From contig OZ076409.1 of NCBI GenBank assembly GCA_964187785.1, positions 6,450,001 to 6,514,000 on the forward strand: a stretch of DNA of 64,000 nt, given 5' to 3'. The translations under genes were made by a program, and so were the position numbers. Source of the stretch: Amphiscolops sp. MND2022 (lineage: Eukaryota). The notes beneath the pieces are model-generated. The model saw only the letters and a list, made by a program, of their open reading frames with translations. It was not told where the DNA came from and ran no database searches. Of the stretch, positions 1 through 64,000 are shown piece after piece. The stretch's first letter is position 1. The number at the start of each line of letters is the position of its first letter.

Positions 1-145
1 AGAAAGCTTCCATTATTAGCTTTATTCTTTACTGTACAGCTTGCACAAAAGATTGTCGGGATTTGGGCAATGTGTTTTCTGTAGCGTGTCGACTTTCGCT
101 TTTAATGGTTTTAATACGCCACAATCATTTGGTTTCTTAGAAAGA

Positions 146-736
146 AACAAGACGAGAACGTCTAAAGTCGGCGCTGTATCTAACGATCAAAAAGCCCAAT
201 TCGTTTGAATTTGTAAAAGAGAGGACCCTCTGAGCGTTTTAAAAATCCAGTTTGTTGCAAAATATCAAACACTTGAAGGATGGACCCTTTGGAGACAAAA
301 AAAAATTGAGAATTTTGAAACTGTCTCATGGTTTCAAAAAACTACAAAAGGGTGACTCTCTGCGCTTTTTGAAACTTCAGTTTGCTGTAAAATATCAAAA
401 CACTTGAAGGGGGACCCAACCGTATTGGCGCGCTTTTTCGGATTCTTAAACACCCATTCTGTTGCAAAATATCAAATAAAAAATGAAGGGGGGTCCTTTG
501 AAGGTAGAAAAAAATATCTCGGAAAGAAGTCGCACAGTGCCGAACAAAATTGAAAGAGGGGATCCTTGAGTCTCGTCCGCTTTCGCAAATGGTCGAAAAT
601 GTTTCTGGCTGAAGCAGGTACTCGAACCCGTGATCGCTGGGTTCCCCGTAGACCGCTTAAAGTCTGTCTTAAAAAGTGGTACATACACAAATGAGATCTG
701 TGGTCTGACAAAAAAAGAGAAAAAACTAGCCACTGT
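146..736 (-). mobile_element. Helentron-type non-autonomous repeat (HINE/DINE-like), left part; split by the Bel/Pao insertion, remainder at 7585-7630
   Basis: Starts AACAAG-GACGAGAACGTC(stem)-TAAAGTCGGCGC like the other copies; internal GGGACCC/aaaatatcaaa sub-repeats; terminus resumes after the Bel element (actgtaatagccgggcac...aaagtgccaactagaaa). Confidence 0.6.
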
Positions 737-1899
737 TGTTTCGTAGCAAAGAAACTAAAAGAGAGAGAGCGAAAAAGGACCAGCGAAAGATGTAAAAAAG
801 ATGGGACCGCAAAAAAATTTATAAAAACACGCAATGAAACGATGTTCAAAAAAGAGCAGTGAAAGCGTTGCGCGAAACGAGTGTGTTCAGAAAAACAGGA
901 CTTCAAAAGAGCTGCAATTGGAAAAGTAAGGCAATATCTTATCTTAAACAAAAGACCGCGTGAAAACAAAAGAAAGCTTTGCGATTCTTTGTTGAATCGA
1001 AATCGCCTTTTTGGTGAAGTTTTGTTCGCAAAGATTTCACACTAACTAAGATAAGCTTAGAAATTTATTCTTAGAAATTTGGCCTTTGCTACGCTCGATG
1101 TTGATGTGAGGTCAACTTAGCCGTTCGAAGAGAACCCAACACTAGAACAACTCAGTACTGTCCATATCTTTTGAAAGTTATGGGTTCCCGCTGTGAGTGA
1201 ACGGTGTTTCCTCAATGTTTGCAGTGAAAGTTCTCTTCTTTTAGAGTCGCAAGCGAAGGGGGAAAGTGGGGAAGGAGTCTTAAGCGAGCAAATCCCGATG
1301 CTCGATTTGCTTTCAGAAGGTTCACTTTTTGATCAGAGATCAGTGAAAGTTCTGTGTTTCCTTCAATTGTGAGTCCGACGAAGGAAGGGAAGCAGTAACC
1401 AAGATCTTCAGAGAAGCATAGGTTTCTACTGTGAAACACTAGGCCGTGTGGCAAGTTTAAATTGAAAAAGATGACGAGATCATTACAGTTTCCAAACATA
1501 AAGCCGACAATTTACATTTAATATATTGAAGAAGAATGATGAAGAACTCAAAGTATGAAGTGTTATTTACAGAACAAGAGAAAAACAAGTCGAACAAATT
1601 AGGTTCGAAACAAGGCAATGATTATTAAACAACAAAGTATTGGATTGTTTGTGAATAAAGGCATTTTCATAGTTTGAACAGTTTCAAGATTGCATTATGC
1701 TAATTTTTCCTTCAGCTGTGAAATGCATTAGCGATTGCATCAGCCAATTGAATGAACGCCATGTTGATACACAAAAATCACTTCGGTCGGCCATGTTGAT
1801 TATGCAAAGTTCACCGTGACAAAAACGGCCATGTTGATGCAACAAAGTTCCCCGTGACCAAAACGGCCATGTTGATGCACCAAAGCTCACGATGAGACA
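737..1899 (-). repeat. 3' LTR of Bel/Pao element
   Basis: Aligns end to end with 6422-7584; preceded (minus strand) by purine-rich AAAGCGGCCGGGA; contains ~38-bp GCCATGTTGAT...AAAGTTCACCGTGAC tandem repeats at ~1758-1890. Confidence 0.9.
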
Positions 1900-1904
1900 T
1901 CCCG

Positions 1905-4900
1905 GCCGCTTTAAACAAGACTGCTTGTTCAATTTTCGTCCTGAGTAGAAAGACGTCGCAATTTCACCACAGGTCGAAGAAAACATCCGCCATTTCGAAA
2001 TATTGACAGCACTCTGACCACGTTATCGTTGCCTTGTAACTTGACAGTTTTTGCCATGGGCCAGTTGGCTGGGTTACGGTGTTCTGTTACCAGGACCACG
2101 ACGTTGAATTTGAAGATCTCTGAACTGCTGTTGAACCATTTTGTTCGAAGTTGGAGATTCGCAATTTATTTTATTTGCCAACGTCGCCAGAAGGTGTGTA
2201 CGAGCTTCTGAACAAGTTCCCAGTGTTTTGTTTGGCCCAGCATGTTGTTTGTGCAGTCATCTGGAAAAACCAGAAGTGGTGCCCCAGTCAAGAAGTGGCC
2301 TGGCGTCAACGTGTTTGAGACCCTGGGATCTGTTAAGAGCTGACAGAGGGAAGGAGGGAAGGCGAATTAAGACGAGCTTCTATTTGGCAAAAAACCGTGT
2401 TTAATTCCTGTAGACTAAGTGGCGTGCTACTAACGATCTTACGCAAGTCTGTTTTAGGTGATTCGACGCCAGCTTCCCACAAGCCACCGAAGTGCGGCGG
2501 TGAAGGTGGAATGAAATTCCACGTACACGTTTTTTCGGCGACGAAGTTTTTCACATTTTTTGTGTTTACAAGTTTCAGAAGCTTACGAAGTTCGCTGGGA
2601 GCACCTACGAAGTTCGTCCCGTTGTCGGAGAAAAAGTCGGTCGGAAGGCCGCGTCGAGCAATGAAGCGTCGAAGACCAGCAAGATAATAAGGCGTTGAGA
2701 GCGAAGTGACAATTTCGAGGTGAATTGCTTTTGTGGCGAAGCAAACGAATAGGCAAACTTTTCCGGGTTTGTTTGCGCGTTTTGAGTTTTTAAGTTCAAA
2801 AGGACCCGCAAAATCAACACCAACATGAGTGAACAGTTTGCTCGGTTTAACACGTTCTAACATCGCCCATTATAGGTGGTTTTTTCTGTCGCGTATATCG
2901 AACACAGACCACGCAATTGAGTATGACCTTTTGAACTAGGTCAAGAAAGTTCAAAATCCAAAAAAAAACTGACGAAGATGGGCATTTGTTAGGTCCATCG
3001 AACCATGTAAGGTTCGAAGATGAGCGTTTTTCACAAGTAGATATCAAAGATAAGAATCGTTACTCGAAATGATAGGATTTTTTGTGACGTCGGTTAACTC
3101 TAAGTTTTTTTGTCGGCCGCCAACAGCGACTAAACCGTCGTTATTCAAAAGGCTGAGAGTTTTAAAAATCTAGATTTTGAAGGAAGTGATTTGCCGTTCC
3201 GAAGGTATGAAATTTCAGGAGTTGAGTCGGACCATGCAAATACGGAATCGATTTTCAAAATAGGATTTAGTGTTGCGAGAAAGACTCCACATAGCGTTGA
3301 GCCAAGCAGAGCTGCGCAGAGTTCCAGTCTGTGTACCGAAATGGTTTTCTTAGGAGCGACGCCCGTCTTATAGCAAAGCATGTGCGAGTGCAAATCATCG
3401 GAATTTTTTTGAAACAATGTATGCTACACTAGCATATGCGAATTCTGCAGAGTCGCAAAAATTGTGCAAATCTGCTGCTTCAAAATTTTCGCGAAGAATG
3501 CGACGAGGAATATTCAAGATATTCAAATTACAAAGAAATTCGCGAAAAATTAGCCACGTTTTTATCAAAGATTCGGGAAGCAAATCATCCCAACCGAGTT
3601 TTAGGCGCCAAGATTCTTGAATGAAAATTTAGCCTTGGCGCGAACAATTAGCCACGTTTTTATCAAAGATTCGGGGAGCAAATCATCCAAACCGAGTTTT
3701 ATGCGCCAAGATTCTTGAGAGAAACATTTCAATATAATTACGACTGGGGCGAGGAGCCCAAGAGGATCGAAAATGCGAGAGGAGTTGGACAAAAAAATTC
3801 GTTTTGTTAGCGATTGTTGCGGAAGGTTGAAAGCTTTGAAAAAGAAAAAATCTTTGCGCGGGTTCCAATGAACGCCTAGCTTTTCAACTGCTCTTTTGGC
3901 ATTTGTCAAAGCGGAGACTCTCAGTTTCGTGAAGAGAACCTGGAATGGAGTCCAGGACTTCCATGGAGTTCAAGGACCTGTTCCGAATTTCAAAATATGA
4001 TTTTTTTGGACATTCGAAAACCCTTTCGAAAATTTCTATACCTTCGGAAACACTGTCGGCGCCAGTTACTAAGTCGTCTACGTAAAAATCGCGTTCTATG
4101 ATTGATGAGGCAATTTCATCAAAATTAACCCTCGCGGCTTCAAAAGGTGAGCGAATAGAGTGAAAAGAAGAAGTGGCGATACCGTAAGTCATCCTCGTCA
4201 TAGGAAAGTGTTTTATCACATCGTTTGCATTCCATCGCCACACAATGCGATGGAAGTCTTTAGCAAACTTTTCTAGGGCAATTTGCCGACACAATTTAGT
4301 AGTGTTTTCTGAAGCGAAGTAGAATTTCGAAAAGGTCGTCCTGAATTTTAGGGCTGACCAACAGAGAATTGCTTAAAGAGATAATTTGCTTTTTTGCGGA
4401 GCCGTCAAAAACAACTCTAGTTTTGGTTGTAGTGTGCTACTTTGTTTGAAGACAGCGTGATGAGGAAGATAGGCGACGTGACCGGGAAAATGCACAAGTT
4501 CATCTTCTGGACCTATGTGAACAAAGTCTTTGATGAAGGCGCAATAGTCGTTTTTCAGGAGGTCATTTTTGAGAAAACGTTTCTCCAAAAGTGTGAAGCG
4601 GCGAGACGCCGTTGAAAGCGTGATGTCGAGTTAAGTAGCAGTTTCGTTTTTTAACGGCAGTTCCACTTGAAATTTGCTATCTGCAAGCCGCTTAGTAGTT
4701 TCAACGAAGTGCTTTTCACAAGCAATTTCCTCTGCGGAATGTTTTTAAATTTTTATACTTCTAATTGAAAGAGAATCACTATCTTGCTGAAATTTTGCTT
4801 CAAGTTCGATGTGATTGTATATATCTGCCCAAAAGCAAGTCGATCCAACTGGGAATATTAAAATTTGGATCAGTTGATTTGACGTTTTTCAAACTACACT

Positions 4901-6394
4901 AGTCTCTCGTCGGAAAATAGGCAATTGGAAGAGCGTTCGTTATTTTAGTCAAGACAGCGCATTTAACTTTGAGATCGCAACCTTGGCCTAGCGTCAAGTC
5001 AACTGAAACGTTTGATTGCGCTAAGTTTTCAACTCCGACGCCTTGAATTTTAAAGTTACGCTTTCGGCTTTTCAAATTCAAATGCTGAAGACAGACTTCA
5101 GTAATGAAGCTACTTTCGGCTCCAGAATCAAGAAGAGCGCGACAAAAAACAAGTTCGTTCTGACCGTTCAAAACAGGCACGAGTGCTGTAGCGAGAATCG
5201 TTTGACTCTTTGAGTAGCGTAACTGAAGTTGGATCAGCCGAGCTGATTACTGCGGTTGATTCACCATGAATCAACGAATGATGCCGTTTTTTGCGATGTC
5301 GACATGCGAAGCACTTGTGCAGTTTCGGCTTTGATGAACGTGCGAAAGACAATTGCAACAAAAATGGTTTGTTTTGACGAACTCCTTTGTTTTGCCAATT
5401 GATGAAGTAATGAATTTTTGAAAAGCGTAAATTTCGTGCGTATCCTTACAGAACGGGCATTTATCATGGGCTGCTACATGAGCAACGAGCAATTTTTGCG
5501 TTTTAAGCGTCTGAATATTCCAAAAGGCAGGCTCAAGAGCCGTTGCTCTATTTTCAACAAACGTTTTCAAGTCGCTATAGGTTGGAAGATCCGTGCCTGA
5601 GTTCTCAGAAGCGTGTTGCTCCCAATCTTTTCTAGTTACAGTGTCAAGGCGTTCCATGACTAAGTAAATTAGGATAGGATCCCAAGATTTGGCGCCAATG
5701 CCAGGATTTTGAAGACACGAATTGTTTTTGTCCGTTGTTTTGATCAATTTTCTCAATCGCGTAGGGTTCTCGTTTTTGATTGCGTTCAAACATACAATGC
5801 TTTCGTAGCGCTTCCGCAAAATGTTCAACGCGACACCATAGTTTGTATTTGTGATCGTCGGCGAATTTATTAAACGATGAGGTTGTTCCTTCGCAGATGT
5901 TTTTAGGTACTGTAGCTTTTGAGCATCGGACAATGACAATGTTGTCTTTGAATCGACTGAGGCCGTGAAAAGATCAATGAACGACATCCATTCGATGTAG
6001 CTTCCAGAAATCTAAGCAGATCGAATTTCGGTAATTTGACGGATTTTTCGGCAACACTAGAGGCTGCAAAAGAAGAACTAGGACCCGAAGGTGCCACTTC
6101 TCGAATTTAGCTGTGGTGTTATAAATTTTCTTTTTCCGGCATCGCACATGTCTTCAAACCTTCCGTAGTGAGCAGATTTTTCATCCATGTCCACATCTAG
6201 TGTCATCACTTCATCTTGAACATTCGCGAATTCGGCGAAAGCGAGCGCTAGACGTTCTTGTAGAGATGCTGCGTCAGCCTGATCGAAAGTTACGTCTTTT
6301 ACCGACCTTGAGATCTTAGCACAAACGCGTTAATTTTTTGTTTCAGCTACCGAGCGTTTTTTGAGAAGCGTTTCAAGTTTTGAGAACTTAGTCA
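1905..6394 (-). pseudogene. Bel/Pao gag-pol polyprotein, multiply frameshifted
   Basis: Gag (LPKFD..FIDLF..QKLQYLK, 5271-6097) and Cys/His knuckles; protease RALLDSGAESSFIT (4899-5180); RT DFYVDD (3884-4294); Pao RNase H FCDSAEFAYASVAY and LELCAALL..AWSDS (3145-3583); integrase VGVDFAGPF..SDNGTNF..GGLWEAGV (2333-2863). Confidence 0.92.
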
Positions 6395-6421
6395 TTTTGC
6401 AATCCGTGTTGGCGGAGCAGA

Positions 6422-7584
6422 TGTTTCGTAGCGAAGAAACTGAATGGGAGAGCGAAAAAGGACGGCGGACCAGCGAAAGTTGGAAAAAAGATGGGACCGC
6501 AAAAAACATACAAAAATCAAGCGTTGAAACGATGTTAAAAAAAGAGCAATGAAAGAGTTGCGCGGAACGAGTGTGTTCAGAAAAACAGGAGCTCAAAAGA
6601 GCTGCAGTTGGAAAAGTAAGGTATTGTCTTATCTTAGACAAAAGACCGCGTGAAAACAAAAGAAAGCTTCGCAATTCTTCGTTGAATCGAAACCGCTTTT
6701 TGGTGAAATTTTGCTCACAAAGATTTCACACTAACAAAGATAAGCTTAGAAACTTAGTCTTAGAAATTAGGCCATAGCTACGCTCGATGTTGATGTGAGG
6801 TCAACTTAGCCGTTCGAAGAGAACCAAACACTAGAACCACTCAGTACTGTCCATATCTTTTGAAAGTTATGGGTTCCCGCTGTGAGTGAACGGTGTTTCC
6901 TCAATGTTTGCAGTGAAGGTTCTCTTCTCTTAGAGTTGCAAGCGAAGGGGGAAAGTGGGAAAGGAGTCTTAAGCGAGCAAATCCCGATGCTTGATTTGCT
7001 TTCAGAAGGTTCACTTTTTGATCAGAGATCAGTGAAAATTCTGTGTTTCCTTGAATTGTGAGTTCAACTAAGGAAGGGAAGCAGCAGCCAAGAACTTCAG
7101 AGAAGCATAGGTTTCTACTCTGAAAAACTAGGCCGTGTGGCAAGTTTAAATTGGAAATGATGACGAGATCATTACAATTTCCAAACATAAAGGCGACAAT
7201 TTACATTTAATATATTGAAGATGAAGAACTCAAAGTATGAAATGTTTTTTACAGAACAAGAGAAAAACAAGTCGAACAAATTAGGTTCGAAACAATGCAA
7301 TGATTATTAAATAACAAAGGATTGGATTGTTTGTGAATAAAGGCATTTTCATAGTTTGAACAGTTTCTGGATTGCGTTATGCTAATTTTTCCTTCGGCTG
7401 TGAAATTTGCATTAGCGATTGCACCAGCCACTTGAATGAACGCCATTTTGATACAGCAAAGTTCACTTCGGTCGGCCATGTTGATACAGCAAAGTTCACT
7501 GTGACCGAAACGGTCATGTTGATGCAACAAAGTTCACCGTGACCGAAACAGCCATGTTGATGCAACAAAGTTCACCGTGTGACA
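6422..7584 (-). repeat. 5' LTR of Bel/Pao element
   Basis: Diverged direct repeat of 737-1899; ends ...GTGTGACA followed by TSD ACTGT. Confidence 0.9.
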
Positions 7585-7988
7585 ACTGTAATAGCCGGGC
7601 ACATTTTACTAGAAAAGTGCCAACTAGAAACAGGTTCTGGTAGTTTTGATAATATCATGTGTGATTTTTATTGTGATACAAAGAGAGTTTCTCTTCGTTT
7701 CCTGAGATTTCCTTCGTTTTCAGATCGCCGCTGATCACAGTACCATCGTTAAGAGCAAGGATCTTGACAAAGAGGAAATTCAAAAACTTTTCGTTCAAAA
7801 AACTTAAGTCCATCCTTATCCGTCTTTGCATCGCCATATATTGGATTGATTGGATTATCATCACTAGACACTGAAATGCGTCCGAATAAACAAACAGAAA
7901 TTGGTCAATTTGGAACTCAAAAAAGGTTTGTAAACAAAAGCTGGATTGCGCTGATAACAAATTGGAAGACCGTTTGCATGCTTCCTAG

Positions 7989-8759
7989 AATCAGGCCGGG
8001 ATCGCATAAGTCGGCGCCATGTCTAAGGCTCAAAAATAGCAAAAGGATTTCAAAATGTCAAGAAATTTTATATGGTACCCGAAAACCTAAAAGTAGGACC
8101 GAATTGGCACGACTGAATTAGGAGGACCCTATTGGAATGTTCAGTATTTCTGTCGCTAAACATCAAAAACATTGAAGGGGGACCCTTCGAGGACATTGAC
8201 AATTTTTCGGAGCAAGTCTCACAACGCCAAAAAAACTGAAAGGGGGACCCTTTGGGATTTTTCAACGCCCATTCTGTCGCAAAATATCAGAAAAATGGGA
8301 CCCTTTAGTCTCTCTCGGTATTGTATGTTACGCGGAAAAAAAGGAAAAACTTTTTTGGTTCAGTTCCTTGGGCCAAATGCTCCAATTTGAAACCATAAAA
8401 TTTCGTAGAACTTAAAAAAACATTAAATTCCCATCATAAAACATGCCATTTAAGACAGGTAGTGTACACATATGTTTTTAAAAAATTGGAAATGTTTAAA
8501 AAAAACGAAGAGCAAACACACATTATTTAACATCTAGTATCAGGTGCATGTTTAGTAGAATCTGAAATCACGCCAACATTTTTTAACTACTTCTGCGGAA
8601 TATTCAACTTCTCCTGCATATTTGTGGAGATAATAGCTTTTGAGATCCTTCTTCAGTTTCTCATAGTTAACATGTTTTCTAATATCACTAAGAACTATTT
8701 TGGTCAGTTCGTGTGGATTGGAAAAAAAGCACTATAATTCATGAAACGCCGACTGAAAA
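7989..8759 (-). mobile_element. HINE/DINE-like repeat with ~275 bp foreign insert (8413-8689)
   Basis: GCCGGGATCGCATAAGTCGGCGCCATGTCTAAGGCTCAAAAATAGC at one end and AAACGCCGACTGAAAA at the other; shared GGGACCCTTTGGGATTTTTCAAC sub-repeats. Confidence 0.65.
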
Positions 8760-8989
8760 TGCTACGGTTACTAAACGCCTGAAACAGCGACAGAAAAATA
8801 ATATGTACCTAATCCTATACGTGAGATTGGAAAATTATTACGTAATCTCAGAGAAAATTGTGTATGTTTATTCGACTTAGAAACAAAAAAATATGATAGA
8901 AGAATCCGCGTGAAGAATTATAAAAAAGACTAAAACAATTGGCTACTTCCGAACTCCACTATGCTCCAATTTTTAGATGTTAGTGGTAC

Positions 8990-9581
8990 TTTTTAGTCGG
9001 CGTTTTTCTTTAAAAAACAACCACAGTAAACGCTTTTCGGCATGAAGTGAAACGCGACTATTTTAGTGAGTTTTTTTCAATCTACACGAATTAACCAAAA
9101 TGGTTCTACTTCTTACCTAAAAGTTCTACAAAATTTTATGGTCCCAAATTGTATCATTTGGCCTAGCGAACTGATCCAAAAAAGTTTTCCTCTTTTTCCG
9201 CGTAACATACGATACCGGGAGAGACGAAAGTGTCCCCCTTCAATTTTTTGATTTAATGTGACACAATGGATGTTGAAAGATCCCAAAGGGTCCCCCCTTT
9301 CGCTTTTTAGGCATTGTGAGACTTTTTTCGGAAAACAAAATTTCACCAAAGTGTCCGTTCCCCTTCAATTTTTTGATGTTTTGCAACGATGGATGTTAAA
9401 AATGGAAACGGAACCCTCTTTTAGCGCGCCGGCAGCCCGTTAGCGTGCCCCGGCACGCCAATTCAGTCCAACTTATTGGGTTTTTTAGGTACTGTAGAAG
9501 AAAATACTTTGACACTTTGAAGTCCTTTTGCTATTTTTGAATCTTAAATATGGCACCAACTTGGGCCGGTCCCGGCTTGTT
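8990..9581 (+). mobile_element. HINE/DINE-like repeat
   Basis: 5' TTTTTAGTCGGCG; 3' ATATGGCACCAACTTGGGCCGGTCCCGGCTTGTT (subterminal IR + stem-loop + CTTGTT). Confidence 0.7.
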
Positions 9582-10334
9582 TTCGATACACCTGATCTGT
9601 CCAAAATAGTTCTACCATACGTTCTTCAACGTTTCAAGTAACTTCTCACTGCCACTTTGCCTAGTGGTTAACGAGGATTTACTGCAGTTTCAGAAGCAGG
9701 GTACCTGAATTCGAGTCTCGTACTGAAAACTTTTTATGTTTGCAAAAGTAGGGGGAGACCAAGGCCCCTTTATAGTTTTCCAAACCTAAACTCCCTCTCT
9801 CGACTTTCAGCAGAAACAACGCGTTTTGAGAGCATAAATTGCCATTTTCAGTTTTTCGGCACTCTGTTACTTACCGAAGTAATTTTTTGAGGCTTTATGT
9901 ATCAGAAACGGTTTCTCGAGCCTTGAGGGTGACCTCTTTGTTAATTTTTGATCCAGTGGAACTGATGAATATTCCTAATGATTGTGGAAAAGACCTTTTT
10001 CGGCTCTGTGTGTCTTTTTTCCGAAACTTTCATCTGGTCAAATGGTAACCCCTCACTTTCATAGGTAATTGCGGCTTTAGAAAAAGCTTTGAGAGCTGAA
10101 AGTTCCTTTTTTGGCACTATCAAACTTTTCAGAAATTGAAAAAAATTCCAAGAATGGATTTTTCATGTTTACAAATTGGGAGAAAGGTTTTTCCAAGTCT
10201 TATGTGTTTCCCTTGGGGTATTTTTCAACACTGAGAAAGTAATAAAAGCCTAAAATAGTGTCCTTTGTATATTTGAGAAACATGCTTTTTTTGAAACTTG
10301 AGCGGGTCTTCGACTTGGGCTGGTCCGGCTTGTT
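9582..10334 (+). mobile_element. HINE/DINE-like repeat (related subfamily), abutting the previous copy
   Basis: Begins with internal motif TTCGATACACCTGA..AAAATAGTTCTACC (also at ~19665 and ~60012); ends CGACTTGGGCTGGTCCGGCTTGTT. Confidence 0.55.
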
Positions 10335-10865
10335 TTCTTCTGTTTTCAACCCTCTCGAAGTGTTCATTTATACCAAGCACTAATTTTTTTAAACAAAAAT
10401 CCTTCAAAAATTAAATTGTATTGTTCGTTGAAGTCCTCCCAATCAACTTTTGACAAATTTATTTGCAAAAAAAAAACAGTTTTGAGGGTTATTCATTATG
10501 CTGTTTTGGAACTGTGGGATTTTTTTGAACTTTTTTCTCAAGGGCCATTTTGTTTTTTAAAAATATTTTTGGATCAAAAAAGTATTTTTTGGTTTGGGTT
10601 TTTTGCGATTTTGATGTGTGACTGTTTTTGAAAAATTCCAGGTTTCAAAATGGGTCCAACGTGTTTCTTTATTATATTTGGTTCGCAAAAGTGTTTTTCA
10701 GCCCAATGGGGCTCTCTTTGTGTTTTTAGTGCGACTTTTTGGGGAAAGTTCTTATTTCAGAGAAAAGTTCTCGCTTTGTTTGTATTTCAAGTGGAAGAAG
10801 AAGCAGAAACGTTTTGATTTTCTGATGTTTCTGGTGAGAATATGTTTAAAAGCCCTTTTAAGCCC

Positions 10866-12143
10866 TGTGATAATCCTCTTCTATATGAGACTCTCCGTGT
10901 GAATGTATAGTTACGTCTACATCAGGTTCGCTCCGGAATAGAGGTTTTGCAGGATGCTTTAAGTCTTTCATTTTTGAAGCTCTCGGAGGATTATCGTCGT
11001 TTTCTGATTCTGGACTTTTGTTATTAGATGCGCGGACTCCTATAGACCTCTCATTTTTGGATCCCGAAGGTCTTTTTCAATATGACTTCTCTCATGTTTA
11101 TTCTTTTCCCATCTTTGCTCAACGGAAAATAGGTTCTGGCTTTTTGGGAAAGAATTTGAATTGTCTAGCAATATCAAGGAAGTCAAATTAGAGAGTATGA
11201 AGTTGACGGTACGAAGGATTTGCAGTTATGAAAAGAAGTCAATTCGTGAAACGACTGCACTTGATGAAAGTAGTTTTTGTTATGATCCGGGTTTTTAAAT
11301 TACAGCAAAATAGCTCCAAAAATGATATCATGACACTCCTTTTTCCTGAAGTCATTCCTCAGAAAATACAATAATAGAATTACGTCAAATAACGTCATAC
11401 TATATATATCCTAAATTTAATTGCAAGATACTCCAAACACGAATACAAATGGAGAAGCGAAAGATAGAACCCTAGAAATAGCACTAAATATCATATGAAA
11501 TGTCTTTCAAAAGTTATCCAATAGCAGAGAATCACGTAGTTTTTTTTATAGCTAGTCCAGGTAAAAACGCATAATGACGAAGATACGTCACTGCTCGAAT
11601 CGCAGGATGCCGCATACTCTTCGTCTGTAATCCGCATACTGCCGCATACTCGTTTTTACTCGATCCGCATACTGCCGCATACTGCCGCATACTCTTCATC
11701 TGTAATCCGCATACTGCCGCATACTCGTCTTTACTCGATCCGCATACTGCCGTATAGTCATCACACCTCGATCCGCGTAGTGACGTATAGTCGTCACACC
11801 TCGATCCGCATAGTGACGTATAGTTTGTTCAAGTTCAACATATTAGCATAAATTTAGCTCTAACAAACTGTGTGAACAAAAATTATGAGTCAGATCAGTA
11901 TCTAATGATGAATGAAACTTACGCTTCTAATACTTCAAATGTATAACAATGTAAAACAGAACTCAGTTTGAAAAAAAGAACAACAAATATGAAATTAGAT
12001 GACTAATTTATGATGTTAGGGGGATTAGTTTATAGTCCTTGTTGAACAAGTAGAGTTGATAATCTGCTAAAAATCGGGTTTGGCAGTTTCTAGTTTCCTT
12101 ACGAATTGCCCCATGGCTTCAACACAACAGTGGGGTTGTGACA
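10866..12143 (-). repeat. 3' LTR of deleted LTR element
   Basis: Direct repeat of 13543-14803; contains (T)CCGCATACT(G) tandem repeats at ~11605-11822. Confidence 0.85.
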
Positions 12144-13288
12144 GTCCCGTACTTTCAAAGGAAAATAGAGCTGCCACAAACCCATCGACAGAGGATCTGG
12201 ACCTTACATTCCTGTCCCAGACTGTCTCCCCGTCGTAGGTAGTTGAGATGGGACATTTGCCACAGTCCTTCCATTCTTTTACAAGGGTCCCGCACTTGAA
12301 AAGTGCGTTTATAGTTCGATTCGTTCTGATTCTTCATTGAAGTTTAGTATTGAAGTGAATTAATATTATGTAGAGACTTTTCAATCCTGAGGAAATCTGG
12401 CTGAGTTTGGAACTCAAGAAGAAATTTATCGTCATGTGGTTACAAATCACCGACAAGGACGTCACCTGATGAGTTCATTTGGGATTCGTTTAGGTCAATT
12501 CCAATTTCGACAATTTTCTGACACAAATTTTCTATTCCCCGGTTTTGTTTTGGAGTGTTTCGTTTTTTTGACCAGTCATTTATTTTGATGCTAAGCTGGT
12601 CAGGTTAGCATCGGAGAGGTCCTAAAATGTTTCGGACAACATCCACGATTCTTTTGGAGTATTTTCATACTTCCGATTTTGATTTGAAGCAATTTTCAAC
12701 GCTTCGGATTTCTTGTGGGAGCACATTCAAATACTTGCGATATGAAGTAAACTCGTGCTTCCGGATTTCATGTGAAGCATTTTTCAACGCTTCAAGATTT
12801 TTGTGGAAGCACTTTCTAATAGTTGCGGTATGAAGTATGTTCATGCTTCAGGATTTCATTTGTTATTTATGTTTTTGCACAAGAAATGTTTGAGTTGAAT
12901 TCGGTTGAAGTATCGTCAGGACGTTCTCCCACTAGATTTTTTGCTCTCTTTACAAGCTGTATTAGAAATTCCACAATTGTTTGAGTCCAACATATTGTTT
13001 CATCTAATCCGTCAAAACGAAGCAAGGAAAGTCAGAGAAGTTGAATTTGTGTCAGAGTTGTTTTTCAATTTGTAGAAGTTTGAGAAAGTTGGGTTGGAAT
13101 TAGGGCGTAAACATTATTTTTGACGTGTTTTTTATGAATTCTTCTTGCGATGGTTAAATTTGTGGTTTTCTGTTTTTTTTTGCGTTTGTTTATTTGTTGT
13201 TTTTTGGGTTTCTTTTTGGGTTTCAGAAGTAACTAAATCATTATCATGTGTTTGTTGGGTAATTTAATAGACATATTTTGTGTTGAGT

Positions 13289-13648
13289 TCAGTGGTTTGA
13301 TTCACTGGGTTCACCACTGTTTTTTTGAAATGATGAGGGCGGGAGAGTGGTTGTTTTTGCGTGAAACAGTAGTGGATACGAGTTCTTTTTTTCCAGTTTT
13401 TCCATTGCTATAGCAGTTTGATTGACTTGATCGAGTGGTCTTGTTGTCGAATCTGACAAATTTTGGTCTACGTGGGATCCTGTTGTGTGTTTTGGGTTTT
13501 GGAATTTTTGTCTATGGAGTTGTCGGTTGGCTCCTGTCACCATGTGATAATACTCTTCTATATCAGACTCTTCGTCTGAATGTATAGTTACGTTTAGATC
13601 AGGTTCGCTCCGGAAAAGAGGTTTTGCATGATGCTTTAAGTCTTTCAT
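13289..13648 (-). pseudogene. gag-like N-terminal fragment starting inside the 5' LTR
   Basis: 119-aa ORF crossing the LTR/PBS boundary (..EEYYH-MVTGA..), truncated where the interior is deleted. Confidence 0.45.
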
Positions 13649-14803
13649 TTTTGAAGCTCTGAGAGGTATATCGTCGTTTTCTGATTCTGGATTTTTGTTA
13701 TTAGATGCGCGGATTCCTATAGACCTCTCATTTTTGGATCCCGAAGGCCTTTTTCAATGTCACTTCTCTTCTGTTTATTCTTTTCCCATCTTTGCTCAAC
13801 AGAAAATAGGTTCTGGTTTTTTGGGAAAGAATTTGAATTTTCTAGCAAATTCAAAGAAATCAAATTAGAGAGTATGAAATTGACGGTACGAAGGATTTGC
13901 AGTTATGAGAAGAATTCAATTCGTGAAACGACTGCGCTTGATGAAAGTAATTTTTGTTATGATCCGGGTTTTTAAATTACAGCAAAAAAGCTCCAAAAAT
14001 GATATCATGACACTCCGTTTTCCTGAAGTCTTTCCTCAGAAAATTTAAAAATAGAATTACGTCAAATAACGTCATACTATATATATGCTAAATTTAACTG
14101 CATGATACCCAAACACGAATGGAAAAGCGAAAGGTAGAACCCTAGAAATAGCAATGAATCTCATATGAAATGTATTTCAAAAGTTATCCAATAGCAGAGA
14201 ATCACGTAGTTACTTCATGTAGCTAATCCAGGTAAAAACGCATAATGACGAAGATACGTCACTGCTCGAACCGCAGGATGCCGCATACTATTCGTCTGTA
14301 ATCCGCATACTGCCGCATACTCGTCTTTACTAGATCCGCATACTGCCGCATACTCTTCATCTGTAATCCGCATACTGCCGCATACTCGTCTTTACTCGAT
14401 CCGCATACTGTCGTATAGTCGTCACACCTCAATCCGCATAGTGACGTATAGTCGTCACACCTCGATCCACATAGTGACGTATAATTTGTTCAAGTTCCAC
14501 ATATTAGCATAAATTTAGTTCTAACAAACTGTGTGAACAAGAATTATGAGTCAGATCAGTATCTAATGATGAATGAAACTTACGCTTCTAATACTTCAAA
14601 TGTATAACAATGTAAAACAGAACTCAGTTTGAAAAAAGAACAACAAATATGAAATTAGATGACTAATATATGATGTTAGGGGGATTAGTTTATAGTCCTT
14701 GTTGAACAAGTAGAGTTGATAATCTGCTAAAAATCGGGTTTGGCAGTTTCTAGTTTCCTTACGAATTGCCCCATGGCTCCAACACAACAGTGGGGCTGTG
14801 ACA
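13543..14803 (-). repeat. 5' LTR of deleted LTR element
   Basis: Direct repeat of 10866-12143; CCGCATACT repeats at ~14275-14482; adjacent PBS. Confidence 0.85.
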
Positions 14804-14895
14804 AACCCAAAGGGTCCTCATTTGTTTTTTTTCGGTATGTGAAATTGAGAACTCATTCAAAAGAGAATCCTTGACGCTTTGAAGTAGTTTTGCTG

Positions 14896-15386
14896 TTTTT
14901 AATCGGCGCTTTTTTAAATAAAAGAGCCCGATTATTACAGTGACTTTTTTGTTTCGTTTTTTTTTGAGACAGACTGGAAGCGACGAAATTTTTGTTCTGT
15001 TTTTCAACTAAACGAATACCTGGGAAACGCATCCAAGTTATCGCAAAGGGTCCCCCTTTCAATTTTTACTTTTTAAACGTAATATACAAAACCAGATGAC
15101 ACTAAAGGTCCCCCCGTTCAATTTTTTTTCAGCGCTGTGACATTTTTCTCGAATTTTTTTTGTCTCCAAAGGGTCCCCCTTCCATTTTATTGAAGTCACC
15201 CCTCGTGATATCCAAAGTGAAGCGCTATACCCGAAATTTTGACGTTATATAGAATTATATTGCGTTTTATTAAGGAGGAGGCTGTCCGAAAACAGGAGTT
15301 TTTCATGAAAACGGCCTACGCATATTTCAAATCTGCGCTTTTTGAGCTTTTGATATAGCGCCAGCTTTAGACGTTCCCGTCTTGTT
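14896..15386 (+). mobile_element. HINE/DINE-like repeat
   Basis: 5' hairpin AATCGGCGCTTTTTT-AAA-TAAAAGAGCCCGATT; 3' GATATAGCGCCAGCTTTAGACGTTCCCGTCTTGTT; a second 3'-terminus-like motif follows at ~15400-15431. Confidence 0.7.
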
Positions 15387-16603
15387 GAGTCTTAGCGGAG
15401 CGCCCACACTTTTGCCGTTCCCGGCTCCGTTTCCAAATGCCTGCCTATTAGCACAATATACAAAAAAAAGATATTGCAGTGCTAATGTGCCTCTTGTATC
15501 AACTTTAGATTTTTGATTTTTTGGATTGACTTCACGTTATGCGCAGCATTTTGGTTTCATTTTCGGTCTTATTAATGCCTCAATCAATCCAATGAATGGT
15601 TTTTGAACAATTTTTAACCAACAGCTTTAATCTTGAAAGCTGTTGTTATTTTTTGCCAACTGAAATCAAGTTAAGTTTCAACATAGGTAAGTAATTTCTG
15701 TTCTTGCTTCATGGGAAATGGTTGAATGAAAAACAAAGAAAGCTTGGTAAAATTAATCTAATTCACGCATTAAATCAGCCAGTCGCTCATATTTGCTCAA
15801 TCAATATGCCATTCCAAATTCAAATGGAACGAAGCCACATCAATTCAAGGACCCAAATTATTTCACGCCTAGATCAGAGGTCGATTGAATTGAATTGTTT
15901 TCTGCCCCTTTCTCTCAAAGTATCGAACTTGCAAAGTTCATGGCATTTTGCCAGGATGTTTATGTAGGTTTTCAATAATTCCATTACTTTGCATGGAAAG
16001 TTTGTGGGCTTTTTTCTGTTTCCCCCACAACCGAATTTTTTTTGGAAAATTAATTAAAATCTGATGACAAAAAGACTTGAATACAAACCAGAAAGCTTCA
16101 ATTTTAAATCTATTTTCAGGGTGACAGTTTATAATTGAGATACAAACTTTGTTCACAGTTTTTCCTTAAGTAGTTACGCATTTTTGATGAAGAAATCTAC
16201 AGCTTCCTGTTTTGAGTCATCAATAGATAGTTAATACGAAGATAATCATGAACAATGTTTTGTTCATACAAAAAATTGTTGTATTATTAGACGTTAACTT
16301 CCTGTTATGAAAGAAAGTTTTACTTTTAATTAGGCTAGTCTAAAGTTTTTAAGGAAAGTTATTTTCAAAAATTTTGGTGGTGGGGCGAAAACAGAAAAGA
16401 ACCAGTTTGTGAATAAAAAATGTACAATGCTTTTTTACCATTCCGGTAAGATCAATCAATTATATACTTCTCGACACATACCACAATAACATTTTTCGCA
16501 CTTTCATAAATTCAACCTTTAAGCGAAGTTGATAGTAATAATTGAAATCATACGAAGTTGTCTTACAGACAACGAAAACTACCAAAATGAACACAATTTT
16601 CAA

Positions 16604-16609
16604 TTTATT
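16604..16609 (-). promoter_or_regulatory. Candidate poly(A) signal for LRRC58
   Basis: AATAAA on the minus strand ~360 nt after the stop codon. Confidence 0.35.
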
Positions 16610-16764
16610 AAACGAAAGTTTCTTAAACATTCTCAAATGTGGAATTCATCAAGATGGCATTGAACTGACAGTGTCTTGGTTCGTGTGAGTTTAATATACT
16701 GTAATACCAACATTCAGCATGTCAAGAAGAATCTTGAAAATGACATTAGTGAAAATAATTTAAT

Positions 16765-16972
16765 CGAATGACGTCATTAGGTTGTATGACGTCACAAAAT
16801 GACGTGACGTCATCGAAGTGTATGACGTCATTAGATTGTATGACGTCATCAAATGACATGACGTCATCGAATTGTATGACGTCACTGATGACATGACGTT
16901 ATCGAAATGTACGACGTCATTAGATTGTATGACGTCACTAAATGACATTGTGTTTCGAAGTTTATGACGTCA
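16765..16972. repeat. 18-bp-period minisatellite built on palindromic TGACGTCA
   Basis: Perfect TGACGTCA at 16769, 16787, 16805, 16823, 16841, 16859, 16877, 16930 and 16965; near matches at 16894 and 16912. Confidence 0.9.
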
Positions 16973-17321
16973 TCCCAACAGCACCCGTCGCATTTGCATG
17001 GGTGACACTCCAAGTGATGAGTCACTGTCTGACTCGGTGGAAGATTCCGCTGACTCATAGTCGCAATTGGGTGAGCACAGGTACATAAGAAGGGGCACCC
17101 TAAATCTCCCGCAAAAATCAACAAACTTTACATGTTCTACTCTGGAAGTGAAGTAAACGCCACTACAAGCAGGGTTAACACATCTTTGGGAAGACTTCAA
17201 AAATTCGTTGAGGGTTTGTGGGATTTCGTGCGGCTGAAACTCCATTCTGTTGTTGATGATAAAGCGGGAACAGAGTTCCTTCAAAGAGGGCAAGCTATAG
17301 CACTCAATTGTTCGGATAAAC
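16970..17321 (-). CDS. LRRC58: LRRC58 exon 3 (BC-box-like LPSLKELC and Cys-rich C-terminus)
   Basis: Acceptor TGTACAG|G restores LRGNPLVDR-FIRTIECYSLPSLKELC; CVNPACSGVYF..KFVDFCG.FRVPLLMYLCSPNC...MRRVLLG* matches the characteristic LRRC58 C-terminus. Confidence 0.92.
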
Positions 17322-17914
17322 CTGTACAGAGGTTCCGCTAAAGTAACTGTTAATTAATTGTTTTCAATTAATCGAGATAATGTATTGCATTTTGCAGATT
17401 TTGAATGGAAATGTAAATTAATTGCAAAACTATGGCACTCGATTAAAAGAGTTTCACAATCAACCTAACTTAACAAAATAGTTTATTATCCCAGCGTTCG
17501 ACATCTTGAATATCTTGCCAAGACCTTGCGAAGCTCTTCCAGATCTTGCAAGTTCTAAGAAGATCTTCGAAGAAATCCTAGATAGAATCCTAATAGATTT
17601 GACTGCATGCTTAATTTCAACCAATCAGATTCAAGAATATTTCGTCATTTGCACATTGAAACCGATTTCGATGCCATTTCCTAATGATTTAACATGTAAC
17701 GATTTACATAACATTGTTTTCGCATTATATGAAGGCTGTTCTTGTAGGCCAACGAACGGTTTTGGGATCAAAAATTCATTAACTGAAATTCATTCAACAA
17801 AAAATTGCGAAATTATTGAGATGTGATTTACTCATTTAACGAATTTAAATTAATTGATTTTTTGCTATCAAATGTTTTTTTTCTCCAAAAACTAATTTTT
17901 CGGAACCCCCAAAC

Positions 17915-18473
17915 CTGTCAACCAAAGGGTTTCCTCGCAAACTCAATTCTTCCAGTTTTTCCAAATTTACCAAAGTTTGAGGAAGCACTTTCAACCGGTT
18001 TCCGTGTAACATCAACGATTTAAGGTCGCATAGTTCTGATAAGGATTCTGGGATGGTTAGTAACTGGTTATCACTGACGCTCAGTTTTTGCAGACTTGAC
18101 ATTAAACCTATGGTTTCAGGGATCGTTGTCAAACTGTTGCCCCCAAGATAAAGATCCTTCAAGTTTTTCAAGCAATGGATGTCTCCGGGAATAGTTTTCA
18201 CGTAGTTAGCACCAACATGTAGACGTTTCAGGTTCTCGAGCTTGAGAACCCACGAAGGAAGAAGCGAAAAACGGTTGTTGCTAAGCAACAAGACCTTTAA
18301 TTTGAAGCCGAACTGTGAGTAATCAAAAGATGGACTCAGTTCCAAAGACTTCTCATCTAGTTTGTTGCAACTGAGGTCCAAGAATTTCAAGCGTGGAAGT
18401 AACAAAATTTCAATTGGAATCTGGATAAGTTCGTTGCTGGAAAAATCCAGTCTCTGGAGGTTCAAACAGGCGC
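17915..18473 (-). CDS. LRRC58: LRRC58 exon 2 (leucine-rich repeats)
   Basis: LxxLxLxxNxLxxLP repeats; acceptor TACTAACGTTAG|GC (phase 1) and donor AG|GTTTGG (phase 2) are phase-compatible with the neighbouring exons. Confidence 0.92.
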
Positions 18474-19310
18474 CTAACGTTAGTAAAATTTTTAGCGTTG
18501 GCAACACTTTCTGGTTCAATTAGTGAAAAACAACAAACTTCTTTTTGGTCAATTAGAATTTTTTACAAACATTCATTGAGTAATTTTTTATAATTTGTGG
18601 GGAGATTTCGAAATAGCGAGACCACACTCGTTTCGGTAAAGACTTGATGAAGTCACGATTCTGAAGCTGAAAAATTAAGTTTGAACAGATTCGGAATGAA
18701 ACCAATTTTTCTATATACCAGTGTCTCTTCAAAATTTCTCAGTAGATTGAATTGAGTTTAATTGTGCACTCCAAAACACTACAGAATCCAAACTTATTTT
18801 CCATTTTTTGTATCAAGAGTTTACAAAAGATACTTCGAATGATTGAGTTCCCCAATCCAATCCTTTTCAACAATTTTGGGCCAATGGCTCTTTTCTGAGC
18901 CAAAAATTTACAGAAGAATTTCAAATGGTCGATTTAAAAGTGAAATTTTTTTCCATAACAGGAAGTTAACTTCTATTGGAATAATTTTTCGTTTGAACAA
19001 ACATTTTTTCACACATTTTGACTGTGAATATGTTGAAAATTAACTTGTTTTTTTATGACTCAAAACAGGAAGCTGTTGAGTTTTCAACAATAATGCGTGA
19101 CTTCATACGGAAAAATAGCGTGAACAAAGAGTCCATCTTCTAAATTCCAAACTGTCATCCCGAGAATAAATATAAAAGTAAAGGTTTCTATTTCAGTTCA
19201 GTTCTAAGTCTTTTTATTCGAATATTTTCCCTATTTTTTTCAAAAAAGTTTCTGCTTTACAGAAAAGAACGGAACCAACTAGAAAATTGAGTTGCTAACG
19301 CTATCTATAC

Positions 19311-19530
19311 CTATGATGGGTGGAATTGAAGAAATGTTGTTCTTTGATAAGACAATGATGCTCAGAGAAAGCAAGTTGCTTTCGAAGAAACTTTCCGGGA
19401 CTTCTTGCAAGTCCAGTTTAGACAACATAAGAGCTTGTTCCCACTTCCGTTCCGACACATCTTCCTCATCGTCCAAAATTTGGTTGAACAGCGAATCACA
19501 ATCGTCGCTTGAGGAGTCGAACGAGATCAT
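19311..19530 (-). CDS. LRRC58: LRRC58 exon 1
   Basis: ATG at 19530 (MISFDSSSDD..), first LRRs (LSKNNISSIPPIIG), donor G|GTATAG phase 1; the joined CDS is 1131 nt = 376 aa. Confidence 0.8.
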
Positions 19531-19581
19531 TTTCAATGACGTCACCACACGACTGCTAATTCGGTTGACAAATTTATTCAA

Positions 19582-20085
19582 TTTTTAGTCGGCGCTTTTT
19601 TTTGAAAAAAAAAGACTATAGTCATGGCTTTTCGTCAGTGTCTTTTTATCTATTCTTTTTTTTTCGAAACACCTGAATTGAATAAAATAGTTCTACCAAA
19701 GTTCTACAAAGTTTTGAGAAGACGCCAAGTTGTACCTGTTGGCCTAAGGAACTGAACCAAAAATAGTTTCCCACGTAACATACAATATACAATACCGGAT
19801 GAGACCAAAGGGTCCCTTTAAATTTTTTTCGGCACTGTGCGACTTTTTTTCCAATTTTTTTCCCACCAAAGGGTCCCCCTTCAATTGTTTTTGCAGTTTT
19901 GCAACAGAATGGATGTTGAAAAATCCCAAATGGTCCTCCCTTTCAGTTTTTTTCGGCATTGTGAGACTTTTTATAAAAATTTTTCATAAAAGTTTTCAAA
20001 TTCACCAATACTTTGACATTTTGAAGTTCTTTTGCTATTTTTGAGCCTTAGATATGGCGCCGACTTGGGCCGGTCCCGGCTTGTT
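19582..20085 (+). mobile_element. HINE/DINE-like repeat immediately upstream of LRRC58
   Basis: 5' TTTTTAGTCGGCGC..GACTA hairpin; 3' GGCGCCGACTTGGGCCGGTCCCGGCTTGTT. Confidence 0.75.
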
Positions 20086-21435
20086 TATCGTTGATTTGTG
20101 AAAAGAAAAAAATGATCAAAAATGGACACTAAAAATCATAGCTTTGTTTTTCTGCCCAAATTTCCCTTTTTCAGTTCCTTTAATTATATTTTTTGCATAC
20201 ACGAGTTCAAAAAACTTTTTATTAAAGCTAATAATCGCGGCATGAGTAAAAATGTTTAAAACAATAGCTGTCGTATAATAGCTTGTTTCTCCAAGTAGTT
20301 TCTGAACTTTTTTTCTCAATCTCGAAAAAATGAATGCTTATGCATCAGAAATGTCAATTGTTGCATTTTAAACGTCTTTTTGTCTGCACATACAGTATTT
20401 TCAGAATTTTTGAACCTTTTCGAGATGAATTATTTCTTTTACACGGCAAATTCCGAAGCCGTTTTTGGCTCATTTTGCCATTTTGGGTTCCATATCGTCA
20501 AAGATTAACAACTTTTAATGGAAAGGTAGACGAAGTTGAAGAATAGAAACAAAAAAATATTTTATAGTCACAACTAACTTATTTTAACTTAGGGATTTCA
20601 AAATGCATTAGGTAAAGTTGAAACTCTTTTGCTAGTTTGAAGATTTGTCAACCTGCTTTAATTACCAACAACTCAGCACGTTCAGTAAGACTCCTGTTTT
20701 AGGAGCGGCGACGTTAGTAAATCTTGCTTCGACAAAATACAAGAGAGACTCGAAGTGATTCCAAGATATTTGCAAACCAAACACAAGTCCTTCATTGAAT
20801 GGAAATAACCAATCTTCAGTTGAACTCTAGCGCATTTGTTGACCGCCAAACAGCGAGAACAATCTTTATCGGTAGAACCAACATCACTTTAACACTGATA
20901 CACTCTCTGCCTTATGTAATAGAGAAACCCAAACGTACCATCTATGATTATTATTTCATCAGCTTCAGAATCGTTTTGACCATGTAGTTTCTAGAGCTAA
21001 CTGAGCTCTTACTGATTCTCAAAGTTCTCGTTGAACTCAAACTGATTCTTTATTCGTCGGAGCATTTTGTGAGAAAATTATCACCCGACTATCATTGAAT
21101 TGACTAGTTTTTTTTATTTTCGCGTTTTTTCTCCTCAGATCTCAGAATGATCTGAATGGCCCACTTTTTAACTTTTCCAGACTTCTTGCCAAAGACCTAA
21201 AGGGTACTTAAAGACCGTGCACATCGGTCTACTCAGCACTCGTCGTCAAGAAATCGGCTTAGGGTCAAGAAAGAAAAACTAAAAACCAGAGCCGCATATG
21301 CGGTGAAGAAGTCGGCTTAGGTCTTTTTCCTTCTGACTCGCTTCAATCCCAGTCATACGAATTTATTGAAATTGCACACATAGGACCATACTATGGTGTA
21401 GAAAATGACTGTAGAAATTTTCCACCTGTAGAAAA

Positions 21436-22143
21436 TAACGTCCACCTGTCAATACCAAATTTTCGTTGAAAAATTCGTTCAAGAACCAAAAAAGGTGCGA
21501 ATCAAAATGGCCGACCTGGCAGGTCCTTAAAGCCCATAAAAAAAAGAGAGAGAGAACGCGTGAACGAGAAGAAGGACAGAAGAAGAAAAAGAAGTAGACG
21601 ACTGACGATATGAAGATCCATGGGATAGAATTCAAAGAACGCTACCCGGTGCTGTGTCCTCCCTGGGAAAGCAGAGCCATTCCAGAACAACATAATTGGA
21701 TCCCCGAGAACCCACAAACAGTAACTCTATTTCCACTCGGGGCTTATCCCCTTTATTTTGTTAATTTATGTTAATGTATTTTGCTATTTTTCCCGTGCCT
21801 GACCTTCTAGGTCGGCATTTCGTGCCCATAACTGTTGAAATGACAATTTTCGGATAAACACTTTTTTGGACCTCGGAAGTATGTGGGGGATAGCAGGAAC
21901 GCGCTAAAACCTTAGGATACGTTTTTACAGGCTTGTGGGGCGTGTCCGGACTTTGAGAGTGCCGGCGCGTTGCCTCGGAGCTCTAATTAGAGGAGTCTCC
22001 TTAGACGTTAGAAAAGTCCCCCATGGAGACCATTTTGGGATGAAAAACTAGTGTCTAGGTATGTAGTAAGACAACGGTCTCCTGTTTAAGCATCCTAGGC
22101 ATTGTCCCTCTTCCTAGATGTGCGTCGCTAGCCGGACGTTACA
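21436..22143 (+). repeat. 5' LTR (lacks terminal TG)
   Basis: Matches 39821-40529 apart from poly-A run length; starts TAACGTCC. Confidence 0.95.
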
Positions 22144-22159
22144 TCTGGAATAGTTTTTA

Positions 22160-22176
22160 TGGCGACCACAGAGGGA
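22160..22176 (+). promoter_or_regulatory. Putative primer-binding site (tRNA-Arg-like)
   Basis: TGGCGACCACAGAGGGA resembles the complement of a tRNA-Arg(TCG) 3' end (TGGCGACCACGAAGGGAC); lies 16 nt from the LTR end. Confidence 0.55.
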
Positions 22177-25139
22177 TATTTTTCCTTACCGCGTCCTGCG
22201 AGGAGCAACTCCTGCTTTCCGGCCCTGAAAGGTCCGGATCTAGGAGAAGCTTTTGGAAGAGTCCTAGATTGTTTTTATTGCTTTATTCTAGCCCTTTGGG
22301 CCTCGTATTAGTGTTTTTCCTGCGTTTCCTGCATGTTTCCGAGGTCCCCAGCCCGAAAAAGACAGTTTGAAACAGTGTACCCCCTTGTACCTTATCTGTA
22401 CTCATTAAAAAAGCTATTCCGGCTTATCCGGAACGTGTTTCAACGGGTTTTCCAGCTTCTTTTCAGCTAATTAGCAATGTACAGGGACTGTGAGGACGGT
22501 TGGTGAAGACCCGAACTAGCTGAGTGGAGGGCTGCAGGTGCTTCACGTCATAGCCTCTTCCTCCCCACTTGATGCCAATTCACCGAAGATAGCTGGGTTA
22601 TTTCGTTCCCCTTACGTTTTCTAGCCCCAAATCAGTGTTCCCAGGCCTATTTTTGCATAAATTAACTGTGAATGATACCCACAGGGTATTTGCATCAGTT
22701 ATTTTAAAGACTTGAGCTCGAAAACGCCAAAAATAACACTAATAACAGCTCAAATATCGAATTTTCCCGTTTTGAAAGCCAAAATTTCATAAAACTGTTT
22801 ACGGCCAGAGGGAATACCTGAAAAACGTTCTATCGGAGCTACCAGGTCGAGAACAAATAATTTTGTTGGGCTGTTTTTCTAGAAAACCTGAAAATTTCAG
22901 CAATTTTTGTTCAAAAATAGGCAAAATTGGCCATTTTGACCAATTTTGACGAGGGCGAAGCCTTGGGCGTTTGTTCCCAAGCCTCTTGAAAGGCCCAAAA
23001 TTTTTGTTGTTGTGCTTGGTAGTACGCAATACTACTGCCAAGACGGTTTTTGAACACCCCCAATATAAATTGAAGTCTTAACACCACTTTTCTTTCATTA
23101 AAATAGACCTGAGTAGAGGACCCCATAGACCTGAGAGCTATAACATCAAAAATAATAATTGAAAGAACCCCACTCCCCTAAATAAAGCAGTTACACCTTC
23201 CTACTGTACTGTTAAAACCATCTTTAACCTCTGGGAACCGAAGAATAAAAAGTTCCTAGGGAAAATACGTGTTTTTCATAGGTGTTCCCAGAGTGTCCAA
23301 GGTGTAACCTAAAACCAATTTTGAGAGACCCTAGCTGGAACCTGCCAGGTTTCGCTCGCTTATTCTCTATTAGTAGAGAGTACTAGATTACTAACGCTGA
23401 AAACCGCGAGTGATTCCAACCAGTGGTTACCGAGAAATAGCCAAAAACGTGTTATTTTTGTGACATTTTCGGAACACTAGAGTAGTGCTTCCAGCACAGG
23501 TCGAAATCTCTCCTAGCAGGAGTAGCCCAAAACGGATTGCACCATCGTGTAGACCATAAAAAGTTACGTTAGTGGTGTAATTTTCATAGCGCTACCATTA
23601 CTAGTGATTGAGAAATCTTAGCCGCAGTTTTGCTCAAAAATGATCCGAAAATGTCGAAAAAATTGAATTTTAGTTGAGCATAGTGCTACACCTTGCAGGT
23701 ATCCCAGCACTAAAATTCTTGCATTTTCGTATTTACGGCGCTAGATCCCGACGATTTGTGCATTTTGAGCAGCTTGCTACTGTCCAACTTGGAGAAATTG
23801 ACAATTTTGTGAGTTTTAGCCCCTGAAAGTGACATACAGGGTACATCATAGTTTTGTCGACTCGGATTGCGAAATATTGACCTGGGCACCCTGCTAACTT
23901 ATTTTTCTGTTACGTGGGCGTAATTCACGCTCGCATACGAAATTTCAGATAGCTAGGACGCCTAGAAGGCGAGTTTGACCACTTTTTGCGAAATTCGCGA
24001 CATAGCCAATTTCTCAGTGAACATTGTTAAGTGGCCGCGACACACGCAGAATCAATTTTGACGCAATCGGAAGCTCATTCCCCACGATTCAGCTAGTGTA
24101 CTAGACGGTGTGAAATTTTCAGGTCGCTAGCACCACTAGAAGTGATTTTCACCTTCCCCGGAGATGCTACTTGATGAGAAAAACGAGATTTTGAGAAAAA
24201 ATTAATAGAAAACCCGAGCATTCCCAATCCCGACACACCCCATTCAGGGCTGGAGTCATCTGTTTAACGCATTGAGCAAGTCCCACACGCCTTACCGAAC
24301 CTATAAAATCCATATAAAGTTAGCCCCAAAATCAACGATCTTCCACTAAACCCTCCACGAGATCAAAAGAAGGTAAACTCCAAAATTCGAAATTCGTTTC
24401 TTCCCCGCCGCTAAGGTCGCCTAGGTGCAATCTACTCGCCATAACCACCTCAAACCTACGCCTCGCATACCCTGAGGGTACAAGAGTGCGCCTGAGAATA
24501 TCAAAACAATCACAAACCAGGTTTACGAAACGCGCAGAGAAACTAGAACAAGCACAGGGAAGATCACTCGCATCATTGTAACCCCTTCACCCACGACCCA
24601 TAAAGCCATAAACCAGGTCATCACTCGATACTCAACCCACACGTTCCCAATCAAATCCCAGATCATTTCCAGTCCATTGTCCACCCATTGTCCCCGAATC
24701 AGCCCACCCATTGTTCTCAGCCTCCTCACAAAAAAAAAAAAAAAAATTAAAAAAAAAAAAATTTTTTTTGAAGAAAGTCGAACCTTCTAGGTGAGGAGAA
24801 AGTAGAGGAAATTTTAGTTAACCAAACCAGCGATAGTGTACTTAGTGCACTCCACGAATGTAGAAAGCAGTACACGCCCATTTAGCAAACCTTTACCCCA
24901 ATACGAGAAAAACGAGTGATAGGGCGCGCTAAACGGCCTAATCAGTCAGCTATTCAGTGCAGCTTAGATAACAGCCTTTTGAGTTATTTAGTAGAAGCAA
25001 ACCCTCCTAGTTCCACCATCTGCCATTTGTCTTGTGGGGGGAAGGAAGTAGAAAAAAGCCAAAAAAAAAATATATATATATATATAAAAAATTTTTGTTA
25101 TCTTTAATTTTGTCAACTAAAATATTACATTTCGTGGCC

Positions 25140-28100
25140 ATGGGACGACGCGAGACTAACGCCATCATTAGCGACTTCCATGCCACCAACCCTTTCGGAA
25201 GAAGAACGGAAACCACAACCGAACAAAACGAATGTAGATTAGATTCAGCCATAGCAGCCGTAATTTCAGAAGCTATGTCTGACTTCGTACCGAGCCAGGA
25301 ACAAAACGCGGAAATAGCCGCTGCCAATACCCAGCCTAACTCCTCGCGAGCCTCCCCCGATAGCACCAATCTACCGGATGATGCTGAGAACAACACGCAA
25401 AGAGACACACGGCCTCCGCTGGAAGTCACTGACTACAGCTTGGAAAACTGGCCAAACTCCAACCAAGGGCCCATCAGTGAGCTCAGCATTGTTGATACCC
25501 CCAACGAACAAAATGACACTCCAATGACTCCGCGGGCGGACTCAAGGATGGCACAAGTCGAAAGGAACCCCCTGGGTTCCCAGGAGATGATCAATAGCAT
25601 AGGCGGGAATCCCTTCCGAAGCGGATATGCGCTATCGGAAGCACCGGCCAAAACGTCGAACGGGCCAGCGGAAAACTCGAAGACGAACATAACAGAGAAT
25701 CCGTTAAGATATGTTTTTCGAACGCCACCCTCGGTGACACCAAAAATCAACTATGCGAATGCGAGTCGAACGTCTCACACACCAGACTCTCAAGCTAGCG
25801 CCGACACTAATCTCGACTCAACAATAACCAAAGCGAGAAAGGAAATGCAAACGGTTCGAGAAGACTTTCAGAGTAGTCTGGCACAGTTAGCTCAAGTCCA
25901 GACGAGGCTGGCGAGAGAAAACAACGAACATGAGATGCGCGCCGACATGATAATGAGGGACATGGACGAGCTACGAAAAGGTCTGTTGGAAATGCAAGCG
26001 GAAGGGCGACAAAATCAAGGTCGACTGGAAGCGTCAATGGCATCTCTCAATGATCTGATTAAACAGAGAGAAACTACAGCGGACGCTCGCATGGCCGAGA
26101 TGTCTGCAATAATGAGAGAAAGGGACCGCCAAGCAGATGAGCGCATGAAAGCAATGACTAACACGATGCAGCGTCGCGACATAGACTCCAATGTCCGCAT
26201 GGCGGACTTGATGATGGCAATGCAAGATCTGACATTGGGAGTGAAAGCAATCGTGTCGCAAACCCCCGCACAGCAAGCACAAACGGCGCCGCGGATTCCC
26301 CAAAAATATCAACAGACCGAAATACCATCTACAAGCGAAGCTCCCCAACCTCATTATAGAACGGTGGCACAACACACAGCAGAGCCTCCAAGGCCTCCAA
26401 AACTAATGCCACCCGCAACGTACAGGCGTGACCTGTCTAAAGCTAGCAAGATGGCTAAAGTGACCCACACGGAATCACGAGACGCAGGTACGGACCCAAT
26501 GACTGACCCGCCGTCGCTCGACCAATACGCTCGCGGAACGTCGACCTCCGACGATTTTCATTCCGCCGCCGACGAGACGAACGCCCGCAGGACCAGCTAC
26601 TATACGGCCGATTCAAGCGCAGCATTCCGCCCACCTGCGCGAACACAAACGTTCAGAGACTTCGTTCCGCGGCCAGTGGCCACCAGTACGCAGCGTAAAA
26701 TAACAAACAAGCGGAATTTAGAACAAGGCAAAGGCGAACACAGCGACATCGAAGAAATGCCCTCAATAGCAGAAGAGACTCCAGACACGCCGAGAACTAC
26801 CCAACGACAAGCACTAGCGGAAGCAATATCTACGGCCATGTCTAAAGGCTTAGAGCCGTTGCTCGCCGCCAAGGAATCCAAAAACAAGCCCACGAAATAT
26901 AGAGGAACCCGAGACGGAAACGCAGATGGATGGATGATGTTAATGAAACGCCATTTGGAAAAAGCACACCCTAAGGCAACCCCCCTCGATAAGGCGTGGA
27001 CAATAATCGAGTATCTAGAGCATGAAGCCAGGGATTACATCACGAATAAGTCCGAAGCAGAGAGGGACACTGACGAAAAAGTATTCGCATTGTTAGCGCG
27101 TCGCTTCGGGACAGGTTCCAGCAAAATCCATATCCAACAGCAATTTAGAACCCGCAACCAGAATAGCGAAGAAGACTACATGCAGTACCTTGATGCCCTC
27201 GAAGGCCTGCGTAGCCAAGGTTACCCCAATGAAGAGGTGACAGTTCGTCGATACGAAATCATGCAAAGATTCATTGAGGGAGTGCGCAACTTCGAACTAA
27301 AAAGAAACCTCGCGCTAATGTATGCACCGGAACAATACGTGGAAACCCCGCCAACTGTGGAAGCCCTCCGCTTCACAGTGCAACAATACTTACGCATGCG
27401 CGGCTCAACCCGTTCGGACAACTACCCAATGATGCCTCCCCCACAACAACAAGCCAATATCCAACAACCAAATCAGTCCCCAGTAGCACCCGCGCCTGCC
27501 CAAAAAGTGCTACAACAACAGCCTCCTCAACCAGCAGCATACCAACAACAACCAATGCCACCGGCAGCCTATCGACCGCAACCCCAAAGAGCGTGCTTCA
27601 ACTGCGGAGACCCATCGCATTTTGTGGTAGACTGCCCCCTGAAAGACCGTGCACGGAAGCCAGTACAACAGCAAGTGAACTCCTGTCACACGAACCCGAC
27701 GGGTAGTTGGATGTGCCCCTCCCAGCCACACGGCTTAAACTATGATGTGTTCCCAGCATCCCTACCAACCCAAGGCACAGTTGCCTTTTGCATTAATTGC
27801 GGCCGTACTGAACACTCGGCGTCAGAATGCATGGCCTCGGAGCAGATGGGTCACGAAGAACAAATCCGTGCAGCTTGGTATGCTCCTTCACCAAGTCAAT
27901 TCGATGGCCTGAGCCAAGACGACCAAGTCCGGGTAATATCAGTAGCGGAAGACGGAGGTCCCTCCCGACCTGTAGTAGTCACTTGTGGCGAGAAACAAGT
28001 ACTCACCACACTAGAGGCACCCGCCCCAGATTGCACAGAGACACTTATCTCGATACACTTGCTACTCTCGGCCGAACAGAAAACGCGACCCACGCTGACG

Positions 28101-31100
28101 CTCTCGCAACTAAAGGAGGAATTATGCAGAAACGTGAAGTATACCATCGCAGCGCGACCGCTCCCACATTTTGCGCGAGAAGACGAAACGAAACTGGCCC
28201 CAATACAGAAAGTTAAAACCGTTTCTCCGGTGCCGGTAGCCATTAACGTAGACGGTGTAGACATGAAATTTGATGCTATTGTAGTCTTAGAAGGCCACTT
28301 CCCTCAGGGATTGTATTTGGGCCGCCAGGAGTTACGATGTTATAACATCGGAGTGCAAGATGCCCAGGGGGAGGCTCGTATTGACGAACGGGCATCCCTG
28401 GTGGTTGCCTTTGGCAACACTATCCAGGAACCAATACCCTTGTACGGGATGATAGACACCGGTTCCGGTGTCTCCATTCTCTCCCTCAAAGCCTATCAAA
28501 AAATTGCATCACCTCACGCCTTGAGCCTCCTGCCGTATGACATCCAACTGTATGCCGCCAATGGTAAAACCATCAACACCATTGGAATCGCCGAAAATGT
28601 TAGCTTCCAGTTGGGCGGATATACCCTCCGAACCAATTTCATAGTCATTGCCGATCACCTAGGCGCGGAAGACTTCCTACTTGGCAGAAACTTCTTGCGC
28701 ACCTACAACGTTCTCGTGGACTTGACGGCCATGAGGGTCACTATACGAGACCCCAAAGCGCCACGCCACTTCAAACCCGTCCATGAGGTAAGTAATGATG
28801 AGCCATCCCTAGTGATATCCACCGAAAAAGTAGTTCTAGGCCCCTATGAGCGTAAGCTAGTACGAGCCCAAATTATTTCTCAAAAGCACAACGAGTACCT
28901 TTTCCGAAACGTAATGATTCGCCCCCAGGGGATATCTAAACGATCCCCCTATGTTTCAGAAGATACATTGACGTCTGTTGGAGATGAAGGCATTGTCTTC
29001 ATAGCCCTACGAAACACTACCCCCTCAGAAAACGTAACTATTCAAACCAAAACTGTCCTCGGTAAGGCAGAACCTACAAAATTTGTGTTGCAACCTGTGG
29101 CTGCCGACACGGCAACCGAAATTGATAAATCTTTGTTTGAACAAGTTAATAAAGTTTATACCGAAGAGTGGTTAAACGAAACGAGTTCAGAGTATAGTTC
29201 TTTTGCTCAAAACTTCTTGTCCTCTACTGAGATGTCTGAAGAAGGATTATCGGAAAGCGAAAAGCGTGCTAAGACTGACCCACAATTGCTAAAACCTATA
29301 CCAGGTCCAGACCTTTCTTCCGTCCTTTCTTCGTGGGGGGAGGGAGCGAGAGATCAACTAGCAAGCGTTCTGAGTGAGTACGATGACCTTTTTATGAAAC
29401 ATAAAGCCGACATAGGGAGGTGCAAAATAGCAAAACACCGCATAGAACTAGAGCCGGAAGCTATCCCGCACAGAGAAGGCGCTCGGCGCATGTCCCCGGA
29501 TAAGGCAGCAAAGGCTAATCAAGAGGTACGGAATCTACTGGCCCTTGGCCTAATTCAACCCTCCTATTCACCGTGGGCAAGCGGAATAGTCATGGTTAAA
29601 AAGAAAACAGGCGAACTTCGCTTCTGTTGTGACTTTCGACCGCTCAATGACGTAACGGTCAAGGACGCGTTCCCATTGCCCAGGATTGATGAAAGTCTAT
29701 CCCGGATAGGCAATGCGAAAATTTTCACAAGTATTGACCTAGCGTGGGCCTTCTGGCAGATACCGCTAAAGAAGCGCGATAGAAGGAAAACAGCATTTGC
29801 CTGCGAACTGGGATTGTTCGAATGGCGGCGCATGCCCTTTGGGCTATGCAATGCATCGGCCACATTTCAGCGCTCCATTACACGAGCCCTGCAACGAATC
29901 CAGCAGCGACACGGGAGTGTCGTCATGGCTTACATTGACGACATAGTTATCGCCACGGAAACCATAGAAGACCACATCGTACGAATCAAGGAAGTATTCG
30001 AGTGTCTCCGAGAGGCTGGATTCAAGATGCGCGCCGAGAAGTGTGATTTCATGCGCACGGAGACGAAGTACCTGGGGCGAGTGGTATCCTCGGAAGGCAT
30101 CAGACCAGACCCCGAAGCTATAGTTAAAATCCAAGAATGGATGCCCCCGAGAAACAAAGAGGAGCTTCAGAGCTTCCTAGGGTTTGCAAACTATTACAGA
30201 GACTTTGTACCGTTTCATGCAGCCAAAGTGCAACCCCTGCAAGAGTTGCTCAAGAAAAGTCAGCATTTCTACTGGGAAACGAAACACCAAGAAGCCTTCG
30301 ATGCAGTAAAGGAAGCACTAGCAAACGCGACCGCCTTGGCAGCCCCAAATGAAGACGGACGATTCGTGCTCGATACCGATGCTAGCGCAGTAGCGATAGC
30401 TGGAATCCTGCACCAGGAACAAGAACACAATGGGAAGACTATTTTGCGGCCAATAGTCTTCGGGAGCAAATCCCTAACGAAGACACAGCTGAACTATGGA
30501 GCACCCAAGTTGGAAATGTACGCAGTATTTTACTTCATCGAGAAATTCCACTCATATCTCGCAGGCCGAGAGTTCACGCTCCGTGTGGACAATCAGGCCC
30601 TGTCATGGCTTAAAACGTACTCCATGGACCAAGCCATGATAGGTCGCTGGATAGCCCGTCTAGATCAATACAACTTCAAGACGATCCACCGACCTCGCAC
30701 ACAGCATCGAAACGCGGACGGCCTCAGCAAACGAACCAACGACTATGTGCACCGGGAGAAAATCCTCGAGAAGTTACCGGAAGTGAGTGAAGGATTCAAC
30801 TTCATGACCAAAGAAGACTATGAAGCACTCCCCACCGTGCCATACTTTGACAAACACGGACGCCCAATACCAAACCACCCAGAGCTCCCGCCGGAAGCTC
30901 GAGCCCAACTCCCACTGCTGTATATCTTGGGAAAAAGACCCAAAACGAGCTTGCGAGAGCCCCCGGTGAATGGTGCCCCATGGTATCCTCAAATACAATG
31001 GGAGGCGACGCCTACCACAGATGAGGATCACCGACCCACTCACATCCTCAGCATCACGACCAAAGTGCCACCGGCACGCCTAGACACTGAAGAACCTGAT

Positions 31101-34100
31101 CCTGTGCTTGAAAAGATGCCACCCGAATGCCAAACACAAGCCAACGCCCTTAGAACAGTTGGGACAGAGCTGCATGAACACTTTCTGACCAGACGTGGCC
31201 TCAAGGACCTGCACCTAGCACAAAATAGAGATATGCATCTCCTAGCGCTGAAGAAACTCATGAACGGCGAACCATTGGAAGAAACGATGTTCCCCGAAGA
31301 CGTACAAGACTTCGCGCGACGCTACTTCCATCAAAAGAAAGACCTGCTCTTCCTGAACCCAGACGACATTCTCTGCGTCAACTACGTTCCGCAACAACGT
31401 GCGCTGCACGTGCGACCGTGTATGATAGTCATGCCACAACTATACCAGCACGAAATTCTGTATAGGGCACACGACGAATCGGGACATCAGGGCGTAGGGA
31501 AGGTGCTAGCGAGAGTACAAGAACGGCATACCTGGCCGGGCATCAAGCGTGACATAGTCAATCACATCAAGCACTGCTTGACCTGCCAGCAAACAAAACA
31601 CCCCGCCGGGAACCCCTGCTACCCCTTGCAGAACATCAACAGTAGCAATTTCAACGACCTAGTACAATTCGACCACCTCAAACTATGCAAAACCGAATCG
31701 GGAAACACCGGTCTCTTAGTCATGATAGACCACTTCACGAAATTTGCCGAGGCCATTCCGTGTGCCCACGACGAATATGATGCCCAAACCACAGCTAAAA
31801 TCATCCTTAATAAATGGTTTGCCAGGCACGGCACTCCAGCACGGATGCAATCCGACAATGCCACGAATTTCACAGCTGAAATCGCACAGGAGCTAATGAA
31901 AGCCTCGCAAGTCACTAAAGTGACATCCACTCCAGCGCATCCTCGAGGGAATGGACTCGTGGAAAGGCAGAACCGAACGTTACTCACACTGCTGAGAGTC
32001 TACACTTCTCGACGAATGCAGGATTGGGATGAGCATATTGATGGAATCCTCGGTGCGTACAATTCAACTAGACACGCAACCACTGGATTCTCTCCCTATA
32101 TGCTCCAACACGGAGCCAAGAAATCAATTCCCCTGTCATTCATCTACCCAGAATTTGCTGCCCGAGGATTCGATTCCAAAGAAGAATTCGTAGAACATCT
32201 TCTAGCCAGACAGCAAGAAATCCATGAACTCGTCAGAAGAAATACACACCAAGCACAGCTACGGCAGAAGCTGAAGTTTGACCGCCACCTGAAGGCCAAA
32301 GCGCATGCTGTAGGCGATGCGGTGTGGGTGTTCTGCCATATCATACCCAAGGGTGGCACCCGCAAGCTGATTCGCGCATGGCGCGGACCCCACAAGGTAA
32401 CCGACGTGTTGCAGGACGGACGATTATACGTACTAGACACTGGCCAAAAGGTCCACTACGAAAGATTGAAAAAGCATGTGCCTGCCCCTTGGGACTGGGC
32501 CGCACACCAGCCCTTTGGGCCGAATCAAAACGTAGCCATTATTGCTGATCCGTACGTAGAAGAAAGCAATGAAGAGATAGCGTCCGACATCTCCCAAGAC
32601 TCTTTCCTACCGGAACAACTCCCGGAAGCATCCTTCGAAATGGAGCCGACAGGATCGATTCCACCTCGTAGCATTCAGACTCGTACTCAAACGGCACTCG
32701 AACGAGGAATACCCCGGAGAAGATTCAGCCACTTCGGGTGCCCCTCTAACTCAGATTCCGAAAGAGAGGAAAATGAGCCGCCGATTCAGAGCCCACCACC
32801 GCCAGTAGTGTTCCCCGACTTAGACGACCTGGAACCACTGTACTCCGACCAGGAGGAAATTCAGCCAGCCGTACCTACGAGTCTGGTACCATCACCCTCA
32901 GGGACCTCAGCCCCCCTACTATCCAATCCGTCCCTAACAGACACCCTGAGTAACTTTCCCTTGTTTGGCCCCCAATTAGAGAACCTGATCGACCCGATAG
33001 AAAATAAACCAAAGTCAGAAACTGAGAATGAAGAAGAGACAACCCATCGCAGTCCAAGCCATTGCTCAACACAACCCGATACCACGAATCGTAGAGGACG
33101 GCCTCGAGGCCGACCACCAGGTAGAGGAAAACCCCGCGCTATACCATCTACTAGAACCACGACATCGTCGCGAACCCAAACCGCACGATCCAGAAGAGGC
33201 CCCAGGGCAAGAATGAGTACTCGTGCACCCCCTCGAAAACTAGACCGAGCGATGACTCTACCAGAAATACCCGAAAGCCAACAACCACCAGATGTCCAGG
33301 ACTCAGAACCAAGGCCACTATCGCGAACATCACGATATCAACTGCGAGCTAACAGAACACCACGTTACAAGTGTGGAACCTGTGGTTCCCGCAACTGTAG
33401 TTGCGTCAAGCATCTGACTCGCCATTCACCGGACAACCGATTGGCCCGGGGAGCAGTAGTCCCTGCCAGGGATCTCTTTATGGCTAGGACACATTGTCAC
33501 CCACAACATGAAATCTTAGCCGTGCAAGCCCAACGAGAAAAGGTGGAGACACCCCCGCTAGTGCACCATTTGATCATCACGGTAGAAAAAACTTTCACTA
33601 GTGTGGAACGAGAAGCGATACCACCGCTGGAAGAAACACTCAAAGCAATGCACGCGACATCTCCCTCCGACTGCCCGACTTACCGATTCAAAGAATGGAC
33701 ACCTCCCCATCGGGGCGGTCTAGAATTCACCCTACATGCCATCATACCGCCTTTGCCACCATCGATGACGTTCGGCGAGCTAGCAAAAGAGGATAGTAGC
33801 CCGGAGATGATTCGCTGTATCACTGCACACCAACTGTGGGAGAAATATCACATTGCCTCCCCGCCGGGAGACATATATCAGCCCACCAATGGATGGTGGC
33901 TACTTGTCACCTCTCTAGACGCAACGACATTGGTATCTCCAACAACTTTACTGATGTGCTTAGAAAGCTTACGTACGGTAACCGAACCTGAGAACACGCT
34001 TTGTTTCCACATGGCCGATATTTATCGTGGCAAGTTCCTAAGCCAACATTGGCTACAATTAATAGCGGTCGTCTTCTGCCGACAGGCGAAGATACACTTC

Positions 34101-34808
34101 CTGGATCGACAAGTTTATACACCAGAAAAACCCGTCACAGTTAGTGAAGCACTCTCGATAGTACACGATTGGTCATCTACAAACTTGGGAGATAGACCTC
34201 TACGCCGAACCGTCTGGGAAGACCGAAAAGCTATCTTGCAGCATTTGACACCCCGACCCACCGATGATCAGAGCAGAACCACCGGCAAATGGCTCATAAC
34301 CCAGCCTAAAACCAGACCGAATTACTTACCTTGGATAAGTTATGACGACACAGATATCCTGCAGGCACCTGGCACCGTAATATTATGCTGCCCTGCGGAT
34401 TTGTTCTCTTACTCGGCTACAATCCGTTACGTCATTCGCGAATACGGTCAAGAAAACATATTTCGTCTAAGACCATCAGTTGGCACCGCAATTCGCTTAA
34501 CCCGCTCGCCAACTGCACCCTGGAATAACGAAATCTTCCTTCTATGTACCAGAGCATCGAACAAGCATCCGCTCTTACATGAAGTACTACATGCGTGTTT
34601 GACGAATTTGATAACTCAGCTCCATCGAAACCACATTACCAGAATCCACTTGCCCATCTATGATCCTGAGCGATCGATGAACCTCCTCCCAGCCTGGTAC
34701 GCCACACTACGCGACCACTTTGCAGATCACAACATAACAATAGTTTTGCACGATCGCGTCTATGTCACAATAGCGTCGATTACCTCTGCCAACTTTGGCG
34801 GTAGTTAA
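25140..34808 (+). CDS. Gag-Pol polyprotein (3222 aa from first ATG) with extended C-terminal accessory region
   Basis: Uninterrupted ORF. Coiled coil and capsid-like region; CCHC knuckles 27594-27635 and 27789-27830; protease DTG at 28455; RT YIDD at 29931; RNase H DTDAS ~30372; integrase HxxxxH..CxxC with D,D(35)E (QFDH, SDN, VERQN); GPY/F-like WRGPH; macro-like domains at the C-terminus. Confidence 0.96.
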   Translation: MGRRETNAIISDFHATNPFGRRTETTTEQNECRLDSAIAAVISEAMSDFVPSQEQNAEIAAANTQPNSSRASPDSTNLPDDAENNTQRDTRPPLEVTDYSLENWPNSNQGPISELSIVDTPNEQNDTPMTPRADSRMAQVERNPLGSQEMINSIGGNPFRSGYALSEAPAKTSNGPAENSKTNITENPLRYVFRTPPSVTPKINYANASRTSHTPDSQASADTNLDSTITKARKEMQTVREDFQSSLAQLAQVQTRLARENNEHEMRADMIMRDMDELRKGLLEMQAEGRQNQGRLEASMASLNDLIKQRETTADARMAEMSAIMRERDRQADERMKAMTNTMQRRDIDSNVRMADLMMAMQDLTLGVKAIVSQTPAQQAQTAPRIPQKYQQTEIPSTSEAPQPHYRTVAQHTAEPPRPPKLMPPATYRRDLSKASKMAKVTHTESRDAGTDPMTDPPSLDQYARGTSTSDDFHSAADETNARRTSYYTADSSAAFRPPARTQTFRDFVPRPVATSTQRKITNKRNLEQGKGEHSDIEEMPSIAEETPDTPRTTQRQALAEAISTAMSKGLEPLLAAKESKNKPTKYRGTRDGNADGWMMLMKRHLEKAHPKATPLDKAWTIIEYLEHEARDYITNKSEAERDTDEKVFALLARRFGTGSSKIHIQQQFRTRNQNSEEDYMQYLDALEGLRSQGYPNEEVTVRRYEIMQRFIEGVRNFELKRNLALMYAPEQYVETPPTVEALRFTVQQYLRMRGSTRSDNYPMMPPPQQQANIQQPNQSPVAPAPAQKVLQQQPPQPAAYQQQPMPPAAYRPQPQRACFNCGDPSHFVVDCPLKDRARKPVQQQVNSCHTNPTGSWMCPSQPHGLNYDVFPASLPTQGTVAFCINCGRTEHSASECMASEQMGHEEQIRAAWYAPSPSQFDGLSQDDQVRVISVAEDGGPSRPVVVTCGEKQVLTTLEAPAPDCTETLISIHLLLSAEQKTRPTLTLSQLKEELCRNVKYTIAARPLPHFAREDETKLAPIQKVKTVSPVPVAINVDGVDMKFDAIVVLEGHFPQGLYLGRQELRCYNIGVQDAQGEARIDERASLVVAFGNTIQEPIPLYGMIDTGSGVSILSLKAYQKIASPHALSLLPYDIQLYAANGKTINTIGIAENVSFQLGGYTLRTNFIVIADHLGAEDFLLGRNFLRTYNVLVDLTAMRVTIRDPKAPRHFKPVHEVSNDEPSLVISTEKVVLGPYERKLVRAQIISQKHNEYLFRNVMIRPQGISKRSPYVSEDTLTSVGDEGIVFIALRNTTPSENVTIQTKTVLGKAEPTKFVLQPVAADTATEIDKSLFEQVNKVYTEEWLNETSSEYSSFAQNFLSSTEMSEEGLSESEKRAKTDPQLLKPIPGPDLSSVLSSWGEGARDQLASVLSEYDDLFMKHKADIGRCKIAKHRIELEPEAIPHREGARRMSPDKAAKANQEVRNLLALGLIQPSYSPWASGIVMVKKKTGELRFCCDFRPLNDVTVKDAFPLPRIDESLSRIGNAKIFTSIDLAWAFWQIPLKKRDRRKTAFACELGLFEWRRMPFGLCNASATFQRSITRALQRIQQRHGSVVMAYIDDIVIATETIEDHIVRIKEVFECLREAGFKMRAEKCDFMRTETKYLGRVVSSEGIRPDPEAIVKIQEWMPPRNKEELQSFLGFANYYRDFVPFHAAKVQPLQELLKKSQHFYWETKHQEAFDAVKEALANATALAAPNEDGRFVLDTDASAVAIAGILHQEQEHNGKTILRPIVFGSKSLTKTQLNYGAPKLEMYAVFYFIEKFHSYLAGREFTLRVDNQALSWLKTYSMDQAMIGRWIARLDQYNFKTIHRPRTQHRNADGLSKRTNDYVHREKILEKLPEVSEGFNFMTKEDYEALPTVPYFDKHGRPIPNHPELPPEARAQLPLLYILGKRPKTSLREPPVNGAPWYPQIQWEATPTTDEDHRPTHILSITTKVPPARLDTEEPDPVLEKMPPECQTQANALRTVGTELHEHFLTRRGLKDLHLAQNRDMHLLALKKLMNGEPLEETMFPEDVQDFARRYFHQKKDLLFLNPDDILCVNYVPQQRALHVRPCMIVMPQLYQHEILYRAHDESGHQGVGKVLARVQERHTWPGIKRDIVNHIKHCLTCQQTKHPAGNPCYPLQNINSSNFNDLVQFDHLKLCKTESGNTGLLVMIDHFTKFAEAIPCAHDEYDAQTTAKIILNKWFARHGTPARMQSDNATNFTAEIAQELMKASQVTKVTSTPAHPRGNGLVERQNRTLLTLLRVYTSRRMQDWDEHIDGILGAYNSTRHATTGFSPYMLQHGAKKSIPLSFIYPEFAARGFDSKEEFVEHLLARQQEIHELVRRNTHQAQLRQKLKFDRHLKAKAHAVGDAVWVFCHIIPKGGTRKLIRAWRGPHKVTDVLQDGRLYVLDTGQKVHYERLKKHVPAPWDWAAHQPFGPNQNVAIIADPYVEESNEEIASDISQDSFLPEQLPEASFEMEPTGSIPPRSIQTRTQTALERGIPRRRFSHFGCPSNSDSEREENEPPIQSPPPPVVFPDLDDLEPLYSDQEEIQPAVPTSLVPSPSGTSAPLLSNPSLTDTLSNFPLFGPQLENLIDPIENKPKSETENEEETTHRSPSHCSTQPDTTNRRGRPRGRPPGRGKPRAIPSTRTTTSSRTQTARSRRGPRARMSTRAPPRKLDRAMTLPEIPESQQPPDVQDSEPRPLSRTSRYQLRANRTPRYKCGTCGSRNCSCVKHLTRHSPDNRLARGAVVPARDLFMARTHCHPQHEILAVQAQREKVETPPLVHHLIITVEKTFTSVEREAIPPLEETLKAMHATSPSDCPTYRFKEWTPPHRGGLEFTLHAIIPPLPPSMTFGELAKEDSSPEMIRCITAHQLWEKYHIASPPGDIYQPTNGWWLLVTSLDATTLVSPTTLLMCLESLRTVTEPENTLCFHMADIYRGKFLSQHWLQLIAVVFCRQAKIHFLDRQVYTPEKPVTVSEALSIVHDWSSTNLGDRPLRRTVWEDRKAILQHLTPRPTDDQSRTTGKWLITQPKTRPNYLPWISYDDTDILQAPGTVILCCPADLFSYSATIRYVIREYGQENIFRLRPSVGTAIRLTRSPTAPWNNEIFLLCTRASNKHPLLHEVLHACLTNLITQLHRNHITRIHLPIYDPERSMNLLPAWYATLRDHFADHNITIVLHDRVYVTIASITSANFGGS

Positions 34809-35138
34809 GGGCATGACTCGCCCTCTACTTGGCATATCAGGCCACTGGCCTTTTGCACTGCCTTTAGTTAATTCGAAGCACTTTAAAATTTTAACAAAGC
34901 CGCGCCGACAAGCGCAAATTTTAGTACTAACCACTGTAACTTTTTAACCTTATGTTTGTGTGCTCGTCCTAAAAAGCTTAACTGCCCACCCGTCTATGTG
35001 ATGTCTTATCTCCAACTGTAACCTGTTTTTCAGTTTTGTCCTGTTGCCTCGCCTCTGCGCGGCCCCCATACTTATCACGCCAAATCAGTCTTGCCATCAC
35101 AATCTTCGGTGCTAAACATTCCTTTATCATCGTTTCCA

Positions 35139-38100
35139 ATGGACCCATCTGCGCGACACCGCCTGCCTGCACCCCAGAACGCTGCGCGTGCCCAACCATC
35201 CACTAGGAACGACCCACCTCCAATGATGAGCGAAATAGATGGTCGAGTCGACCAGCTAGCTCTTATCCAAGACACCCTACTAAACGGAGCGACACCCACA
35301 ATGATCACTGGCTTTGCCATGATCATCGCCCAAACCCAAGCTCAAGCAGAGTACCCTGATGTTAGCTTCACTATCACTAGCCGAGTCGGCCCGATAGAAC
35401 GCTCCGCCACTTTTCGCGACGGCACCTGGCAAGGGTATGACTTGACCCACAGCCTCATAGACCCTCGCTCTCACGTAGTCTATGGAGAACCTACCAGGCC
35501 TCCCATGGACCAAGAACGATCACTCCGTATTTCACAGTCAGCACTACAGACATTACAGACGCAAGCTACGACCCCGTTGCCCTCACCGCACCCGGTGCAG
35601 TTCAGCTGCACGTTGCCAATCGTGCCACCCCCAGTACTAACACCGCCCATGCCCCTGGCATCGGAAGGCATTCGCCTACTGACCACCCCATCCTCTACCT
35701 TCATGCCTCCATCTACCTTTCAGGGGGGAGGGGTGCAAGTAGACAATACAGCAAGTGCTACCCTAAGCGAAGAACAGCCCAGGAGAACGGTGACGTTCAA
35801 AGATTCATATGAAGAATTAACTCAGACGTCTTCCAGAACCGAATCTCAAGTCTCGGAACCTCCACAAGCCTCAGAACCAGCTAGCCTAGTAGGCTTCCAA
35901 ATGGACCCACAATTCCGAGAACGTCAGCGAGAACAACAAAAAGCCGAAAGTAAGGCAGCCAACACTGTGGTAGACCTCCGGGAGAAAATAAAAGCTGGAA
36001 AGCGAGCCAGAGAGGCGACCATGCAAAGTAAACAATCGAGCTCGACCAGTGTCCCGCAACCCTTGTCTGCCTCACCCACGCAACCAGAAACAAGGAGACC
36101 GAGAATAACACACGAACTCCTAACACATTCGGAAAAACGGCAGCTGGATATCACTGCACGCGACGCACTGCGTCTGCAGCGGGAAATACCAACCACAACG
36201 CCACCAGAACACCCCCTACGACAGAAATTCGAGACCGCAACGGGAACTGGGGACTTCGCCACAAGGCAGAAAATAGAAAAAGCCACAGTGGGAGTACTCT
36301 ACAATCGTCCCGTCAAGAAACCAGTGTTCACTCAAGATGGATGCCCCCCATGGTTCAATCGCATGCGAGCAGAATTGGAGAGAGTAAACTCGACATACAT
36401 GCGTATTCCTGACAGCTTCCTCCGACAGCGCCCTGGCCGCTTCGACGAAGATCGCTTGCGAACAAAAAACTATGCGAGGGACCCCATTACAATCCTGCCC
36501 ATGGGAAAGGACCTCTTGCAGAAAACCAGAATAGCCCTCTTCGTCGACTCGACGATGAAGTCTTCATTCAATTCCCACAACACCCTCATGGATGTCAGAA
36601 TAATGAACATGCCCTGTACAACACTGAACGAAATGGCAGAAGTGACCGACAAAGTATTCACCCAAGCGGGAACAGAGACCATCCCATTACCTCCGTTGCT
36701 GGTATATTCAAACGTGATAGATCACCTCGCTCTGCGAGGGACCTTGGAATTTTTCCGACCAGACCACGAAAGATTTACTGAGGGGTTCGTCACCGACGAA
36801 GTGACCAACTACGTGGAGACAATGGCGAATATTGTCCAAACTATGCGCAGAAGGAAAGCTGTCACTGGAACGGTATTTATGTCGCCTCCAGGCTACATGC
36901 ACCTTCCTCGGACCCTTCAGCAATTCTTATACCTAGTAATGGAGGCAGCGTACGCAAGAGATCTGGCTTTTTACATTGTGACCCCCAATCTACGCATCAG
37001 CAATAATAGCTGGCGCCCTTGTGAAGCCTCTTACCCAGCCTTCATTGCTGAAGTCTCAAAGGCCCTTCAATCATACGTCGGTTACCGTGGAAACTCCCAA
37101 ATGGTAGTGGATGAAGCAACAGCATTCGACTACGGGATGGAAATGGCTCGCCGATCATTGAATGAGCGTGGAGACAGAATTGTAAACGACCCAAATGAAA
37201 GTGAGCGCAATAACCTGGTGGATAACCTCTGGTTTGAACGCCGGGACGAGTCAACTATAGACGAAAAAACACATGAACCCAAGTTTCACAAGGAACTCAC
37301 AAAGCTAATGAAAGAAACCGAGACGGTTCAGGGTGATAGAAAGAATTCCTCCATCTTCCCCATGGCTCAAATATCATTGGATGCTGAACCTGGGCAAAGA
37401 TCACCCACATTGGCCATGCTGTTGATACTGGCTCAAGACATTGTACAAAAGAATATTCAAGAGCCGACACACACGTACCAAACATGGCACGATCAACTAC
37501 GAGAACCTTTGGGCCAAGTCGCGGACCGACTGGGCATAACATTTCCCGTATTTCTCCACAACATCTCTCCCTTCTGGCTTCCTTCCTTAGTACAAGCCGA
37601 GTACGGCCTGGATGAGCAGCGAATGCGACTTTACATGGAGGCCATGGAAAGAGCGACCGTTAGTGAGCTACTAGCGTACCTAATGGCCGTGGGGTTAACC
37701 ATGATGTACAGAGGACCATCGGCCCTCATACAAAAGTTCGTGCTCAACAAGGGAGGCTCAGCCCTGTTCAGCTTCCTAGTCTTCTCGCAGAATCAAAGAG
37801 GTTGGATATCTGCGCTCATTGAAACCCTGGACCCAGCGGGTTCCCTGAAATTAAAGACACAGCTGGACTTAAACATTCAAGCACTTCTAGTGTGGATTTA
37901 TTCCACCTGGGTCAATGTCTTGGGCGTTATGCATCCTCTGGATGAGTGCCCAGCCATTAACCGAGACCCCAATCAACTTCCTGGGTTCCTGTTCCCTACA
38001 CAAGTTGCAACATTAATGCTCGTAGAAACAGAGGACCTAATACCCCTCATTGCTCCGATAGTATGGCCCATCTTCGGCGCAGTTATGGCCCTGCGCTATC

Positions 38101-39233
38101 CAACGCAAACCCTGCGAGTGGCAGCAGTGAGTCCTTCCCTCTCGATTCTACATTTCGTGACCTCTGATGGGCCCCTTCAGGGTCCCACCTATCAGTCAGT
38201 AATACACAGCTTTGCCAACTTGCGACCTCCCATGGCGTATACCGTAATCAAAGACCGCCAACAAGTGGAACACAACTATCTCACCTTGATTAAGGCGAGA
38301 GCACGTAGCTCGCTCCCTTTGCCGATGGAAATCCATCCTGTAGTTTGGCTGCACACCCCTATTGATCCAAATAATGGAGCAGTGGCGACATTTGAAGGGT
38401 GGGACGTGCCAGTTGTCCTGCGTATCTTGAGAACAATTATCCAAAGATTGGGTGGTCGTCGAAAAGGAGAAGAACCTACTAGGTTATTGTATCCCTATGC
38501 GTGTGACACTTCCAGAATATATTGTGCGAGGACAGAACCCCGTGAGCATACCGCCAGAATCTTGAATACCATTACATGTTGGGCCCAGCCGGAGCTCGTG
38601 GATCTCGCTATACACCAGACCTTCCAACAGCTGCCGACAACTATTCCGACAGTAGCAAAGGAACCAAGCAAGAAAGATTTGCCAGTGAACACTGACGTTC
38701 CCAGCAACCCGCGTATGGCACTAGAGATATTCGTGCGTCTGCATGGTCTCCAACGAGAACGTACTCGAGCCGTGGGCGAAGAGTACGCTAGGGGAATACG
38801 AACGTTCAGGCAGCTGTTCATCCAATATGGCCATCAAGAATTAGCGGACGGTTTGCCGAACTTGGAATCAGTCGAAGCTATCCCGGGAATTAGCGATTTG
38901 AGCGAAGCTGCCTCTGGCAGCTCTCGCACCGTCTTCCCCACACCCCACGTGAGTCAAGACTCCAATGAAATATTGGTGGAAAGAGCACAAGATGATGTGC
39001 CAGGCGTCATGCCACCATCAGGGGAACCTATGACTGGTAATAACTTCACGTTCTCTGACGCCACCACTCCTGTAAGAGATGAAGTGGAAACCAACATCTC
39101 GAACTTGGAGGCAGCGGACATAGAGTCAGAGCTCAATAATCTGCTGACAATAGACGAAGAGTATCAGAACACGGTGGATGCCATGGGCAACACCTCAGTC
39201 CAAGAAGCCCCACAGGATCAACTGCTGGAATAA
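35139..39233 (+). CDS. ORF2 accessory protein (1364 aa from first ATG) with SGNH/GDSL-hydrolase-like domain; not Env-like
   Basis: Intact ORF inside the LTRs; ALFVDS (36531-36551) / MPCTTLNEM / LVYSNVID / TVFMSPPG / WRPCEASY..FIAEV spaced like SGNH blocks I-V; no N-terminal signal peptide. Confidence 0.85.
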   Translation: MDPSARHRLPAPQNAARAQPSTRNDPPPMMSEIDGRVDQLALIQDTLLNGATPTMITGFAMIIAQTQAQAEYPDVSFTITSRVGPIERSATFRDGTWQGYDLTHSLIDPRSHVVYGEPTRPPMDQERSLRISQSALQTLQTQATTPLPSPHPVQFSCTLPIVPPPVLTPPMPLASEGIRLLTTPSSTFMPPSTFQGGGVQVDNTASATLSEEQPRRTVTFKDSYEELTQTSSRTESQVSEPPQASEPASLVGFQMDPQFRERQREQQKAESKAANTVVDLREKIKAGKRAREATMQSKQSSSTSVPQPLSASPTQPETRRPRITHELLTHSEKRQLDITARDALRLQREIPTTTPPEHPLRQKFETATGTGDFATRQKIEKATVGVLYNRPVKKPVFTQDGCPPWFNRMRAELERVNSTYMRIPDSFLRQRPGRFDEDRLRTKNYARDPITILPMGKDLLQKTRIALFVDSTMKSSFNSHNTLMDVRIMNMPCTTLNEMAEVTDKVFTQAGTETIPLPPLLVYSNVIDHLALRGTLEFFRPDHERFTEGFVTDEVTNYVETMANIVQTMRRRKAVTGTVFMSPPGYMHLPRTLQQFLYLVMEAAYARDLAFYIVTPNLRISNNSWRPCEASYPAFIAEVSKALQSYVGYRGNSQMVVDEATAFDYGMEMARRSLNERGDRIVNDPNESERNNLVDNLWFERRDESTIDEKTHEPKFHKELTKLMKETETVQGDRKNSSIFPMAQISLDAEPGQRSPTLAMLLILAQDIVQKNIQEPTHTYQTWHDQLREPLGQVADRLGITFPVFLHNISPFWLPSLVQAEYGLDEQRMRLYMEAMERATVSELLAYLMAVGLTMMYRGPSALIQKFVLNKGGSALFSFLVFSQNQRGWISALIETLDPAGSLKLKTQLDLNIQALLVWIYSTWVNVLGVMHPLDECPAINRDPNQLPGFLFPTQVATLMLVETEDLIPLIAPIVWPIFGAVMALRYPTQTLRVAAVSPSLSILHFVTSDGPLQGPTYQSVIHSFANLRPPMAYTVIKDRQQVEHNYLTLIKARARSSLPLPMEIHPVVWLHTPIDPNNGAVATFEGWDVPVVLRILRTIIQRLGGRRKGEEPTRLLYPYACDTSRIYCARTEPREHTARILNTITCWAQPELVDLAIHQTFQQLPTTIPTVAKEPSKKDLPVNTDVPSNPRMALEIFVRLHGLQRERTRAVGEEYARGIRTFRQLFIQYGHQELADGLPNLESVEAIPGISDLSEAASGSSRTVFPTPHVSQDSNEILVERAQDDVPGVMPPSGEPMTGNNFTFSDATTPVRDEVETNISNLEAADIESELNNLLTIDEEYQNTVDAMGNTSVQEAPQDQLLE

Positions 39234-39810
39234 AGGAGTCCTCTGGACCCTCAAGACTGTTAGAACACAATTGAGCATAAAGCACCCTGTCGTAAATGTA
39301 TTAATGCCAATTCTTGATTTTAGTTGTGCTACACCATCTTACTGGTGCTGGAAACTTTCAGTGCAATAAACCTTAATTCCTGAGTTTTGTTTGATGTATA
39401 TTATACTTTGCTACCATTGTAACAATGCAATATAGTTACATCCTCTGGGTGGGTCCCGGTTCGGTGCCCTCCCGTTTTGATTTGAATTGGAAACTTCTAC
39501 CAAGCCCAAAAATTGTTGTTACTCATTTGGCCGCGCAGGGGCCCTATTTTAGAAAAAGAAATTTTAACTTGAACTGAGTAGTTAGTGAAAAAACCTTTTT
39601 AAAGAAAAAATCCGACTGTATAGTTTTTAACTCAAAAATCAGTGCTTTTTGAATTCGATGGCTTTAAGGTGCTAGACATGCAGTAGTAAGGCGAAAGGAA
39701 TAATAATATGATATCAACGTAGCTTTGACATAAGACCTTTTCTGTGGACATCAGAGTACCCTTTGGGTGCGAGCATCCTCTCGTTTGCCGAGGACGACAA
39801 ACTACGGCCC

Positions 39811-39818
39811 GGGGAGGA
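39811..39818 (+). promoter_or_regulatory. Polypurine tract
   Basis: GGGGAGGA directly abutting TGTAAC of the 3' LTR. Confidence 0.8.
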
Positions 39819-40529
39819 TGTAACGTCCACCTGTCAATACCAAATTTTCGTTGAAAAATTCGTTCAAGAACCAAAAAAGGTGCGAATCAAAATGGCCGAC
39901 CTGGCAGGTCCTTAAAGCCCATAAAAAAAAAGAGAGAGAGAACGCGTGAACGAGAAGAAGGACAGAAGAAGAAAAAGAAGTAGACGACTGACGATATGAA
40001 GATCCATGGGATAGAATTCAAAGAACGCTACCCGGTGCTGTGTCCTCCCTGGGAAAGCAGAGCCATTCCAGAACAACATAATTGGATCCCCGAGAACCCA
40101 CAAACAGTAACTCTATTTCCACTCGGGGCTTATCCCCTTTATTTTGTTAATTTATGTTAATGTATTTTGCTATTTTTCCCGTGCCTGACCTTCTAGGTCG
40201 GCATTTCGTGCCCATAACTGTTGAAATGACAATTTTCGGATAAACACTTTTTTGGACCTCGGAAGTATGTGGGGGATAGCAGGAACGCGCTAAAACCTTA
40301 GGATACGTTTTTACAGGCTTGTGGGGCGTGTCCGGACTTTGAGAGTGCCGGCGCGTTGCCTCGGAGCTCTAATTAGAGGAGTCTCCTTAGACGTTAGAAA
40401 AGTCCCCCATGGAGACCATTTTGGGATGAAAAACTAGTGTCTAGGTATGTAGTAAGACAACGGTCTCCTGTTTAAGCATCCTAGGCATTGTCCCTCTTCC
40501 TAGATGTGCGTCGCTAGCCGGACGTTACA
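39819..40529 (+). repeat. 3' LTR (711 bp)
   Basis: TGTAACGTCC...GGACGTTACA. Confidence 0.97.
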
Positions 40530-40795
40530 TATGGACAGTTTTTGCAAAAATCAAAAAAGTCGAAAAATGGCTGTTTTTTGGCCATTTTTGGGTTAATTTC
40601 GGCTATGTTTCTCACATCCCAGCCATACGATTTCGATGACATTGCACATATAGGACTCTAATATGGTGTAGAATGACTGTGGAAAATTTCGTTCGAATCG
40701 TATGGACAGTTTTTGAGAAATTTGAAATTTTCATGAAAAAGTCGGGAGAAAAAAACGAAACGATTGGATATGTAGTCGAAATTTTTTTTTCGAAA
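40530..40795. repeat. Host interspersed repeat interrupted by the giant Gypsy (left part ~21285-21420)
   Basis: TTGCACA.ATAGGAC....TATGGTGTAGAA.TGACTGT.GAAA occurs at both 21372-21420 and 40642-40688; TATGGACAGTTTTTG occurs at 40530 and 40701. Confidence 0.6.
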
Positions 40796-41764
40796 ATAAC
40801 CAAATGGAACACGTACACCTTAGAACTTTCTCTCTTCAATGACTGGAGTCGAATTTTTTCAAAGTCCTACATCCTCTCAGAGACAGAGCATCGAGCTTAT
40901 GAGGAGAGCGACGCCCAGCTTTGTGCGAATGTAGTTCATACTGTCAGCGTATGGCTCATCGTGGTTATTGATTAGAAAACTGAATACGACCAACACTGTT
41001 AAGGAGTTTTCGGCACTGTGAGACTTTTTTTCGAAAATATTCCTCCAATAGTTTTTGGAGTTTTCAGTCGATCTTTTTTCATTTTTTAAAAATTTTGTTC
41101 AAGTTCTGGTGGGTTTCATCAAAAGCACGCCTCGAAGTGTTGAAAAAGCAGTAAGAACTTGTGCCTGTTTTTGTGGGTAATTGGCTGTTTTTTTCGTTTG
41201 TTTGGGTTTGAAGTTCCACGAAAAAGAAAATCTGAAGAGTCTCATTACTTGACATGCTTAGTAGACGGTAATAGAATAGCTCTTTCAGTTTTCAATAGTT
41301 CATGCAGCCATTGTAAATTTTTGGATGTTTCTGTATTTCTGTTGGCATGAATTTCCACAGAGTTGATTAGAAAACAATTATCTTCTTGGACTACCCAGCA
41401 CTCTTTTTAGACAACAACTTCTGAGGTGTATTTCGGAAAAAGCTAAAAAACTGATCCGAAAATCTCCAGAAGTTCGTTTTTTATGATCACGGTACACTTC
41501 GGCTAAAAAAAGTACCGTAGCTTCTAATGGGGAGTATCCGGAAAAGATATCTTATCAGAAAAGCAGAGATGATTTTTCTGCATCCACGCCTCTAAATGGG
41601 GGTTTGAACTTTCTTCATCTCTTTTCTCAACTATTGATTTCTTTTGTGTTTGTGGAAATGGGTATCCAGGAAATTCAACGACAAAACATCTGGCTTTTTT
41701 AATGAGATGAAAAGAGTGGTGTCACAATTTTTTTGAACTGTTTCGCACGTTTGTAGCGTAGGCG

Positions 41765-42635
41765 CTACCCTAGTCAGAGAGAAATTTACATCTTGCACTT
41801 ATCTTGCAAGTTGCAAATTTCTCCTAAAAATGTTATTCTTGCAAGTTTCTTGCGAGCCGATGCCAGTCTTGGAAGAATCTTGCAAGACAATGCAAATCTT
41901 GCAAATTGATAAATGAGAATCTTGCAAGACATCACAGTTATGATAACGTAGTCAACAGCTTCACTAATTGTGGAAAAAATGATTTTTCGTTTTTTGTTCG
42001 GTTGTTTTCCAAAACAAAGTACGCCTATGATCAGTTTAGTTTCGTACGTCCTAAAATTTTAAAGTTTTCATTGTGTATATGATAAAAGAAGGTCATTTGT
42101 TTTTCATTGTACATAAAAACTGTGTTTCAAATGTCGGTTTTCAATAAAAAAAGATAGGATTTTAGGACGCATTACTGAATTCACACTTCTAGGGAGATAT
42201 AATTTTTCTAGAGTTTGCATTTTTGGGTCCTTCACAGTTTAAGAAGCGAAACTCCGTATCTATCCAGCTGTCACCATTAAGTCAAATTTAAACTGACAAA
42301 ACTGAGGTGATTTAAGACAAATTTGTGTCTAGTAACATCCTATTTAAAACATTCTGAATAAAAATGTCTGGAATCGCTTTTTTGATAGCAAGAGAATAGG
42401 GATTAGCGGAGTTGATAATTAAGTGATGTTCAATTGGATGTGAAGTTCTTTGGTCGAAGCATGAAAATATCTTGAAAGTTCGATACTTTCCTAGCAAGTC
42501 TTACACAATGTCAATTCATTTCTTGCAAAAATCTTGCAAGAATCTTACAAGACAGTCTGCAAGAATAATGCGTTGACTTGCAAGATCTTGCTAGACGTCT
42601 TGCAAGATATTTTAAAGAATGACATTTTTTTCAAC
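41765..42635. repeat. MITE-like repeat with clustered CTTGCAAG palindromes at both ends
   Basis: CTTGCAAG-rich blocks at ~41790-41930 and ~42470-42610; a related fragment lies in LRRC58 intron 2 (~17490-17570). Confidence 0.4.
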
Positions 42636-43162
42636 GCTCAAGCCCTAAAAGTATGTCGTAGCTGTAATAATCCGGCCGGAAAATTTTCCCTGCTCAGCGG
42701 GTGTCTTGTTCAATTTCCATGGATGCAGTCATAAAATTTGCGAGACATTGCATAATTCCGTTATGTTTCGAAATATGGGAATACAAATTATAAATCTGTT
42801 GACTCAGTTTTCCAAATCATCATGTCTCGCTCTTCATAGAAGATACTCAATCAACAAAAGCTAGTGAACTGATGGAGCGGCACGTCGCCTAGTTTCATTT
42901 CGTTCTCGTGATTAGCTCATCATATGTATGCAGATAAAGCTATATCATATGTCCCATGCTAGAATCAAAAAGATTACCCGTTTGTGCTATTTATGAAAAA
43001 CTATCCAAGAATAGGACAGCAATTTTTCATGTTGGAATGTAACAGCAAAAATTTTATTAGACGCTGTCCGATTCGAAAATGGGAGCAAATTGCGGAGATG
43101 AAACCTCAGCCTGGTGAAAAAACTGCAATTAAAAGACTGGTCTGATGTAAGAAGGAAAGTAG

Positions 43163-43546
43163 AACAAGCCGGGAACGGCCCAAGTCTGCGCCATAGCTAA
43201 GGCTCAAAAACAGCAAAAGGATTTCAAAGTGTCAAAGTATTCTCTTTTACAGTACCCGAAAAACCCAAAAGTTGAACCGAAGTGGCGCACCAGAGAGGAC
43301 GCTTTGAGATTTTTCATCCATTCTGTCGCAAATCATCAAAAAAATGAATGGGGGCCCTTTTGGTGAAAAAAAAATTGAAAAAAGTCTCACAATGCCGAAA
43401 AAACTGAAAAAGGGGACCCTATGGGATTTTTCAACATCAGTTCTGTCGCAAAACTGCAAAAAATCAAGAAGAAATTTTTTAAGAAAAAAAGTCTCTCAGA
43501 GCCGAAAATTCCTTTGGTCCCGACTCACAGAGCGCCTACTAAAAAA
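43163..43546 (-). mobile_element. HINE/DINE-like repeat
   Basis: AACAAGCCGGGAACGGCCCAAGTCTGCGCCATAGCTAAGGCTCAAAAA start; GAGCGCCTACTAAAAA end. Confidence 0.7.
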
Positions 43547-44291
43547 AAACAAGATTTAACTACAACACTGATCAGAAAACTTCTCCATAACACCTTTTCG
43601 ATGAAATGTTCCTGAACTTTAAAAACATTTCTAGCGCGAAAACCAACGTATATTGCTCAAAAATATATGTTGAAATAAAATCTCGGAGTGTGAGCAATTT
43701 TTGAGAAAAGTTTTACGCCTCATATTTGAGAGATAGACATTTCCGGAATGATAATGACCTTTTCATGATAATAATAAGAGCAACACGGTCCTTCTAGAAG
43801 AGCTTCAAAATTCGTTCTGCTACAAATTGTAAAGCCCTAAAAGCCTACTCTGAGTTGGAACCTTTACATTCCAATAAACTAGTCCCTCTGAATAATAAAC
43901 TAAATTTATAGCGACAAGTCATATCTGGCGAAACCTCAAATCAAATCCAAAAAGCGACATCTCATGTCAAGCGATAACTCATCTCAATTAGGAAAAAGCG
44001 AAAGCTCATATCAAATTTGTCAATAGGTTACAAAGGCACATAATATACTCCAAAAACATTTTATGATGAAAGGCGTGAGAACTTCCAAAATTTGTAGGGA
44101 ATCATTTCACGTTTTACGGCATTCCATTCAAGGATATTTTCTCTCCAAACCCTTGATCAAGATGTGATAATGATATGATTATCCTAGGCAGTAATATTTA
44201 CCATGAAATCATGCTACTATAAAAATTTTTCAAGCGATTAAAAATACATATTTTCAATTGAATATATTCAAATATTTGGTATATTCAATGT

Positions 44292-44542
44292 ACCAAATTC
44301 ACATCAGAAAATTAAATCGTTCATCAGGAAAAATCGAAAAAAATTATTCCGATTAATTTATTAATTAATAAAAGAAAATTATTCAATTGATGAGCGATTA
44401 TTAGAAATTACAAAGTATACTTTATAATTTCTGATACTTTCTCATCAATTGAATAATTTTCTTTTATTAATTAATAAATTAACTGGAACAATTAAATTTT
44501 TTTCCTGATTCTCTGAAATTGATTTTCTGATGTGAATTTGGT
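44292..44542. repeat. ~250-bp AT-rich imperfect palindrome (foldback/MITE-like)
   Basis: Arms ACCAAATTCACATCAGAAAA / TTTTCTGATGTGAATTTGGT; centre AAAGTA|TACTTT at 44417/44418. Confidence 0.85.
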
Positions 44543-44544
44543 CG

Positions 44545-44931
44545 TTGTGAGTTGTCGGTTGATTTTCCCTAATTCCGCGGTGTGGACGCCGAATAAGCAG
44601 TTCTGCTTTTCTAAGTCGGCGCCCTTTCGGATACTATCTCCCCATAGCAATCTATGGTACCATATTTGCAGCCAAGTGGTCAAGTAATGGTGGACTTCAA
44701 GCTGTGATTTCAAAGTGACTATCTCAAGGTGACAAAGGTCTGACTACTCACCGTTGCTCTTTTTTATTTTGCTTTTCTCCGCCAAATGCGTCAATTTTTG
44801 TCATTGACCATACCACTAAGCTAGGGATGAAAGACTTGCTCAAGGCCCAACAATGGTGAGTTGAGAGAGATTCGAACCTGATACCGCCCCAGTACAGGCC
44901 GAATGCTCTAACCACTGCACCATGCTCCCCC
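44545..44931 (-). mobile_element. tRNA-derived SINE
   Basis: GGGGGAGCA-TGGTGCAGTGG (A box)...GGTTCGAATC (B box), then GGGCCTTGAGCAAG core typical of V/Meta-type SINEs; CAAC-rich tail; the cloverleaf does not close. Confidence 0.65.
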
Positions 44932-45026
44932 ATAAGTTGTTGCTTTTTCGATTTGATATGAGTTGTCATCGAACGAAACTAACAATACCGAACACAAAAA
45001 ATTTCAACTGAATAAAAAGTTTTTAA

Positions 45027-45319
45027 TCACTTATATTGATAAATTTCCTCGTAATCCAAAAGTTTCGCCAGTTTTTGGCACTCTGCGACTTTTGCGGTCT
45101 GCTGTGTTGTGTTGTCGGTGACTTCATATGAGGAGCCTCGTCTGGGTCGGTTCCACTCTTTGGTGATCCAGTTTGCGCCAGACACGTCCAGAGGGCGACC
45201 CAGGAGAAGTTTGGAAAGGTTATTGATCGATTCTTTCGGGTCTTGAACGAAATGCTCTCTTTTTATGGTTATAATTCTGTTTTTGTGAGGAAACTTTGAC
45301 TCTTTGCTTGCCAGAAATC
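45027..45319 (-). CDS. Orphan terminal exon resembling the C-terminus of a carbohydrate (CHST-type) sulfotransferase; possibly pseudogenic
   Basis: CTAATTTGTTGCAG acceptor then 96 open codons: ..KFPHKNRIITIKREHFVQDPKESINNLSKLLLG..WITKEW..AECQKLAKLLDY..; compare the sulfotransferase pattern RYEDLxxDP...C...LGY. Not in the ORF track. Confidence 0.45.
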
Positions 45320-46320
45320 CTGCAACAAATTAGCGCGTGATGAATAATGGGAAAAAAGGGGATGAGAATAAAGTCGTTTGAATTATGATGAATAACTTCG
45401 GCGAAAACTGGTTTCTTCATTGAAACTCACTGTTTACCAAAAAAGGAATTAAACAATCAAAAAGTTTCCAGTTGGTGTTTTATTCTTTTTTCTTTTAATC
45501 AATTGATAAAAAGAATTATTTCATTTGACATATGACTCAGTGTTTAGAAATTCAGGCTGTTTTCTCAACATTTTGTCGCCAATCCAAACATAGGAGCTTG
45601 AGGGGTTATTCGGAAGAAATTTGGAAAAAAGTCAATCTGTAAGCCTTTTTCCAAATTGTGTCTAGCCCTAATTTGAAGCTCAAAAAATAGTAATTTTCCA
45701 CATAATTCAATTTCAAAAAAACTTGAGTCGTAGTATATATGTAATGATAGAGATGTCTGATCATTTTTGGGAAAAGTGCCAAAATTTGAGGAAAACTTTT
45801 GAAACTTTTTGATTTTTCATACAATTTTCGAAGAATTTACATCGAGGTAAATTCTAAATTTGAAAACGAGCACTTCGGGAAAAAATCACTATTGTCAAAG
45901 AAACATTTCATTGAAATTTTTCCTAGGTTTTTGAACATTTTATGTACTTTTCAGCAATTTTTTAAATGGATGTTGCTGTGATAAAGTAGGGGGTGATATG
46001 CCGGTAGTCAGAGCGCGTCTTGTTTCAACTTTTTTAAACTCAAGTTTCCAGAACAATTTTTCAAAACTTTTAGATTTAATTAGCAGTAATCTTTTTTAAA
46101 AGTAAGGTCAAAACTATGTTCTTATAACTTGATGAAACGAATTGAAACGCCTTTGATGAATTCGAAAGATTAGATGCGTGTCCGTTGGATAGAAACCGAA
46201 TCAGTTACGTCAATTTTTGTGACGTCAAATGAAATCTGCTGTGATGTTTGAAAATATTTGCTAGAGTGACACAGAAAGTCTCGTTTTGTTAGTCGACTAA
46301 ATAGGATTTCTAGTGTTCAA

Positions 46321-49300
46321 GATTATGCCCCAAGTTAATTGTCACACCTCTTTAAAAGTTAAAAAGCGCTTCATGCTGAGACCTCAAATTCATTCTTGAA
46401 ACTTCAATTTTGTAAACTAAATTGTAAAATCAAATTACATTTTGGTCATTCAATTTTTTGCTTTCACTGCCATTATTTTATGGTCTTTCCACGAAACACG
46501 TGCACGGCTAATTATGTAGACATTAGTATAACGTAGTCAATTAGTGCAAACAATGATGAGTTTCGTTGCTATTCCTGAAAAAATGAGCTAGATTTCACAA
46601 AAAAGTTCGAAAAAAAGCATGGCAGCACGAATTTCTACCAAAGTATACCAGTTGCTCCGACCGATGAAGATAAACAAACGAAGCTCAAATGTCAAAGAAC
46701 TGTTGGTATAGCTGTTAATAAGAGGCGATGCTACGGCTTTTAGGACAATACGCCCAATAATTTGAAAGATTTGCATAGAGCAGAAAAAACTAACAAAGAT
46801 ATACGAAAGGACATCCAATTTGAAACAGCAGTGTCACAGGAATTTTCTGGGCTTTCTATCTATACAAAATACAACACAGGCGAAACAATCTGCGCGAGGC
46901 TGTTGAAAAACCCCAAATAGTAAAAATCACATCTCGAAAAATCGATTAGAGTTGTATAATATAGGAAACCGCCGAAGATCTGGTTTTTACTGTGACCTCA
47001 ATCAAAACTTTGACAAGGATAAACTATAAACTTCTGTCGAAAAAACTCTGGAAAGCAATGATTTTTCAACACTATAAGTTATACAGTTTTTGGAGCTTTT
47101 TTCAACCTCTTCAAGTTTTTGACTGGCAAAAACAGGCCGCAGTAAAATTATAGTTGAACAACTCAACAGGAGTGCTTCTTCAATCTTTAATCTTTAGTAT
47201 AACATTGTTTCGGCGAAAAAACTTGTGAAGTGGATTTCAAAAACATTGTGACCAAAATGTTTTATTAGGTTTGGAAAAAGATACTTTTAAGAATACAACT
47301 TTGACAGATGTCATAACCTCCAAGAAAAAAAACAAAAAATCCGAAAAATTGCAATAAGGCACTACCTCCGCTCTAATTTTTATATTGATCTGACAAACAA
47401 CGTTTTCGGAACTGGGCTTAACACTATATAGAAGCGATGTTGAAATACTATTAAAAAAATCTGAAGTTTGCAGCTTTTTAACGAAAGATAGATGACTTCG
47501 TTGCGGAACAAGTTGTTTTAAAAGTTTAGAATTCATAACTCTTCTTCATCCCTCGGTCCAATTAGAAACCGCGGCTAACGATAATCACTTCTCTTCAACT
47601 TTGTAATAAGGCAGCAAACAATAGTGACATTCGTGACGCAACGTGACAACACCAGTAGCTGAACAAATTGGAAGAAAAAGCATTTTTCCGCGAACATCAA
47701 AAAACCCAAGCAGCGAACCTCTAGTGTCGTAATATAAGTTCCTAAAGAGTCAGAAAACCAGAATAACCGTGGCTCTTTTCCACCACTACTGAAAATGACT
47801 CTCAACAGTCCCATGGTACCAAAGAAGTCAACCATAGCGGAAAAATTCAATCACCAGCCTTTTCTATAAATGAAACTTTGAAAATCGTATAATGTATTCT
47901 TTTTTTGGTCTGCGAATTTTTCATCAGAATTTGCTCGATTTGTACGGTGACTAGAATATTTTCCTCCGATATAAACTTTTTTCTCCAGATGACAATCCCA
48001 CATCGAATGCCTTTTTCACAATTTTTTAGTTCAAAAACCTACCAAGACACACCACAAGGTGCACAAAACGTGGGTCACTTTTTCCGACAGGTTCAACATC
48101 GGCAAAAAGTACCCATGTTTTGATTTGATGTTTTCAGGTGAGAAAATTTATTTTTGAACCTAAAACATCCCATCTAAAACGATTTTGAGAATCTGAAAAG
48201 AAACTTCTAATATAATTTCCTTGTTGAATCGGTTGGAAAGTTATTCCTGCATATAAGGCAAATTTTTGTTTACAAATAATGGAAACTTCCGGGAACCTTA
48301 AAGGGAAAAGTTTGTAGGATTATACTGCAGGTTCCACAATTGCAGTGAAATTCGAATTTGTTTCTTCACTGTCCCGATCATTTTGTTTTCTCACATTATT
48401 GTCTTAAGTGTGCAGCTGATGTTATCAACGGAGTCAAATTGCACCACGCTGAGTATGACACCACTTTGAAAATTATAAAGAGACTGAAGTTCATATGCGA
48501 AAATTGGCAGTAAACGTCTCTTGCATTAAACATATTATGGCAAAAAACCTGCGAAAGTGAATTGAGAAATTGCCAATGAAAGGACAAAAGGCCAAGCGGC
48601 TTCAAGTTTACAGATCCATAATCTTTTTGTTTTGAAATTGAAACAGATAAAATTTTCTAGCTCAAACAATGACTGTTGCTCTAGTGTTTCTTTGACTTCT
48701 CCAACACCGAGCGTTCAAAGTTCAAGTTGCTTCTCTTCTCAATGATAAATTTTGATATCAGTTCATGAAACTACCTTTCAGAAAAATTCAATTTGTAAAG
48801 ATATAGTTCTACTTTTAATGTTCGAACTTTTTGATATTCCTGTTTTTGTAGATATCTGAAACAGCCATTATCTTGAGGCTCAGTTGATGTTTTTTGACAT
48901 ACTCGCTTGTTGTCTCTCCTTCTTCAACAAAACGGTGAACATCCCATCCGAACATCTTCCTAATGGAAACAATTCACGAGCCCGTCTCAAATCGGAAAAT
49001 GCTGTGTTTACCTCTGTGTCAAGAAGAAAGACTTTCTAGCTTTCTACCAGCTTTTGGTACCTATTGGTAAAAAAGGTAAAACTATGAATTTCTGGTTTTT
49101 TGGGAATGTGAATGTTAAGACACTTGGAGTTTACTGTCACTTCCACCAGACCAATTGAATTATATTTTGTAAGATGATCGATCTTGGTTTTTCAGAGTGT
49201 CTTGTTGAAACTACTAGACATTTTACATGTTCCTAAGGTGTTCATCATTTTTGTTGATTCTCCGATACCCTTACGGAAACCTTCTTGCAAAACTTTTTTC

Positions 49301-52300
49301 CTGTTGTGGTCGACTTTTATAAAGTTTTATTGGAAATTCGAAACAGCGAGAAGTTGCATTCGCAATCTCTTTTGCCATAGGACGCTGAGACCTCAACAAC
49401 TGTACTGTCAGTTTTCAGCGTTTTTTCCCATTACAACATAAAATGCAAGCTATCGTCTTCTTCTGTCAAAGGTTGAATAATCGAACGAGCTTTAGGACGA
49501 AAGGATTTAAGGCCGACAATCTACAGTCGACATCTACATATTATGGAATCATTACTAGCAGTTGTGAGCAGAACTGAAAAGATTATGCCCCAAGTTAATT
49601 GTCACACCTCTTTAAAGGTTTAAAAGCGCTTCATGCTGAGATTCTCAAATTCATTCTTGAAACTTCAATTTTGTGAACTAAATTGTAAAATCAAATTACA
49701 TTTTGATCATTCTATTTTTGCTTTCACTGCCATTATTTTATATAGTCTTTCCACGAAACACATGCACGGCTAATTATGTAGACATTAGTATAACGTAGTC
49801 AATTAGTGCAGACAATGATGAGTTTCGTTGCTATTCCTGTAATAATGAGCCAGATTTCACAAAAAAGTTCAAAAAAAGCATGGCAGCACGAATTTTTTCC
49901 AAACTATACCAGTTGCTCCGACCGATGAAGATAAACAAACGAAGCTCAAATGTCAAAGAACTGTTGGTATAGCTGTTAATAAGAGGCGATGCTACGGCTT
50001 TTAGGACAATACGCCCAATAATTTGAAAGATTGTTGTATGTATGATTATTGGGCGTAATGTTCTTGGTTGTAATGTCAGGACACCGATGCTACGTATCCA
50101 AGTGATTTATTTCAAAGTATTTGTTTGAGGGAGGACCCTTTGGGATTTTAAAAAAATCTAAAAATCAAGGGATGAAACTTTTCCGAAGTAAACAAGGAAA
50201 AAATGCTCAGTGTTGGAAAAGCCACCTCTGTGTTTTAGGATACGTCCGAAGTTGAACAAGCATTTCACATGTCACTAAAACCAGTACGGACAAATACGGA
50301 TGTTTACTTGCAGTACTACTTGAAGAAATGAATTTCCAGAAACGAAGTTGAACCAAAACATTTTTAATGCTTGCATTTTACTTTAAAGGTTTCGGAATAT
50401 GCGTGCGGCCCTAATACGCAGTAAAAATGCTCAGGAGAAAGCATTGCATAGAGCAGAAAAAACTAACAAAGATATACGAAAGGACATCCAATTTGAAACA
50501 GCAGTGTCACAGGAATTTTCTGGGCTTTCTATCTATACAAAATACAACACAGGCGAAACAATCTGCGCGAGGCTGTTGAAAAACCCCAAATAGTAAAAAT
50601 CACATCTCGAAAAATCGATTAGAGTTGTATAATATAGGAAACCGCCGAAGATCTGGTTTTTACTGTGACCTCAATCAAAACTTTGACAAGGATAAACTAT
50701 AAACTTCTGTCGAAAAAACTCTGGAAAGCAATGATTTTTCAACACTATAAGTTATACAGTTTTTGGAGCTTTTTTCAACCTCTTCAAGTTTTTGACTGGC
50801 AAAAACAGGCCGCAGTAAAATTATAGTTGAACAACTCAACAGGAGTGCTTCTTCAATCTTTAATCTTTAGTATAACATTGTTTCGGCGAAAAAACTTGTG
50901 AAGTGGATTTCAAAAACATTGTGACCAAAATGTTTTATTAGGTTTGGAAAAAGATACTTTTAAGAATACAACTTTGACAGATGTCATAACCTCCAAGAAA
51001 AAAAACAAAAAATCCGAAAAATTGCAATAAGGCACTACCTCCGCTCTAATTTTTATATTGATCTGACAAACAACGTTTTCGGAACTGGGCTTAACACTAT
51101 ATAGAAGCGATGTTGAAATACTATTAAAAAAATCTGAAGTTTGCAGCTTTTTAACGAAAGATAGATGACTTCGTTGCGGAACAAGTTGTTTTAAAAGTTT
51201 AGAATTCATAACTCTTCTTCATCCCTCGGTCCAATTAGAAACCACGGCTAACGATAATCACTTCTCTTCAACTTTGTAATAAGGCAGCAAACAATAGTGA
51301 CATTCGTGACGCAACGTGACAACACCAGTAGCTGAACAAATTGGAAGAAAAAGCATTTTTCCGCGAACATCAAAAAACCCAAGCAGCGAACCTCTAGTGT
51401 CGTAATATAAGTTCCTAAAGAGTCAGAAAACCAGAATAACCGTGGCTCTTTTCCACCACTACTGAAAATGACTCTCAACAGTCCCATGGTACCAAAGAAG
51501 TCAACCATAGCGGAAAAATTCAATCCCCAGCCTTTTCTATAAATGAAACTTTGAAAATCGTATAATGTATTCTTTTTTTGGTCTGCGAATTTTTCATCAG
51601 AATTTGCTCGATTTGTACGGTGACTAGAATATTTTCCTCCGATATAAACTTTTTTCTCCAGATGACAATCCCACATCGAATGCCTTTTTCACAATTTTTT
51701 AGTTCAAAAACCTACCAAGACACACCACAAGGTGCACAAAACGTGGGTCACTTTTTCCGACAGGTTCAACATCGGCAAAAAGTACCCATGTTTTGATTTG
51801 ATGTTTTCAGGTGAGAAAATTTATTTTTGAACCTAAAACATCCCATCTAAAACGATTTTGAGAATCTGAAAAGAAACTTCTAATATAATTTCCTTGTTGA
51901 ATCGGTTGGAAAGTTATTCCTGCATATAAGGCAAATTGTTGTTTACAAATAATGGAAACTTCCGGGAACCTTAAAGGGAAAAGTTTGTAGGATTATACTG
52001 CAGGTTCCACAATTGCAGTGAAATTCGAATTTGTTTCTTCACTGTCCCGATCATTTTGTTTTCTCACATTATTGTCTTAAGTGTGCAGCTGATGTTATCA
52101 ACGGAGTCAAATTGCACCACGCTGAGTATGACACCACTTTGAAAATTATAAAGAGACTGAAGTTCATATGCGAAAATTGGCAGTAAACGTCTCTTGCATT
52201 AAACATATTATGGCAAAAAACCTGAGAAAGTGAATTGAGAAATTGCCAATGAAAGGACAAAAGGCCAAGCGGCTTCAAGTTTACAGATCCATAATCTTTT

Positions 52301-55300
52301 TGTTTTGAAATTGAAACAGATAAAATTTTCTAGCTCAAACAATGACTGTTGCTCTAGTGTTTCTTTGACTTCTCCAACACCGAGCGTTCAAAGTTCAAGT
52401 TGCTTCTCTTCTCAATGATAAATTTTGATATCAGTTCATGAAACTACCTTTCAGAAAAATTCAATTTGTAAAGATATAGTTCTACTTTTAATGTTCGAAC
52501 TTTTTGATATTCCTGTTTTTGTAGATATCTGAAACAGCCATTATCTTGAGGCTCAGTTGATGTTTTTTGACATACTCGCTTGTTGTCTCTCCTTCTTCAA
52601 CAAAACGGTGAACATCCCATCCGAACATCTTCCTAATGGAAACAATTCACGAGCCCGTCTCAAATCGGAAAATGCTGTGTTTACCTCTGTGTCAAGAAGA
52701 AAGACTTTCTAGCTTTCTACCAGCTTTTGGTACCTATTGGTAAAAAAGGTAAAACTATGATTTTCTGGTTTTTTGGGAATGTGAATGTTAAGACACTTGG
52801 AGTTTACTGTCACTTCCACCAGACCAATTGAATTATATTTTGTAAGATGATCGATCTTGGTTTTTCAGAGTGTCTTGTTGAAACTACTAGACATTTTACA
52901 TGTTCCTAAGGTGTTCATCATTTTTGTTGATTCTCCGATACCCTTACGGAAACCTTCTTGCAAAACTTTTTTCCTGTTGTGGTCGACTTTTATAAAGTTT
53001 TATTGGAAATTCGAAACAGCGAGAAGTTGCATTCGCAATCTCTTTTGCCATAGGACGCTGAGACCTCAACAACTGTACTGTCAGTTTTCAGCGTTTTTTC
53101 CCATTACAACATAAAATGCAAGCTATCGTCTTCTTCTGTCAAAGGTTGAATAATCGAACGAGCTTTAGGACGAAAAGATTTAAGGCCGACAATCTACAGT
53201 CGACATCTACATATTATGGAATCATTACTAGCAGTTGTGAGCAGAACTGAAAAGATTATGCCCCAAGTTAATTGTCACACCTCTTTAAAAGTTTAAAAGC
53301 GCTTCATGCTGAGATTCTCAAATTCATTCTTGAAACTTCAATTTTGTGAACTAAATTGTAAAATCAAATTACATTTTGATCATTCTATTTTTGCTTTCAC
53401 TGCCATTATTTTATATAGTCTTTCCACGAAACACATGCACGGCTAATTATGTAGACATTAGTATAACGTAGTCAATTAGTGCAGACAATGATGAGTTTCG
53501 TTGCTATTCCTGTAATAATGAGCCAGATTTCACAAAAAAGTTCAAAAAAAGCATGGCAGCACGAATTTTTTCCAAACTATACCAGTTGCTCCGACCGATG
53601 AAGATAAACAAACGAAGCTCAAATGTCAAAGAACTGTTGGTATAGCTGTTAATAAGAGGCGATGCTACGGCTTTTAGGACAATACGCCCAATAATTTGAA
53701 AGATTGTTGTATGTATGATTATTGGGCGTAATGTTCTTGGTTGTAATGTCAGGACACCGATGCTACGTATCCAAGTGATTTATTTCAAAGTATTTGTTTG
53801 AGGGAGGACCCTTTGGGATTTTAAAAAAATCTAAAAATCAAGGGATGAAACTTTTCCGAAGTAAACAAGGAAAAAATGCTCAGTGTTGGAAAAGCCACCT
53901 CTGTGTTTTAGGATACGTCCGAAGTTGAACAAGCATTTCACATGTCACTAAAACCAGTACGGACAAATACGGATGTTTACTTGCAGTACTACTTGAAGAA
54001 ATGAATTTCCAGAAACGAAGTTGAACCAAAACATTTTTAATGCTTGCATTTTACTTTAAAGGTTTCGGAATATGCGTGCGGCCCTAATACGCAGTAAAAA
54101 TGCTCAGGAGAAAGCATTGCATAGAGCAGAAAAAACTAACAAAGATATACGAAAGGACATCCAATTTGAAACAGCAGTGTCACAGGAATTTTCTGGGCTT
54201 TCTATCTATACAAAATACAACACAGGCGAAACAATCTGCGCGAGGCTGTTGAAAAACCCCAAATAGTAAAAATCACATCTCGAAAAATCGATTAGAGTTG
54301 TATAATATAGGAAACCGCCGAAGATCTGGTTTTTACTGTGACCTCAATCAAAACTTTGACAAGGATAAACTATAAACTTCTGTCGAAAAAACTCTGGAAA
54401 GCAATGATTTTTCAACACTATAAGTTATACAGTTTTTGGAGCTTTTTTCAACCTCTTCAAGTTTTTGACTGGCAAAAACAGGCCGCAGTAAAATTATAGT
54501 TGAACAACTCAACAGGAGTGCTTCTTCAATCTTTAATCTTTAGTATAACATTGTTTCGGCGAAAAAACTTGTGAAGTGGATTTCAAAAACATTGTGACCA
54601 AAATGTTTTATTAGGTTTGGAAAAAGATACTTTTAAGAATACAACTTTGACAGATGTCATAACCTCCAAGAAAAAAAACAAAAAATCCGAAAAATTGCAA
54701 TAAGGCACTACCTCCGCTCTAATTTTTATATTGATCTGACAAACAACGTTTTCGGAACTGGGCTTAACACTATATAGAAGCGATGTTGAAATACTATTAA
54801 AAAAATCTGAAGTTTGCAGCTTTTTAACGAAAGATAGATGACTTCGTTGCGGAACAAGTTGTTTTAAAAGTTTAGAATTCATAACTCTTCTTCATCCCTC
54901 GGTCCAATTAGAAACCGCGGCTAACGATAATCACTTCTCTTCAACTTTGTAATAAGGCAGCAAACAATAGTGACATTCGTGACGCAACGTGACAACACCA
55001 GTAGCTGAACAAATTGGAAGAAAAAGCATTTTTCCGCGAACATCAAAAAACCCAAGCAGCGAACCTCTAGTGTCGTAATATAAGTTCCTAAAGAGTCAGA
55101 AAACCAGAATAACCGTGGCTCTTTTCCACCACTACTGAAAATGACTCTCAACAGTCCCATGGTACCAAAGAAGTCAACCATAGCGGAAAAATTCAATCCC
55201 CAGCCTTTTCTATAAATGAAACTTTGAAAATCGTATAATGTATTCTTTTTTTGGTCTGCGAATTTTTCATCAGAATTTGCTCGATTTGTACGGTGACTAG

Positions 55301-56926
55301 AATATTTTCCTCCGATATAAACTTTTTTCTCCAGATGACAATCCCACATCGAATGCCTTTTTCACAATTTTTTAGTTCAAAAACCTACCAAGACACACCA
55401 CAAGGTGCACAAAACGTGGGTCACTTTTTCCGACAGGTTCAACATCGGCAAAAAGTACCCATGTTTTGATTTGATGTTTTCAGGTGAGAAAATTTATTTT
55501 TGAACCTAAAACATCCCATCTAAAACGATTTTGTGAATCTGAAAAGAAACTTCTAATATAATTTCCTTGTTGAATCGGTTGGAAAGTTATTCCTGCATAT
55601 AAGGCAAATTTTTGTTTACAAATAATGGAAACTTCCGGGAACCTTAAAGGGAAAAGTTTGTAGGATTATACTGCAGGTTCCACAATTGCAGTGAAATTCG
55701 AATTTGTTTCTTCACTGTCCCGATCATTTTGTTTTCTCACATTATTGTCTTAAGTGTGCAGCTGATGTTATCAACGGAGTCAAATTGCACCACGCTGAGT
55801 ATGACACCACTTTGAAAATTATAAAGAGACTGAAGTTCATATGCGAAAATTGGCAGTAAACGTCTCTTGCATTAAACATATTATGGCAAAAAACCTGCGA
55901 AAGTGAATTGAGAAATTGCCAATGAAAGGACAAAAGGCCAAGCGGCTTCAAGTTTACAGATCCATAATCTTTTTGTTTTGAAATTGAAACAGATAAAATT
56001 TTCTAGCTCAAACAATGACTGTTGCTCTAGTGTTTCTTTGACTTCTCCAACACCGAGCGTTCAAAGTTCAAGTTGCGTCTCTTCTCAATGATAAATTTTG
56101 ATATCAGTTCATGAAACTACCTTTCAGAAAAATTCAATTTGTAAAGATATAGTTCTACTTTTAATGTTCGAACTTTTTGATATTCCTGTTTTTGTAGATA
56201 TCTGAAACAGCCATTATCTTGAGGCTCAGTTGATGTTTTTTGACATACTCGCTTGTTGTCTCTCCTTCTTCAACAAAACGGTGAACATCCCATCCGAACA
56301 TCTTCCTAATGGAAACAATTCACGAGCCCGTCTCAAATCGGAAAATGCTGTGTTTACCTCTGTGTCAAGAAGAAAGACTTTCTAGCTTTCTACCAGCTTT
56401 TGGTACCTATTGGTAAAAAAGGTAAAACTATGATTTTCTGGTTTTTTGGGAATGTGAATGTTAAGACACTTGGAGTTTACTGTCACTTCCACCAGACCAA
56501 TTGAATTATATTTTGTAAGATGATCGATCTTGGTTTTTCAGAGTGTCTTGTTGAAACTACTAGACATTTTACATGTTCCTAAGGTGTTCATCATTTTTGT
56601 TGATTCTCCGATACCCTTACGGAAACCTTCTTGCAAAACTTTTTTCCTGTTGTGGTCGACTTTTATAAAGTTTTATTGGAAATTCGAAACAGCGAGAAGT
56701 TGCATTCGCAATCTCTTTTGCCATAGGACGCTGAGACCTCAACATCTGTACTGTCAGTTTTCAGCTGTTTTTCCCATTACAACATAAAATGCAAGCTATC
56801 GTCTTCTTCTGTCAAAGGTTGAATAATCGAACGAGCTTTAGGACGAAAGGATTTAAGGCCGACAATCTACAGTCGACATCTACATATTATGGAATCATTA
56901 CTAGCAGTGGTGAGCAGAATTGAAAA
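46321..56926. repeat. Tandem triplication, 3673-bp period (copies 46321-49580, 49581-53253, 53254-56926)
   Basis: Identical ORFs recur at +3673 (47237/50910/54583 etc.); copy 1 lacks ~412 bp that is present at 50032-50443. Confidence 0.95.
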
Positions 56927-57960
56927 TGGATGTATTCAGAATGAAGCAACGTGGTTTCGGTAGCTGTTCGTATAACAATTGCAAATTCGTTGTCCAATCG
57001 GGTTTGACATCGGCTTTATATTAGTTCTTATTAAAACTCGTTCTGTTATACGAACGGCTACAGTTTTCCTCAACGTGTTGAGAAGCATTAATTTTTTCAG
57101 ACATTACATGAGAAGCCAAAGTGTGAATTGAAAACAAGGTGATCGTGTCGACAACGAAGCGGAACTGTTTTCTGTTTCGATCAAAACGGTGGAAACTGCA
57201 GTGAAATCCTACCAGATTTACCACCGGAAGTTTCCTGAGTCCGAAAAGTTTGTCCTCCATGCAGGCCTGCAGTATGTAAAACGTCCCGGCAGTCTCAACT
57301 AGGGCTAGCTCTTAACTGCTACTAGGCAAAGCATACGAACCAAGTGATTCATGAAGTGATAGCTGCTGGGCGCAGATGTCTCGCACGTGAGCAACGTCGA
57401 AGTTTCTCTCTATCCTGAAATTTTCGAATGAATGAATCTTCTACGCTTTTAGTTTTTTTGCGTCATAAAAATTGTGGAACCCGTCTCTACAAAGATCACC
57501 TAAACTTGAGACCGAAAAGGTCAAAGATACAGACACCAAAAAGAAAAAAGAAGGTTGGAAACTCCAGATTAAATTCTTCGCGACTGAATGCTCGCAACAG
57601 TTTAACAAACATGTACAGAACTTTTGAAGGAACGAGCGAATTTCTGTCCGCTAGTGTTCATTTTTCAAAGGAAACCTAAGTAGAATAATTAAGTTGAAGT
57701 GCTTAACGTACCCAGCGTTTCAAATTTCAAATTCCAACCCTTTCTATCCGAGGCCATAATTTCCTGTTGATACTTACGATGACAGGAAAACATTCCGGGG
57801 ATCTCTGTACAGGACGATGATAGCCAAATCGGGGAACGCTTCCAGGAGCTCTTTGTAAATGTCGCTCTGGAGTTCTGGAGACAGGAATATGAGTCGGATG
57901 CTTTTCACAATCCTCAAATTGGCGGGAGGACACATTTCCCGGAACTGCACGTCTTCAGGG
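56450..57960 (-). pseudogene. Possible highly decayed piggyBac-like transposase remnant
   Basis: Fragments in piggyBac order across stops and frameshifts: SPECF, FSREEF, FENF..AHVRDI, TAGT, TITLFS..VMSEK, FNKN.YKADV..D, FILNTSIFNS. Confidence 0.3.
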
Positions 57961-58264
57961 GCCTGAAATTCGAATTGGTCAAATCACTTCCCTATCTTAT
58001 CAGATCAATAGGAGATCAAATCTATCAATTTTGTGTGAGACACTATCTTCTTGGGCTCAATTTTTTAAAATTAAAAACACTAAATTCCACTAGGAAAATG
58101 CAAACCAATAACTTTCATTTAGAAAAGGCAGTGTGCCTTAAAATATTTTTCAGGTCGTGTGATTCATACTCAATCTAATCACAATGAACATGGAAGATTT
58201 TTGATTTCAGCATATAATTCCATATACATTGCCGCTTGTTCAACATGATTTCAAGACAAAAGGT

Positions 58265-58310
58265 AAAAGATAGAGTCTCAATTCTCTCAGTGGGTGTCCA
58301 TTCGCTGGAC
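58265..58310 (-). pseudogene. Internally deleted fragment of the 7SL 3' end
   Basis: GCGAATGG-ACACCCACTGAGAGAATTGAGACTCTATCTTTT is similar to the 3' end of the adjacent 7SL gene. Confidence 0.65.
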
Positions 58311-58552
58311 ATAATTTAAAGCTTTATGAGTATCTTCACACTTTAACGAATCTTTTTTTTTCGGCATATATGGATTGAATTTCATCAGACACGGAAGGTT
58401 TTGGCTGAGTTTCATTTCAGGTTTCATTCTATTATATCGAACCCTTTTAATTGATCTCTTTTGAAAAGGATTTGAAACATCTAATCATTGTTTTGATTTG
58501 ACCACGATCAATAATTTCCATGAATAATGTTTGATGTCTCAGAAAGAGGATC

Positions 58553-58854
58553 AAAAGATTGGGTTTCGATTCTCCCAGTGGGTGTCGAAGGGTGCCCATT
58601 CGCCGGTGCTATCCAACCAACCACCGCTCCGTGCGGAGACTTTTGCCTGCTGAGTTTCCTCCCTGGGCCGAGTCGCCTCTCATTATCCGCCCTGCACACA
58701 CCACTTGCGCAATGCATCCATGTCGACATAGAGCTCAGTGTGGACACCAGGTCAACATGACCCACCAAACAACACTTGCCCACTGAGAGAATCGATCTCA
58801 CAACCTAGGTCTCCCAAGCAGCTGGGACTACAGGATCGCGCCACAGATCCCGAC
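58553..58854 (-). ncRNA. RN7SL: 7SL (SRP) RNA gene
   Basis: 5' Alu domain GTCGGGATCTGTGGCGCGATCCTGTAGTCCCAGCTGCTTGGGAG; helix 8 GGCCCAGG-GAG-GAAA-CTC-AGCAGG; helix 5 pairing GATTCTCTCAGTGGG/CCCACTGGGAGAATC; ~298 nt ending at a TTTT Pol III terminator. Confidence 0.93.
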
Positions 58855-59290
58855 AAAAAGACAATCACGCCGCCGAATACCAAAGAGAGAAAAACGGCTA
58901 CTCGAATTGAAATCGGAACGGTACTGAAGAAATTTTGATGTTTCTTCATGTAATTGTTTCATGTATTTGCTTGATTGATTTTCTGTTTTTGTTAAAATTA
59001 CTTTTAACATTTGTAAGTGGTGATTGACATTCAAACATGATCACGAAGTAATTGAAGTTTCGAAATTTTTAAAAAAAAAATCAAAACTTTGGACAGACAA
59101 ACAAAATGATTAAACCTGAACACTACTAGGTGAACCAAAAAACAGAACGCACAAAATATTCACTCTTCAAAATCGTAATATTTGTAAACAAGACACTGAT
59201 AATGTTCACTTTCTCAGTCAATCATCCTCTCATTACGTAATCAGATCTTCAACAAAGAATGATTCGAACCTTCAGAAAAGGTCTAGACGT

Positions 59291-61156
59291 TTTCACCAGT
59301 CATTTGTTCACACTTTTGATGTGTGAAAGTTGACATGCTTCGAAGAAAAGATGTCAAAGTGAATTATTGACAAGCTGAATTGCAATGTTCAGAGTTGTTT
59401 TGAAACATTTGCTGACAAATATTTGGACTTTTGTGAGCTCAAAAATTTTTATGCGTTCAGTTTTTTTCACCTAATAGGTGACTTGTAAAAACGGTCAACG
59501 TATTATTTTTGGATCACCTCAAGAAGCAAAAATGAGAAAACAAAACACCAAATTGCGTTTCAAAATGAAGAGTCAGTTTAGACTTCGCTGTCAATCGAAA
59601 AGCAAAAGGCGCAAATGTATTTTCAACCTGCCTGTATTTGACACAGTTGGATTTTGGATAGCGATTTTTCTATTCAACTTCAAAATACGTACCAAATCGG
59701 TATTAAGTAGTTTTTTTCGAAAACCATGTTTTTGAGTATGATTAACTAGCAACAAATGAAATGTTGTAGACAAATATTTTCGTTCCCTTGTTGACATCCT
59801 TACAAAAAACATCGAGATCATAAAAAGTCATATATGGTGATTCACTAGGTGAACACTTGGTGTACTAGGTGATGTATATGCTGAAGTGCTCATATCTTCA
59901 TTTGCTCTTACTGTTATCCTTGTTGTAAGCTATTGAAGTTGTTACAAATTCACCTTTTTTAGTCCTTGAAAAGATCCGACTATAGTCATGGCTTTTCGTC
60001 AGTGTCTTTTCTCGATACACCTGAAGTCTGAAGTGACCAAAATAGTTCTACGAAAAGATCTACAAAAATTTAAATTGTACCTGTTGGCTCAAGGAATTGA
60101 ACCAGAAAGGTTTTTTTTCCTATTCTTCCGCGTAACATACAATACCGGACGAGAATATAGAAAGCCTACCAACAAAGGGATACATTTCAAGACCATGGAC
60201 CAAGCCTGATTGTTGTGATAGACTTTCACCAGTCATTTGTTCACACTTTTGATGTGTGAAAGTTGACATGCTTCGAAGAAAAGATGTCAAAGTGAATTAT
60301 TGACAAGCTGAATTGCAATGTTCAGAGTTGTTTTGAAACATTTGCTGACAAATATTTGGACTTTTGTGAGCTCAAAAATTTTTATGCGTTCAGTTTTTTT
60401 CACCTAATAGGTGACTTGTAAAAACGGTCAACGTATTATTTTTGGATCACCTCAAGAAGCAAAAATGAGAAAACAAAACACCAAATTGCGTTTCAAAATG
60501 AAGAGTCAGTTGAGACTTCGCTGTCAATCGAAAAGCAAAAGGCGCAAATGTATTTTCAACCTGCCTGTAATTGACACAGTTGGATTTTGGATAGCGATTT
60601 TTCTATTCAACTTCAAAATACGTACCAAATCGGTATTAAGTAGTTTTTTTCGAAAACCATGTTTTTGAGTATGATTAACTAGCAACAAATGAAATGTTGT
60701 AGACAAATATTTTCGTTCCCTTGTTGACATCCTTACAAAAAACATCGAGATCATAAAAAGTCATATATGGTGATTCACTAGGTGAACACTTGGTGTACTA
60801 GGTGATGTATATGCTGAAGTGCTCATATCTTCATTTGCTCTTACTGTTATCCTTGTTGTAAGCTATTGAAGTTGTTACAAATTCACCTTTTTTAGTCCTT
60901 GAAAAGATCCGACTATAGTCATGGCTTTTCGTCAGTGTCTTTTCTCGATACACCTGAAGTCTGAAGTGACCAAAATAGTTCTACGGAAAGATCTACAAAA
61001 ATTTAAATTGTACCTGTTGGCTCAAGGAATTGAACCAGAAAGGTTTTTTTTCCTTTTCTTCCGCGTAACATACAATACCGGACGAGAATATAGAAAGCCT
61101 ACCATTAAAGGGATACATTTCAAAACCATGGACCAAGCCTGATTGTTGTGATAGAC
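59291..61156. repeat. Tandem duplication, 933-bp unit (59291-60223, 60224-61156)
   Basis: Near-identical ORFs at +933 (59478/60411, 59988/60921). Confidence 0.95.
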
Positions 61157-64000
61157 TTGTTAAATAGCTTCAGAGGTGGCAATGATTTGAATTTGAGACT
61201 GGACAACATCTCTGACGCTGTTTTGTTGGTTTGTCGTTGCACTTGGGCTGAAAGAACCATCACAACCCGGTGAGATTTCTCCATTTATATTTCATTTTAT
61301 CAATTCAAGGTTTTTTTCATACACTGATGCTTCACTGCTGTTGTGATTTTTGTTCGGGGAGATTGGCACACACCCAAATGTGGTATTCTTGCAATTTGTT
61401 AGGTTTCGAGGTTGCGTTGTGATGAAACACAAAGAAACCTGCAACGCTCTGAAGTGTCTGAAGCCCTCAGGGTTGATAGACTGGGTAAATTGTACGCTTT
61501 GCAACGCATGGGTTCATATAAAATGCGCCAATTTATCAAAAACGGATGCCCGTAGCCTTGCCATCTTTAAATGTTATAGATGCTCTTCAGTGAACACAAT
61601 CCCTCAGTGTCACGATTATAACTTTAGAACAGACACCCTTTCTAATTCAGGCGTTGTTCGCTTGAAAAGAGTTCCTGAAATTTCACGGATCCCTCTAGTT
61701 GAAAACTTGATGCCTGAAATTAATGATATTTGTGAAACCCCGACAAAGATTGCCTTGTGGTGCATATTGCTCTCCTCTCTAAGCTGTTTTTTGGAAAAAC
61801 CACCTCGAGGAGGTAAACGTCGGAGGTCATCACTCAGTGCAATAATCAACAAACGTATTCGGGATGGTGTTATTGAGAAAAGACTGAAACGCGACAGAAA
61901 ACCGCAGCAGAAAAGCGTTGGATCGACGACTGCGTTCCATTTGCACTAAATTAGACGAAGGTAATGTTAAGGCCGGAATTAGAATGGCGGTAGGCGACGA
62001 TAAGATTGCAGATTTCACGGTCGACGACTACGCGGCCCTCAAGCTGAACCATCCGCAAAGGGAAACTTGCTCTGTTCCGGACCCCACAGATATTCATGGT
62101 TTTTCAACCTCGGAGTTTTTCGTCCACAAGGCTCTCATGTCCTTCTTCAACGGCTCTAGTGCAGAGTTGGATGGCATTTCGCCTCAAATTTGGAAGATTT
62201 GACTGCCAAGTCGAACGGGCAAACGGGACTGAATTTTCTCAGAGCCTTAACAAATCTTGTGAACGTGATTCCTGGAGGAAAAGTACCTTTCGAACTTCGG
62301 CCGTACTTCTTTGGTGAGAAACTAATTGCGCTGAAAACGCCTGATATAGGACTTCGTCCTATCGCTGTAGGCAATACTTTCCGTTGGTTATCCGCAAAAT
62401 GCGCCGCATACCATGTCTTCGAATCACGTCAGGCAAGATACGGAAGCCGACAAGTAGGTGTTGTCACCAAAAGGGGCGCTGAATTGGCCTCACGTGTTTT
62501 CCGTTGTTTGATAGAAAGCCCCCAGCCCAAAGAAAACGTAATTTTGAAAATTGACTTTGAAAACGCTTTCAAATCGATTAACCGACAATTCATGCTAGAG
62601 AAATCTTTTGAAATACACCCTGAAGTACTCACACTCGGCGTACAGTCAACCAAGTTTTCTTTTTTACGGTGATTCAGAAATCAAATCTTGAGGTGAGGAG
62701 GGGTCCAGCAAGGAGATCTTGAGTCTCGAGCTTTGTTTTCCTAATTCATTCAGGATCTAATTGACAGTTTGGAGTCAAAAATAAACTAATGGTACCTTGA
62801 CGATGGAAATTTAAGTGATGATCTGTTTTGAAAGATCTCGAAGAAAATGTTGGAGCGGAAAAAACGCTAGGACTTAAAATTAAACCCACAAAATGCGAAT
62901 TTTTTTCCTTGGGGACATCACTGAAAAACGCCGATCGACAATTTTAGCACCTTTCCAAAAAATTTTCCCCGGGATCAAAACACCAAAGAAAGATGAACTT
63001 ATCATTCTTGGTTCACCGCTCGGCCCAAATTCACAAGCAAATTTATTGAAATAGAAAATCAATGAACTGGGAAAAGTCAATGAAATTGTTGAAAAACTAG
63101 ATGCGCACTATGGTTTTTTTAAATTTGAAAAATAGCTTCAGTCTGCCAAAGTTGTTATACTTCCTGAGAGCCAGTACATGTTTTAATCACCCAGCTCTCT
63201 TGGAAAGGTATGACAAAATCGTGCGCGACAGGTTTTCCAAAATTTGTTGCGTGAATTTCGACGATATTTCGAGTACTCAGCTGGCTCTGCCCGCTGAATT
63301 GGGTAGTCTTGGGGTGTCATCCGCAATCAATATTAGCGATTCCCGCCTTTTTGGCCTCAGCTTTTGGTGCGAGTGACTTTCTCACGACGGTTTTCTCGAA
63401 AACATTCGTAGATGTTTCGTTTACAAAAGCGCTTGAGAAATGGTTGAGTTTGACGAATGAACAGGAAAGTCCTCTCGATAAAACCCAGAAAAATTGGACA
63501 CTACTTGTCTTCGTCAGAACCGCCCAAGAATTGATTTCTAGAATGGATGACAAACGTTCGAAAGTTTTCAACGCAAGGCAAATTCGGATCTCAAGGGCTG
63601 AACGTCGTTCCTTGTAAAACCTAGGCCTGAAACTTGATAATCAGAAACTTCGGATTTCAAATGGTCTACGTCTCGGAGCCAACATTTGCGTTGCGCATAC
63701 GTGCCACTGTGGTAAAAAAGTAGAACGGGACGGTTTACACGGTCTTTCTTGCACCGAGAGGGCTGGTCGCTTCTCACGTCATGCTACTCTCAATTCTCTC
63801 ATAAAGCAGATGTTGGGATCTCTCGACTTGCCTTCAATAATTGAATCGCGTGGACTGTACCGAACCGATGGCAAACGCCCAGACAGTGTTACCATGACTC
63901 CTTGGGAAATGGGTAAACCGCTGCTGTGGGATGTCACGGTTGTGGATGCTCTTGCACCCAGTCGCCTGAGTCAAGGCTTTTTATGCAACCCTGGAACCAC
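61088..64000 (+). mobile_element. Decayed CRE-clade-like non-LTR retrotransposon (PHD finger + RT + restriction-like endonuclease), running past the window end
   Basis: PHD C..C...WVNC..C.AWVH.KC...C..C (61440-61585); RT GLRPIAVG, KIDFENAF, GVQQGD, YLDDG; C-terminal CHCG..HGLSC..RH..KRPD..WDVTV; several stops and frameshifts. 5' boundary approximate. Confidence 0.85.

Follow-up and report, generated by a model that had tools for sequence, protein, structure and literature searches.

Open reading frames with a GDSL/SGNH domain have been described in retroelements. The Vesta LTR retrotransposons of bdelloid rotifers carry such a domain in an ORF3 downstream of pol (Rodriguez, Kenefick & Arkhipova 2017, PMC5408684); in the accessible part of that report it is a separate ORF without coiled-coil or transmembrane Env features, which retains the invariant residues S, G, N and H and is recognised by HHpred. 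The same part of the report describes catalytically dead GDSL derivatives in the Athena-L retroelements of rotifers (Athena/Terminon). The ORF1p of L2/CR1/RTEX LINEs also encodes an SGNH-fold domain. That of ZfL2-1, a non-LTR element, is an active esterase with a canonical triad, comprises about 170 aa following a coiled coil and lies upstream of pol; the available text proposes a lipid or membrane role without RNA binding (PMC3905857). The OSK domain of Drosophila Oskar has an SGNH-like fold lacking catalytic residues and, in the available portion of the source, works by RNA binding (PMC4754038). An accessory protein that is not an Env is known from an invertebrate Ty3/Gypsy element, Cer1 of C. 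elegans, whose CERV is made from a spliced mRNA and was shown experimentally to be required for gRNA export; no SGNH domain is reported for it in the accessible part of that paper (PMC10309623).

The locus analysed here lies in a window of 64,000 nucleotides (the whole stretch of DNA studied, to which all coordinates refer). A Ty3/Gypsy element of 19.1 kb in this window carries a long second reading frame, ORF2, between pol and the polypurine tract, and consists of the following features.

21436..22158, + strand: 5' LTR of 723 bp, from blastn of the two flanks and reading of the sequence
22159..25139, + strand: leader of about 3 kb, between the 5' LTR and gag-pol
22160..22176, + strand: PBS-like TGGCGACCACAGAGGGA directly 3' of the 5' LTR, read from the sequence, with its position kept in subfamily D
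25140..34808, + strand: gag-pol ORF, 3222 aa from the ATG (3258 aa in the longer form)
35023..35033, + strand: splice-acceptor-like CTGTTTTTCAG, from alignments and sequence
35139..39233, + strand: ORF2, 1364 aa plus stop, about 153 kDa, pI 5.7
39811..39818, + strand: polypurine tract GGGGAGGA, read from the sequence and adjoining the 3' LTR
39821..40543, + strand: 3' LTR, from blastn of the flanks

The carrier shows the LTRs, PBS, polypurine tract and domain order (zf-CCHC, aspartic protease, RT, RNase H, integrase) of a Ty3/Gypsy element, and it is a member of a young, highly amplified and recently active giant lineage in a metazoan genome. Its two LTRs (723 bp each), already described as near-identical, share 99.448% identity over 724 alignment columns, with 2 mismatches and 2 gap openings. 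The 3' boundary of the 5' LTR is ambiguous (22143 or 22158), because the 10-bp terminal inverted motif TGTAACGTCC...GGACGTTACA stops at 22143. The PBS-like sequence starts with TGGCGACCAC at 22160 and is presumably assignable to a tRNA. On the + strand of the leader we found no ATG-started ORF of at least 60 aa, and subfamilies A and D share 87-98% identity over an 800-nt leader block (23126-23925). After the integrase, gag-pol continues in a C-terminal extension of about 900 aa for which no Pfam match was found.

ORF2 occupies the env slot. Its frame is open from 35022, stop to stop, and runs without interruption through 1364 codons from the ATG at 35139 to the stop at 39231-39233, as had been noted before. 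The layout given in the preliminary description was recovered in most respects: proline, serine and threonine together account for 26-41% of the residues in every 100-aa block of the first 400 aa, the central motifs FVDST (aa 468-472), NMPCT (490-494), YSNVIDH (523-529), SPPGY (582-586) and SWRPCE (624-629) are present, and the last 64 aa contain 15 D/E against 1 K/R. The protein can be described as five parts, namely a conserved segment at the N-terminus, a probably disordered linker rich in Pro/Ser/Thr, an SGNH domain, a helical C-terminal half and an acidic tail. These divide into the following stretches, all on the + strand.

35172..35531, + strand: aa 12-131, conserved N-terminal segment, from tblastn and alignment
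35532..36125, + strand: aa 132-329, Pro/Ser/Thr-rich and probably disordered, from composition and alignment
36126..36512, + strand: aa 330-458, basic (pI 10.1), with a low-confidence AlphaFold2 model
36513..37088, + strand: aa 459-650, predicted SGNH-fold core, from the AlphaFold2 model, VIA-align and motifs
37089..37397, + strand: aa 651-753, acidic, including NLWFERRDESTIDEKTHEPKFHKEL, from alignments
37398..37910, + strand: aa 754-924, all-helical domain in a confident AlphaFold2 model, without a PDB match
37911..38918, + strand: aa 925-1260, conserved, poorly modelled, including the hydrophobic segment 967-985
38919..39230, + strand: aa 1261-1364, acidic tail (pI 4.1), in which the motif AADIE-x-ELN is conserved

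In tblastn searches the N-terminal segment kept about 36% identity even in that lineage of this genome which has diverged furthest. A conserved basic patch, KRAR, lies at aa 288-291, and the last helices of aa 330-458 fall within the structural alignments to PAF-acetylhydrolase. Among the relatives in this genome, conservation is highest at aa 651-753 (the invariant columns of alignment A1 lie mostly at aa 625-755); no conservation of this stretch was seen in the relative from another assembly.

ORF2 is a real accessory gene and evolves under purifying selection. A first look at the genome gave 5089 candidates for the ORF2 family, and no internal stop was present in 33 of the 34 scored copies (98-100% identity). 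In sister subfamilies ORF2 was stop-free in 21/34 rows of one set and 17/33 rows of another, and intact frames of about 1360-1430 aa occurred in several deeply diverged lineages. Compared with two subfamily-B copies, ORF2 showed a dN/dS of 0.09 (dS 0.76-0.79; 1363 codons). Against 11 copies of its own subfamily the ratio was 0.07-0.18 for ten and 0.73 for the remaining one, a copy with only 10 differing sites; dN in all these within-family comparisons is biased downward, as the copies were chosen as the best protein matches. Omega was 0.04-0.15 in every domain, with its minimum in the SGNH core (0.04-0.05) and the linker. The order of pol C-terminus, spacer and ORF2 was preserved in subfamily D and in a lineage of about 30% protein identity, and a relative in another assembly aligned over 676 aa at 26% identity (E 1e-51). 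Nucleotide matches between subfamilies A and D amounted to about 73% in gag-pol and only to patches of 63-67% in ORF2.

To assign a fold to the central region we modelled aa 330-760 with AlphaFold2 on an alignment of 35 rows. The confident core of the model covers aa ~459-684, with pLDDT 69-95 over the SGNH core, and shows an alternation of strands and helices (E136-140, E157-161, E191-195, E248-252 and E281-283 of the aa 330-760 model). In a wide VIA-align search against the PDB all 50 of the 50 best matches listed were SGNH/GDSL-type proteins, headed by PAF-acetylhydrolase 1bwp_A (Z 11.3, rmsd 3.4, 177 residues aligned). A further VIA search reached Z 11.4-11.6, and the top rows of Foldseek against PDB and BFVD were mostly SGNH proteins. 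On this model, aa ~459-650, perhaps from ~380, are predicted to adopt the three-layer alpha/beta/alpha SGNH fold with its five-stranded parallel sheet, as an SGNH fold had been proposed from the sequence. The closest structures would be those of PAF-acetylhydrolase Ib alpha (1bwp, 1bwq, 1es9, 1vyh and 1fxw; Z 11.1-11.4, rmsd 3.3-3.7, 176-185 residues), with sialate O-acetylesterases at Z 10.4. Unlike ORF2, PAF-acetylhydrolase and the related bacterial GDSL acylhydrolases and sialate O-acetylesterases are active enzymes of about 200-230 aa with a Ser-Asp-His triad, and identity is 9-14%. Pfam, with its SGNH/GDSL profiles PF13472 and PF00657, gave no match for ORF2 at E up to 0.1, nor for 35 members at E up to 10, and no PDB sequence match for ORF2 was found. 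Since sequence methods miss the SGNH relationship, the fold call rests on one AlphaFold2 model from the 35-row alignment.

The same genome also contains canonical SGNH ORFs of the LINE ORF1p kind, as separate multi-copy ORFs. No detectable sequence relationship to ORF2 was found for them; an hhalign comparison of the ORF2 family with seven of these ORFs gave a probability of 9.8% (E 0.0033), partly in register.

Our mapping of the catalytic blocks relies on the order of the motifs and their position in the secondary structure rather than on inspection of a 3D superposition. The block I serine is Ser471, within the motif (V/M/A)-D-S-(T/S) (aa 469-472), which follows the first strand; the serine is kept in nearly all members covering the site, including P0165, and the glycine of Gly-Asp-Ser is replaced in the family. 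At the position of the block II oxyanion-hole glycine ORF2 has Cys493, the lineages of this genome have Leu, His or Cys, and glycine is kept only in the relative from another assembly (MPGS). The block III oxyanion Asn525, in a motif that reads (S/A/C)-N-x-x-D where canonical members have Gly-x-Asn-Asp, is invariant in alignment A6 and kept in P0165. Asp528 is conserved, and His529 is invariant in the lineages of this genome but is replaced by Asp in P0165 and by Tyr in P0075. None of the relatives has the block V Asp-x-x-His: where these residues would be expected, no member carries His or Asp. In ORF2 the loop that precedes the C-terminal helix has the sequence N-S-W-R-P, and Arg626 of the family motif (W/L/Y)-R-P stands at the His position, invariant across relatives including one from another assembly. 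The residue reading of the preliminary description, with block I Ser kept and block V altered, is right and holds for the whole family. From the loss of the block V Asp-His pair it follows that ORF2 cannot hydrolyse esters by the canonical triad. The domain would therefore be an esterase-like fold minus the catalytic Asp and His, a predicted pseudo-esterase.

The C-terminal half had been called hydrophobic and helical. It is confidently helical at aa ~754-924, and only one segment of ORF2, aa 967-985, exceeds a Kyte-Doolittle mean of 1.6 (value 2.2). This segment is more likely a buried helix, because it contains three Pro and its equivalent in P0165 carries Gly-Glu-Thr and is not hydrophobic. 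With the poor model of this half (mean pLDDT 53.9) the best fold matches were at Foldseek E 1.0 and VIA Z 4.6, with no fusogen among them. The main function of ORF2 may lie in this larger half, as no fold was assigned there. By hydropathy we found no signal peptide: the N-terminus MDPSARHRLPAPQNAARAQP is polar and no hydrophobic peak occurs before aa 46. A motif scan of the 1364 aa revealed no furin-type R-x-(K/R)-R site and no CxxC, and the protein has 8 Cys in total. Lacking a signal peptide, a furin site and a Cys pattern, ORF2 is not Env-like, in agreement with the earlier reading, and without a signal peptide the protein is predicted to be cytoplasmic or nuclear.

Like Vesta ORF3, ORF2 stands as an ORF of its own 3' of pol, encodes an SGNH/GDSL-type domain and lacks coiled coils and the transmembrane features of an Env; like the Athena-L derivatives, it has lost catalytic residues (PMC5408684, accessible part). 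It differs from Vesta ORF3, compared by description only, in the loss of G, His and Asp, in the Arg replacing His, in going undetected by sequence profiles and in the embedding of its SGNH domain in a protein of 1364 aa, of which about 1000 aa outside the domain are also conserved. With the LINE ORF1p it shares a retroelement-encoded SGNH-fold domain, the ZfL2-1 structure 4c1b_B being Foldseek rank 11 (E 0.031). ORF2 is thus a rare yet precedented type of retroelement accessory gene. The preliminary description had gone further and suggested an undescribed accessory system: the 1364-aa family itself was not found in the published literature searched, but the claim is too strong because the accessible part of PMC5408684 already describes GDSL/SGNH ORF3s in rotifer LTR elements. 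Of that interpretation, the fold, the residue pattern and the non-Env nature were supported, as was selection on the gene; the suggestion that ORF2 could replace Env in targeting or in spread between cells gained no support.

Building on what is directly supported for ORF2 (its frame, selection, conserved position, fold and residue pattern), we infer that its SGNH domain would serve as a ligand-binding pocket and not as an enzyme. The best explanation, put forward tentatively, is a selected, non-catalytic accessory protein. Its pocket would most likely bind the head group of an anionic lipid or else an acyl or acetyl ester, and through this domain the protein would tie the Gag-RNA particles of the element to membranes or aid another post-translational step of replication. 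The membrane role is modelled by analogy on the proposal for the esterase ORF1p of L2/CR1 LINEs. It appears unlikely that ORF2 is instead an RNA-directed factor, in which the dead SGNH domain and the basic region before it (aa 330-458) bind element RNA as OSK does and regulate how unspliced gRNA is exported, stabilised or packaged, in the manner of CERV or retroviral Rev. Such a role would fit the inactive RNA-binding OSK (PMC4754038, in part), the spliced non-Env CERV of Cer1 (PMC10309623, in part), the KRAR patch as a possible nuclear localisation signal and the conserved 800-nt leader block as a possible cis target. OSK (5a4a) is among the structural matches, but it stands at rank 50 of those listed (Z 7.6, 167 aligned), far below true esterases. 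Unlike OSK, ORF2 retains the Ser of block I and the Asn of block III; a Pfam search found no LOTUS domain in ORF2, and Pfam searches of ORF2 and 35 members found no known RNA-binding domain. A basic SGNH core is not a constant feature of the family (pI 5.4-8.9 across 11 members), and the whole protein is acidic (pI 5.7). To our knowledge CERV and ORF2 have no sequence relationship.

We consider it improbable that ORF2 is still an enzyme, an acyl/acetyl esterase or transferase on lipids or glycans, using the Ser471/Asn525 oxyanion machinery with a non-canonical base or Arg626-assisted chemistry. The conservation of Ser and Asn up to the relative from another assembly with its block II Gly, the Asp528-His529 pair of this genome's lineages and the omega minimum in the domain are consistent with it, but Ser and Asn may be conserved for structural reasons, the replacements of His529 and of the block II Gly argue against it, and no member has the block V His or Asp. 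Quite improbable, and purely speculative, is a role in counter-defence or host interaction, for instance against silencing through small RNAs or chromatin, with the SGNH-like domain as a scaffold and the C-terminal half as the active part. ORF2 evolves faster than pol, a pattern typical of genes at the host interface, the family has been highly successful with its thousands of first-look candidates, and the C-terminal 600 aa are conserved and of no known fold; however, omega of at most 0.15 in all domains gives no sign of positive selection, and no domain indicates a defence pathway. An unconventional Env or fusogen for cell-to-cell transfer is very unlikely: the env-slot position and the conserved, strongly hydrophobic segment 967-985 would suit it, but Env signals are missing as described, the segment contains Pro and no fold match, from an admittedly poor C-half model, was to a fusogen. 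A neutrally decaying captured host fragment or a chance ORF, for which nothing speaks except the absent database annotation, has next to no probability and is ruled out by the dN/dS of 0.09 at dS 0.79 and the intact frames in diverged lineages.

For expression of the proposed non-catalytic accessory protein, read-through from pol is unlikely because four in-frame stops separate pol from ORF2. In the leader we found no conserved canonical 5' splice donor. The acceptor-like CTGTTTTTCAG is invariant in subfamilies A, B and D amid an otherwise diverged spacer and lies 105 nt upstream of the ORF2 ATG with no intervening ATG; from these sequence features, the probable template for ORF2 translation is a subgenomic RNA spliced at the acceptor-like site 35033/35034.

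ORF2, whose frame is open from 35022 with the ATG at 35139 and the stop at 39231-39233, encodes an acidic protein of 1364 aa (~153 kDa, pI 5.7). The LTR element around it, a 19.1-kb Ty3/Gypsy, is complete and consists of the following parts.

Components of the element carrying ORF2
21436-22158 (+): 5' LTR, 723 bp
22160 (+): PBS-like TGGCGACCAC..., read from the sequence
25140-34808 (+): gag-pol ORF, 3222 aa, with zf-CCHC, aspartic protease, RT, RNase H and integrase in Gypsy order (Pfam)
35139-39233 (+): ORF2
39811-39818 (+): purine run GGGGAGGA adjoining the 3' LTR, read from the sequence
39821-40543 (+): 3' LTR, 723 bp, 99.448% identical to the 5' LTR over 724 columns (2 mismatches and 2 gap openings)

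ORF2 is a real gene. A search of the species' own 1.07-Gb assembly gave 5089 candidates at first look, of which only 34 were scored; all of these had 98-100% protein identity to ORF2 and 33 were without a stop. Proteins from the public collection with 89%, 56% and 34% identity turned out to belong to sister lineages in the same genome, each of them multi-copy. Stop-free rows made up 21 of 34 in the lineage of the ORF2-like protein P0004 and 17 of 33 in that of P0009, and the lineage of P0071 had open frames of up to ~1430 aa. A complete copy of the sister subfamily D showed the same plan (~19.1 kb, 729-bp LTRs with 98.9% identity, long leader, gag-pol and ORF2), and in a lineage of ~30% identity a conserved pol C-terminus was located ~300 nt upstream of the N-terminal segment of ORF2. 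When the window copy was compared with 11 copies of its own subfamily, A, dN/dS (Nei-Gojobori) was 0.07-0.18 for 10 of them; the eleventh gave 0.73, yet just 10 sites separated it from the window copy. With two copies of sister subfamily B the comparison gave 0.09 at dS 0.76-0.79. The loci were taken as best protein matches, which biases dN within the subfamily to low values and has little effect on the between-subfamily value. Omega was 0.04-0.15 across all seven segments of ORF2, reaching its minimum in the central domain and in the linker that follows. The value against subfamily B and the constraint in every segment contradict the view that ORF2 is a non-functional ORF, to which we assign a negligible likelihood. 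Absence of ORF2 from related copies, or its neutral evolution, would have spoken against the preliminary description; intact copies occur in the sister lineages, and ORF2 is under purifying selection.

Relatives beyond this genome were also sought. The cluster formed by the further relatives P0108 and P0165 had its best match here at just 30% identity, and is therefore not encoded in this genome. Since P0165 (1187 aa) nevertheless aligns with ORF2 (26% identity over 676 aa, E 1e-51), the family is, judged by this alignment, present in at least one other assembly. Viral and metagenome contigs scanned for ORF2 relatives yielded pattern matches, none of which was confirmed.

Sequence-based searches did not assign the central domain (aa ~459-650) to a family. 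Pfam returned neither GDSL/SGNH nor any consistent family for ORF2, or for 35 family members at E ≤10, and a PDB sequence search with ORF2 and profile searches with two family profiles returned nothing, with one match at E 0.78. We then relied on structure prediction. The AlphaFold2 model of aa 330-760, which rests on a 35-row alignment, had a mean pLDDT of 63.8, and within it a core of alternating strands and helices (model residues 131-350, aa ~460-679) reached 10-residue block means of 69-95. Foldseek against the PDB placed mainly SGNH/GDSL esterases in its top rows (E 0.003-0.1, none at E ≤0.001, probability up to 1.0), with the ZfL2-1 LINE ORF1p esterase at rank 11. VIA-align, a search independent of Foldseek, was run against 48,161 representative chains, and the best 50 listed were all SGNH/GDSL-type proteins, headed by PAF-acetylhydrolase 1bwp_A (Z 11.3, rmsd 3.4, 177 aligned) and the GDSL-like lipase 3p94_A (Z 11.3). 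The typical best Z for non-helical models is 7-8. On rescoring of the Foldseek candidates, five PAF-AH Ib entries reached Z 11.1-11.4 and sialate O-acetylesterases reached 10.4, and a viral structure library returned phage SGNH proteins with weak E-values. Because the Z values lie above background and the match list is homogeneous, we accept the SGNH fold predicted by this model, and the proposal of such a fold for aa ~455-650 in the preliminary description is upheld by the structure search.

Catalytic positions were read from residue alignments of four in-genome lineages and several fragments, with P0165 compared pairwise; blocks were assigned from motif order and the secondary structure of the model. 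Block I reads (V/M/A)-D-S-(T/S) and retains Ser471, and block III retains Asn525, followed by Asp528. The oxyanion Gly position of block II is Cys493 in ORF2, Leu or His in the other lineages, and Gly in P0165 (MPGS). The loop that leads into the C-terminal helix holds block V, which reads N-S-W-R-P, with Arg626 in every member and neither His nor Asp.

SGNH ORFs of canonical type were observed elsewhere in the genome (L026-L031 and L034-L045). They comprise at least seven sequence types, are multi-copy and intron-less, and encode ~200-340 aa. They match Pfam Lipase_GDSL_2 (PF13472), their blocks are recognisable (GDS/GSS, G, GxND/DGTN, DxxH), and their alignment shows no variation at Ser, Gly, Asn, Asp and His; these ORFs probably represent the esterase-type ORF1 of LINEs. 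An hhalign comparison of the ORF2 domain profile with seven of these ORFs gave a match that was weak but partly in register (probability 9.8%, E 0.0033, 147 columns), and the comparison with one such ORF gave nothing. The genome thus contains both canonical and degenerate retroelement SGNH domains, since these ORFs coexist with the altered domain of ORF2.

Several features given in the preliminary description were confirmed in ORF2: the motifs it had quoted occur where it placed them, the N-third is rich in Pro/Ser/Thr, the tail is acidic, the N-terminus is polar and Cys is scarce (8 in 1364 residues). The segments outside the SGNH core are as follows.

Segments of the ORF2 protein
aa 12-131: conserved N-terminal segment, ~36% identity even in the deepest in-genome lineage
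aa 132-329: Pro/Ser/Thr-rich region with a conserved KRAR patch
aa 330-458: basic region, pI 10.1
aa 651-753: most invariant columns of the family alignment, not conserved in P0165
aa 754-924: helical domain, confidently modelled (AlphaFold2)
aa 925-1260: poorly modelled region (AlphaFold2)

The sole strongly hydrophobic segment of ORF2, aa 967-985, has a Kyte-Doolittle (KD) mean of 2.2 and contains three Pro. A transmembrane anchor was rejected as its main reading; the counterpart in P0165 carries Gly-Glu-Thr, and we read the segment as a putative buried helix rather than a membrane anchor. No credible PTAP, PPxY or YPxL late-domain motif was found in Gag or ORF2, and a PPGY was discarded as a late domain, being located within the SGNH fold.

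ORF2 and pol share a frame. Read-through or frameshift from pol was rejected because four stops intervene. The 330-nt spacer between them is poorly conserved between subfamilies apart from the acceptor-like CTGTTTTTCAG at 35023-35033, which is invariant in A, B and D and is followed by a short conserved GTCCTGT; a conserved TAACCA is present ~100 nt upstream. No ATG intervenes between the acceptor-like site and the ATG at 35139. This arrangement fits translation of ORF2 from a spliced subgenomic mRNA with a putative acceptor at that site, which would resemble the expression of env genes and of Cer1 CERV, the latter described as made from spliced mRNA (PMC10309623). The leader alignment of A and D contained no conserved canonical 5' splice donor with at least 7 of 9 consensus positions in both.

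All relatives lack the Asp-His pair, Arg is fixed where His is expected, and the retained Ser and Asn, like the fold, are under the strongest constraint in the protein; on these grounds the central domain would be a binding pocket and not a hydrolase. That it is a non-canonical enzyme seems improbable; His529, invariant within this genome, is replaced by Asp in P0165 and by Tyr in P0075, which makes a relocated catalytic His unlikely. The nearest folds are PAF-AH, acylhydrolases and sialate O-acetylesterases, enzymes that act on acetyl or acyl esters of lipids or sugars. An Arg located in the pocket would be well suited to an anionic head group, and the only retroelement SGNH domain known to have been studied is reported to bind liposomes and anionic phospholipids but not RNA (PMC3905857). 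For these reasons we tentatively prefer, as a quite plausible reading, that the ORF2 protein would be a non-catalytic, lipid- or membrane-directed accessory factor assisting the particles of the element.

An RNA factor resembling OSK or CERV is an unlikely alternative to such a lipid- or membrane-directed factor; the OSK domain of Oskar appeared at rank 50 in VIA-align (Z 7.6). We are more doubtful that ORF2 is a factor at the host interface with its activity in the C-terminal half. The AlphaFold2 model of that half was poor (mean pLDDT 53.9), so that the searches made with it (Foldseek PDB best E 1.0, VIA-align best Z 4.6) found no structural relative and are silent on the novelty of its fold; the ESM Atlas returned just generic helical proteins for aa 400-1260 (scores ≤0.89). 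ORF2 has no furin site and no CxxC, and we rate an unconventional Env as very improbable. In the boldest reading, which we regard as speculative and improbable, ORF2 would be the founder of a new accessory class, a large non-glycoprotein on a non-catalytic SGNH scaffold. It would give an Env-less giant Gypsy a route for membrane trafficking or capsid transfer (e.g. soma to germline), or serve another replication step without retroviral counterpart, and its ~600-aa C-terminal half would be an unseen fold.

LTR retrotransposons with an SGNH/GDSL ORF in the env slot have already been published, so the preliminary description went too far in suggesting an undescribed accessory system. The Vesta elements of bdelloid rotifers have a GDSL ORF3 whose catalytic residues are intact; GDSL derivatives lacking them occur in Athena-L retroelements. 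Membrane penetration or auxiliary roles are considered by the authors of these reports (PMC5408684; PMC6431247). ORF2 differs from these ORFs in being carried by a giant and highly amplified Gypsy of another animal, in protein size and architecture, in the family-wide change of His to Arg, and in having no sequence-detectable link to known SGNH families. Full-text literature searches, outside subscription journals and Repbase, found no account of the ORF2 family. Additional genes in LTR retrotransposons illustrate how retrovirus-like elements acquire new abilities. To our knowledge the characterised ones number only a handful: Env captures, dUTPase, the GDSL and DEDDy ORF3s of rotifers, and Cer1 CERV. 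The ORF2 family has done very well in its host: first-look matches run to thousands, nearly identical intact copies are numerous, and there are several deep lineages. Since a 153-kDa protein is kept under strong constraint, it must matter for propagation. Alongside OSK and the esterases of LINE ORF1p, the family would add a further independent example of an SGNH fold becoming a non-enzymatic module in the setting of a retroelement or the germline.

Several further features of the element and its surroundings were observed. The LTRs carry a perfect 10-bp terminal inverted motif (TGTAACGTCC...GGACGTTACA), and the 5' copy starts with AA, not TG (21434-21436). About 15 nt past this motif are alike after both LTRs (22144-22158 and 40530-40543), so the 3' boundary of the LTR is ambiguous and a target-site duplication is not callable. 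The 3-kb leader (22159-25139) contains no ATG-started ORF of at least 60 aa on the + strand. Within it, an 800-nt block (23126-23925) has 87-98% nucleotide identity between subfamilies A and D, whereas gag-pol matches at ~73% and ORF2 only in patches at 63-67%. The block has no stop-to-stop frame longer than 62 aa, the leader had no match in Rfam, and a tandem-repeat search of the element gave nothing relevant; the block may be a cis-acting RNA element or the product of recent recombination. The Gag N-terminal region is unusually long, ~850 aa before the single CCHC knuckle (25140-27690; aa ~1-850 of the protein P0002), with low-complexity and Gln/Pro-rich stretches. Pol extends ~900 aa past the integrase (32074-34805), and its last ~150-320 aa are kept, at 69% identity in subfamily D and 39-45% in the ~30% lineage. 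The extension, which occupies an overlapping frame of its own in the copy of subfamily D that was examined, had no Pfam or PDB sequence match and no PDB profile match; the Atlas pointed only weakly to a Macro domain (rank 21, score 0.88). Downstream of the element, two direct repeat families (46476-46739 and 49738-50000) with 94-95% identity and a spacing of ~3261 nt may be the LTRs of another, smaller element. A full-length Metazoa_SRP RNA gene, which marks the window as part of an animal genome, is located at 58554-58854 (-) (177 bits, E 1.3e-46).
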